This document shows positions 1 through 47,807 of a stretch of 47,807 bases of DNA, one piece after another (position 1 is the first letter of the stretch; each line of letters begins with the position of its first letter). The stretch is from Bradymonadia bacterium (lineage in GTDB: Bacteria > Myxococcota_A > Bradymonadia > UBA7976 > UBA1532): contig JBKAGE010000012.1 of NCBI GenBank assembly GCA_046290225.1, positions 1-47,807 of the forward strand, read 5' to 3'. The notes beneath the pieces were generated by a model, which worked only from the letters and a program-made list of their open reading frames with translations, did not search any database and had not been told where the DNA came from. A program made the translations under genes and the position numbers.

Positions 1-2
1 GC

Positions 3-3000
3 AACGACAACAACGCCGCTGTGAACCCCGGTGCTGCCGAGATTCTCCGCAACGGCATTGATGACGACTGCAACCCCGCAACCAACGACCTCCCCGACGC
101 CGACGGTGACGGCTTCTACGAGGACACCGACTGCGATGACTCCAACGCCAACGTCAACCCCGACGCTGTGGAGATCCCCGGCAATGGTCTCGACGATGAC
201 TGTGACTCGAGCACCTTCGATGGTCCTGACAACGACAGCGATGGCTACGATCAGACGACGGACTGCGACGACGCCAACGCCGCTGTGAACCCCGGCGCCG
301 ACGAGATCGTGGGCAACGGCATCGACGACGACTGTGATCCCAACACCCTCGACATCGCCGTCACCATCGTGGAGACCAACCTGCGCCGCGGCGTGAACGG
401 CTACGACGGCGTGACCGATGTGCACGTGAGCCGGTTGTCCACCACCTACATCCCCGAGAACACCGGGAACTTTGGCGCCAACACCGTGCTCCGCATCGCT
501 GAGGACGGCCAGCGGCAGCTGCTGATGAAGTTCGAGCTCGAGGGCGTGCCCCCGCTGGCGGTCATCGACTCGGCGAACATCGTGCTCAACATCGAGTCCA
601 TCAGCTACATCGACAACCCGCAGATCGCGGTCTACCCGATGAGCGTCTCCTGGATCGAAGGTACCTGCGAAAGCCAGTACGGCTGTGTGCCCAACGGCGC
701 CACCCACATCACCCGGGGCCCCGGCCTCGGCGACTGGGCCACCCCCGGCGGTGACTATGGCGCACAGTACGCCGTGGTCGACGCCCCGGAGAGCGGCTCG
801 GTGTCGGTGCCCGTCACCGACCTGGCGCGGAACTGGGCTTCTGGTGCCGCCGCCAACAATGGCGTGATGCTCCGCGGTGTGCGGCAGTGGTCCAACGACT
901 TCCGCATCACCAGCTCCGAGTCGGCGAACGAGGCCCTGCGGCCCCAGCTCTCGATTCGTTGGTACCTGCCCCCCGGCGTGACCGATGGTGACGGCGATGG
1001 CTTCGACGCCGACGTGGACTGCAACGACGCCGTGGCGGCCATCAACCCCGACGCCGACGAGATCCTCGGCAACGGCATCGACGACGACTGCGACCCCGGC
1101 ACCGACGACACGCCTGACCTCGATGGTGACGGCTTCGACTTCCTGGCGGACTGTGACGACGACAACGCCGCGGTGAACCCCGACGCTGACGAGGTCCTGC
1201 TCAACGGCATCGACGACGACTGCAACCCCGCCACGTCGGACTTCCCCGACGCTGACGGTGACGGCTTCACCTCCGACGTGGACTGCAACGACGCCCGGGC
1301 CAGCGTGAACCCCGACGCCGACGAGGTTCTGCTCAACGGCATCGACGACGATTGTGATCCGGCGACGTCGGACTTCCCCGACGCCGATGGCGACGGCTAC
1401 ACCTCTGACGTGGACTGCGACGACAGCAACGCCAGCGTGAACCCCGGCGCCAACGAGGTGATGAACAACACCCTCGACGACGACTGCGATCCGAGCACCT
1501 TCGACGGGGCCGACGACGACGGCGACGGCTACGACATCCTCTCGGACTGCAACGACTACAACGCCAACGTGAACCCCGCCGCCGTGGAGATCATCGACAA
1601 TGGCCTCGATGACGACTGCGACCCGAGCACCCTGGATTACGACGTGGTGACCACCACCACGACGCTGCGCCGGGGTCTCAACGGGTACGATGGCGTGGGC
1701 GACACCTTCCTCAGCTCCGTCTCCGCCACCGGCGTGCCGGAGAACACCGGCAACTTCGGCGGCGCCGAGGAGATGCGGGTTTCCAACGATGGTGTGCGCA
1801 ACGCGCTGATCAAGTTCGACGTCAGCGAGATTCCCCGCCTGGCGGTCATCGAAGAGGCCTTCCTCACGGTGAACATCGAGAGCCTGAACTACCCCAGCGA
1901 CGATCCGTCCTTGTCGGTGTTCCGCATCTACCGCGAGTGGGACGAGGGCACCTGCGTGAACCAGTATGTGTGCCAGGCCGACGGGGCCACCTCGTTCAGC
2001 CGAGGCGTCAACCTCAGCAACTGGATCAACCCCAACGGCGACATCGCCGAGCGCATCTCGGTCACGTCTACCCCGAGCAGCGGCAAGGTGGACCTGCCCG
2101 TCACCTCGCTGGTGGCGGACTGGGTGGCGGGGAACACGGCGAACTACGGCATGATGGTCCGTGGCGAGATCCTGCACCTGAACGACTACAGGCTCTCGAG
2201 CTCCGAGGCGGGCACCGCCACCAACCGGCCCACCCTCACGGTGCGCTGGCACATGCCGCCTCTGCTGGCCCCCGGCACCGGTGCCCTGGCGCCGCGCCAG
2301 GAGAACACCACCTGTAAGTTCCCCGAGGTGGCCGGTGGCCCGGTGCAGAAGCAGCAGATCTACCTCGGCCTCGGCCTCGACTGGCTGGTGTGGATCGACG
2401 ACGTGCCCGGCATGGCGAACTACAAGGCCGGCGTGGGTCTGCACGGCAAGATCTGGCTGGTGGAGAACGGCCTCACGATGGGTGAGCCCGTGGACTTCCT
2501 CGACCTGCCCCAGGTGGTCTGGCAGAACAGCCCCGAAGACGGCTTGCTGTCGATGGCGTTCCACCCCGACTACCAGAACAACGGTCGGTTCTTCGTGAGC
2601 TACACCGTGCAGGAGCCCCTGCGGGTCAGGCTGTCGGAGTACACCCGGGATCCGAACAACCCGATGCAGGCTGATCCGAACTCCGAGCGCATCCTCCTCG
2701 AGATCGAGAAGGACGCCCCGGGCCACAACGGTGGTGACCTGGAGTTCGGCCTCGACGGCTACATGTACATGACCGTCGGTGACACCAACGGCGGCGAGTT
2801 CAGCGCCATGGAGGCCACGCGCCCCTCGAACCTGAAGGGCACCGTGATCCGCATCGACGTGGACAACTACGACGCTGGCGCAGGCGAGCAGTACGGCATT
2901 CCGCCGGACAACCCCTTCGCCGCCGGCGACGTGATCACCCCCTGGGACGACGCCCCCGCCCGCCCCGAGGTCTGGGCCTACGGGTTCCGTCACCCCTGGC

Positions 3001-4421
3001 GTATGAGCATCGACCGCCTCACCGGCGACGTCTGGATCGGCGACGTGGGTGGCTCCGAGCGTGAAGAGGTCAACAAGATCCTGCCGGGCCTCTTCTACGG
3101 CTGGGGCCTCTGGGAAGGTGATCTGTGCGACGGCTCGGGCCCGCAAGAGTGTCCGACCATCGATGACGGCGCGGTGCAGCCTGTCTACTGGTACGACCAC
3201 AGCCAGGGCGCCTGCATCATCGGCGGCCACGTCTACCGCGGCGACGCCATCCCCGAGCTGTTCGGCGCCTACGTCTACGGTGACTGCTCCACTGGTGACG
3301 TGGTGGCGGTCTGGTTCGAGGAGGATGAGCTCGGCGTGGCCACGGCCGTGGCCACCGAGAAGTTCTTCAACGTCGCAGCCCTGGTGGACATGCAGGAGGA
3401 CGAGGACGGCGAGCTGGTGGTGGTCTCGATGAACGCGGGCCGTCACGGCTGGCGCCTCATCGTCGCCGATGACCAGGAGGCCGCGGAGCCCTTCCCGCAG
3501 CTGCTCTCGGAGACGGGCTGCTTCACCGACACCGCCACCATGGAGACGGCGGCCGGCGTGGTGCCTTACGCCCTCAACGCCCCGCTCTGGAGCGACGACG
3601 CCGACAAGGGCCGCTACCTGGCCCTGCCGGAGAACGGCAAGGCGACGTACACCGACAAGGACGCCTTCGGGTTCCCGAAGGACACGGTGCTCATCAAGTC
3701 GTTCTTCATCGACGAGGTGGGTCGACAAGAGCAGCGTCGTCTGGAGACCCGCTTCATGATCAAGCGGGCCGATAGCTGGGAGGCGTACACCTACAAGTGG
3801 AACGCCGATCAGACCGACGCCGAGCTGGTGGCTGAAGAGGGCGCCGAGGAGACCATCGAGACCCCCGACGGCCCGCTGGTCTGGAACTACCCCTCCCGGA
3901 GCGCTTGCTTCCGGTGCCACAACGAGGCGGCGAACTTCGCCATCGGCCTCAGCGTGCGCCAGCTCAACCGCGACGTGGAGATCGACGGTCAGATGGTGAA
4001 CCAGCTCGACGCCTTCGCCGGCATCGAGCTGGTGGATCTGCCCACCGAGGCGGCGAACCTGCCGGCGTGGCCCAGCTACCACGACGACAGCTACACCGCC
4101 GGCGAGCGCGCCCGTGGCCTCTTGCACACCAACTGCGCCACCTGCCACCGCCCGGGCACCACGGTGAACACCACCTTCGACCTGCGGGGCTACACGCCCT
4201 TCGCCGACATGAACATCTGCGACGCGGAGCCGGTGTACGGCACTCTGGGCCTGCAAGATGCCCGCATCTTCAACCCGGGTGATGCGGACAACAGCGTGAT
4301 GTTCAGCCGCGTGTCCCGCCGTGACTCGCTGCAGATGCCCCCGCTGGCGACCCGCATCGTGCACGGCACCGCGCTCGACCTGATCCGCACCTGGATCGAA
4401 GAGACGCCTGTCTGCGAGTGA
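3..4421 (+). CDS. 5'-truncated giant surface protein: Asp/Cys-rich MopE-like (putative metal-binding) repeats, two DNRLRE-like domains, PQQ-dependent sugar dehydrogenase (GSDH) domain and C-terminal di-heme cytochrome c
   Basis: Frame is open from base 3 (AAC GAC AAC AAC GCC GCT GTG...), so the true start lies upstream of the window. Repeated DxDGDG...DCxD...VNPxAxE...NGxDDDC units; two homologous 'LRRGxNGYDGVxD...KF' domains; GSDH motifs (GLLSMAFHPDY, HNGGDLEFG, WAYGFRHPWR, GDVG); CxxCH motifs CFRCH and CATCH; ends in MPPLA. Confidence 0.85.
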   Translation, partial: NDNNAAVNPGAAEILRNGIDDDCNPATNDLPDADGDGFYEDTDCDDSNANVNPDAVEIPGNGLDDDCDSSTFDGPDNDSDGYDQTTDCDDANAAVNPGADEIVGNGIDDDCDPNTLDIAVTIVETNLRRGVNGYDGVTDVHVSRLSTTYIPENTGNFGANTVLRIAEDGQRQLLMKFELEGVPPLAVIDSANIVLNIESISYIDNPQIAVYPMSVSWIEGTCESQYGCVPNGATHITRGPGLGDWATPGGDYGAQYAVVDAPESGSVSVPVTDLARNWASGAAANNGVMLRGVRQWSNDFRITSSESANEALRPQLSIRWYLPPGVTDGDGDGFDADVDCNDAVAAINPDADEILGNGIDDDCDPGTDDTPDLDGDGFDFLADCDDDNAAVNPDADEVLLNGIDDDCNPATSDFPDADGDGFTSDVDCNDARASVNPDADEVLLNGIDDDCDPATSDFPDADGDGYTSDVDCDDSNASVNPGANEVMNNTLDDDCDPSTFDGADDDGDGYDILSDCNDYNANVNPAAVEIIDNGLDDDCDPSTLDYDVVTTTTTLRRGLNGYDGVGDTFLSSVSATGVPENTGNFGGAEEMRVSNDGVRNALIKFDVSEIPRLAVIEEAFLTVNIESLNYPSDDPSLSVFRIYREWDEGTCVNQYVCQADGATSFSRGVNLSNWINPNGDIAERISVTSTPSSGKVDLPVTSLVADWVAGNTANYGMMVRGEILHLNDYRLSSSEAGTATNRPTLTVRWHMPPLLAPGTGALAPRQENTTCKFPEVAGGPVQKQQIYLGLGLDWLVWIDDVPGMANYKAGVGLHGKIWLVENGLTMGEPVDFLDLPQVVWQNSPEDGLLSMAFHPDYQNNGRFFVSYTVQEPLRVRLSEYTRDPNNPMQADPNSERILLEIEKDAPGHNGGDLEFGLDGYMYMTVGDTNGGEFSAMEATRPSNLKGTVIRIDVDNYDAGAGEQYGIPPDNPFAAGDVITPWDDAPARPEVWAYGFRHPWRMSIDRLTGDVWIGDVGGSEREEVNKILPGLFYGWGLWEGDLCDGSGPQECPTIDDGAVQPVYWYDHSQGACIIGGHVYRGDAIPELFGAYVYGDCSTGDVVAVWFEEDELGVATAVATEKFFNVAALVDMQEDEDGELVVVSMNAGRHGWRLIVADDQEAAEPFPQLLSETGCFTDTATMETAAGVVPYALNAPLWSDDADKGRYLALPENGKATYTDKDAFGFPKDTVLIKSFFIDEVGRQEQRRLETRFMIKRADSWEAYTYKWNADQTDAELVAEEGAEETIETPDGPLVWNYPSRSACFRCHNEAANFAIGLSVRQLNRDVEIDGQMVNQLDAFAGIELVDLPTEAANLPAWPSYHDDSYTAGERARGLLHTNCATCHRPGTTVNTTFDLRGYTPFADMNICDAEPVYGTLGLQDARIFNPGDADNSVMFSRVSRRDSLQMPPLATRIVHGTALDLIRTWIEETPVCE

Positions 4422-4472
4422 TGTGTCGACATTGATGCCTCGACAGTGATGCCTCGACAGTGATGCCTGGAC
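4419..4472 (+). repeat. 14-bp tandem repeat TGATGCCTCGACAG, ~4 copies, beginning at the stop codon
   Basis: tgatgtgtcgacat / tgatgcctcgacag / tgatgcctcgacag / tgatgcctggac. Confidence 0.85.
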
Positions 4473-4501
4473 TGGGGTTCACAGAATCTCTGTGAACCCC
4501 A
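4473..4501. terminator. Perfect 13-bp-stem hairpin (possible terminator or REP-like palindrome)
   Basis: TGGGGTTCACAGA-ATC-TCTGTGAACCCCA downstream of the first CDS; no clear U-tract. Confidence 0.55.
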
Positions 4502-4590
4502 CACCTCCCTCTGCCTGTTTTGCCCGCATCTCCACTGCACACAGACTGCTGGAACACCCCTTGCTCAACCTCTGTGCAGGAGGTGCTGTC

Positions 4591-5838
4591 ATGAACGTTT
4601 GTCTCAAACTGTGGGCTCTGCTCTCGCTGGCCGGGGCCCTGGGCTGCACCACCGTGGGGGCACCACGCCCCGCCGACGTCGCGCCCCCGGTGGGCGTCTC
4701 TTCCGAGATCTACATCCCAGTGCATACGCTGGCGTTTGGTGAGGCGAAGGGCACCGAAGGCCCACCCGTCGATCGCACCGGGGACACTGTGGGCGAGGCC
4801 AAACCGCTGACCATCAAGGGCCACTCTGGTGGGGTCGCTGTCTTGCACCCATTGGCGTATCTCTTTCCCTCATGGGAGGAGCTGTCGCTCCGGGTCGGTG
4901 TCTTCGAGCCCTGTGAGATCGGCGGCTCTGCGGGGCTTCTTCGTCAGGGAGCGGAGCTGCGATGCGGCATCACCCAGCGACGTTGGGGTGACTCGATGTC
5001 GCTGGCGATCTCGGGCGGCATCACCCACCGTGTCGATCTGCTGCAGATAGAGCTGCCGAACCAGGGGGTGGGCTGGCGGGCAGGCCTCGAGGGGAGCGGG
5101 CCGCTCTTCGAGGACGAGGACAATCAATGGATGTTGGGCCTCTGGCTGAGCCGTGGCCCCCACAGCCACGGCATCAGCAACATCCCCTCGCGCCTCGACG
5201 AAGGCACTGATCTGCACATGGGGCCCTCGCTTTACATCCAGCGCATGGAGAGTCGCCTCACGGTGCCCATGGCCGTGGGGCTCGGCGAGGGCCGAAACGG
5301 GTTCATGGTGGGTCTCTCACCCTACTTCACGGTGGACGCTGGCCCCGCGGAGTTCGAGTGCGATCAATGCAGCCGCGCCCACATGGAGACCTTCACCGAG
5401 CGTTGGGGTGTGAGCCTGCTGGTGGGGGGTTACTTCGGGAGTGAGGGCGCCATCATCGACTTCGACGAGCCGGAACCCCTGAAGGGGCATCACATCGAGT
5501 GGCGATCGGACAAGGACACGATCGTGGGCGGCAAGATCATGAGCTTCGTGGGGTACACGGTGCCGCTGATCCCCAGCATGGTGATCAGCCTCGCGGACGA
5601 GAGCCCTTTCCCGTGGTGGGTGCTCGTGCCGGTGGTGGGTGATCCGCTCGTGGCGGCGGGGGTGGGCGATTCACCTCTCCCTACACGCATCATGGCGGGT
5701 TTTGGGGGGGCGGTTCAGGGCATCGGGGTGATCACGTGGTTGATCGGCTGGAGGGGATCTCCACAACAGATTCCTGATGAGTCGAGTGTTTGGGTGGTGC
5801 CTATGACGAATGGAGCTGCGGTGGCTGGGCGGTTTTAG
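4591..5838 (+). CDS. Hypothetical exported/membrane lipoprotein
   Basis: AGGAGG RBS before ATG 4591; signal peptide with ALGC lipobox; hydrophobic segments near the C-terminus; ends in a 'VWVVPMTNGAAVAGRF' beta-strand/Phe tail. Confidence 0.7.
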   Translation: MNVCLKLWALLSLAGALGCTTVGAPRPADVAPPVGVSSEIYIPVHTLAFGEAKGTEGPPVDRTGDTVGEAKPLTIKGHSGGVAVLHPLAYLFPSWEELSLRVGVFEPCEIGGSAGLLRQGAELRCGITQRRWGDSMSLAISGGITHRVDLLQIELPNQGVGWRAGLEGSGPLFEDEDNQWMLGLWLSRGPHSHGISNIPSRLDEGTDLHMGPSLYIQRMESRLTVPMAVGLGEGRNGFMVGLSPYFTVDAGPAEFECDQCSRAHMETFTERWGVSLLVGGYFGSEGAIIDFDEPEPLKGHHIEWRSDKDTIVGGKIMSFVGYTVPLIPSMVISLADESPFPWWVLVPVVGDPLVAAGVGDSPLPTRIMAGFGGAVQGIGVITWLIGWRGSPQQIPDESSVWVVPMTNGAAVAGRF

Positions 5839-5869
5839 AGGGGGAGAGGTCCCGCTCCGCGGGTAAGAG

Positions 5870-6237
5870 AGTTTTCGGGCACGGGCACGGGCACGGGCAC
5901 GGGCACGAGTTGATTCGGGTGTTGACCCGTGGCCTATCCTGAACTCAGGGCGATGGTTGTCATTGAGGCTGAGTTGATGCACTTCAGAATGGCCGGAGGC
6001 TTCAGGTCCTGGGTGTGCAACCGGGAACATGGTTTACAGATTGGTCGTCAGCAAACCGGGGACATGGTTTACAGGTTCTTGGGGAGGGGGTGGAGGTCCA
6101 AACCTTCACAGTGAAGCACATGGGGCCGAGTAGAGCCTCCACCATCACACACCCACGAGCGGAGTCATGCAGGGCCACGGGTTCACACCCGAATCAACTC
6201 GTGCCCGTGCCCGTGCCCGTGCCCGTGCCCGAAAACT
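5870..6237. mobile_element. Family A MITE/REPIN-like element, copy 1 (65-bp terminal inverted repeats containing (GGGCAC)5)
   Basis: 5870-5934 and 6173-6237 are inverted repeats with 2 mismatches; the interior is homologous (reverse complement) to 35745-36039; lies between convergent genes. Confidence 0.75.
6014..6074 (+). mobile_element. Orphan IS481-like terminal fragment inside family A copy 1
   Basis: Starts TGT; two 21-bp direct repeats AACCGGGRACATGGTTTACAG (6019-6039, 6054-6074); absent from the second family A copy. Confidence 0.45.
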
Positions 6238-6287
6238 GATCTGCGAGCGAAGCGAGCCCACTCATATAGACCCAACCCCCATCAAAA

Positions 6288-8426
6288 TCACTCCCCCGGC
6301 AGACACACCGCAAACCCCTGAAAGGGCACGCAGGTCGTACCCGGAATGCGATCACAGTCCGTATCACGCTGACAGCCGATGGTGCAGATGTTCCGACCGT
6401 TCTCACCACCCTCGAAGCTCCAGCAGACATCGCTTTGCTGCGGATCACAGTCATCCGCGCTGTCGCAGCGGGCGCCCAGACCCAGCTGGCCGTTGCCTTC
6501 GATGGGCGTGCAGGCGCCCGTCTCGACATCACAGGCACCGCGGAGGGGCTCGGTGAAGTCGCACAGGGTGTTCTCGGCGTCGCAGCGCTCGTCGTTGTCG
6601 ATGAGCTCCAGGGAGAGCGCGTAGGGGTGATCGCCGAGGGCGTCTGCCCCCTGGAGCACCACCCGGACATAGTGCGTGCCTGCGGGGATCAGCCTGATCT
6701 CCGCTACCTCGGTGTTGTTGTCGCCCGCGGCGAGACCCACGAGGTTGCTCTGGGCGTCGTAGACCGCCATGGCCAGATCTACCCCCTCAGCGCCTTCGCC
6801 CGTGGGCTCCAGGGTGGCCGAGAGCAGGAAGCCCGCGGACTCGGCAGGCACCTCCAGGGTGTACCAGTCCTCGTCGTCGCGGCAGATCACCCCCTCGGTG
6901 GCGAGGCCCAGGGCGATGGGGGTGGCGTCGGCGGCCACGTCGTTGGGGGCGCCGTCGTCGCCGCAGAAGGTGGGCGTGGGGGCGCGGCCGCAGAAGGGGC
7001 CGAACTCTGTCTGGCGGCAGACCGTCTCTTCGGGGCAGTCGGCGTCGCTGCGGCAGCCGCCGAACAGCTCGCAGCTCCCCGCCTGACAGCTGCGGAAGTC
7101 GCTGCAGTCGTTGTCGGATTCACAGGCGGGCAGACACACCGCGAAGCGCTGACTCACCCGCACACAGGTGGCGCCGTCGCCCAGGGCCGCGCAGTCCTGG
7201 TTCCCGCGGCAGCCCACGGTGCACACGTTGTCGCCGCCGCCCTCACGGCCCGTCCAGCAGAGATCAGCATCGGCGGTGCAGTCTTCCTCGCTGGCGCACT
7301 GGCCGCCGAGAGGCACGTTGCCGGCGTTCTCTGGCGGGCCGCAGGTGCCAGCGTCGACGTCGCAGCGGGGGTTCTCTGGGGCGAGACAGTCGTTGTCGCT
7401 CATGCACTGGCCCGAGCGACCCACGAGATCGAGGCGGTAGCTCACCTCGCGGTCGGGCTCGTCCTCGGGCACGAAGAGGAACACGCCCACGGCGTAGCGT
7501 CCCGCGGGCAGGTAGGACAGCGAGATGAACTCGGGGTTGGTGCGTAGATCGTTGAAGGCGGTGCCCACGCGGCGGCCCGTGGCCAGATCGACCACCACCA
7601 CGTCAACGTCTTCACCCTGCGGGACCGACACCTGCAGATCGTAGCTGTCGCCGGCGGCGGCTTCGAAGGTGAACCAGTCGCGATCGTCACGGCAGAAGAG
7701 ACCCTCCACCGGGCCACCGTCCACCATGAGGGGGGCGCCGTCGGCGTCGCGATCGTTGGGCTCGAAGTCGTCGACGCCGCAGCGGGCCGGGGCGGCACCG
7801 ATGCACAGGCGCTCGAAGGGATCACAGATCTGATCGTCAGGGCATTGGCCGTCGCTTTGGCACTGACCGCGCAGGGCCAGGGTGTATTGAGCCGACTCCA
7901 TGCGGAAGCCGGTGACCTCGATGAGGTAGTCGCCGGCCTCGGGGGCGTTGAAGGTGATCGACTCCCGGCCGGTCTCGCCGGCGGACTCTTGCAAGATCAC
8001 CCCCTCGGCGTTGAGCACCTTCAGGTCGAGATCCACCCGAGCGGGCTGTGTGTCGAGCACGATGAGGGCCACTTGACGGGCGGCGAGGGTCACCCGGAAG
8101 AAGTCGCTGGTCTCGGGGCAGATGAAGAGTCCTTCGCCGGTGTAGCCCACCTCCACAGGCACCGCGTCGTCGATGGTCTGGTTCGGCGCCCGGTCGTCCT
8201 CGTCCTCACAGGTCGTGGGGATGATGTCGGCGTCGGGCTCTGGCGCCGGCTGCGCGTCGGGCACCACCTCGGCGTCGGGGATGGGCACCGGGCCCATGTC
8301 GGGGGCGGCCTCGGCGTCCGGGGCGGTGGCGTCGGGCTCGGGATCGTCAGCGCTGCTGCTGGTCTCCTGCACGCACGCGGTGGTGAGCAGGGCGATGAGG
8401 CTGGCGTAGGCGAAGGTCTTCAACAT
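6288..8426 (-). CDS. Cys-rich lipoprotein with three PPC (pre-peptidase C-terminal)-like domains
   Basis: Start MLKTFAYASLIALLTTAC (lipobox); three 'PND/PNQ...C...DxD(W/F)' PPC-like units separated by C-x-x-D-x-D-C repeats. Confidence 0.8.
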   Translation of the reverse strand: MLKTFAYASLIALLTTACVQETSSSADDPEPDATAPDAEAAPDMGPVPIPDAEVVPDAQPAPEPDADIIPTTCEDEDDRAPNQTIDDAVPVEVGYTGEGLFICPETSDFFRVTLAARQVALIVLDTQPARVDLDLKVLNAEGVILQESAGETGRESITFNAPEAGDYLIEVTGFRMESAQYTLALRGQCQSDGQCPDDQICDPFERLCIGAAPARCGVDDFEPNDRDADGAPLMVDGGPVEGLFCRDDRDWFTFEAAAGDSYDLQVSVPQGEDVDVVVVDLATGRRVGTAFNDLRTNPEFISLSYLPAGRYAVGVFLFVPEDEPDREVSYRLDLVGRSGQCMSDNDCLAPENPRCDVDAGTCGPPENAGNVPLGGQCASEEDCTADADLCWTGREGGGDNVCTVGCRGNQDCAALGDGATCVRVSQRFAVCLPACESDNDCSDFRSCQAGSCELFGGCRSDADCPEETVCRQTEFGPFCGRAPTPTFCGDDGAPNDVAADATPIALGLATEGVICRDDEDWYTLEVPAESAGFLLSATLEPTGEGAEGVDLAMAVYDAQSNLVGLAAGDNNTEVAEIRLIPAGTHYVRVVLQGADALGDHPYALSLELIDNDERCDAENTLCDFTEPLRGACDVETGACTPIEGNGQLGLGARCDSADDCDPQQSDVCWSFEGGENGRNICTIGCQRDTDCDRIPGTTCVPFQGFAVCLPGE

Positions 8427-8625
8427 GACGGATGCACCTGGAAATGTGTGCGAAGGGCAACGGCGGCTCATGTCATCATATGTAGCCAGACCTGTGCCAT
8501 GGTTTTCTGGTGGGCACGTCTACAGGGGGTTGGCAGTGCATGGAGATTGCAGTTAAACGCGTTTCTTTGCGCAGAACATCCCCCTCGAGGTCCCCCCTGT
8601 GAAGAGCGCCAATCGGCCACAGCCC

Positions 8626-11559
8626 ATGAAAAATCAAAGACTTGTGCCCACCGTGATGGGGGCGTGCCTCCTGAGCCTGGTGACCCTCGGTGTCGCCGAG
8701 GCCAACCCCACCTGGGGCTGGCGTGCCTATCCTAACGGCCCCCGTCAGTCTGATGTCGCCCAGACGCACAGCGCTGGAGACGTCGGCGCGGTGAACGAGG
8801 TGGGGGTGGGCCTGTCGAAGGGCTGGATGCTCGTGGCCCCCGCTGCAGGCCTCGACGAGGCCAGGGTGGCCCGTCACATCGAAGAGGCGCTGCTCAAGGA
8901 AAACCCCCAGGCGGTGCTCGTGGAGACCTCGACGCTGCTCGAAGGGCGCATGCGGGTGCACGTGGAAGGCCTCGACGCGCCGGGGCTCTATCGCCTGGCC
9001 ATGGGCCTCGTGAGCCAGGGCCACCTCACCGGCGCGTGGCCGGGCCTCACCCGGGGCTCCGGGGTGGGCTATGTCGACGAGGCCCTGGCGGTGAAGTTCG
9101 TCGACGGGCCGCCGGCCCAGGGCCTCAAGGCCCACGGCGTCACCCTCGTGGAGGAGACCGCGCTGCCCGGTGTCTGGCGGGCTCGGGCCGATGACCAGGA
9201 CGCCATCGGCGCCTCCTGGCGGCTCACGGGTCTGCCCGGCGTGGCTTGGGCCACCCCCGATCTGATCCGCCACGTGGAGCCTTACGCCCTCACCGACGAT
9301 CCGCAGATCAATGATCAGTGGCACCTCGAGAACGCGGCGAACACCGGTGACGTGAACGCCGCCGAGGCCTGGGAGACCACCACCGGCAGCCCTGACGTGA
9401 TCATCGCCATCTTCGACACCGGCACCGACATGGATCACCCCGATCTGGTGGAGAACATCGTCGGTGGCTTCGACGCCATCTCCGGTGACGATGACCCTTC
9501 GGCGGAGTGCAGCAACAGCGAAGACGGCCGTGGCCGAGCGCCGGGTTGTCCCGCGAACGCACCCTACCGCGAGAGCCATGGCACTGCGGTGAGCGGGGTC
9601 TCCGCTGCCCGCGGTGACAACGGTGAGGGCGGCGCGGGTGTGTGTCCGCTGTGCTCGCTTTATCCTGTACGCATCATCGGTGTTGGTGGCGGTCAGCGCT
9701 CCCTGGGCACTGGCGAGGCCTTCCGTCGCGCCGCCGACGCCGGCGCGGCGATCATCAACAACAGTTGGGGGCCCTCCCAGACCCAGTTCTTCCCCCTGGC
9801 CCAGCCAGAGCGGGAGGCGTTCTTCTATGTGACCCGGGAGGCCCGTGACGGTCTCGGTGTGGCGCTGGTCTTCGCCGCGGGGAACGACTTCTTCACCCCC
9901 GCAGGGGCGAACCCCTATGCCGCCTTCCCCGAGGTGATCACGGTCTCGGCTTCGAGCCGCAACGACGACTTCGCCTGCTACAGCAACTACGGCGACGTCA
10001 TCTCCGTGGCGGGCCCCAGCCGGGGCTGTTTTGATGGTGAAGATGGCATCTGGACCACGGACTTCGCCGGCGAAGACGGGTATGCCGGCGGGGACTACAC
10101 CAGCAGCTTCGGCGGCACCAGCGCGGCCTCCCCGGTGGTCTCTGGCGTGGCGGGGCTGGTGCTCTCGGCGAACCCTGATCTCACCGCTCAGCAGGTGCGG
10201 TGGGTGCTCGAGTCCACGGCGGCGAAGATCACCGCGGACAAAAACCCCTGGGAGCGCCTCGTGGGGCAGGATCTCGCCGAGTTCTTCGCCTATGACGAGC
10301 AGGGCTTCAGCCGGGGCTTCGGCTATGGCCGGGTCGACGCCGCTGGAGCGGTGCTGCTCGCGGCGCAGATCGCCGAATCTGAGGTGCCGGTGATGGCGGG
10401 GGCGTGCACCGACGACTGCGTCGAGTGCATCGACAACCGCTGCGCCACGGCCTGTGAGACCGACGCGGACTGCCCCGGCGCCTGGCGCTGCCTCGAAGGG
10501 GACGAGACCAACACCCTGGTCTGTCGCCGCCCGCCCATCGCCCCCGACGCAATCGGTGAGGCCTGCAGCGCCGACTGCGAGAACTGCCTGCCCACCTTCG
10601 ACAGCAACTTCGATCTCGTCGACGTGTGCACCGCCACCTGTGAAGACGACGAGGGCTGCCCCTTCGGCTTCGACTGTCGCCTCGTGGAAGACGGCGAGCG
10701 CCTTTGCGTGCCGGGGAACGCCGAGTGCGGCACCCTCTGGGGTGAGGAGCGTTGCCAGAGCAGCGTGCGGGTGGTGGACGGCGGTACGAGCTACTGCTCG
10801 TGCAGCTGCCAGCCCGGGAGCCCCGGCGCCTGCCCCGAGGGCTTCATGTGCTCCAGCGTGATCTGCGAAGCGGGCCGCAACAGCATCCTGTGCGAGGCCA
10901 CGAGCGGTCAGGGGAACTACTTCCCGAGCTGTGTGCCCGACCCGAACTACAACCCCACCTGCGAAGCGCACACGGATTGTCCTGGGGGCCTGTTCTGCGT
11001 CGACGGCGAGTGCCAGATCGATCCGCACCCTCAGGGCTGTGTGATCTGTGCCCCCTGCCAGCGGACTCAGGACTGTGGCGCGGGGTACCAGTGCGTACGC
11101 ACGGCCCGCGGCAGCCGCTGCCTGTCACCCTGTGAAGGCGAAGAAGACGCGAGCTGCCCTGGCGACTCGGTGTGCGGTCAGATCCCCGGCACGGGCGACT
11201 TCTGCATGAACCCCGAGTGGCTGCGCAAAGGGGTGTGCCCGCCGGCCTATCGCTGTGCCCTCGAGGGTCGCTGCTTCGAGCCCGAGGACTGCCCGGACGG
11301 GGTGTCCTGCTCTGGTGGCTTCTGCGACTACCCCGAGGTGCCTGACGCCGCGCTGCCAGAGCCTGACGCAGAGCTGCCCGATGCCATGGTGATGGAGGAG
11401 GCGGACGCCGAGGCCCCCGATGCTGGCTCGCTCTTCCCAGATGCGGGCGGTGAGCGCGCTCGATCCAGCGGCGGTGGCTGTGAAGCGGTGGGCGGTCAGA
11501 CGTCTCTGGGGTGGATGATGCTGATGCTCGGGCTGGGGTGGGTGCGACGCAGGCGCTGA
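8626..11559 (+). CDS. Secreted subtilisin-like S8 serine peptidase with Cys-rich C-terminal region and MYXO-CTERM-like anchor
   Basis: Signal peptide; triad motifs FDTG, SHGTAVSG, GGTSAASP; oxyanion AAGN; C-terminal GGGC + hydrophobic helix + RRRR. Confidence 0.9.
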   Translation: MKNQRLVPTVMGACLLSLVTLGVAEANPTWGWRAYPNGPRQSDVAQTHSAGDVGAVNEVGVGLSKGWMLVAPAAGLDEARVARHIEEALLKENPQAVLVETSTLLEGRMRVHVEGLDAPGLYRLAMGLVSQGHLTGAWPGLTRGSGVGYVDEALAVKFVDGPPAQGLKAHGVTLVEETALPGVWRARADDQDAIGASWRLTGLPGVAWATPDLIRHVEPYALTDDPQINDQWHLENAANTGDVNAAEAWETTTGSPDVIIAIFDTGTDMDHPDLVENIVGGFDAISGDDDPSAECSNSEDGRGRAPGCPANAPYRESHGTAVSGVSAARGDNGEGGAGVCPLCSLYPVRIIGVGGGQRSLGTGEAFRRAADAGAAIINNSWGPSQTQFFPLAQPEREAFFYVTREARDGLGVALVFAAGNDFFTPAGANPYAAFPEVITVSASSRNDDFACYSNYGDVISVAGPSRGCFDGEDGIWTTDFAGEDGYAGGDYTSSFGGTSAASPVVSGVAGLVLSANPDLTAQQVRWVLESTAAKITADKNPWERLVGQDLAEFFAYDEQGFSRGFGYGRVDAAGAVLLAAQIAESEVPVMAGACTDDCVECIDNRCATACETDADCPGAWRCLEGDETNTLVCRRPPIAPDAIGEACSADCENCLPTFDSNFDLVDVCTATCEDDEGCPFGFDCRLVEDGERLCVPGNAECGTLWGEERCQSSVRVVDGGTSYCSCSCQPGSPGACPEGFMCSSVICEAGRNSILCEATSGQGNYFPSCVPDPNYNPTCEAHTDCPGGLFCVDGECQIDPHPQGCVICAPCQRTQDCGAGYQCVRTARGSRCLSPCEGEEDASCPGDSVCGQIPGTGDFCMNPEWLRKGVCPPAYRCALEGRCFEPEDCPDGVSCSGGFCDYPEVPDAALPEPDAELPDAMVMEEADAEAPDAGSLFPDAGGERARSSGGGCEAVGGQTSLGWMMLMLGLGWVRRRR

Positions 11560-11574
11560 GGACGGATCCTGCCG

Positions 11575-11599
11575 CGTTCCGCTGCAAAGCAGCGGAGCG
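11575..11599. terminator. Hairpin between convergent genes (putative bidirectional terminator)
   Basis: CGTTCCGCTGC-AAA-GCAGCGGAGCG. Confidence 0.55.
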
Positions 11600-12748
11600 T
11601 CAGCTCGGATCAGGCTTGGGCGTGGCGTCAGTGCTCTCCGGCAGCGGCGGCTCGGTGATGTAATCCGTCGGCAGCGGCCCGGTGAGGGCGCCAAGGAACA
11701 CCACGATGGACTGCGTGTCAGCGTCGCTGAGCTTCTTCCCGAGCTGGTGCTTCGCCATCAGCTTCACGGCGTTGGCCAGATCAGGCTCCGAGCCGTCGTG
11801 GAAGTAAGGCCCCGTCCGGTCGATGTTCCGCAGGCTGGGCACCTTGAACATCATCTTGTCGGCGTCGCTCTTCGTGACGTCGAAGCGGCCCTGATCTTTC
11901 TGGTTGGGCCACGGCTCCACGAGACCCACCTTCTGGTACAGGTTGCCGCCCAGGTAGGCGCCGTTGTGGCATGCCGTGCAGCCCGTCTCCATGAACTTGG
12001 CCAGGCCTGCCTTCTGGGCGTCGTTGAGGGCGTTGTCGTCACCAGCGAGGTACTTGTCCCAGGGGCCAGGAGTCACCAGCTTGCGCTCGAAGGCACCCAC
12101 GGCCCTGGCGAAGTTGTCGTAGGTCACCGGATCAGCCTCCTCGGGGAAGGCGGCCTTGAAGGCGTCGACGTACTTGGGCATCGACTTCAAGGTGGTGATT
12201 ACCACCTCCTCAGAGGGCATGGCCATCTCGACGGGGTTGAGCACCGGGCCCTTGGCCTGGGCCTCGACATCCTGAGCGCGCCCGTCCCAGAACTGAGCGA
12301 GGTGGCCCCCGGCGTTGTAGACGGTGGGGGAGTTGCGGCCTCCGAGCTGGCCCTTGTGGCCAGGGCTCGTGGGCTTGTTGTCCACACCGTACTTGTCGAG
12401 CTGGTGGCAGCTGTTGCACGCGATGTCATGGTTCTTCGACAAGCGCTTGTCGAAGTAGAGCATGCGGCCGAGGCTGATCTTCTCCTCGGTGATGGCATTG
12501 TTTGCCGAGGGCATGTCTGTGGGCAACTGCGCGAAGATCGAGAGCTGCCCGCGATCGATGCCTGCAGGCTTCGCCTCTGCGGGCTTGGGCGCAGGCGTCT
12601 TCGAGTCGGCCTTGGGCGCCTCTTTTTGCTGACCCGCTGTTGCTTTGGTATCGGCACCCTCTTTTTTGGGATCGTCTTTCTTGCCGCAGGCGGTGAGCGC
12701 GAGGCTCAGAGTGGCGGCGGCGAGGGCGGCTGATTTCAGCGTGTGCAT
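11600..12748 (-). CDS. Di-heme cytochrome c peroxidase (CcpA/MauG family), lipoprotein
   Basis: Lipobox LTAC; LGRMLYFDKRLS, CNSCH, RNSPTVYN, QFWDGRA, CTACH, FKVPSLRN, PYFHDG. Confidence 0.92.
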   Translation of the reverse strand: MHTLKSAALAAATLSLALTACGKKDDPKKEGADTKATAGQQKEAPKADSKTPAPKPAEAKPAGIDRGQLSIFAQLPTDMPSANNAITEEKISLGRMLYFDKRLSKNHDIACNSCHQLDKYGVDNKPTSPGHKGQLGGRNSPTVYNAGGHLAQFWDGRAQDVEAQAKGPVLNPVEMAMPSEEVVITTLKSMPKYVDAFKAAFPEEADPVTYDNFARAVGAFERKLVTPGPWDKYLAGDDNALNDAQKAGLAKFMETGCTACHNGAYLGGNLYQKVGLVEPWPNQKDQGRFDVTKSDADKMMFKVPSLRNIDRTGPYFHDGSEPDLANAVKLMAKHQLGKKLSDADTQSIVVFLGALTGPLPTDYITEPPLPESTDATPKPDPS

Positions 12749-12840
12749 GGGCGTCTCACTGTCTCCCGTTCTGCATTCTAGATAAACGAGTACAGTCAAA
12801 GTCGCCAGTCTGGCGTCAGTTCGTTGTGTGAGGCAATGAA

Positions 12841-13095
12841 CTAGATGCCTTCGCGGGCCTTGTCGATGGCCTGGTTGCGGGTGTGGGCCCCTCGCAGGGT
12901 GCTCGCGAGATGCCTGATGAGGCGCACCGCTTCGCGATCGTCGGTGTTCCAGCTGGGGCGGCTGGGGTGGCTCTTGAGCAAGTGGGCCACACGCTCCAGA
13001 GACCAGATCAGGTGGGGGTGGGCTTCGAGCTGTAGGGCTTGATGATCGACATCGTCGAAGATCGAGCGGATGCCATCAGGATGCTGATCACTCAT
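12841..13095 (-). CDS. Small hypothetical protein (84 aa)
   Basis: Start overlaps the stop of the upstream peptidase gene; typical GC3 codon use; no motif recognised. Confidence 0.55.
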   Translation of the reverse strand: MSDQHPDGIRSIFDDVDHQALQLEAHPHLIWSLERVAHLLKSHPSRPSWNTDDREAVRLIRHLASTLRGAHTRNQAIDKAREGI

Positions 13096-14125
13096 CGTCT
13101 ATGTCGTCCTTTGCTCCGTCGTGATCCACCACCGCCTGCACGATGGTCTCCATCACCTTGCCCCAGTGGGCTGCCACCTCGTCGTCGAAGCGGGTCACAT
13201 GGGGCAGGTGCACAAAGCCTGCTTTGATATGTGTGTCTGCGACGAGGCCGGTCACCACATAGAACACGTTGTTGCAGATGTAGCGACCTGGATCTGTGCT
13301 GTAGAGGCAGGGCTCGTCGATGCCCTCGAGAGCCTCGGCAATGGCAGCGAGAGGCAGTGTTGTCGCCCGTGTTGCAGGGCCTTCAGGATCGATGGGTTGC
13401 CCTGAAGCGGCGACGCCCCGGTTGTCTGCTGTATGGCTGCGGGTGTGCTTGAGGTTGTACGCGATCTGCTCCAGGGCCAGAGGGCCACTGCCCTGACCGA
13501 AGTTGATGACCACGTCGGGCCGACAGCGCTCGAGCATCTCGGTGACCAGCGCTGCGGCGTGGTCGTACTCCACCGGGAGCACCGCCCGCATCAGCTGTGC
13601 GCCGACGAGGACCTCCGGGCGGATGGCCAGTACACCCACAGAGGAGACGTTGTCGTGGCTCGCCCGGGCAGGGAAGGGGGCGAACCCGGTGACGAGCACG
13701 CGTACGGGGGCCTCTGGATCACCTTCATAGTGACAGGGCGTCACGGCTCGGCGGATCTCCATCCGGGCCATCTCGTGATTCAGCTCCGCGGCGAGCTCAT
13801 GGGGCACATGGGGATCTGTGCGCATGCCACCAGAGCGCTCGAAGAGCCACAGTAGCCGGGCCACCGAGAATTCGAGTACCTGACGATGCTGGTTCTTTAC
13901 GAGGGTGCCCGGTGCTGGAGGCTCGAAACCTGCGTCGTCATCGAAGCTGGTGTGCCCGAGCAATGCCTCGACGCCGCCGCTCAGGTTGACGCCATCGAGG
14001 GTGAGGGTGGGGCGTGCGTCGCCGATGGGCCACTCCACTGTGACGACGCCGTCGTCACCGAGGATCTTCGAGCCCGGCCCCAGGACCAGGTGGGTGTGAT
14101 CGGGCAACTGCTCCACATCGTCCAT
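13088..14125 (-). CDS. Pyroglutamyl-peptidase I (C15) with N-terminal extension
   Basis: VLVTGFAPF, LPVEY, LEQIAYN (Glu), DPGRYICN (Cys), GFVHLP (His); start may be TTG 14131. Confidence 0.85.
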   Translation of the reverse strand: MDDVEQLPDHTHLVLGPGSKILGDDGVVTVEWPIGDARPTLTLDGVNLSGGVEALLGHTSFDDDAGFEPPAPGTLVKNQHRQVLEFSVARLLWLFERSGGMRTDPHVPHELAAELNHEMARMEIRRAVTPCHYEGDPEAPVRVLVTGFAPFPARASHDNVSSVGVLAIRPEVLVGAQLMRAVLPVEYDHAAALVTEMLERCRPDVVINFGQGSGPLALEQIAYNLKHTRSHTADNRGVAASGQPIDPEGPATRATTLPLAAIAEALEGIDEPCLYSTDPGRYICNNVFYVVTGLVADTHIKAGFVHLPHVTRFDDEVAAHWGKVMETIVQAVVDHDGAKDDIDDE

Positions 14126-14247
14126 GTTCAACCAGGCCTCTCTGGCGAGCTCCAGGTCTCACCGAGCGCCACCCTGCCACCCCAAAGGGATGCGGGTCCA
14201 GCGGTTGGCATTGTGCTGTGAGGTCGAAGTGAGGCCAATGGCCCCGG

Positions 14248-15375
14248 TCATGGGCGGGCCGATGGCCTCAGCAGTGACTCGCTGATGGCAGTGAGCGCCT
14301 TCAGATCGTGGGCGTCGAGGCCCAGGTGGGGGACTGGTCTCACACGATCGGCGCCCACCGCCTGACCCAACACCTCGCAGATCTGCGCGTCGGCTTCGGC
14401 GCGGGCACGTTGATCTGCTTGAAAAGCCTCGAGGTCCGAGAGCAGCGCTGCCACGTCGTCGGCATCTGCTGGTGGCAGGGCTGTGGCCAGATCGGTGAGA
14501 TCGCCTGGGGGCGGGTACGGGCGGGTGCGGTTCACGACGAAGCCTACTGCTTGCTGGTCGAGGGGGCGCAGCGCCTCTTCAAAGGCCCGGGCTTCGTCCA
14601 CCCGTCGAGGCTCGGGGCGGGTCACCAGCAGAAAGCGGGTCTCGTGGGACTTCAACAGCCCCATCACCGCCTCACCGTGATCGTGCAAGGGCTGCAGTAC
14701 GGGCTCCGCTGCGGCGAAGAAAGTCATCATCTCGTCGACGAAGGGACCGCCGAGCAGCGCCCCCAACATCTTCGAGAGGGCGGCCCCAGGCCGGAAGAGA
14801 CGCCCCGTGCGCTTGGTGGCCGGCAGCAGCCACTTTACGAAGCGGCGGTCGAAGAAGCGGGCCAGCCGCGTCGGGGCGTCGAGGAAGTCGAGGGCGTGGG
14901 TCGCCGGGGGCGTGTCCACCACGATGAGATCGAAGTCGCCGGAGCGGTACAGGGCGTAGAGGCGCTGCACAGCGACGTACTCCTGCATGCCGTGCATCGC
15001 GTCGGCCACCAGACGGTAGAGGCGGTGCTCCGTGAGGCGTTGCGCCGTCTCAGCGTCGGCCACCTCTTCTCCGACGAAGCGAGTGAGGCCTTTCTCGACG
15101 TCGAGCATCATGGCCCAGAGCCCACCGCCTTCGGCGCACTCCACAGGGAGCTGAACCTGCTGAGGCACATCGCTCAGCGCGCCGATCCCCAGGCTGTCGG
15201 CGAGGCGGCGGGCAGGGTCGATGGTCATCACCAGCGTACGGCGGCCTGCGCGGGCTGCGGCGACGGCGAGGGCTGCGGAGACCGTGGTCTTGCCCACCCC
15301 GCCAGGGCCAGCGCAGATGAGCAGGCGGGCCTCGTCGAGGGCCGAGGAGAGCGGATCGCGGACAGGGGCGTTCAC
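14248..15375 (-). CDS. ArsA/GET3-family ATPase (second of a tandem pair)
   Basis: GPGGVGKTT, TIDPARRLA, VDTPP; start overlaps the stop of the partner gene. Confidence 0.88.
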   Translation of the reverse strand: MNAPVRDPLSSALDEARLLICAGPGGVGKTTVSAALAVAAARAGRRTLVMTIDPARRLADSLGIGALSDVPQQVQLPVECAEGGGLWAMMLDVEKGLTRFVGEEVADAETAQRLTEHRLYRLVADAMHGMQEYVAVQRLYALYRSGDFDLIVVDTPPATHALDFLDAPTRLARFFDRRFVKWLLPATKRTGRLFRPGAALSKMLGALLGGPFVDEMMTFFAAAEPVLQPLHDHGEAVMGLLKSHETRFLLVTRPEPRRVDEARAFEEALRPLDQQAVGFVVNRTRPYPPPGDLTDLATALPPADADDVAALLSDLEAFQADQRARAEADAQICEVLGQAVGADRVRPVPHLGLDAHDLKALTAISESLLRPSARP

Positions 15376-16337
15376 GCCAGGGCCTCCAGTGCCGGGGTCC
15401 AGGTGGCGGCGAGATCGTCGAGGTGGGGCAGCAACGCTCGAAGGCGCGCATGCTCCGAAGAGGCCGGGCGCCAGGGCAACGTGATCAGAGGCACGGTGCC
15501 CAGGCCATGGCCGAGTCGATCTCGCTGCGCCGACTCGGACTGTGCCCGGAGCAGGCCCTGAGCGACGAGGCGCTGATGGGCCTGCTGAGCGGGCGTGAGA
15601 TCTTCGGCGCTCAACACACGGTCGAGCAACCCGTGCAGCGCTGGGCGCACAGGGGGGGCGTGCAGTTGATTCAAGACCACCATCGCCGGGTGTACCCCGA
15701 GGCGGGTCTCGGCCTTCTCGAAGAGCTCGAGGGTCTCGTTCACTGGCATCTCTTCCGGCAGAGTCACCAGCAACATGGCGCTCTGGCGTCGATCAGTGAG
15801 CATGCGCTGCAGTCGGTGGGCGCGATCGACCACTGAGCCCCGACCGATGGCCTCAGCGAGGGCTCTGGGGGCGTCGAGCAGGGAGAGGGCGTGGCCGGTG
15901 GCCGGCAGATCGACGATGATCTGATCCCACTGGCCGCTGTCCACGTGCTCCGCCACCGCCTCGAGGGCCGAGAAGCCTCGGGCGCCGGGGGCGGTGCTCA
16001 GAAAGCGCTTGAAGGCCCGGTTGTCGAGCAGGCGCCGTGCGAGCCGTGGGGTGGGCAGCAGCCTGGCAACGGCCTCGACGATGGCGCGCTCGATGTCGAG
16101 GTGCAGGCCATCGAGGCCTGGCCGGATCGCCGTGGGCGTGTGGACCAGGGGATCTCGTGCTTGAAGGAGCGGCCCCAGAGCTTCGGTGACCTCCATCCCG
16201 CACACCAGCGTCCGGCGGCCCGCGGCGCAGGCGCGCTCTGCGAGCAGGGCGCAGAGAGTGGTCTTGCCCACGCCGCCCTTGCCGGTGACGAAGATCACCG
16301 GGGGCAAGGTCGTAGGGTTGAGAGTGAACGGGGGCAC
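15372..16337 (-). CDS. ArsA/GET3-family ATPase (first of a tandem pair)
   Basis: AAGGAG RBS 5 nt before GTG 16337; GKGGVGKTT, VDLPATGH, VTLPEEMPVNET. Confidence 0.88.
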   Translation of the reverse strand: MPPFTLNPTTLPPVIFVTGKGGVGKTTLCALLAERACAAGRRTLVCGMEVTEALGPLLQARDPLVHTPTAIRPGLDGLHLDIERAIVEAVARLLPTPRLARRLLDNRAFKRFLSTAPGARGFSALEAVAEHVDSGQWDQIIVDLPATGHALSLLDAPRALAEAIGRGSVVDRAHRLQRMLTDRRQSAMLLVTLPEEMPVNETLELFEKAETRLGVHPAMVVLNQLHAPPVRPALHGLLDRVLSAEDLTPAQQAHQRLVAQGLLRAQSESAQRDRLGHGLGTVPLITLPWRPASSEHARLRALLPHLDDLAATWTPALEALA

Positions 16338-16453
16338 AGAGGCTCCTTGAGCGATGTCGGGCACCCATCGATCACGGTGCCTGAGAAGTGAACCTTGAAC
16401 GGTGGCCTCAACATGCCCACCATCAGAGTTGTTTACATGATCAGAGGACGCTC

Positions 16454-17476
16454 GTGAGGCGGAACAGTTGCTGGTGGGTGTGGTGTGTACTGGCCTGGGG
16501 TTGTGAAGATACGACCCGGGTTGTGACAGATGCGCAGCTCGGCGAAAACCCCCCTGTGTGCGACGAGGACTGCGATGCCGCGCTGTTCGACGCCTCTGGG
16601 GGCCCGGTGGACATGGGTTTTTCCAGGGACGCTGATGTCGACACTCCAGAAGATGCTGGGGGGTCAGAAGACGCAGAGATGTTCGACGCGGCCTTGATGA
16701 TGCCCGACGCCAAAGCGCCTCCGGCACCCTGGCCCGGGCCCTGCGAGATCCTCGAAACTGGCCCCCATCTCGGCGAGGGGGTGCAGCATCGGTGGAGATT
16801 CCAGTACGCAGACGCATTGCTGGTGGAGACCACCCTCGATCTCTATGACGATGGTGATCCCGACTACCGCCAACTGCAGAGCTGGCGGCCTGATGGCCAG
16901 CTGTTGGAGATCGTCACCGACTTCAGCGCCGACGACCGCCCCGATTTTCGTGCTACCCGCGTGTACGACGACGATCTGCACGTGCGCACCGACATCGCTT
17001 CTTCTGGTGAGGAGACCGACACTCGGGAGACGTGGTGGTACAACCCCGTAGAGCCCGTGGCTCGCCTCGTTCGGGTGGAGACCGATCGAGGCCTCGATGG
17101 GCGCATCGACGAGACCCTCACCCTCGAATACGATCTCGCCGGTCGCGTGAGCCTTCGCCGGTGGGTGGTCCGTGGAGATCCTGAGCTGAGACGCTCCGAG
17201 GCGTATATTTACGACCGTCAGAGTCGCCTCATCCGCATCAACGAAGACGTAGAAGACGACGGCGAGGTCGATCGCTGGACGATCTGGCGCTATGACGAGG
17301 GCCTCCGTGTACCCAACCGACGCTCGGTGGACACCGACGGGGATGGCATCATCGATCACGAAGAGCGCTGGTGGCGTGACGCCTCGGGCAACATCATCAC
17401 TCGAGAGGAAGATCGCAGAGACAACGGCCAGATCGATCTGATCGCCACCTACGACTACAGCTGCTGGATGGAGTGA
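16454..17476 (+). CDS. Hypothetical lipoprotein with YD/DxDxDG-type beta-hairpin repeats
   Basis: AGAGGA RBS before GTG 16454; lipobox AWGC; repeats such as DRGLDGRID, DVEDDGEVD, DTDGDGIID, YDLAGR, YDRQSR. Confidence 0.7.
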   Translation: MRRNSCWWVWCVLAWGCEDTTRVVTDAQLGENPPVCDEDCDAALFDASGGPVDMGFSRDADVDTPEDAGGSEDAEMFDAALMMPDAKAPPAPWPGPCEILETGPHLGEGVQHRWRFQYADALLVETTLDLYDDGDPDYRQLQSWRPDGQLLEIVTDFSADDRPDFRATRVYDDDLHVRTDIASSGEETDTRETWWYNPVEPVARLVRVETDRGLDGRIDETLTLEYDLAGRVSLRRWVVRGDPELRRSEAYIYDRQSRLIRINEDVEDDGEVDRWTIWRYDEGLRVPNRRSVDTDGDGIIDHEERWWRDASGNIITREEDRRDNGQIDLIATYDYSCWME

Positions 17477-17487
17477 GGGCCGAGGGC

Positions 17488-18441
17488 TCAGATGCCCCGG
17501 GCGATTTTGCCGAGGATGCTCCGGAGCTTCACCTGATCGAGGCCCACCACCGTGGCGCCTCGACTCTCGAAGTCTTCACGCAGAGGCTCTGCGGCGCGAC
17601 CGCCCACCATCCACGGTCGCCCCTTGCAGGCTTTGGCGTACTGGTCGAGTGTTGCCGGCAGGTCGCTCACCTGAGGGGGCATGGTGAGTGACAGGCCCAC
17701 GATGTCGGGATCGAGGTTGGTGACGGCTTCGGCAAGGGCGTCCGGCGGGGTGCGAGCCCCCATGACCACCGTGCGGAACCCCCACTCCACGAAGTAGAGC
17801 GCCGAGCCATAGAGCGGGAGTACGTGCTGCTCGTCGTCGAAGCAGGCCAGCAACGCGAGACGCTCATCAGAAGAGGGCTGCATCAGCTTGAGCAGGTCGC
17901 GGGCCACCCCGGTGAGGTGCTCCGAGGCGAGGTGCTCGTGGGCGACGGAGATGCGCCCTGCATGCCAGCGGTTCCCCACTTCGCGTTGAGCAGGGGCGAA
18001 GACGTATTCGAAGACCGAGCGGGCAGGCCCGAGGCACAGCGCATGGCGCGTGGCCTCGGCGAGGCCCTGCGGGTCAAAGGCTTCGACTGCGGTCAGGATG
18101 CGGTCGACGGCGACGCTCCAGGGTGTGCGCAGCGAAGGGTCGAGGCCGGTGGGTGGTGGAGGTGTTGTGGCCGGCGGCTCGACAATCACCTCTTCGGCCC
18201 TCTGTTTGATGAGGCGAGCGGCCTCAGAGGGCGAAACACCTTGATCACAGAGATCGCGCATGCGACGCAGCGTCTCGACATCGTGATCGCTGTAGAGCCG
18301 GTACTGACCCGGGCTGCGGTCTGGCGAGGGAATGCCGTAACGCCGCTCCCACGCACGGAGCGTGGGCGAGGGGATGCCGGTCATCTCGGAGACGACTCGA
18401 ATGCGGTATCGCCCGCGGCGTGTGGCGTCATTGGTGTTCAC
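17488..18441 (-). CDS. carH: CarH/CarA (LitR)-type MerR-family cobalamin-dependent photoreceptor/repressor
   Basis: MerR HTH with LRAWERRY; W-x9-EH motif (WHAGRISVAHEH); B12 motif EQHVLP-x41-SLT-x26-GG; divergent from crt genes. Confidence 0.88.
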   Translation of the reverse strand: MNTNDATRRGRYRIRVVSEMTGIPSPTLRAWERRYGIPSPDRSPGQYRLYSDHDVETLRRMRDLCDQGVSPSEAARLIKQRAEEVIVEPPATTPPPPTGLDPSLRTPWSVAVDRILTAVEAFDPQGLAEATRHALCLGPARSVFEYVFAPAQREVGNRWHAGRISVAHEHLASEHLTGVARDLLKLMQPSSDERLALLACFDDEQHVLPLYGSALYFVEWGFRTVVMGARTPPDALAEAVTNLDPDIVGLSLTMPPQVSDLPATLDQYAKACKGRPWMVGGRAAEPLREDFESRGATVVGLDQVKLRSILGKIARGI

Positions 18442-18539
18442 GGTTCTCGAACTTCTCCAGTGAGCAAGGTGGCAACAACCCCCATAAAAGAGTTGCTACT
18501 GCTACATGGATGTTCAGAGCGAGAGGTGGTCGCAACGAA

Positions 18540-18710
18540 GCGTTTACAAAGCTTATGAACACGCTTGACGGAATTTAACGTGTTCGGAAACGACTTCACT
18601 GGACCAGGGTCATCCATATTGTGTAGCGACTTCGAAAGCTGCCGTTGTGGGCAACCCCCTGCGCCGGCTCGCTGTACGAACCTTATGCAAGGTTAGACAA
18701 GGACTGTACG
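18540..18710 (+). promoter_or_regulatory. Putative CarH operator repeats in the carH-crtI intergenic region
   Basis: TnnRCR hexamers at ~11-bp spacing: TGTACG 18673, TATGCA 18684, TAGACA 18694, TGTACG 18705; weaker set TTTACA 18543 and TTGACG 18565. Confidence 0.55.
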
Positions 18711-18715
18711 TCATC

Positions 18716-20254
18716 ATGAACAGCCCCGCAACTCGTCCTGCTCCTCAGCGCCTGGATCAAAACGCACCACACGCCGTGGTCATCGGCAGCGGGTTCGGTG
18801 GTCTCGCCGCCGCTGTGCGCCTCGGGGCCCGCGGGTATCGGGTCACGGTGCTCGAAAAGCTCGATGCCCCAGGGGGCCGGGCTTACGTGCACGCTCAGGA
18901 TGGTTTTGTCTTCGACGCCGGGCCTACGGTGGTCACCGCGCCCTTCTTGTTCGAAGAGCTGTGGTCCCTGTGTGGCCGGGAAATGTCCCAAGACATCGAT
19001 ATGCGGCCGGTGACGCCGTTCTATCGAATCCGCTTCGACGACGGCAAAATCTTCGACTACACCGGTGACGCCGAGGCGATGCGTCGGGAGATCAACAAGT
19101 TCAACCCCGACGACGTGAAGGGGTACGAGCGGTTTCTGAAGGCGAGCGAAGAGATCTTCAAGGTGGGCTTCGAGCAGCTGGCTCACGTGCCTTTCGGCTC
19201 GTGGAGCGACATGGCGAAGATCATCCCCGCCATGGTGAAGCTGCAGAGCTACCGTACGGTGTACAGCCTGGTCTCGAAGTACATCAAAGACGAGCGCTTG
19301 CGGCAGGTCTTTAGCTTCCACCCCCTGCTCGTGGGCGGGAACCCGTTCTCCACGACCTCGATCTACACGTTGATCGCATTCCTGGAGCGCAAGTGGGGGG
19401 TGCACTTCCCCATGGGCGGCACCGGCAGCCTGGTGAACGGCTTGGTGAAGCTCATCACCGAGGTGCAGGGGAACACGATCCGCTACAACACCGCCGTGCA
19501 GGAGATCACCGTCGAGGGCAAGCGGGCCACGGGCGTGCGCCTCGCCGATGGTGAGATCATCGAGGCCGACGTGGTGGTGTCGAACGCCGACTCGGCGACG
19601 ACCTACCGCCACATGGTGCCCCCGGAGCACCGCAAGCGCTGGACCGACAAGCGCCTCGACAAGGCCCGCTACAGCATGAGCCTCTTCGTCTGGTACTTCG
19701 GCACCAACCGCAAGTACGACGACATCGCCCACCACACGATCCTGCTGGGCCCCCGGTACAAGGGGCTGCTCACCGACATCTTCAAGCACAAGGTGCTTGC
19801 AGAAGACTTCAGCCTCTACCTGCACCGCCCCACAGCCACTGATCCTTCTCTGGCCCCCGAGGGCTGTGACGGGTTCTATGTGCTCTCGCCGGTGCCTCAC
19901 CTCGACAGCGGGGTGGATTGGTCGACGAAGGCGGAAGAATACCGTCTGGCGGTGAGCCGTTACCTCGAGCAGGCCTGTATGCCGGGCCTGGAAGAGAGCA
20001 TCGTGAGTTCGCGCCTGCTGACGCCTCAGGATTTTCAGGATCGCCTCAGTTCCCTCAAGGGCGCGGCCTTTGGCCTGGAGCCGGTGTTGATCCAGAGCGC
20101 ATGGTTCCGCCCACACAACAAGAGCGAAGAGCTGGACCGCCTCTACCTCGTGGGCGCGGGCACTCACCCTGGCGCCGGCATGCCGGGGGTGTTGTCTTCT
20201 GCTCGGGTCCTCGACACTGTGGTGCCCGATCCCACATCGATTCGTCGTGGCTGA
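18716..20254 (+). CDS. crtI: Phytoene desaturase
   Basis: FAD motif VIGSGFGGLAAA, GGRAY, FDAGPT, HHTILLGPRY, LYLVGAGTHPGAGMPGV. Confidence 0.95.
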   Translation: MNSPATRPAPQRLDQNAPHAVVIGSGFGGLAAAVRLGARGYRVTVLEKLDAPGGRAYVHAQDGFVFDAGPTVVTAPFLFEELWSLCGREMSQDIDMRPVTPFYRIRFDDGKIFDYTGDAEAMRREINKFNPDDVKGYERFLKASEEIFKVGFEQLAHVPFGSWSDMAKIIPAMVKLQSYRTVYSLVSKYIKDERLRQVFSFHPLLVGGNPFSTTSIYTLIAFLERKWGVHFPMGGTGSLVNGLVKLITEVQGNTIRYNTAVQEITVEGKRATGVRLADGEIIEADVVVSNADSATTYRHMVPPEHRKRWTDKRLDKARYSMSLFVWYFGTNRKYDDIAHHTILLGPRYKGLLTDIFKHKVLAEDFSLYLHRPTATDPSLAPEGCDGFYVLSPVPHLDSGVDWSTKAEEYRLAVSRYLEQACMPGLEESIVSSRLLTPQDFQDRLSSLKGAAFGLEPVLIQSAWFRPHNKSEELDRLYLVGAGTHPGAGMPGVLSSARVLDTVVPDPTSIRRG

Positions 20255-21275
20255 GATGCAGGCGCAACCCGAAGGCACACTCCAGCGCGTCATCCCAACG
20301 GACGGCGCGCTGCTGACCGAGCGAGAGTCCACGGCCTGTCAGGCGCTCTTGAGCAAAGGCTCGAAGAGCTTCGCCGCGGCGGCTCTGTTGTTGCCCCGAC
20401 ACATGCGGCAGCCGGCGGCAGCGCTCTATGCGTTTTGTCGGGTGGCCGACGACGCGGTGGACGACGCTGAAGATCCCCGTGAGGGGCTCGCCCTGATGCG
20501 CCGCCGCGTGGCTCAGGCGTATGCGGGCACCCCCGACGATGATCCGGTGGATACGGCGTTTGCCCGAGTGGTGCAGGCGTATGCGATCCCACAAGCGGTG
20601 CCTGAGGCGCTGCTCGAGGGTTTCGCCTGGGACGCGGAGGGCAAGGTCTACGAGACCCTCTCAGATGTGCGGGCATATGGGGTTCGGGTGGCGAGCACGG
20701 TGGGGGTGATGATGACCCTGCTGATGGGCCAGCGCGATCCCGAGGTGCTGGCTCGGGCGTGTGATCTGGGGGTGGCGATGCAGCTCACAAACATCGCCCG
20801 GGATGTGGGAGAAGATGCAGGTATGGGCCGCATCTATCTGCCCCGTGCATGGATGCGTGAGCGGGGCCTTGATCCTGAAAACTGGCTGGCGTCGCCGACC
20901 TTCTCCCCGGAGATCGCATCTATGGTCTCGGCTCTGCTCGACGAGGCCGCTGTGCTGTACCGCCGATCTCGAGCGGGCATTACGGCTCTGCCTCGGGACT
21001 GCCGCCTGGCGATCCGCGCTGCAGAGCTGATCTACGCCGACATCGGTCGTGTGATCCGCCGTCGCGGTCACGACTCGGTGTCGGGGCGGGCATATACATC
21101 GAAGGCCCGCAAGCTCTGGCTGCTGGCCCGGGCATCGACAGCAGCGCTCTGGTGGCGACGCGCCTGTGACGCGCCCCCGTTGGAAGAGGCGAAGATCTTG
21201 ATTGAACCCATGATCCCCGAAGACGCGGCGCTGCACCCTGCGACGCTGGCTCGGGCTGAAGCGGGCGTGAGGTGA
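20247..21275 (+). CDS. crtB: Phytoene synthase
   Basis: GSKSF, LYAFCRVADDAVD, VASTVG, LGVAMQLTNIARDVGEDA..GRIYLP. Confidence 0.95.
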   Translation: MAEMQAQPEGTLQRVIPTDGALLTERESTACQALLSKGSKSFAAAALLLPRHMRQPAAALYAFCRVADDAVDDAEDPREGLALMRRRVAQAYAGTPDDDPVDTAFARVVQAYAIPQAVPEALLEGFAWDAEGKVYETLSDVRAYGVRVASTVGVMMTLLMGQRDPEVLARACDLGVAMQLTNIARDVGEDAGMGRIYLPRAWMRERGLDPENWLASPTFSPEIASMVSALLDEAAVLYRRSRAGITALPRDCRLAIRAAELIYADIGRVIRRRGHDSVSGRAYTSKARKLWLLARASTAALWWRRACDAPPLEEAKILIEPMIPEDAALHPATLARAEAGVR

Positions 21276-22162
21276 CTGGTATGAAGACTGACTTCAAGAC
21301 ACGCGTGGAGCGGGCGGTCACCGCATCGTTGTCCTTCGAATCGGATACGCAATGTCCGCCGATGCTCCTGGAGGCGATGCGCCACGCGGTGCTCTCTGGT
21401 GGGGGTCGGGTCCGCCCGATGTTGTGCATGGCGGTGGCGGCGGCGGAGGGGGGCGCGGAGCCGGCCCTGGTCGATGCTGCGGCGGTGGCGGTGGAGCTCC
21501 TCCACTGCGCGAGCCTGGTGCACGATGACTTGCCCTGTTTCGACGACGCGACGATGCGCCGTGGCCAGCCGACGGTACATCGCCGCTTCGGTGAGCCGAT
21601 GGCGGTGCTGGTGGGCGATGCCCTCATCGTCCGGGCCTTCGAGCTGGTGGCCCGCGCCCCAACGGCTCACCCTCAACGTATGGCCCTGATCATGCGGGAG
21701 ATCGCTGCTGGGGTGGGTGCACCAGGTGGCATCGTGGCGGGTCAGGCCTGGGAGTCTGAGCCTAACGTGGAGCTGACGGCGTATCACCGCGCCAAGACTG
21801 CGGCCCTCTTCGAGTCGGCTGTGGCTGCGGGTGCTGCGGCGGTGGGGGCTGATCCCGACCGCTGGCGCGCCCTGGGTACGCGCCTGGGTGAGGCGTATCA
21901 AGTGGCGGATGATCTCGCCGATGTGCTCTCGTCACCTGATCTGATGGGCAAGCCCACAGGTCAGGATACGTCTCTCCACCGCCCGAGCGCTGTGGGTGAG
22001 CTGGGGGTCGATGGTGCGATCTGCCGCATGAACCAGCTGATCGAAGATACGGTGGCCGCTGTGCCCCCCTGCGCTGGCCGCAATGAGCTGATCAAGCTCG
22101 TCGAGTCCATCGCCACCCGGTTGTTCTCCTCCGCACCTCCAGCCCTCGCAGCGGCCATCTGA
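21272..22162 (+). CDS. crtE: Geranylgeranyl diphosphate synthase
   Basis: GGGRVRP, ASLVHDDLPCFDDATMRRG, KTAALF, AYQVADD, GKPTGQD; GTGA overlap with crtB (alternative ATG 21281). Confidence 0.92.
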   Translation: MTGMKTDFKTRVERAVTASLSFESDTQCPPMLLEAMRHAVLSGGGRVRPMLCMAVAAAEGGAEPALVDAAAVAVELLHCASLVHDDLPCFDDATMRRGQPTVHRRFGEPMAVLVGDALIVRAFELVARAPTAHPQRMALIMREIAAGVGAPGGIVAGQAWESEPNVELTAYHRAKTAALFESAVAAGAAAVGADPDRWRALGTRLGEAYQVADDLADVLSSPDLMGKPTGQDTSLHRPSAVGELGVDGAICRMNQLIEDTVAAVPPCAGRNELIKLVESIATRLFSSAPPALAAAI

Positions 22163-22202
22163 GTTCTCCTCCGCACCTCCAGCCCTCGCAGTGGCCATCT
22201 GA
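22123..22202 (+). repeat. 40-bp tandem duplication of the crtE 3' end including the stop codon
   Basis: 22123-22162 and 22163-22202 differ at one base (GTTCTCCTCCGCACCTCCAGCCCTCGCAGYGGCCATCTGA). Confidence 0.95.
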
Positions 22203-22351
22203 GTGGCGATCCGCGGCGTCTGAGCGGCGCCGCAATCCTCGACGCAGCGCTGGCAGAAGCCTTCGCTGCGCCTGCGGTGTGCGTCACCGCTCAGCCACCA
22301 CGTCTCACCACTCAGCTGGCCACTGCGATGGCCTCCGGTGCTCCGTGGGGC
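22169..22351 (-). repeat. Family B long-hairpin element, copy 1
   Basis: Minus strand begins GCCCCACGGAG, core CCGCAGGCG-hairpin-CGTCGAGGA, ends GGAG; ~50-bp imperfect stem with G-T pairs. Confidence 0.75.
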
Positions 22352-22430
22352 CGGCCTGGTGTGGATTGAGATAGGGTCGTTGGGAGGAGGGGGTGGGGGA
22401 GGACTGGGTTGGGAGAGAAGGTGTGGTGAG

Positions 22431-23171
22431 ATGGGTGATCGATTTCCCATTGTGATCGCGGAGACCCGCTTTGAGACGGTCGAAGACCTCGCCGCCGACA
22501 TTACACGTCGTGGTGAGGACTGTGTTCTGCCAGAGCGAAGCGGCCTCGACCCATGGGACTGGTATGCCCGTTGGATGAGGGAAGACACCTCTGGGAAAAT
22601 TGAGGCAGCAGTGTTGGAGGCGTGCGCCGTGCTGATCGAGCACAGCACCTCTGGCGATGCACTTCACCCAGCGATTCAGCTGACAGGCAGCCGCGGCTCA
22701 CCGGCGACACTCCGCGCCATCATGGATCGCATCGCCTCGGGCAACATGCCCGATGCCCGTTGGTATGGTGATCACGATGCGCTCTCGAAGCGCGCGCTCT
22801 CAACGATCAGCTATGGTGTGCGTACACGCATCCCCGAAGACACGCCCCGTCTCGTCTGGCTGCTCGAGGCTCATGGTGAGTTCTACGCAGCTGCCTCGAT
22901 CCTGCTCACAGGCCCCAACCCTGATCCTGCAGTCATCGACCTTGTTGACCGTTGGGCAAGGTCAATGGACATCCAGCCTGAAGAAGCCAGCGCCCTCGGC
23001 AGCACGGCAAGCTTCTACCCTGATCTCGTGGTGCCCCTTGCTGTGTCTTTGTCCAGAGCAAACGAAGACGCAAAGGCTGCCTTCCAAGCCCAAATCGACG
23101 AGCATCTGCCCGAAAAAGCCCATGCTGTATTCGAAGCCATCAAGCCAGAACACCAACATAAAGAAACGTAA
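22431..23171 (+). CDS. Hypothetical protein (atypical codon usage)
   Basis: 246-aa ORF from ATG 22431; visibly more A/T-ending codons than neighbours; flanked by two family B elements. Confidence 0.65.
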   Translation: MGDRFPIVIAETRFETVEDLAADITRRGEDCVLPERSGLDPWDWYARWMREDTSGKIEAAVLEACAVLIEHSTSGDALHPAIQLTGSRGSPATLRAIMDRIASGNMPDARWYGDHDALSKRALSTISYGVRTRIPEDTPRLVWLLEAHGEFYAAASILLTGPNPDPAVIDLVDRWARSMDIQPEEASALGSTASFYPDLVVPLAVSLSRANEDAKAAFQAQIDEHLPEKAHAVFEAIKPEHQHKET

Positions 23172-23177
23172 AAGACT

Positions 23178-23350
23178 GCCCCGCGGAAGGACGGAGCCGA
23201 CGGGAGTCGGTGATGAATCGGTGAGTTGGTGTGCAGTTGGGGTGATTCACCCGCAGGCGTAAGCCAGCGGCTACGTCGAGGACGGAAGCGCCACAGATGT
23301 GCGCCAAATCGCCGATTCAGCGGTGGCTCACGGCGGCGGAGTCCTGGAGC
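23178..23350 (+). repeat. Family B long-hairpin element, copy 2
   Basis: GCCCCGCGGA...CCGCAGGCG-TAAGCCAGCGGCTA-CGTCGAGGA...GGAGC; aligns end-to-end with the reverse complement of 47463-47632. Confidence 0.8.
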
Positions 23351-23353
23351 CGC

Positions 23354-23950
23354 TCAGCGAAGGCTCATCGCGATGGAGTCCTGGAGCCCAACCTGGAACT
23401 CGTCCTTCAGGCGTTGACGGACGCGGTGGAAGCGGCTCTTCACTGCGGGCATCGACAAGCCAGTCTCGTCACAGATTTGCTGCAGTGACACGCCATCGAC
23501 GAAGCGGCGGGTGAACAGCTCGTACTCACCGTTGCCCTGACTCTTCAGGTACGCCTCGACCTGCTTGAGAACCTCACGGCTCGAGGCGAGGGCCTCTTGC
23601 CGGGCTGGGGCTGAGGTGCCGTTCCGGGGCCACTCGTCACCCACAGGGATGAGTCGATCCGAGCGACGCTTACGGAGGAGGGCCGTGTTGACCACGATGC
23701 GGGAGAGCCAGGACGAGAACGCAGAGGGCTCGCGGAGCTGATGCAGTCTGCGGAGGACCTGCAAGCAGCTTTCCTGTGTCACCTCGACGGCGGCGTCTGG
23801 ATCGCGAGTGAGCTTCATCGCCAGCGCGAAGAGTCGCTCGTAGTGAGCCGAGAGGAGCCGACTCATTGATGCCTTGTCACCGGCCTGAGCCTTGTGAACC
23901 AGCCGGGCTTCGAGCTCGGGCTCGATGACAGGTGCGCGTCGCCTTTTCAT
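23354..23950 (-). CDS. ECF-type sigma-70 factor
   Basis: Region 2 (LVHKAQAGD...DAAVEVTQE...AFSSWLSRIVVN) and region 4 (GVSLQQIC...AVKSRFHRVRQRL); alternative start ATG 23977. Confidence 0.9.
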   Translation of the reverse strand: MKRRRAPVIEPELEARLVHKAQAGDKASMSRLLSAHYERLFALAMKLTRDPDAAVEVTQESCLQVLRRLHQLREPSAFSSWLSRIVVNTALLRKRRSDRLIPVGDEWPRNGTSAPARQEALASSREVLKQVEAYLKSQGNGEYELFTRRFVDGVSLQQICDETGLSMPAVKSRFHRVRQRLKDEFQVGLQDSIAMSLR

Positions 23951-23994
23951 CTCTGCTCTCCCGAATTGGGGACACATGCGAACAACTGAGGCTG

Positions 23995-24023
23995 AGACTA
24001 AGCAGCGTAGAAGGTGATGTCAA
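23995..24023 (-). promoter_or_regulatory. Sigma70-type promoter of the ECF sigma gene
   Basis: Minus strand TTGACA (24023-24018) - N17 - TAGTCT (24000-23995). Confidence 0.7.
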
Positions 24024-24260
24024 ACGTTTGTTTACCTTGTTCAGGGTTGTTTAATTCTGGTTTGATGCATGTTTTTATATTTTGATTCGATTTTGTGTTG
24101 GGTTTATCTGGTTGATTTTGTTTGGGGTTTGTTCTGTGTTTGGCCGGTCCTGAGCAAGGCTCTTAAAAAGCTTATACAGAGCTTTGTTCAATGTTTTTTC
24201 TGGTGAGATACTTAATTTGTTGCCCGTGTATAAGGTTTGTCCGTGAAGGTTGGACAACGA
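24018..24260 (-). promoter_or_regulatory. AT-rich array of CarH-like operator boxes upstream of the ECF sigma gene
   Basis: Minus-strand TAAACA, TGAACA, TAAACA, TTGACA at 10/9/11-bp spacing overlapping the -35; further motifs shared with the crtI upstream region (ACAAACCTTATACA vs ACGAACCTTATGCA; AAGGTTGGACAA vs AAGGTTAGACAA). Confidence 0.55.
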
Positions 24261-24290
24261 TTTCGGAGCAAGGTGTCGGTGGGGGAGATC

Positions 24291-25886
24291 TCAGGGGGTC
24301 GGCGGGGCGGGGAAGGGGAGGGCGCCGTTCTGGGCGGGCGGTGCTGGAGGCGGGGCAGGGAAGGGGAGAGCGCCACCAGGGGCCTTGGGCGCGTCCTGGC
24401 GCTGAGGTGCAGGGAACGGCAAGGCACCCCCGGGCTTGCGCGGTGGCATCATACCTGGGGGCATTGCACCGGGCGGCATGCCGGGGAAGGCTCCGCCGGG
24501 GCCTGGGAGGATGGGCTTGCCATCCGGGCCCGTGGGCATGCTGTCCTCGTTGAACTCGTCGAGCTGCGCCTCGCCACCGAGCCGGGTGATGATGCTGCGC
24601 ATACGGCGTAGAGCAGCCACCTGCTCGTTGTCGGGCTTCTCCCACACCTTGCGCAGCGCCTTGTAGTGCTTGAGCAGCAAACGCTGCCCTACCTCTTGAT
24701 CAGGGATGAGGCCCAACTGTTCAGAGGCCAGCTGAACCGCGTTGGGGTATTTCTGCACCTTGTCGAAGGCCTGCTCCATGAGGCCGGGCCAGGCCTTCTT
24801 GGCCTCTGGCTGGCTGTAGAAGGGCGTCAGATCGGCGATGCGTCCTGCGAGATCGAGAGCCGAATCACCATCAGCCGGGTCTGATGCCAGGACCTCTCGT
24901 GTGCTCTTGAGCAGCAGCTCGAACGCGCTGTTGTCCCCGAGCCGGCGGAGCCCACCACGGCACCCGTGGCTGAGCGGCCCGTTGGGCAGCTGATCTGCAC
25001 ACCAGGTGAGGACCTGAGTGCGCCCCACTGCGCCGGCGAGTTGGATCAACGCGCTGCGCAGTGCCGGATCGCGGGCTTCTGCGTACCAGGCTTCCACCTG
25101 CTCGGGCTTGGGCAAGGTGCATCGCGTACCCACACATCGGGAAAGGGCCGCTGCTGCAGCACGTCGAACTGTGTTCTCTGGGGCCGTGGTGAGCACGTGC
25201 ACGAGAGCTTCGGTCATCGCCGGGCTGGGGTAGTTGGCCATGAAGGTCATGATCGAGAGCCGCTCTTCACCGCTCTGCGCGTGCTTGAGCCGGCCGGCCA
25301 TGGCATTGCTGTATCGCCTCTTTTCTTCAACTGCGTCTTTGCTGTACTGCAACGTACGCAGAGTCAGCTCCAGGATCCGCTGGGCCCCCAACCGGACCAG
25401 TGGATCGTCCGATTCGAGGCGCACGACGGCTGCGTCGGCTCGGGTCTTCAGAGCGACAGGGCCTTTCTCCGGCTCGCGGCTCCAGGCGCCGATGTCCACC
25501 GAGACGCCCTTGATCAGGGTCTTCCAGTCATCACACTCCGTGAGGCGACGCATGGGGCTCATGCTCGGCTGAGGGCACTTCGACAATGCGTCGAGGCCGT
25601 CAATGGTCACCTTGAAGATCGCCGCATCCACCCCCTGAGGAATCGGCACATCTTGACGCTGCACTGTGACGCCGGTGCCGCCGATGACCCTTGCCTTGGC
25701 TGTGGCCTTCTTCACGGGCGTGTGTTGAGCCTTCTGCGCATCTGTGGATGCAGGCGTCTTCTGTGGGTCTTTGGGTGGAGTGTCACCCTTGCCGCACCCG
25801 CTGAGCAGCGCCGCCGACAGACACGCTGTGGCCAGATGGGTGGGGGTGAGGCCAGCGGGCAGACGCTGGAACAAACGGATGATCAT
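24291..25886 (-). CDS. HEAT/alpha-solenoid-like lipoprotein with Pro-rich C-terminal tail
   Basis: Lipobox LLSGC; HEAT-like 'DPLVRLGA', 'NTVRRAAAAAL'; three GALPFPAP repeats. Confidence 0.7.
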   Translation of the reverse strand: MIIRLFQRLPAGLTPTHLATACLSAALLSGCGKGDTPPKDPQKTPASTDAQKAQHTPVKKATAKARVIGGTGVTVQRQDVPIPQGVDAAIFKVTIDGLDALSKCPQPSMSPMRRLTECDDWKTLIKGVSVDIGAWSREPEKGPVALKTRADAAVVRLESDDPLVRLGAQRILELTLRTLQYSKDAVEEKRRYSNAMAGRLKHAQSGEERLSIMTFMANYPSPAMTEALVHVLTTAPENTVRRAAAAALSRCVGTRCTLPKPEQVEAWYAEARDPALRSALIQLAGAVGRTQVLTWCADQLPNGPLSHGCRGGLRRLGDNSAFELLLKSTREVLASDPADGDSALDLAGRIADLTPFYSQPEAKKAWPGLMEQAFDKVQKYPNAVQLASEQLGLIPDQEVGQRLLLKHYKALRKVWEKPDNEQVAALRRMRSIITRLGGEAQLDEFNEDSMPTGPDGKPILPGPGGAFPGMPPGAMPPGMMPPRKPGGALPFPAPQRQDAPKAPGGALPFPAPPPAPPAQNGALPFPAPPTP

Positions 25887-25949
25887 CGGGCATCGCTCCC
25901 ACAGTGTCGTTCGTTGGAGGATAATGCCCGAGACCTCAGGTGACCAGAG

Positions 25950-27128
25950 TCAGGGCGATCTCTCAAGCGCTTGCCGGGCCACAGCGCACCACCAGGCAGC
26001 GCCCACAGGCAGGATCTCGTCGTTGAAGTCGTATTGTGGGTGATGTAGCCCATGGCCCGCGCCGGCGCCGAGCCAGGCATAGCAGCCCGTCCTGGCCTGG
26101 AGCATGAACGCGAAGTCTTCGGCCCCCATGCTCGGTGGTCGGTCACCGATGACCTGGTCTGGTCCGACGACCTTCGCCGCGGCTGCTGCGGCGATGGCCA
26201 CCGCAGAGGGTTGATTCACCGTCGCCGGGTAGCGGCGCTCATAACGCAGATCGCTCTGCACCTCGTGGGCGCCGGCGATGCCGTCGATCAATCGGGCCAT
26301 CTGCTCCGGGATGCGACGGTGCACCTCCGGGTCGAGGGCTCGCACCGTGCCCCGGAGCGTCACCTGCTCCGGGATCACGTTCCAGGTGTGGCCTCCGTGG
26401 ATCTGCGTCACCGTGATCACCGCCGCCTGGAGCGGATCGGTGCGCCGGCTGACGAGGGTCTGCAGGCCAGTGACGATCTGAGCGGCCACCACCATGGGAT
26501 CGAGGCCCAGGTGAGGCATGGCGGCGTGGGCCCCTTTGCCGGTGAGGGTGATCTCGAAGATGTCGAAGGCGGCCATCACCGGCCCGGAGCGGACGGCGAT
26601 CTGGCCTGCAGGGAGCCCGGGCCAGTTGTGCAGGCCAAAGACGAGATCGCAGGGGAAGCGCTCGAAGAGGCCCTCTTTCACCATCTCTGCGCCACCGCCT
26701 TCGTTCTCTTCGGCGGGCTGGAAGATGAAGTGCACGGTGCCCGCGAAGTCGGGTCGCTCGGCGAGGGCGCGCGCAGCACCGAGCAGCATGGCTGTGTGGC
26801 CGTCGTGGCCACAGGCATGCATGCGTCCGTGATGCGTACTGACGTGGTCGAAGTCGTTGCACTCTTCGATGTGCAGCGCGTCCATGTCCGCACGGAGCGC
26901 CACCGCCGAGACGTCTCCCGTGGGCTCGACGTCACCCACGAGGGTGCCCACGACACCTGTACGGGCGATGCCGCTGTGAATCTCGATCCCCGGACAGCTC
27001 TGGAGGACCTCGGCAACGCGCTCTGCGGTGCGGACTTCTTCGAATGCGGTCTCGGGGTGGGCATGCAGGTCACGGCGCCAGCGCGTCATGTCTGAATGCA
27101 AGGCGTGGATATGGTTGGGGATGTGCAT
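25950..27128 (-). CDS. M20D amidohydrolase (hippurate hydrolase-like)
   Basis: RRDLHAHPE, LRADMDAL, MHACGHDGH, FQPAEE, GLHNWPG, MGAEDF, LHHPQYDFND. Confidence 0.92.
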   Translation of the reverse strand: MHIPNHIHALHSDMTRWRRDLHAHPETAFEEVRTAERVAEVLQSCPGIEIHSGIARTGVVGTLVGDVEPTGDVSAVALRADMDALHIEECNDFDHVSTHHGRMHACGHDGHTAMLLGAARALAERPDFAGTVHFIFQPAEENEGGGAEMVKEGLFERFPCDLVFGLHNWPGLPAGQIAVRSGPVMAAFDIFEITLTGKGAHAAMPHLGLDPMVVAAQIVTGLQTLVSRRTDPLQAAVITVTQIHGGHTWNVIPEQVTLRGTVRALDPEVHRRIPEQMARLIDGIAGAHEVQSDLRYERRYPATVNQPSAVAIAAAAAAKVVGPDQVIGDRPPSMGAEDFAFMLQARTGCYAWLGAGAGHGLHHPQYDFNDEILPVGAAWWCAVARQALERSP

Positions 27129-27179
27129 AGTGCTTCATGGTAGTCTCGGCGCCTCGTCACGTCGAGAGAGGCCCCACGC

Positions 27180-30100
27180 ATGACCCTGAAGCGCTCACTG
27201 AGCAGCCTGGCGCTGTGCATCTGGGTGCTGGTGGCGTGCGACGATGGGGCGAGCCCCTCAGCGGATGGGGGCCTGATGGCCGAAGAGGGCTGTACCGAAG
27301 GGGCCCAAGCACCGTGTGACACACCCTGCGCCGGGGGCACTCGCCAATGTGAAGGTGGGCGCTGGTCTACGTGTGAGCCTCCAGCGGAAGTCTGTGATGG
27401 CGCCGACAATGATTGTGATGGTGCCTCCGACGAGGGGTTCGAGCTGGGGCAGACCTGCACGGTGGGGATCGGTGCCTGTGTCGGTCAGGGCGTCCGCGTA
27501 TGTGACGAGGCTGGAGCGGTGATGTGTGATGCCGCGGCTGCTGCCCCCTCAGATGAGCAGTGCAACGGTGTGGACGACGACTGCGACGGCAGCACCGATG
27601 AAGGCATGGACGAAGGCACTGCATGTGAAGCGGGCCTGGGGCCATGCACCGCATCAGGGCAGATCAGGTGTGTTCAAGGCGCCTTGTTGTGTGACGCAGA
27701 GCCAGGGCAGCCAGGCCTTGAGCGTTGTAATGGCATCGACGACGACTGTGATGGCACCGCCGATGAAGACTACCTCGAGCTGGGAGAGTCCTGCATCGCT
27801 GGGATCGGGCTCTGTGCGCGCATGGGCACGGTGTTGTGTCTGACCGAAGACGAAGCAGGGTGCGACGCGACGCCGGGCCCACAGGCTGAAGAGCAGTGCA
27901 ATGGCGCTGACGACGACTGTGATGGCGAAGCCGACGAGGGCTTCACTCAGGTGGGCCAGCTGTGTGTCATCGGTGTTGGCATCTGCTCTGCCAGCGGCAC
28001 TTGGGTGTGTGGCCCCGAGGGCCAGGAGATCTGTACGGCTGCCGCAGGTGATCCCACCGAAGAGCTGTGCAATGGCGCCGATGACGACTGTGATGGTGCC
28101 ACCGACGAGGACTTCGACCTCGGAGCGCAGTGCAGCACAGGCCTGGGGGCGTGTGCGGCGCAGGGGGTGACAGTCTGCGATGCCCTTGAGGGCACCCAAT
28201 GTCAGATCGAAGCGCAGCCAGCGCCCACGCCAGAGGTGTGCAACGAGATCGACGATGACTGTGATGGCAACACCGACGAGGGCATCCCTGGTCTCGGAGC
28301 GCAGTGTGTTGTCGGTCAGGGCAACTGTGCCACAGAAGGGGTGCTGCGCTGTGGTGTCGGAGGCGTGCTCACCTGTGATGCCATCGGTGGGGTGCCGACA
28401 CCAGATGTGTGTGACGGTCTCGACAATGACTGTGACGGCACGGTGGACGAAGAGTTCCCTGGTGCGGGCGAGCGTTGCACGGCTGGCATGGGTGCGTGTC
28501 GTGCCGAGGGCATGCTGGCCTGTGATGCCGACGGCCTCGGAGTGAGCTGTACAGCTGTGGCTGGTGAGCCTTCTGGGGAGCAGTGCAATGGCATCGACGA
28601 CGACTGTGATGGCCGCACTGACGAGAACTTTCCCATCCTCGGTGGTGTGTGCGGTGCCGGCCGAGGTGGGTGCCGTACTGAAGGCCGCTTTGTCTGCGGC
28701 GTAAATGGAGTGACGTGCGACGCGGAGCCCGGAGCGCCCGGTGAAGAACGCTGCAATGGTGAAGATGACGACTGTGACGGCCGCACCGACGAGGGTTTTC
28801 AAGGCGTCGGCGGGCCCTGCGCCGTCGGGGTCGGCCAGTGCGCCGCCGAGGGCGTGCTCGTGTGCACCCCGCAAGGCGACGAGGTGGTCTGTGATGCTGC
28901 ACCTCTGACCCCTGGCCCAGAACTGTGCGACACCCTCGACAATGATTGTGATGGCGAAGCAGACGAGACCTTCGAGGTGCTCGGGGGCGTGTGTGTCGTC
29001 GGCGCAGGCCTCTGCGCAGCGCCAGGCGTGTGGGTGTGTGACGAGGCTGGTCTGAGCACGCGCTGTGATGGCACGCCAGGCGCACCCGCTGAAGAGCGCT
29101 GTAACGTTGAGGACGACGATTGCGATGGCGTCACCGACGAGGGCTTCCCCCCCATTGGCGAAGGGTGTGTCGTGGGTCGCGGTGCATGCACCGCCATCGG
29201 CCAATGGCAATGCACTGCAGATGGGGCCGGCGCGCTGTGTGATGGCATCGAAGGGGTGCCGGGTGTCGAAGCGTGCAATGCCATCGATGATGACTGTGAC
29301 GGGCCTGTCGACGAAGACTTCCCAACCCTCGGCAGCGCCTGCTCACCGGGTGTGGGTCTCTGCCGCCGCGAGGGCGTGCGCACCTGCAACGATGCCGGCG
29401 ACGGTGTGGTGTGCAGCGTAGAAGCGGGCGCGCCGTCGGCAGAGGTGTGTGATGGCCTCGACAACGACTGCGATGGTGCCACCGACGAGGACTGGCCAGA
29501 TGCTGGCGCTGCCTGTGTTGTCGGGGTCGGTGTGTGTCGCAGCGTGGGCGTACTGGTGTGTGCTGGCCTTGATGGCCCGCAGTGTGATGCTTCTGCCGGC
29601 GTACCGTCGGCAGAGGTGTGTGACGGCCTCGACAACGACTGCGATGGTGAAGCTGACGAGCACTTGCCTGCCCTCGGTACACCGTGCGCCGTCGGCGACT
29701 TGTGTGGCCTTTCTGGTGTGTGGGGCTGTGATGCAGGCGCCATGCGCTGCGTGCCCGACGGTGGCCCTCAGGCAGATGGATGCGTCGCACCTGCCTGTGA
29801 GCCGGATGCCGCAGAGCCCAACGATGTGCCTGGGGCAGGCGAGCGCCTCGAGCTGGGCAGCGCGAACACCTTCAACTTCTGCGATGACGGCGAGGACTGG
29901 CACCGGTTCGAGGGGCGCGCGGGGGTGGACTACCGCCTCGCCGCCACACCCACCGAGGTGATGGCTGGGGCGATCATGATCGAGATCTACGATCCCGTCA
30001 GCGGCACACTGCACAGCGCCGATCAGGGGACTGGCCCTGGTGGGCAGGCGCTGATCCCTCGATTCAGGCCTCAGCGGGATGGCGAGTGGTGGGTGAGGGC

Positions 30101-33100
30101 CACCAGCCTGCGTGGTCCCGTGGAGGGCGGTGAGTACACGCTGCACAGCGGCCTCGCCTGTGACGACGATGTGTACGAGCCCGATGATGTGCGTGACCGG
30201 GCGAGCCGGATCGATGTGGGCGAGATGCAAATCCGCACACTCTGTGGCGGTCCGGACTGGGTCCGGATCGAGGCTGAGGCGGGTACGATCTATGCCCTCG
30301 ACGCTCATGACCTCAGAGGAGGGGCTGACCCCTACCTCGAGCTGTACGATGCTGAGGGTACCCTGCTCCGCGTCGATCGGGACAGCGGGCGCCGCCTCGC
30401 CGCGCAGCTGTGGTGGCAGGCCCAGGCAGAGGGCAGCTACTTCGTGCGGGTGCTCAATCGGCCCGCCGAGGGGGCCCCTGATACAGCGCGCTATGGCGCA
30501 GGCCGTGGGTACACGCTGCAGCTGAGCACACCGGCATGGCCTCGCTGTGTGAGCGAGCCCATCTGCCCCGAGGGATCTACGTGCCTGCTCGGTCAGTGCG
30601 TGCCGTTCTCCGAGTGTGGGCCGGACCTGCGAGAAGAAGATGATGCCTGGTCAGAGGCCTGGCTCGCCCAGGTGGGCCGAGGGTATGCACTCAATCACTG
30701 CGCCGACACCGAGGACTGGTTGAGGTTCAAGGCCAGCGAGGCGACGCGCTATGACGTAGAGGTCTATGGCGTACGCGGTCCTCGAGCGGTCCAGATTCAA
30801 CTCGTCGACCTTGCCTCCGAGGAGGTCCTCGCCGAAGGGGTCCCCAAGGTGGACGGCGCCCAAATCAGCCTCTGGCGACCGGACAGCTCCAGCACCTTCG
30901 GAGTCAGAGTGGTGGAGACTGAGCCCCCTGAAGATGATCGTCGCCACACGGTCGTCGTTCGACCTGCATGTCTCGACGATCAGGCTGAGCCCGACAACGC
31001 CCCCTGGCTTGCCTCTGCGATCCCCCTCGATGGCCGCGTCGTCGCTCGGCAGCTCTGCCAGCCCGATTGGATGAAGTTCGAGATCGAGGAGGGCACTGGC
31101 TTGAGCCTCACCCTCGTCGGCGCAGGTGTCAGTCTGGAGATCAGAGGTCGCGATGGCGGTGCCACCCGTCTGGCCAGCTTGACCACGCAAGATGGTCTGC
31201 CTACCCGCTTGGACTGGGCGCCGAGCGCCTCTGGCGAATACTTCCTGCGGATCACCTCTGCAGAGGGCACCTATGGCGGTCAACGGCTCTATACACTCAC
31301 CGCCATCACCCAGCCGCGGGCTGAGCAGTGTGTGTCGGTGTGCAGCACCCGCACGCTCCTGTGTGGTGAGCGCCCTGTCGTCGATGGCGGCCCCCGACTG
31401 GCCCATCTCGTACATCAAGGGGGCAGCTACCCCTTACATCTCGTCGTTGATCGTGCGGCGCTTCAGCTCGACGCGGGTGTCGACGTGACCGACTTGCCCG
31501 GAGTACTTGAGGTGATCCCCAGCAGGCTCACCCCGAGGGGAGTGTACGGGGTGCGCCTCAAGAGCCCTGGCGCTCTGAGCGCGCTCAAGCACCACCCCGC
31601 CGTGCGCCGTGCCGAGTCGATCTATCGCGACGCCCACGGACGCCCGATCTGGCTCACGGGCACCGTGGTGGCGCGCGTGCGCGGCGACGGTGGTCCGAGC
31701 GCCGCAAAGGCCCTCGCAGACGACTATGGGCTGCAAGTGAGCAAGCCTGTCAGCGGCCTGCCTGGCGTCTGGCTGATGACAGTCGATCCACACAGTGAAG
31801 TCGACGCTGTGCACATCGCCGCCGCCATGCACACAGACGGCGCGGTGCGGTGGGCACACCCTGACATCTGGTTGCATCAGGTGCCCCACACCGAGGTGGA
31901 TGATCCCCTGTACCCCGCTCAATGGCATCTGGGCCATGAGCCTGGCGTCGAAGATCCCACCCTCGCCCGGCAGGGCATTGACGTGCGAGCCCACAGGGCC
32001 TGGCCTCTGATGGAAGCGGGCCAGCCGGTACCCGTGGCTGTCTTCGACGACGGTTTCGACCTTGAGCACCCCGATCTGCCGTACGCCGAAGATCCGGAGC
32101 GCCCAGGGCAGAGGTGGTTGATCAACGCCCCAGCGAACCCCGAGGCCCTGCTGCCCATCGGCCTCGCCAATCACGGCACCTCTGTGGCAGGTCTCGCCCT
32201 CGCCCGAACTGACAACGGAGCTGGCGTCGCCGGAGTATGCCCACAATGCACATTGGTGCCTGCCTTTGGCGCCACCACGAGCTCCATCGCTCAGCTCGCC
32301 GAGGTGTTCCTCACATTGCGGGATGAAGGCGTCGCCGTCGTCAACAACAGTTGGGGGGCAGCCCCAGGCCGCGTACCCGTACTCGACCCCGATGGAGTGC
32401 CCGGCGGTCCGGCGGTGCTGCCCCTCGCCGACGTACTCGCCGAGGCCATCGAAAGCGTCGCCACCGCGGGGCGTGGTGGCCTCGGTGCCGTGATCGTTTT
32501 CTCGGCCGGCAATGGGAATGCCCCTGTGGATTTCGATCCATTCTCTGCCGCCGATGGGGTGATCGCTGTGGGGGCCATCGCCGACGATGGCCTCAAATCG
32601 CCATACAGCAACTTCGGTCACCGACTCTGGATCAGCGCCCCCTCTTCAGGGGGAGAGACCTCAGGGGTGCTCACCACCGACGCCACAGGGCTGTGGGGCT
32701 ACAGCCCCGGAGACTACACCGACAGCTTTGGCGGCACCTCTGCGGCGGCCCCCCTCGTGGCGGGGGCTGCAGGGGCCATGATCAGCGTGAACCCCGAGCT
32801 CACCGCAGCTCAGGTGAAAGATCTGCTGCGTCTCACAGCACGCCCCATCGATCCATTGCACGGTCAGTGGCGAGACGACGGAGAGGGCCGGCGGTGGTCC
32901 CCGCTCTACGGCTACGGCATGCTCGATGTCGAAGCGGCTGTGCTCGCCGCTGCTCGAGGGTGTGATCCGCAGGTGAACGATCGCTGCGTCCCCCTCGGCG
33001 ATGCGTGTCCAGATGGCACCCCAGGGCTCTTCGAGGGTGGCTGTGACGGCGAGGGCGGGCCACATGCACAGTGCGAAACGTGCAGCTTCGATCGACGCTG

Positions 33101-33611
33101 CCCCGGCCTGTGCGCGGTGGCGCCGGGGGCCCCCGAGGCCTTCTGTTTGCTGCCATGTGAAGATGGAGCGTGCCCCTCAGGGACTTGCATCAATGGCGTG
33201 TGCTACCCAGAGGCCGGGTGCGCCCCTGTCGTAGACGAGATCTGTGATGATGCCGATCAAGACCTCGATGGCCACATCGACGAGGGCGCATGCCCCGTGG
33301 TGCCATTGGGGGCGCTCTGTGACGCTGATCGAGCCTGTATGTCTGGTGGGCTGTGCGTCGAAGGGGTGTGCCGTGCGCAGTGTGGTCCGCTCGAGCCCTG
33401 CGCTGGCCCGGGGGAGCGATGCCTTGCCCAGGTCGATCGATTTGGCACCACCACCGGCCGCCGAATCTGCCTGCCAGTACAATCCGACATCTATGACTGC
33501 CTCTCGGCCTGCTATGGCATCCAGCGGCAGCAGGGGCAGCTTGCCGTGCTCACCCTCGACGCCTGCGTGGAGCCCGCCCAGTCTTGTGCTCAAGTGGAGA
33601 GATGTTTCTGA
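27180..33611 (+). CDS. Giant (2143 aa) lipoprotein: 14 MopE-like Cys/Asp repeats, PPC-like domains, S8 subtilase domain, Cys-rich tail
   Basis: Lipobox LVAC; 14 copies of (E/D)xC(N/D)xxD(D/N)DCDGxxDE at ~60-aa period; triad FDDG, NHGTSVAG, GGTSAAAP. Confidence 0.88.
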   Translation: MTLKRSLSSLALCIWVLVACDDGASPSADGGLMAEEGCTEGAQAPCDTPCAGGTRQCEGGRWSTCEPPAEVCDGADNDCDGASDEGFELGQTCTVGIGACVGQGVRVCDEAGAVMCDAAAAAPSDEQCNGVDDDCDGSTDEGMDEGTACEAGLGPCTASGQIRCVQGALLCDAEPGQPGLERCNGIDDDCDGTADEDYLELGESCIAGIGLCARMGTVLCLTEDEAGCDATPGPQAEEQCNGADDDCDGEADEGFTQVGQLCVIGVGICSASGTWVCGPEGQEICTAAAGDPTEELCNGADDDCDGATDEDFDLGAQCSTGLGACAAQGVTVCDALEGTQCQIEAQPAPTPEVCNEIDDDCDGNTDEGIPGLGAQCVVGQGNCATEGVLRCGVGGVLTCDAIGGVPTPDVCDGLDNDCDGTVDEEFPGAGERCTAGMGACRAEGMLACDADGLGVSCTAVAGEPSGEQCNGIDDDCDGRTDENFPILGGVCGAGRGGCRTEGRFVCGVNGVTCDAEPGAPGEERCNGEDDDCDGRTDEGFQGVGGPCAVGVGQCAAEGVLVCTPQGDEVVCDAAPLTPGPELCDTLDNDCDGEADETFEVLGGVCVVGAGLCAAPGVWVCDEAGLSTRCDGTPGAPAEERCNVEDDDCDGVTDEGFPPIGEGCVVGRGACTAIGQWQCTADGAGALCDGIEGVPGVEACNAIDDDCDGPVDEDFPTLGSACSPGVGLCRREGVRTCNDAGDGVVCSVEAGAPSAEVCDGLDNDCDGATDEDWPDAGAACVVGVGVCRSVGVLVCAGLDGPQCDASAGVPSAEVCDGLDNDCDGEADEHLPALGTPCAVGDLCGLSGVWGCDAGAMRCVPDGGPQADGCVAPACEPDAAEPNDVPGAGERLELGSANTFNFCDDGEDWHRFEGRAGVDYRLAATPTEVMAGAIMIEIYDPVSGTLHSADQGTGPGGQALIPRFRPQRDGEWWVRATSLRGPVEGGEYTLHSGLACDDDVYEPDDVRDRASRIDVGEMQIRTLCGGPDWVRIEAEAGTIYALDAHDLRGGADPYLELYDAEGTLLRVDRDSGRRLAAQLWWQAQAEGSYFVRVLNRPAEGAPDTARYGAGRGYTLQLSTPAWPRCVSEPICPEGSTCLLGQCVPFSECGPDLREEDDAWSEAWLAQVGRGYALNHCADTEDWLRFKASEATRYDVEVYGVRGPRAVQIQLVDLASEEVLAEGVPKVDGAQISLWRPDSSSTFGVRVVETEPPEDDRRHTVVVRPACLDDQAEPDNAPWLASAIPLDGRVVARQLCQPDWMKFEIEEGTGLSLTLVGAGVSLEIRGRDGGATRLASLTTQDGLPTRLDWAPSASGEYFLRITSAEGTYGGQRLYTLTAITQPRAEQCVSVCSTRTLLCGERPVVDGGPRLAHLVHQGGSYPLHLVVDRAALQLDAGVDVTDLPGVLEVIPSRLTPRGVYGVRLKSPGALSALKHHPAVRRAESIYRDAHGRPIWLTGTVVARVRGDGGPSAAKALADDYGLQVSKPVSGLPGVWLMTVDPHSEVDAVHIAAAMHTDGAVRWAHPDIWLHQVPHTEVDDPLYPAQWHLGHEPGVEDPTLARQGIDVRAHRAWPLMEAGQPVPVAVFDDGFDLEHPDLPYAEDPERPGQRWLINAPANPEALLPIGLANHGTSVAGLALARTDNGAGVAGVCPQCTLVPAFGATTSSIAQLAEVFLTLRDEGVAVVNNSWGAAPGRVPVLDPDGVPGGPAVLPLADVLAEAIESVATAGRGGLGAVIVFSAGNGNAPVDFDPFSAADGVIAVGAIADDGLKSPYSNFGHRLWISAPSSGGETSGVLTTDATGLWGYSPGDYTDSFGGTSAAAPLVAGAAGAMISVNPELTAAQVKDLLRLTARPIDPLHGQWRDDGEGRRWSPLYGYGMLDVEAAVLAAARGCDPQVNDRCVPLGDACPDGTPGLFEGGCDGEGGPHAQCETCSFDRRCPGLCAVAPGAPEAFCLLPCEDGACPSGTCINGVCYPEAGCAPVVDEICDDADQDLDGHIDEGACPVVPLGALCDADRACMSGGLCVEGVCRAQCGPLEPCAGPGERCLAQVDRFGTTTGRRICLPVQSDIYDCLSACYGIQRQQGQLAVLTLDACVEPAQSCAQVERCF

Positions 33612-34201
33612 TGCGCCCTGTGTTGATCCTGATCGGCTGTCTGACCCTGCTCACCAGCGCCTGTGGCAAGAAAGCCGAGTCCCCTGAAGATCAAAAGCCG
33701 CCTCTCAACCAGCTGATCAAAGAAGATGTACGCACCCGCGCTCGCGGCGTGCTACAGCCGGTGAAGGTGAAGCTCAAGAAGGCCCTCACCACGGCCATCA
33801 GCGAGACCGGTCCTGAGGGCGCAGTGGAGGCATGCCGCATCAAGGCGCCGGCCATCACCGCAGGGGCCAACCAGAAGCTCATCAAGCTGGGCCGCAGCGC
33901 TGCCAGATTGCGCAATCCCAAGAACGCCCCCGCAGACTGGCTCAAGCCAGTCATCGAAAAATACGCCACAGGTCCTGCTGCCTCGGGGGCCTACGAGGTG
34001 ATCCCCATCTCCGGCCGGCGCTACGGCTATGTCGAGCCCATCTACACCGGTCATCTGTGCACCACCTGCCATGGCGATCGGGTCAGCTCAGTGGTGCGGG
34101 CGGCCATCGCCGAGGGCTACCCCGAAGACAAAGCCATGGGCTTCAAGCCCGGTCAGTTCCGTGGGGTGTTCTGGGTGGAGATGCACGAGTCGGTGTTGTG
34201 A
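33611..34201 (+). CDS. DUF3365/Tll0287-like mono-heme cytochrome c lipoprotein
   Basis: TGATG overlap with the upstream gene; lipobox TSAC; LRNPKNAP, CTTCHG, YPEDKAMGFKPGQFRG. Confidence 0.8.
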   Translation: MRPVLILIGCLTLLTSACGKKAESPEDQKPPLNQLIKEDVRTRARGVLQPVKVKLKKALTTAISETGPEGAVEACRIKAPAITAGANQKLIKLGRSAARLRNPKNAPADWLKPVIEKYATGPAASGAYEVIPISGRRYGYVEPIYTGHLCTTCHGDRVSSVVRAAIAEGYPEDKAMGFKPGQFRGVFWVEMHESVL

Positions 34202-34689
34202 GATCGTTCCAATATGTGGGCCCGGCGGAGATCGCTGCGCATGCCAGGCATCAACCCGGCGGCACGCCCGTTCGCGATCCACAGGCCTGGTCAGGATGGA
34301 TCACTGCTCATCAGCACTTGAGCACCCCCATTGGCCTCTGGGCCACATACACCATCAGCCTGGATGGTGTGTTGCACCTTGCGCCACGGGGCAGCGAGCA
34401 CGTGGCCTGCGCCAGCGGCAAGCCAGTACTCGGCGCTGGAGAGCTGCTCGTGGGCGAGGGCGAGATCATCGAGTTGACCAACAACTCCACAGGATATTGT
34501 CCTGATGCCTCGTGTTGGTCTGCGGTAAAAGCCGCAGTAGAGTCCGCGGGCATCGAACACCCCGGGCGCTTCACTTTCGAGGCGGTCTTCCGTCGGTGTG
34601 AGGCCTGTGGTGAGCGTAACCTCGTGAAAGAGCAGTGGTTCGAGTGCGCGCTTTGTGGCGCAGACTTGCCTGAGAGCTACAACTTTTGA
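34198..34689 (+). CDS. Hypothetical protein with C-terminal zinc ribbon
   Basis: GTGA overlap at 34198; SEHVAC...GAGE...NNSTGYCP; CEAC...CALC. Confidence 0.7.
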   Translation: MRSFQYVGPAEIAAHARHQPGGTPVRDPQAWSGWITAHQHLSTPIGLWATYTISLDGVLHLAPRGSEHVACASGKPVLGAGELLVGEGEIIELTNNSTGYCPDASCWSAVKAAVESAGIEHPGRFTFEAVFRRCEACGERNLVKEQWFECALCGADLPESYNF

Positions 34690-34832
34690 GGTGGGGGGAT
34701 GTGCACTTTTGGGGCGATGGGCCATCCTGAGCAGGACGCGTATCTATTATCAGGAAAACAAACTGTAAGTACATCCTATTAAACACTCATTGATACCATC
34801 ACCCTCCGGCACTCACCATGCGGAGGTGTGTC

Positions 34833-35720
34833 ATGATGCACAGTGAGCTGTCCATCCTCTTCGGGCGACCCTGGCAGGGTCCCACGCTCGACGACCGTTT
34901 CCACTATGAAGCCGATGCTGCAGAGGCCTTGGGCATCGAATCGTGGGCCATCCCCCTCGATCCGGTGGTCAACCTCGCCCCGGAGCGGGCGCTGTGGCAT
35001 TTGCCCCCTGGCTGTGGGCGCCAATGGGTCTACCGTGGGTGGATGATCAGCGGTGAAGAGTACGAGGGGCTCTACGAAGCCATCCTCGATCGAGGTGATG
35101 TACTGGTCACCCACCCGGACGAGTTTGTCGCTGCCACATATATGCCCGAGTACCTTCCGTGCCTGGGCGATCGCACGGCTCCGAGCCGCTGGACTTACGG
35201 TGAAGATCTCGACGAGGCTTGGCTGCTGGCGCTGAGCCTCGGTGAAGGCCCCTGGATCATCAAAGATCACGTGAAGTCGGCGAAGGAGCACTGGCATCAG
35301 GCCTGTTTCGTGCCTCGGAGCGTCGACGAGGAGACCTTCAAGACGATGTGTCAGGCCCTCATCGACATTCGTGGGGATCGCTTCGAAGGGGGCATCGTCA
35401 TCCGCAAATACCTCGATCTCGTGCGTCTGCCCTATGCCAGCGTCTCGGGACCGACCCACGAGGAGCATCGTCTGGTGTTCTGGCAAGGTGAGCTGGTGGC
35501 CCATGCGCCGTACTTCGACGGGGTGGAGATGTCGACACTCGACCCGGATGACTTCGCCTGGATCGGGGATGCCATCGAGTCGCCGTTCTTCATCGCCGAT
35601 GTGGCGCGGTTGGCTTCTGGTGGTTGGACGGTGATCGAGATCAACGATGGAGGGTGTGCGATTTTGCCGGATCAGATGGATCCACGGGAGATGTATCAGG
35701 CGATGCTTGATTCGATCTGA
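34833..35720 (+). CDS. ATP-grasp domain protein (R2K clade / DUF4343-like)
   Basis: GGAGG RBS; YRGWM, IKDHVKSAKEHW, EEHRLVF, FFIADVA, VIEINDG. Confidence 0.8.
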   Translation: MMHSELSILFGRPWQGPTLDDRFHYEADAAEALGIESWAIPLDPVVNLAPERALWHLPPGCGRQWVYRGWMISGEEYEGLYEAILDRGDVLVTHPDEFVAATYMPEYLPCLGDRTAPSRWTYGEDLDEAWLLALSLGEGPWIIKDHVKSAKEHWHQACFVPRSVDEETFKTMCQALIDIRGDRFEGGIVIRKYLDLVRLPYASVSGPTHEEHRLVFWQGELVAHAPYFDGVEMSTLDPDDFAWIGDAIESPFFIADVARLASGGWTVIEINDGGCAILPDQMDPREMYQAMLDSI

Positions 35721-35744
35721 TGGCCCATCTCATTGCTTGGAGAG

Positions 35745-36039
35745 AGTTTCGGGCACGGGTACGGGCACGGGCACGGGCACGAGTTTTACGGATATGGACC
35801 CGTGGCCCTACATGGCTCTGCTCGTAGGTCTGTGATGGTGGAGGCTCTACTCGGCCCCACGTTCCTCTCAATGGAGGCTTTTGGCCTCCATACATCCCAA
35901 GACCTGAACTCTCAAGTCGTTCGGAAACACATCATCTCAGTTTCAGTTGTATTCTTCGTCCTGAGTTCAGGAAGGACAGTGGATCCACACCCGAATCAAC
36001 TCGTGCCCGTGCCCGTGCCCGTGCCCGTGCCCGAAAACT
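35745..36039. mobile_element. Family A MITE/REPIN-like element, copy 2
   Basis: AGTTTC(GGGYAC)5GAGTT ... CACACCCGAATCAACTC(GTGCCC)5GAAAACT; interior matches the reverse complement of 5870-6237 (e.g. TGTGATGGTGGAGGCTCTACTCGGCCCCA identical). Confidence 0.75.
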
Positions 36040-36081
36040 CTCTCTGCGAGCGAAGGCGTCAGCCGCAGCGAGTGCACGCGT

Positions 36082-37695
36082 TCACCGGTCGATCGAAGCC
36101 CAATCAAACCGACTCACCTTGAACGCATCCGGCGTACCCCCAGTGACATAGGTCGTGAGCTGACCGTTCGCCATGTAGAGATCATCGTGCACTACCATCA
36201 GGCCGCTGTGACCGCCTTCGGGCAGATCGATCATCGAGAGGTGACCCTTCGTCCAGGAAGCATCCCGGGGCTGCACCCGGGCGAGGTGATTGGGGAAGAT
36301 GATGTAGAGCGTGTTGTCCACGAAGCGGATGCCGTCAGCCCCACCGAGGACCTCGTGGAACCAGTCCCCGTCAAAGTCCACCTTCTCCACTTTCCCGGGC
36401 TCGTCCACATCGACCACCATCAGCCGTGAGGGCAGGTAGTTGGTGATGAGCACCTTCTGGCCGTCGGGGCTGATGGCGATGCCGTTGGTGCCCACGCCGA
36501 TGGAGTCGAGCAGATCGTCGTCCGAGGCCCAGATCTCGATGTCGCCGGTGCTGAGGTCCACCCGGTACACGTTGGGGTTCTCGCGGTCGGTGACATAGGC
36601 CACATCGGAAGACGCCAGCGCCAGATCGTTGCAGGAGCCATCGTCGTAGGCCGTGGTGAGATCAAAGGTGTGCAGCAGCTCGCCGGACTCGATGTCGTGT
36701 ACCCGGACCACTCCAGGGTAGGCCCCGTCGACGTCGGTACGCACAGCACAGGACCACAGGCGGCCCTTCTCGGCGTCGACGCGAATGCCCAGAGTGCCCA
36801 TGCCCTCTTCATCATCGGAGAAGGGCCAGAGGCTACCATCGGCGTCGATCTGGGTGATGCCCCCGCCATTGAGGGTGCCCACGTACATGGCATCGCCGAC
36901 CGGGTCGTAATCACAGCTCTCAGGGTGCTGATCGACGCGGGGCAGGGCGTAGGTGTCTTTGTGCTCGGTGGGCTGCAGGTGACCCTTACAGGGCTTGCCG
37001 TCACAGGTCACCGTGGCGGTGTAAGTGTAATGCCCGGTGAGGCCGAACCACGTGGAGATCGGGAACACCTCTACAGCGAACTCCACATCGCTGGAGAAGG
37101 GCTGTGGCAGGTCGAGGGTGTGCTTGAAGTCGCGATCACCGGGCAGGAACTTGCCGTCGAGGGTGAGGGTCTGGGCGCCGAGGTCGAAGGTGAACCGGCG
37201 GAAGTGCTCCAGACGCTCGAGATCCTCTTTGACGTAGACCGGGGTCCAGCCCTCGTCGCTGCCGGCGGGGCGCACCTTCACCATGAAGAGCAGCTCGTCA
37301 CGGATGCTGGCGAGGGCGCCCTTGGGCTTCACCCGGATGTCGATGACCGTCTCGTCGTGATCGGGCTGGAACACGAGCCGCTCGGTCTGCACCTGCACCA
37401 TGACCCGGGAGGCCTCGAGCACCGAGGTGTAACCCACGTGGCTGGCGCTGCGCATCCGGGCGTCGACGCCCCATGTGGCGACATCGAGGATGCGCCCACC
37501 GACCTTGTCGGCCTTCTCTCCACCGACGACCAGCTCGGGGGTGCCTGCGCTCTCGGTGTCGCGAGTGGCAACTTCAGAAGCCATCCCGTCGCCTTCAGTC
37601 GCCGGCTCACCACACCCCAGGAGCATGGCCAGGGGCAGGAGGCCGAGGGCCTGGGGCAACGTGCGGAGCGGCATGAACGCTGAACGATGAGTCAT
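36082..37695 (-). CDS. Lipoprotein with C-terminal SMP-30/gluconolactonase-like beta-propeller
   Basis: Lipobox LLGC; 'KAD' motif; HPES, SCNDLAL, GTNGIAISPDG, GADGIRF. Confidence 0.78.
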   Translation of the reverse strand: MTHRSAFMPLRTLPQALGLLPLAMLLGCGEPATEGDGMASEVATRDTESAGTPELVVGGEKADKVGGRILDVATWGVDARMRSASHVGYTSVLEASRVMVQVQTERLVFQPDHDETVIDIRVKPKGALASIRDELLFMVKVRPAGSDEGWTPVYVKEDLERLEHFRRFTFDLGAQTLTLDGKFLPGDRDFKHTLDLPQPFSSDVEFAVEVFPISTWFGLTGHYTYTATVTCDGKPCKGHLQPTEHKDTYALPRVDQHPESCDYDPVGDAMYVGTLNGGGITQIDADGSLWPFSDDEEGMGTLGIRVDAEKGRLWSCAVRTDVDGAYPGVVRVHDIESGELLHTFDLTTAYDDGSCNDLALASSDVAYVTDRENPNVYRVDLSTGDIEIWASDDDLLDSIGVGTNGIAISPDGQKVLITNYLPSRLMVVDVDEPGKVEKVDFDGDWFHEVLGGADGIRFVDNTLYIIFPNHLARVQPRDASWTKGHLSMIDLPEGGHSGLMVVHDDLYMANGQLTTYVTGGTPDAFKVSRFDWASIDR

Positions 37696-37767
37696 GGTGA
37701 GCGTCTCCGAAGGGCTGAAGGCGTGTGCTGTTGGCGAAAATGAAGTGCAGCCCGTATGCCAAGACTC

Positions 37768-38949
37768 TCAGGGCTGCCGGATGGCCGAGGCTGGAGACAC
37801 GACGCCGAGTAGATCGAAGCTTTGAGCGGCCTTGTCCGTGGCCAGATGGCGATCTGGGCCTGGGGGAAAGGCGCCATACGCATGGAGACGAGCATCCTGA
37901 ATTGCAGGGTGGGTTGCGGTGACGAGCGTGATGCCTGCCGAATTGGCCAAGGTTGCGCCAAGCGTTCGAGGATCGACGCCTTCGAGGCGGTAGGTGGCTA
38001 CGGTGAAGTCGTTCAAGTGGGCGATGATTCGTGGTCGGAGCGCGCCCTCGCCGCCAGCAGGGGCGAGCACCTCGCCCTCGATGACGTCGAGGCCCACGGT
38101 GAGCAGCGCGTCACCGAGATTTTGTCGCAGATGCCAGCCCATGGGCGCCCAGCCGTCCTGATGGCGCCGGTGGCTCACATGGCCTGTGTGGGCCCAGACA
38201 AACACCGGCCCGCCGAGCTCTTCCAACGCGCCGAGGGCGTTGGCGGCGAGAAACACATCGCGCTTGACGGCTCGGCAGCCGTCATTGCGGCACCAGCGCG
38301 CCACGTCGAGGGCCTGCGCCACTGCCCGAAGCGCGCGCCGTCGAAGGGGGGTCGAGGCTGCCTCGACAGCACGCCACGCCGACTTCACCGCGCCGTCGAG
38401 ATCAGCGATCGCTTCGAGCTTTTGGTCAGCGACTGTGCGCCAGACAGGGGTCAGTGCGTCTTCTGGAGATGTGGCGAGCAGTATCTTCGCGGAGCCCCGG
38501 GCACCCTGCGGGTCGATGCCCACCACGTACAACGGGTGTGCTTTGCTGTGCCTGGCCCGCATCCAGCGCAGCAGATCGGCGATGGCTTCACAGTCGAGCC
38601 AGTACCACACACCCTGCAATAGCGGCCGCAGCTCTACATCTTCACCATGCACCCAACGGTTGAGAGCCTCACCTGTGTGGACTGGGATCTCCATCGCCAG
38701 CACCTGAGCGGCATGATGCTCTACGGCGTGACGAAAGAGCATGCTCTGGGCGAGGAAGAGCTCGCGGGTGCCATGGGTGCTCTCACCGACGGCGATGATC
38801 GACTTGCCCCGGAGGTGGGCGTCGAGCGCCGCCAGCGTCGATTGGGTTCGGGCCATGTCGAGAGGGCCCTGAACCAGGGCACCTTCGATGGGTCGAGGCG
38901 ATGCCCCGCAACCTGTCAACAGCGCAGCAAAGAGATAGAGCGTTTTCAC
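37768..38949 (-). CDS. Erythromycin esterase (EreA/B)-family lipoprotein
   Basis: GTGA overlap with the thiolase stop; lipobox LTGC; VGESTHGTRE, LAMEIP, GIDPQ, RD, VWAHTGHV, PMGWHL. Confidence 0.8.
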   Translation of the reverse strand: MKTLYLFAALLTGCGASPRPIEGALVQGPLDMARTQSTLAALDAHLRGKSIIAVGESTHGTRELFLAQSMLFRHAVEHHAAQVLAMEIPVHTGEALNRWVHGEDVELRPLLQGVWYWLDCEAIADLLRWMRARHSKAHPLYVVGIDPQGARGSAKILLATSPEDALTPVWRTVADQKLEAIADLDGAVKSAWRAVEAASTPLRRRALRAVAQALDVARWCRNDGCRAVKRDVFLAANALGALEELGGPVFVWAHTGHVSHRRHQDGWAPMGWHLRQNLGDALLTVGLDVIEGEVLAPAGGEGALRPRIIAHLNDFTVATYRLEGVDPRTLGATLANSAGITLVTATHPAIQDARLHAYGAFPPGPDRHLATDKAAQSFDLLGVVSPASAIRQP

Positions 38950-40136
38950 CCGTCGAGGGCTTCCACCAGCACGGCGATGCCCTGGCCACCGCCGACACAA
39001 ACGGTGCACAACCCCAGTCCGCCGTTGCCCCGTCGCAAACCGTAGAGGGCCGACTGCACCAGCCGCGCCCCGGTGGCCCCCATGGGGTGGCCCAAAGCCA
39101 CTGCGCCACCATTCGGGTTCACCCGCTCGCCATCGAGGCCCAAGGCGTCACATACTGCGATGGCCTGTGCGGTGAACGAGTCGTTGAGCTCGATGACCGA
39201 GACGTCGTCCAACGATCTGCCCGCGCGGTCGAGGGCCATCTTCATGGCCCCCACGGGCCCCATGGCCATGCGAATCGGCGCCACCCCCACTGCACCCCAT
39301 GACAGCAGCCTGCCGGCGGGCTTCAGGCCGTGGGCTTTGGCGAACGCACCAGAGGCCATCACCCACATCGCCCCGGCGTCGTTGAGCCCCGTGGAGTTCC
39401 CCGCGGTGCTCACCCCACCATAGAGTGGGGGCAGAGCGGCGAGGCCTTCGAGGGTGGTCTCGGGCCGCAGGGTCTCGTCGGCGTTGATCTCGATCTGCTT
39501 ACGACGGTGTTTCACCGCCACGGGCACGATCTCTTCGGCGAAGTGCCCCGCCTGTTGGGCCGCCGCTGCTCGGCGCTGGCTCTCCACTGCCCAGGCGTCG
39601 GCCTGCTCCCGGGTGACCCCGCACTCTTCGGCGACGGTCTCCACCGTCTCGCCGATGGCGCAGCCCGCCATGGGGTCGTGCAGGGCGCTGAAGAGCATGT
39701 CGTCTACATCTGATTTGATCATGCGCCAGCCCTCGCGCACGCCCCGCATGGCGTAGGGCATCATGCTCATATTCTCGGCGCCTCCGGCGAGCACGGCGCT
39801 GCACTCGCCGAGCCTGATGCGCCGCGCCCCGGCGGCGAGGGCCTCGAGGGCAGAGCCACAGGCCATATTCACGGTGACGGCGGGTACGCCCTCGGGCACG
39901 CCGGCTTTGAGGCCAATGTGCCGGGCGATGTAGGCGGCGTCTTTGGAGGATTGCAGCACGTTGCCCACGACGACGCCGTCGACGGCGTCAGCGGGCACAC
40001 GGGCCCGGGTGAGGGCGCCCTTGGCGGCGACGACACCGAGGTCGGTGGCGCTGACTTTCTTGAGGCCCCCGAGGAACCGGCCCACGGGGGTGCGGGCGGC
40101 TTCGAGGAGCAGGACGTCGTTGTCTTCAAAGGGCAT
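38946..40136 (-). CDS. Acetyl-CoA C-acyltransferase (thiolase)
   Basis: ARTPVG, VNMACGS (Cys), GGAENMS, TAGNSTGLNDAG, VNPNGGAVALGHPMGATG, CVGGGQG. Confidence 0.93.
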   Translation of the reverse strand: MPFEDNDVLLLEAARTPVGRFLGGLKKVSATDLGVVAAKGALTRARVPADAVDGVVVGNVLQSSKDAAYIARHIGLKAGVPEGVPAVTVNMACGSALEALAAGARRIRLGECSAVLAGGAENMSMMPYAMRGVREGWRMIKSDVDDMLFSALHDPMAGCAIGETVETVAEECGVTREQADAWAVESQRRAAAAQQAGHFAEEIVPVAVKHRRKQIEINADETLRPETTLEGLAALPPLYGGVSTAGNSTGLNDAGAMWVMASGAFAKAHGLKPAGRLLSWGAVGVAPIRMAMGPVGAMKMALDRAGRSLDDVSVIELNDSFTAQAIAVCDALGLDGERVNPNGGAVALGHPMGATGARLVQSALYGLRRGNGGLGLCTVCVGGGQGIAVLVEALDG

Positions 40137-40137
40137 C

Positions 40138-41826
40138 TCAAATCTCCCGCTTGCACTGCACCACCCGAAAGCGGTCTGCCACAAAAGCCAAATCGGTCAA
40201 ACACGCCGTTCCCGCGGGGTTGAGCCCCGTGACGTGATAGTCGCTGTATGCCGCAGCGAAGTTGATTGGCCGTTGTCCCAGCAGATTCAGCCCGATGCTG
40301 GCCCCCGCCTCGATGTATGCCTGTTCAATCTCATCCAAGAACGCGTCGTCCACCGAATATCCGTACGCGGCGATCGAACCATGCGCCGCCGCGTCTTCCG
40401 CCGCGCGCTGTAGGGCCTCGTCGCGATCCGCTGTGGGGATCACGAAGCCGATGGGGCCGAACCACTCCTGGCGATACAGCTCTGATCCCACCGGCACCTG
40501 TACCACCAGCGGCGTCGCTGTCCGCGCCGAGGGGTGTTCAGGGTGGTCATATGGCGACCATGGCCGCAGCACTGCGTCCTCGTCAGCCGCACGGCTTTGA
40601 ACCAGATCCAAAGTGCGCTGTGTATCAGCGCTGTGCAGCGCTCCGCAGAGCCCAGCTGCGTGGGCGGGTTCCGCCACGAGGGCGTCCACCGCGGCCACGA
40701 GCTGCTGGGCCACCTCCTCAAAGGGCACCACCTGCTCGCCGCCCTCTTCATCGATCATCCGCACGCCCGAGCGGGGCACGAAGATGTTCTGCGCTGTCGT
40801 GCACATCTGCCCCGAGAACAAGCACAGGCTCTGGGCGATCGCTTGCAGCGCCGGCTCCAGATCTCGAACCGACTCCAGCACCACGGCGTTGCACCCTGCG
40901 GTCTCCGTGTACAGCAGCTGGTCACGACGGCAGTTCTGCTCCAGCCATGCCCCGAAGCGAGGGCTGCCGGTGAAGTCGATGATGGCCACGTCGCGGTGGC
41001 CGACGAGCGATTGCGCGATGCGGCCGTCGGGGGCCTCTGCGGCGAGGGTGACGAGGTTTGGATCGAAGCCCGCCTCGGCGAGCACCTCACGACAAATGCG
41101 TGCCCCCAGCGCCACCGGCAAGATCGCCATGGGGTGGGGTTTGAGCACCACCGGGTTCCCCGTGGCCAAGTTCGCGAAGAGGGCGGGCCAGGCGTTCCAT
41201 GCCGGATAGCTGCCACACGCGATGACCACCGCCACGCCGCGGGGCCGCAAGTAATAGCGCTTGCGCAGCTTCACGGGACCATGGCCGAAGCTGCGCTCGA
41301 AGGTGGATTCAGTTGGGATCGCCGACATGGCGATGTGGGCGTGGGCCAGGGCCTCGAGGCCGCGATCCAGCGAGTTGGCCCCGCTCCCGGCGAAGGCGGT
41401 CATAAATCCCTGCCCGCCGGTGTGCATCGTGGCGTAGGCGTTGTGAAATACATGAGCCGCCATGCGGTCGAGCATCTCCATACAGAGGCCCACCCGAGTC
41501 TGGGGGCCTGCCTGCACCCATGTGGGCATCGCCTGCACCATGGCGGCGACGAGGGGCTCCACCTGCACCTCAGGATAGGTCACCCCCAAAGGCTCTGCGG
41601 TGTATGGCGAGATCTCGGCGCCTACGCGGCCAGTGGATCCGGGCAAGTCGAGATCGAAGGGCTGGCTCAACTGCGATTCGAACCACGCCAGCCCCTCAGC
41701 TTTGGCACCCTCAGGGTGGAAGCGACGGCTCGGTGACTCTACGAAGGGGCTCCAGCAACCGCGAGTGCGGCAAGCATCCACTGCAGCCTCGAGGCGGGGC
41801 AGGTGGCGTTCGAAGAGCGGGTGCAT
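40138..41826 (-). CDS. paaN: PaaN-like aldehyde dehydrogenase
   Basis: PRGVAVVIAC, WNAWPALFANLATGNPVVLKPHP, DFTGS, YTETAG, LFSGQMCT (catalytic Cys), EWFGP, SDYHVTGLNPA; TGATG overlap with the upstream gene. Confidence 0.85.
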   Translation of the reverse strand: MHPLFERHLPRLEAAVDACRTRGCWSPFVESPSRRFHPEGAKAEGLAWFESQLSQPFDLDLPGSTGRVGAEISPYTAEPLGVTYPEVQVEPLVAAMVQAMPTWVQAGPQTRVGLCMEMLDRMAAHVFHNAYATMHTGGQGFMTAFAGSGANSLDRGLEALAHAHIAMSAIPTESTFERSFGHGPVKLRKRYYLRPRGVAVVIACGSYPAWNAWPALFANLATGNPVVLKPHPMAILPVALGARICREVLAEAGFDPNLVTLAAEAPDGRIAQSLVGHRDVAIIDFTGSPRFGAWLEQNCRRDQLLYTETAGCNAVVLESVRDLEPALQAIAQSLCLFSGQMCTTAQNIFVPRSGVRMIDEEGGEQVVPFEEVAQQLVAAVDALVAEPAHAAGLCGALHSADTQRTLDLVQSRAADEDAVLRPWSPYDHPEHPSARTATPLVVQVPVGSELYRQEWFGPIGFVIPTADRDEALQRAAEDAAAHGSIAAYGYSVDDAFLDEIEQAYIEAGASIGLNLLGQRPINFAAAYSDYHVTGLNPAGTACLTDLAFVADRFRVVQCKREI

Positions 41827-42278
41827 CAATTCTCCTCTGTGGTGAGGGCGCGCCATGTCAGTCGATAGTGTCGTGTGACACCAGAGCGGGCGGTCAGATC
41901 GTACGTCAGCACGAGCGTCTCATCTTCGAAGCCCGCGTGCCGCCTGAGGTGTTGCCCCACGGCGTCGGGGTTGAGGGCGAGCTGCACCATGTGCACGACC
42001 TCGTCACCCTCGAGGTGCCAACGGCCCGCATAGCTGAGGTAGCCATCGAAGGCCTGGGCCTTTTGCGCCGTGGTGGCGTGACCGCCGCGCTCCAGCCCAC
42101 CCTGTGAGAAGGGCGCCCGATCTGAGCGTGACAACACCGCTGACATGTGCCCGCTGGCTGCATAGACGATGCGGCCTTGAGGTGAGGCGCCGAAAGGCTG
42201 CACCTGTGGCCGGTCATCAGAGAAGTCGAGGGTGAAGTCCACGAGGGACCAGGCCCCCACCAAATCGTCGGGGCTCAC
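41826..42278 (-). CDS. Lipocalin-like domain protein
   Basis: LVGAWSLV, PQGRIVY..GHMSAVL, YLSYAGRW; GTGA overlap with the oxygenase stop. Confidence 0.8.
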   Translation of the reverse strand: MSPDDLVGAWSLVDFTLDFSDDRPQVQPFGASPQGRIVYAASGHMSAVLSRSDRAPFSQGGLERGGHATTAQKAQAFDGYLSYAGRWHLEGDEVVHMVQLALNPDAVGQHLRRHAGFEDETLVLTYDLTARSGVTRHYRLTWRALTTEEN

Positions 42279-43753
42279 GGAAGGGCATCTCCTGGGACCC
42301 ACTGGGCGTGAAAGCCCGCAGGCACGCGCTGGGGCAGCTTCACCTTGGCGATGGGGCCCGAGGTGATGTCCTGGCCGTGGAACACCCAGCAGGCGCTCTG
42401 CCAGTCTCGAGTGTCGGTGACGAAGGTCACCACATAGCCATCGTCTTCCGCTGTCGCTCCAGGACGAGGGGCAAAAGGCGCTTCGCTCCCGTAGATGCCA
42501 GGGCCATAGGTGAAGACCTCACGGGCGCCGGTCTGCAGGTCCGATTTCACCAGGCCTTCGAAGGTGGCCGGGATCTCGTAAGGAATGTGCTGCAGCCACG
42601 CATAGCGGTTCTCGTGCCCCAACATGTCTGGGTGAATCATCGGGAACTCGGCGTTGAAGTCGTCGAGCTTGCGCTCAGAAGACTCACCCGTGGCCATGTT
42701 CATGCGCCACTCGTAGAGGTTGGCCTGCAGCTTCAACCCGGAGAGCATGCTCGCAAGCGGGCCATCCGCCTTGTCGGGCTTCAGGGTGGGATCGTCCGTG
42801 CGACAGCCCACCATCACCACCCAGTCGCCCTCTTCCCAGCAGTTCACCACGTGCAACATGTAGCAGGGGGCGAACTCGAACCAGCGCACCTCGGTGCCAT
42901 GGCGGGGGATCACGCCATATCGCGTGGGCACGTCAGGGTGAAACAAAGGGATACGCTTGCCAGTCTTCTTGAAGAGCGCCTCGCTGAAGAACACCGGGAA
43001 GTCGTGCAGAATCGAATACCGAGGGGTCACTCCGATGTCGTGGGGGCGCCGCGGCCCCGGCAGTTCGACCTCGGTGAAGTGGGTTTGGCCCTCGGGGGAT
43101 CGCACCCCGTACCACATGAAGGGTGGGCGATCGCCGTACCCGAAGAAGATCAGCTCACCAGTGGCCGGGTCTACCTTGGAGTGGGCCGAGAGCCGCCCAG
43201 GGCCGGGCAAAGTCGCTCCTGTGCCTGTCTGAAGCGTGCGTCCGTCGAGGGGGAACATGGCCCCTGACTCGTACCAGAGCGCCTGCAGCGCACCATCGAA
43301 CCAGATGAGATCTGTATTGCCCGTGTCTTTGAGAGGCCCCAGAGGGAGCGAGAAGTCGAAGGGCCCCAATACACCCGGCCAGATACTGGAGCCTCGCTCG
43401 GCCTCCATCTTCAGGCCTGGAGTGCCCACATACCGGTTGCGATAGCGGGCCTTGCCGTTTTCGAACCAGATGCCGTGCACCATGCCGTCGCCGTCGAACC
43501 AGTGATACCGGTTCGTGGGGGCATGGCGGGCGTTGGGTCCATTGCGAAAATAAGCGCCGAAGAGATCTTTGGGCAGCTCACCCTCCACCTCGAGATCATC
43601 GCCTTCCACTTCGTCGATGATGGGGGCGAAGTGGCCGTGCAAGTAGGGGTTGTCGATGCCCTCGATCCACGATGGGGCATGTGTCGCAGGGGCCCCTGTG
43701 GGGGACAGCGCCTTGCCGTGGCGCGTGGTGACGGGGTGGGTGGAGTCAGTCAT
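42275..43753 (-). CDS. Carotenoid/stilbenoid cleavage oxygenase (RPE65/CCD family)
   Basis: NPYLHGHFAP, YFRNGPN, HWFDGDGMVH; four Fe-binding His (SAHSK, PHDIG, LHVVN, GFHAQW); EFP, SEAPF, EDDGY; alternative start 43786. Confidence 0.92.
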   Translation of the reverse strand: MTDSTHPVTTRHGKALSPTGAPATHAPSWIEGIDNPYLHGHFAPIIDEVEGDDLEVEGELPKDLFGAYFRNGPNARHAPTNRYHWFDGDGMVHGIWFENGKARYRNRYVGTPGLKMEAERGSSIWPGVLGPFDFSLPLGPLKDTGNTDLIWFDGALQALWYESGAMFPLDGRTLQTGTGATLPGPGRLSAHSKVDPATGELIFFGYGDRPPFMWYGVRSPEGQTHFTEVELPGPRRPHDIGVTPRYSILHDFPVFFSEALFKKTGKRIPLFHPDVPTRYGVIPRHGTEVRWFEFAPCYMLHVVNCWEEGDWVVMVGCRTDDPTLKPDKADGPLASMLSGLKLQANLYEWRMNMATGESSERKLDDFNAEFPMIHPDMLGHENRYAWLQHIPYEIPATFEGLVKSDLQTGAREVFTYGPGIYGSEAPFAPRPGATAEDDGYVVTFVTDTRDWQSACWVFHGQDITSGPIAKVKLPQRVPAGFHAQWVPGDALP

Positions 43754-43826
43754 CAGATCCCTTTGGGCATGGGGCAATGCGGTCATCTTGAGGCGCGGTT
43801 CGGTGGGGTCGCAAGTGGTGTGGTGA

Positions 43827-44963
43827 TCAACCGCGTCGATCTCGATCGTCGTCCTTCCCGCCGAACCAGCCCTTCACCTGCTGACCGACCTCGGACAGCG
43901 ACTGCCCCAGGTCGGTGACGAACTGCGCCAGCGGATCTTTCGAACGCTCGTAGGCCTCACGATAGCTGCGGGCACCCTCGGCGACCCCGTCGTAGACTGA
44001 AGCCTCACCATCATCCTCTCGCTCGGGGTAGTGACCCTTGAGCACCTGATCGTAGTGCCCAGCGTCGACCCAACGCTTCAGCTCGAGCAGCCTGATCACG
44101 TGGAAGGGGTGGGTGGTGCCCAGCAGGTTGAGCAGCTTCACCATGCCATCAGTGACGTCGCCTGCAGCCTCGTAGGCCTCCGCCTGCTTGATGAACTCAC
44201 CGAGATCCATGTCGGACTGTCCGGGCTTGAGGCCGCCGGCCATCTTCATGTGCACCCGATACGCCACCTCGGGGCTCTGCGTCGTCAGCAGCCCTGCGCG
44301 ATCGCACGACAGCTCCGACTTGCGATCCCACTCCTTGAGGCCCGCGAGCAGGCCCATGACAGCCAGGCGGCCGAGAGGCAGGCCAAAGGCCACCATCGAC
44401 ATGCGCAGGAACATGCGGAGCATGGTCTTGTAGAGCACGTGATCTGAGAGGATGTGGCCGAGCTCGTGGCCGAGCACGAAGCGCAGTTCATCATCGTCGA
44501 GCAGATCGACTGTGCCCGAGTTGAGCACCACAAAGGGGCGCTCCACGCCCACTGCGCCGGCGTTCACCAGCGGCGTCTGGGCGACGAAGAGATCTGGCAC
44601 CTCGTGCAGATCGAGGATCTGCACGCTCTCCTCGAAGAGTCGGTAGACCCGCGTATACTGGCGAGGGCTCGCCTTCACCGCGCTGGCCAGATAGAGGTGT
44701 CGCAAGCTGCGCTCGTCGACGAAGCCCACCATCTTGCGCAGCGCCGCTTCGAAGCCCGGCACCTTGCGCATGGCCGTGAGGGCTGCCCTGTCGGCAGGAT
44801 GCTCATAGGCCCTGGGGCTGATCCCGGGCAGCGTGACCCGGCTCGTGGGTGCCTCGCGTTTGGGCGTGTCACCCCTGGGTGCCTGCTCGGAGGTGTCGTC
44901 GTCAGAGCGACCCGCCGCCCGGAAGATGGCCTTGATGGCCTCCATGTCGTCATCGTGTGACAT
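43827..44963 (-). CDS. M48 family zinc metallopeptidase
   Basis: YEHPADR, VNAGAVG, GHELGH (HExxH), ELSCDRAG, THP. Confidence 0.9.
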   Translation of the reverse strand: MSHDDDMEAIKAIFRAAGRSDDDTSEQAPRGDTPKREAPTSRVTLPGISPRAYEHPADRAALTAMRKVPGFEAALRKMVGFVDERSLRHLYLASAVKASPRQYTRVYRLFEESVQILDLHEVPDLFVAQTPLVNAGAVGVERPFVVLNSGTVDLLDDDELRFVLGHELGHILSDHVLYKTMLRMFLRMSMVAFGLPLGRLAVMGLLAGLKEWDRKSELSCDRAGLLTTQSPEVAYRVHMKMAGGLKPGQSDMDLGEFIKQAEAYEAAGDVTDGMVKLLNLLGTTHPFHVIRLLELKRWVDAGHYDQVLKGHYPEREDDGEASVYDGVAEGARSYREAYERSKDPLAQFVTDLGQSLSEVGQQVKGWFGGKDDDRDRRG

Positions 44964-45053
44964 CAGATCATGCCCTGTCTGTCGTTGCGAAGGGGAGCAT
45001 GCATCGCCTCTGCCGGTGGGGCAATGCAGGCGATGGAAAAATGCCCTTGTTTG

Positions 45054-45069
45054 CTGTACTTTTGTTCAG
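45054..45069 (+). promoter_or_regulatory. Putative LexA (SOS) box upstream of recQ
   Basis: CTGTACTTTTGTTCAG(T) matches 15/17 positions of the Myxococcus LexA consensus CTRHAMRYBYGTTCAGS. Confidence 0.6.
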
Positions 45070-45192
45070 TCTGTCGGTAGCGTATGGCTCGACCGTGGAG
45101 TACCCGCCATCCCCTCAAGACCTCGAATCTGCAGATTTGAGGAATCTTATGGGTCTCCACAGCGTGATGGGTGATCATCAGGAGTAAACCAA

Positions 45193-47457
45193 ATGATGAG
45201 CGAGCAATTGGTCATGGACGATGATCTCCACCCCATCTCCCAAACAACATCGAACAACACGCCACCCTTGATGGCCGTACCACCTGGTGGAGACTCGCTC
45301 GTCGCTGCCTTGAAACACCATTTCGGCTTCGACGACTTCCAGGTGGGCCAGAGAGCAGTCATCGAAGACGTACTCGCCGGGCTGCCCACAGTGGCCGTGA
45401 TGCCCACAGGGGCTGGCAAGAGCCTCTGTTACCAGCTGCCTGCGTTGTTGCTCGATGGGGTGACGGTCGTCGTCAGCCCACTGATTTCGTTGATGAAAGA
45501 TCAGGTCGACAGTCTACAAGCGCGTGGCGTACAGGCCGATTTCATCAATAGCACTCAGAGCACCGAAGAGCAGATGGCGGCCCTGCACCGCGTCGCCAGC
45601 GGCATCACCAAGCTGGTCTATGTGGCCCCGGAGCGTTTCCGTCATGGGGCCTTCCTCAGAGCGCTCTCCGTGGCGAAGGTGGCCCTCATGGCCATCGACG
45701 AGGCCCACTGCATCAGCCGGTGGGGCCACGACTTCCGCCCCGACTACATGCGCCTGGGCCAGGCCCTGCGCAAGATCAAGCCTCAGCGGGTGCTCGCATG
45801 TACCGCCACCGCCACCGAAGAGGTCCGGCAGGACATCACCCGTACTCTGGGCTTCGAAGAGCCCAGCATCCACGTGCACGGCTTCTTGCGGTCGAACCTC
45901 TACCTCGAGGCGCGCCTGTGCAGCGGTGACAACGAGAAGCTCGAGCGTATCGTCGAGTTCGTCACCGACGGCCCGGGTCGTGAGGGCGCAGTCATCGTCT
46001 ACTGCAGCACCCGCAAGAAGGTCGAAAAGTTCGCCGTGGGTCTCTGGAAGTCCTTCAAGGGCCGCCAGCGCGTCGTGCAATACCACGGCGGCATGGACGA
46101 CAACGCCCGGGCCATGGCCCAGGAAGAGTTCATGTCGGGTCAGGCCCGCATCGCTGTGGCCACCAACGCCTTCGGCATGGGGGTTGATCGCTCCGACGTG
46201 CGCGCCGTGGTGCACGCTGATCTGCCCCGCACTGTCGAGGGGTACTACCAGGAAGTGGGCCGCGCTGGCCGTGACCGGCAACCCTCTCACTGCTTGTTGT
46301 TGTTCAACCCCAATGATACTCGAGTGCACGAGTTCCTCATCGACCAGAGCAACCCTGGCCCTGGGGCCATCGCCCAGGTGTGGCGGCTGGTGCGCAACGT
46401 CGCCGTCGACCGTCCCGTACCCCTCGACACCCTCGAGCGGCTGGTGCCCGATCAAATCAAGAGCAGCCTCGACGCCTCGCTGCGGTTCCTGAGCCGCGTC
46501 GACGTCGTCGGTCGAGATCCGGACAACAATGTATGGGCCAGTGCTGACGCTCCCGCCGACGTCTCTTTGCTCGGCCTCAACCTCGACGACATGGCCGCCC
46601 ACCGCGACGCCGAGATGGAGAAGCTCAACCGCATGAAGGCCTGGGTGACTTCGGCTCCGTGTCGTCACCGCTACATCCTCGACTACTTTGGTGAGGCCTA
46701 CAGCGGAGAGTGCCCAGGGTGTGATCGCTGCCACCCTGATCGCAGCTCTCGCCCTGCGCCGCTCAATGACGGCCCCCCCTCCGAGGCCGAGGTGCTCATC
46801 ATCCGCAAGGGCCTCGCCGGCGTCGCCCGGGCCGAGGGCCGTTTTGGCATGAAGAAGGTGGCGGGCATGCTCGCGGGCTCCCGAGCGAAGGGCGTGGCCA
46901 ACACCCGCCTGTCGGGCTTGTCCACCTTCGGCATCCTCAAGGCGCTCGGTGGTGCAGGCTGCGGCGAGCTGTTGCGCATCCTCATCGAGCAGGGCGTCTG
47001 TGAGCTCGACGGAGGCCAATACCCGCTGATCCAAATCAACGCCGAGGGCTGGGCAGTGATGCAGGGTCACACCCCCCCAGGCTTCCGCCTGCCACCACAC
47101 CTCGTCCCGGGCACACCGATCCCCATCAAGGTGCGGCCCCGTAAATCCAGCTCGAGCGCCCCCGCAGGTGTCATGAGCACAGTCTCTCCAAGCGGCAATG
47201 ACACCACGATAGAGCTCGACGAGCAGGCCCCCGAGTTCGACGACGGCCGCCTCGATCTGCTCCGGGCGTTCCGTAAAGAAGAGGCCGCCAACGCAGATGC
47301 ACCGCCGTACACGATCTTCTCCAACAAGACGATGATGCAGATCGCCGCACGCTCACCCCTCGACGAGGCCAGCTTCCTGGCTGTGCCAGGCCTCGGCCCC
47401 ACGCGTTGGGAGCGCTACGGGGAGCGATTGATCAAGGTCGTGGAGCAGTGGGCTTAG
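45193..47457 (+). CDS. recQ: RecQ-family ATP-dependent DNA helicase with RQC and HRDC domains
   Basis: MPTGAGKSLCYQLP, DEAHC, WGHDFRP, TATA, ATNAFGMG, YYQEVGRAGRD, Zn CR..YFGE..C..CDRC, PPYTIFSNKT. Confidence 0.93.
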   Translation: MMSEQLVMDDDLHPISQTTSNNTPPLMAVPPGGDSLVAALKHHFGFDDFQVGQRAVIEDVLAGLPTVAVMPTGAGKSLCYQLPALLLDGVTVVVSPLISLMKDQVDSLQARGVQADFINSTQSTEEQMAALHRVASGITKLVYVAPERFRHGAFLRALSVAKVALMAIDEAHCISRWGHDFRPDYMRLGQALRKIKPQRVLACTATATEEVRQDITRTLGFEEPSIHVHGFLRSNLYLEARLCSGDNEKLERIVEFVTDGPGREGAVIVYCSTRKKVEKFAVGLWKSFKGRQRVVQYHGGMDDNARAMAQEEFMSGQARIAVATNAFGMGVDRSDVRAVVHADLPRTVEGYYQEVGRAGRDRQPSHCLLLFNPNDTRVHEFLIDQSNPGPGAIAQVWRLVRNVAVDRPVPLDTLERLVPDQIKSSLDASLRFLSRVDVVGRDPDNNVWASADAPADVSLLGLNLDDMAAHRDAEMEKLNRMKAWVTSAPCRHRYILDYFGEAYSGECPGCDRCHPDRSSRPAPLNDGPPSEAEVLIIRKGLAGVARAEGRFGMKKVAGMLAGSRAKGVANTRLSGLSTFGILKALGGAGCGELLRILIEQGVCELDGGQYPLIQINAEGWAVMQGHTPPGFRLPPHLVPGTPIPIKVRPRKSSSSAPAGVMSTVSPSGNDTTIELDEQAPEFDDGRLDLLRAFRKEEAANADAPPYTIFSNKTMMQIAARSPLDEASFLAVPGLGPTRWERYGERLIKVVEQWA

Positions 47458-47462
47458 TCTTT

Positions 47463-47632
47463 GCTCCGGCGCTGCGGCGGCGTCAGCCGCCGTGACGCCG
47501 GCGATTTCCCGCCCAGCTGCGACCTTTCCGTCCTCGACGCAGCTCTGCTGCGCCTGCGGGTGAAAGCCCGCATCTGAACGAGAACTCACCGACCTCACGA
47601 CGACTGCCACCACCTCCGCGCCTCCGCGGGGC
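47463..47632 (-). repeat. Family B long-hairpin element, copy 3
   Basis: Minus strand GCCCCGCGGA...CCGCAGGCG-CAGCAGAGCTG-CGTCGAGGA...GGAGC; ~53-bp imperfect stem; begins 5 nt after the recQ stop. Confidence 0.8.
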
Positions 47633-47807
47633 ACGTGCACAACGCTTTTATGGCTTTGTGGGACTTTCTAGGGCTCTTTGGAGCTTCTGGCTGCCGTCAT
47701 CTCCGCGTCTCCGGTACGTCAGGCCAAGCCTGTTTGAACATGTCAGATGAAAGGTGCTGACCATGTGAATTGCTCGTTCGACATGTAGACCGCCAGGCTG
47801 TGGACGA

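Follow-up and report, generated by a model that had tools for sequence, protein, structure and literature searches.

A multicopy long-hairpin element in a Bradymonadia genome, mostly with its folded strand antisense to the adjacent gene and its 3' end next to the stop codon

The stretch of DNA analysed here, henceforth called the window, comprises positions 1 to 47,807 of contig JBKAGE010000012.1 of a Bradymonadia bacterium (GCA_046290225.1). It carries three copies of a long-hairpin element, family B. Copy 1 (22168..22349, minus strand; 144 bits with the covariance model described below) is divergent, has an apex that is 13 nt longer, and lies 5 nt from the stop of a crtE-like polyprenyl synthetase gene (21272..22162, plus strand; PF00348, E 7e-47). 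This gene belongs to a carotenoid gene cluster at 18647-22162 (desaturase, phytoene synthase, crtE), and a carotenoid oxygenase gene of the RPE65 family is located at 42275-43786. Copy 2 (23180..23350, plus strand; 150 bits) is situated between two convergent genes, i.e., an ORF without Pfam match (22434..23171, plus strand), which stops 8 nt before the 5' end of the copy, and an ECF sigma factor gene (23354..23977, minus strand; PF04542, PF08281), whose stop is 3 nt away. Copy 3 (47463..47630, minus strand; 159 bits) belongs to the largest and most similar subfamily and lies 5 nt from the stop of recQ (45193..47457, plus strand; DEAD, Helicase_C, RQC and HRDC domains). On their 5' sides, copy 1 has an A/C-rich leader evident from the sequence (22350..22430, minus strand), and copy 3 has a leader together with a partial element copy that covers the first ~25 nt (47631..47713, minus strand), inside which the 5' end of another multi-copy element begins, probably that of a group II intron (47714..47807, plus strand).

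Directly at the 3' end of copy 1, the sequence contains a 40-nt tandem duplicate of that end (22123..22162, minus strand), and translation revealed that the last 12 codons and the stop of crtE are this duplicate read on the plus strand; four crtE orthologs end 6-15 residues past the same helix with unrelated tails. RNA folding z-scores for copies 1, 2 and 3 were -10.3, -4.4 and -9.9 on the element strand versus -7.8, -2.3 and -2.4 on the opposite strand, and DNA folding parameters ranked the strands of the three copies in the same way. A sigma-70 promoter was not found around copies 1 and 2. Matches to Rfam were absent from the window at gathering score (best sub-threshold match 37 bits versus 168). 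An earlier note on this DNA had described three copies with shared ends and apex, a better-folding strand in each, and crtE, ECF sigma and recQ genes ending antisense within a few nucleotides of the GGAG end; all of this holds at the coordinates and distances given above. Its description of both ends as fixed stands for the sharp 3' end, while the 5' end carries a ragged leader.

Iterated nhmmer searches of the whole genome yielded 81 full copies of about 168 nt each as well as about 22 half copies at contig ends. A covariance model built from 29 copies recovered the same 81 full copies at 115-166 bits together with a second, weaker group. Identity between copies ranges from 49 to 98%, and no two are identical. 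In the alignment of the 29 copies, 96% of 1797 cells are paired and 47 of the 62 pairs show double changes, which bears out the earlier claim that the arms diverge in sequence yet still pair; this level of covariation (kinship of the copies uncorrected) was reached by none of 500 shuffles and none of six slid controls. The element strand folds better than its complement in all 81 copies (mean -120.5 vs -83.9 kcal/mol). Across the consensus pairs of these copies, G-U or U-G occupies 730 cells and C-A or A-C only 19, a skew that identifies the strand under selection. Repair of one arm from the other would do away with wobbles and loops, and if transcription brought C-to-T changes to the coding strand, the element strand would show C-A. 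One further copy of 72 nt (C81:47843-47914) is internally deleted, has kept both ends, and still abuts an antisense stop.

The letters of the stems are free, and what is fixed are the internal loops and the G-U positions. Basal C-GNA-G loops are present on both arms, with only their middle base free, and a fixed GNA/GA 3x2 loop lies under the apex. Terminal loops are mostly 3 nt long (AGC in 30/81, GGA in 15/81) and none of the 81 is of the GNRA or UNCG type, making them more like hairpins of ssDNA than of RNA. The strand-specific wobbles and loops, which are present even in lone diverged copies, show selection on the fold of the antisense strand. Because pairing is kept down to 49% identity and also in a lone copy at rplK of a relative (see below), this selection appears to act locus by locus and not only on a few master copies.

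For the genomic context, genes were predicted with a simple purpose-made caller, which gave 6237 genes (89% coding). An antisense gene follows the 3' end in 74 of 81 copies, and its stop lies -1 to 8 nt from the 3' end of the element in 53 of the 81. In four further copies the ORF enters the element by 23 nt and then stops, and several copies reach the stop via a tandem duplicate of the last 20-70 nt of the element. The 3' end of a tRNA lies 6 nt from the element end in two copies, and CCA was found at none of five tRNA junctions, as is expected of borders at the DNA level. A locus with seven tRNA genes (Leu, Ser, Tyr, one long and called Thr) also holds two outward-facing family B copies (L020, C37:77200-78700). 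A terminator was called beside one of the two copies tested in this genome, and none beside a copy with an A-run in the relative G208. A few start-facing copies occur in operon spacers (rpmA-obgE, clpS-clpA), where the GGAG end lies 2-7 nt before the ATG; sense-facing copies also occur as the partner of an outward-facing pair. The neighbours rpsD, rpmA, rpmE, rpmG, ssb, obgE, clpS and clpA were named from C-terminal sequences and are presumed to be these genes.

On the 5' side, the next gene is 8 to over 3000 nt away, and a same-strand upstream stop within 15 nt of the folded 5' end was found in one of 37 cases (hand recount), namely at copy 2 of the window. Convergent-gene contexts account for 32 of 68 copies versus 290 of 3312 gaps (hand recount). 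Replication-strand bias was not detected (36 vs 26 of 62 scorable copies). The 30 copies with the top scores, which resemble one another, all end flush with a landmark: 22 with a stop directly, four with a stop via the 3' duplicate, two with a terminator-like sequence, one with a tRNA and one with a start. The short 3' spacers are A/C-rich (69 of 98 nt in a hand count of 32/37 spacers; control 0.49) and therefore look element-derived rather than native. Target-site duplications flush with the conserved ends were not seen by eye, the outer 5' border being undefined, and empty sites were not found in short contigs from small shares of two DNA sequencing runs. The rule that the folded strand is antisense and its 3' end lies within 8 nt of a transcript end holds for at least five genomes, which belong to two families and have unrelated stems. 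Selection on a single-strand structure and the antisense polarity, which had been proposed from the three copies in the window, are supported genome-wide over the 81 copies.

Only the 3' end of family B is sharp. The leader that precedes the 5' end has an A+C content of 0.64-0.67 in its first 60 nt (81 copies) compared to 0.49 in 775 control spacers. A leader unit of ~110 nt, including a partial 5' copy, is common to eight of 11 aligned copies and is also what lies beside copy 3 in the window; the other three aligned copies keep ~30 nt. The leader is heritable but ragged.

Two mobile elements insert into family B. Six identical 5' ends, probably those of a group II intron, were found, all on the gene-sense strand behind the CTCCG of a family B end, five at the 5'-end site and one at the mirror site of the 3' end; the one in the window starts at 47714. 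Seven matching intron 3' ends, one of them a remnant, lie inside B-type leaders, and RF00029 scored above gathering at six contig ends (49.1 bits, gathering 40). The intron, whose body and RT are absent from the assembly, is seen only as ends at contig borders (C5, C9, C23, C37, C51, C56, C62, C65, C66 and C72) and lies on the gene-sense, weak-folding strand. Its two ends are joined on the basis of their shared insertion site, which makes window positions 47714-47807 the probable 5' end of the intron with 3' ends in family B leaders. All insertion sites seen for this intron are family B ends. An IS, whose body and transposase likewise lie outside the assembled contigs, is represented by 21 ends (about 11 copies), 21/21 of which lie behind the apex palindrome TAGCC-nnn-GGCT, with inverted ends of 17-21 bp and an 11-bp (or 3-bp) duplication (e.g., L467:699-783, corresponding to C35:546698-546782). 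The arms differ around identical IS ends, which indicates independent insertions instead of one master copy. Intact relatives were found in 0/112 class genomes for the intron and likewise for the IS, and the IS was not found in viral contigs.

Outside this genome, the covariance model had matches in 10 of 60 relatives and in 14 of 150 phylum genomes. The strict apex pattern was present in 22 of 86 class genomes (20/35 in family f6) and had no match in the control. BLAST searches of family B in the 60 relatives returned three weak partial matches only. B-type ends were not found in any other genome, as 71 matches of a pattern scan of GTDB included none confirmed by the model, and among 119+ matches of a metagenome scan none of the 80 tested was confirmed. 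The apex pattern gave 110 viral matches (one of 80 tested confirmed by the model), and plasmids held no full match to family B.

Copies in relatives fall into MITE-like and diverged ones, the former having the family B apex together with TIRs and target duplications of 6 bp or of the TAG type. In the closed genome G189 (13/13 copies aligned), ten near-identical copies have 6-7-bp duplications (target duplications in 10/10 MITE copies), two are of another type, and one diverged copy overlaps the stop of rplK (folding z -8.8). In G208 (12/25 aligned), seven near-identical MITE copies (target duplications in 6/7) and one CTAG-type copy occur beside four diverged ones, three of which end 3-6 nt from the 3' end of an antisense tRNA; no tRNA is present at the other eight loci. 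G209 has CTAG- and TTAAG-type MITE families with the apex, and G008 and G047 have apex-sharing TIR families. The diverged copies in relatives each have their own terminal stem, have no target duplication, and follow the position rule of family B. In G053, an antisense stop lies about -2 to 4 nt away (judged by eye) in each of the ten copies read, and in G014 two copies abut a terminator-like U-tract and at the third a partial duplicate then follows. Partial 5' copies are stacked upstream of the element in G014, G053 and G208. In G053 there are up to five of them 5' of the element and never any between its 3' end and the gene, and heptamer as well as longer microsatellite runs pile up on the 5' side (L422, L425, L426, L435, L423).

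In the genome of the window itself, a second family of about 15-25 copies (e.g., C42:41340-41500, C18:18080-18240 and C51:16339-16499) has the same apex, true TIRs and TAA-type flanks, and 48-bp and 290-bp forms with its TIR exist. The only assembled DDE transposase was considered as its mover and rejected, since it is without the TIR of that family. A MITE with B-type arms was not found in this genome, whose MITE family shares only the apex with family B.

The core of family B has already been described in Geobacter, where it is unexplained. Aklujkar et al. (2009; PMC2700814, Figure S1) listed 24 'predicted short RNA elements' of Geobacter metallireducens, Gmet_R1001-R1024, and reverse-complementing their central palindrome gives the commonest family B apex (loop AGC, 30/81). 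Both sets are intergenic and multicopy and have variable arms, with the same apex on opposite strands, and R1003, R1010, R1015 and R1021 also carry the flanking GCA/GA loop. The Geobacter elements measure ~113 nt and were aligned by BLAST, and the accessible parts of that publication (PMC2700814) report neither covariation nor polarity, and neither a position rule nor a mechanism. The arms of family B differ and are longer, with paired GNA loops at their base, and family B has a leader; compared by eye, its arms are unrelated to the Geobacter ones, and membership beyond the apex was rejected. The earlier note could not assign a named family, and Rfam has none at gathering score; the apical ~35 nt of family B are those of a described repeat. 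Covariation and orientation bias persisted over the larger set of copies, and a match to a described repeat was obtained for the apex only. In its behaviour family B is comparable to a REP/REPIN or to a domesticated MITE, and by its apex it belongs to a superfamily first listed in Geobacter.

The explanation that we favour, tentatively and as something short of probable, is that family B consists of MITE-derived hairpins kept by the host as a putative one-way RNA barrier, with the antisense strand being selected. Copies would enter intergenic DNA as MITE-type inserts and then lose their ends, and on the 3' side trimming or overwriting would proceed until it reaches the first indispensable feature. 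Selection would remove inserts oriented such that the strong fold directly follows a stop, whereas mRNA may tolerate the weak-folding strand; this step leans on a review (PMC5009743, accessible in part) that names stem-loops up to 15 nt from a stop as triggers of tmRNA action and decay. RNA heading for the gene from the far side would meet the C-rich, G-poor leader and then a rod of ~60 bp, which together would end or cut it before it overlaps with the gene. Recombination between copies may spread and mix the stems in this lineage.

This explanation is favoured by the pairing kept in diverged copies, the G-U excess, the presence of two copy classes in one genome (MITE-like copies and diverged copies at a stop or tRNA in G189 and G208), the antisense stops in G053, the single same-strand stop within 15 nt among 37, the excess of convergent contexts, the GGAG ends of the few start-facing copies and the tRNA junctions without CCA. 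ERIC, Correia and RUP, which are bacterial DDE MITEs, are hairpin-forming, non-coding and near stop codons, as is family B, and its relatives in G189, G208, G209 and G008 as well as the second family of this genome are true MITEs. Family B itself was rejected as a DDE MITE: its ends pair only through GNA/GNA loops and have no TIR, no duplication was seen by eye at the conserved ends, the 3' end lies at varying distances from the stop (-1 to 8 nt), and the copies are far from identical. That the MITE family of this genome shares only the apex, and that none found here has B-type arms, counts against the explanation, as do the A/C-rich 3' spacers, the ssDNA-like loops and the lack of a sigma-70 promoter around copies 1 and 2. 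All 30 top copies being flush fits one-step targeting better than slow trimming, unless conversion homogenised old copies.

Such targeting would be supplied by retroposition, in which family B would be a bacterial SINE: a reverse transcriptase (RT) acting in trans would join the 3' end of the element to RNA-defined 3' ends, and the copy would then be fixed in the chromosome. We regard this as possible but doubtful, and hold with the same reserve that the targets would be mRNA trimmed to the terminating ribosome, terminator U-tracts and tRNA precursors. The anatomy of family B is SINE-like (fixed 3' end, ragged 5' end, short 3' tail), and the heritability of that 5' end, the terminal partial duplicates and the A/C-rich composition of the 3' tails agree with it, as do antisense polarity, landmarks without shared DNA sequence, young copies that are already flush, and the lack of replication-strand bias. 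The genome has a multi-copy group II intron that uses the element as insertion site, and RTs of such introns jump end-to-end onto the 3' end of a second RNA, with addition of untemplated bases (PMC3898094, accessible in part). The assembled RTs, however, two in number, belong to type XIII retrons, and the msd in their msr-msd-like region does not resemble the element; the G053 assembly (96% complete) follows the position rule and contains neither an RT nor an intron end. RTs were found in eight of ten genomes tested of the taxonomic family of G053, including two of four without the apex, and gave no co-occurrence signal. The tRNA junctions have no CCA (0/5), and sense-oriented copies at start codons would need a second route.

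A REPIN-like selfish element is unlikely. In this case an HUH or other single-strand enzyme would cut folded ssDNA near the 3' end and rejoin it variably; no more likely is the accompanying proposal that position and polarity follow from such cutting plus the purging of harmful inserts. The DNA-type triloops and the GNA loops with a free middle base speak for it. Like REPs, REPINs and BIMEs, as far as the accessible parts of two publications describe them (PMC3733652; PMC1525189), family B is extragenic, lies downstream of genes, is enriched at convergent sites, and has outward-facing pairs and partial tandem copies. Its use as an IS target, with 21/21 ends behind the apex palindrome, also recalls REPs (Tobes and Pareja 2006, PMC1525189). 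REPs are palindromes of 20-40 bp with an unpaired GTAG or CGTC end tag (Di Nocera et al. 2013, PMC3733652), whereas family B is a single rod of 170 nt with strict polarity and massive compensatory change among paralogs, in which CGTC occurs only inside the paired apex and no unpaired GTAG or CGTC end tag exists. Membership in REP/REPIN was therefore rejected. The REP/RAYT reading offered in the earlier note fails further on the enzyme: PF01797 (Y1/RAYT) found nothing in this genome, which is 99% complete, and the element is missing from all 18 Y1 loci of five carriers. IS91-type Y2 enzymes were found in 0/3 genomes, where the positive control was silent too. Lagging-strand bias is absent as well. 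Altogether, the search for a linked HUH enzyme, tyrosine recombinase or RT, which the earlier note had suggested, found no enzyme linked to family B.

Neutral MITE remnants, in which template switching between arms would keep these complementary and a preference for AT-rich targets in a GC-rich genome would bring inserts to stops and U-tracts with nothing being selected, are improbable, and this reading is already strained. Related MITEs do use AT-rich 6-bp targets or CTAG/TTAAG, and arm-to-arm repair would provide the double changes that many of the pair flips (G-C to C-G) require. The same repair would remove the G-U pairs and loops, whose places are constant and confined to one strand; a polarity of 74:7 does not result from symmetric targets, and duplications flush with the conserved ends were not seen by eye.

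An attC-like recombination site, with the bottom strand folding behind each gene, was another suggestion of the earlier note. attC core sites read RYYYAAC/GTTRRRY. Family B resembles attC in the order of gene, stop and hairpin, in the folded bottom strand, in the conservation of structure over sequence, and in serving as a group II intron target (group IIC introns use the hairpin site of attC; PMC3898094, accessible in part). Its consensus ends lack the R''/R' core sites, it is not arranged in cassette arrays but dispersed behind core genes (rpsD, rpmA, rpmE, rpmG, ssb), its intron lies on the gene-sense, weak-folding strand, and no integron integrase exceeded the cut-off (TIGR02249 best 85.6 bits, cut-off 265), so that membership was rejected and the reading is very improbable. 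Equally far-fetched is retroposed msDNA of the resident retron, of the kind proposed for repeats of Nannocystis exedens (accessible part of PMC6868368): length and G-T-rich single-strand hairpin recall msDNA and two type XIII retron RTs are resident, but the element profile found no similarity at the retron locus, including the msd (best E 0.35). The locus itself (C79:172510-188000; L001, L002) contains two convergent RTs, a 27-nt a1/a2 inverted repeat round the msr-msd-like region upstream of the first RT, and, by eye, SWIM-like, WGR-like and HEAT-repeat neighbours.

In the openly accessible literature (subscription journals being largely outside it), no publication on family B or the position rule was found, and searches for the apex motifs in full text and for SINE-like bacterial repeats were blank. 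Not found in print were covariation among paralogs throughout the family, a strand and position rule that spans families, the pattern of two copy classes next to MITEs, and the insertion of both an intron and an IS at the element. With 81 natural variants of one fold and near-complete compensation, family B amounts to a ready-made mutational scan, which names the GNA/GNA and GNA/GA loops, the fixed G-U pairs and one strand as the selected features. The occurrence of the position rule beside MITEs with the same apex makes testable why palindromic repeats crowd at stop codons and also how MITEs become host elements, and the apex has stood as an unexplained annotation in Geobacter since 2009. If the SINE reading were true, family B would show in nature how a structured site comes to be joined directly to the end of an ORF, a step in the origin of integron cassettes that lacks an explanation, and the intron homing into the element would be a candidate for the enzyme.

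Two other kinds of repeats were observed in the window. Two long ORFs (1-4421 and 27180-33611) contain many GxDDDCDG-type repeats of 44 and about 57 residues, respectively. A different fold-back repeat family with (GGCACG)n arms is located at 5844-6263 and 35747-36043, and (GGCACG)n arrays also occur upstream of some family B copies.
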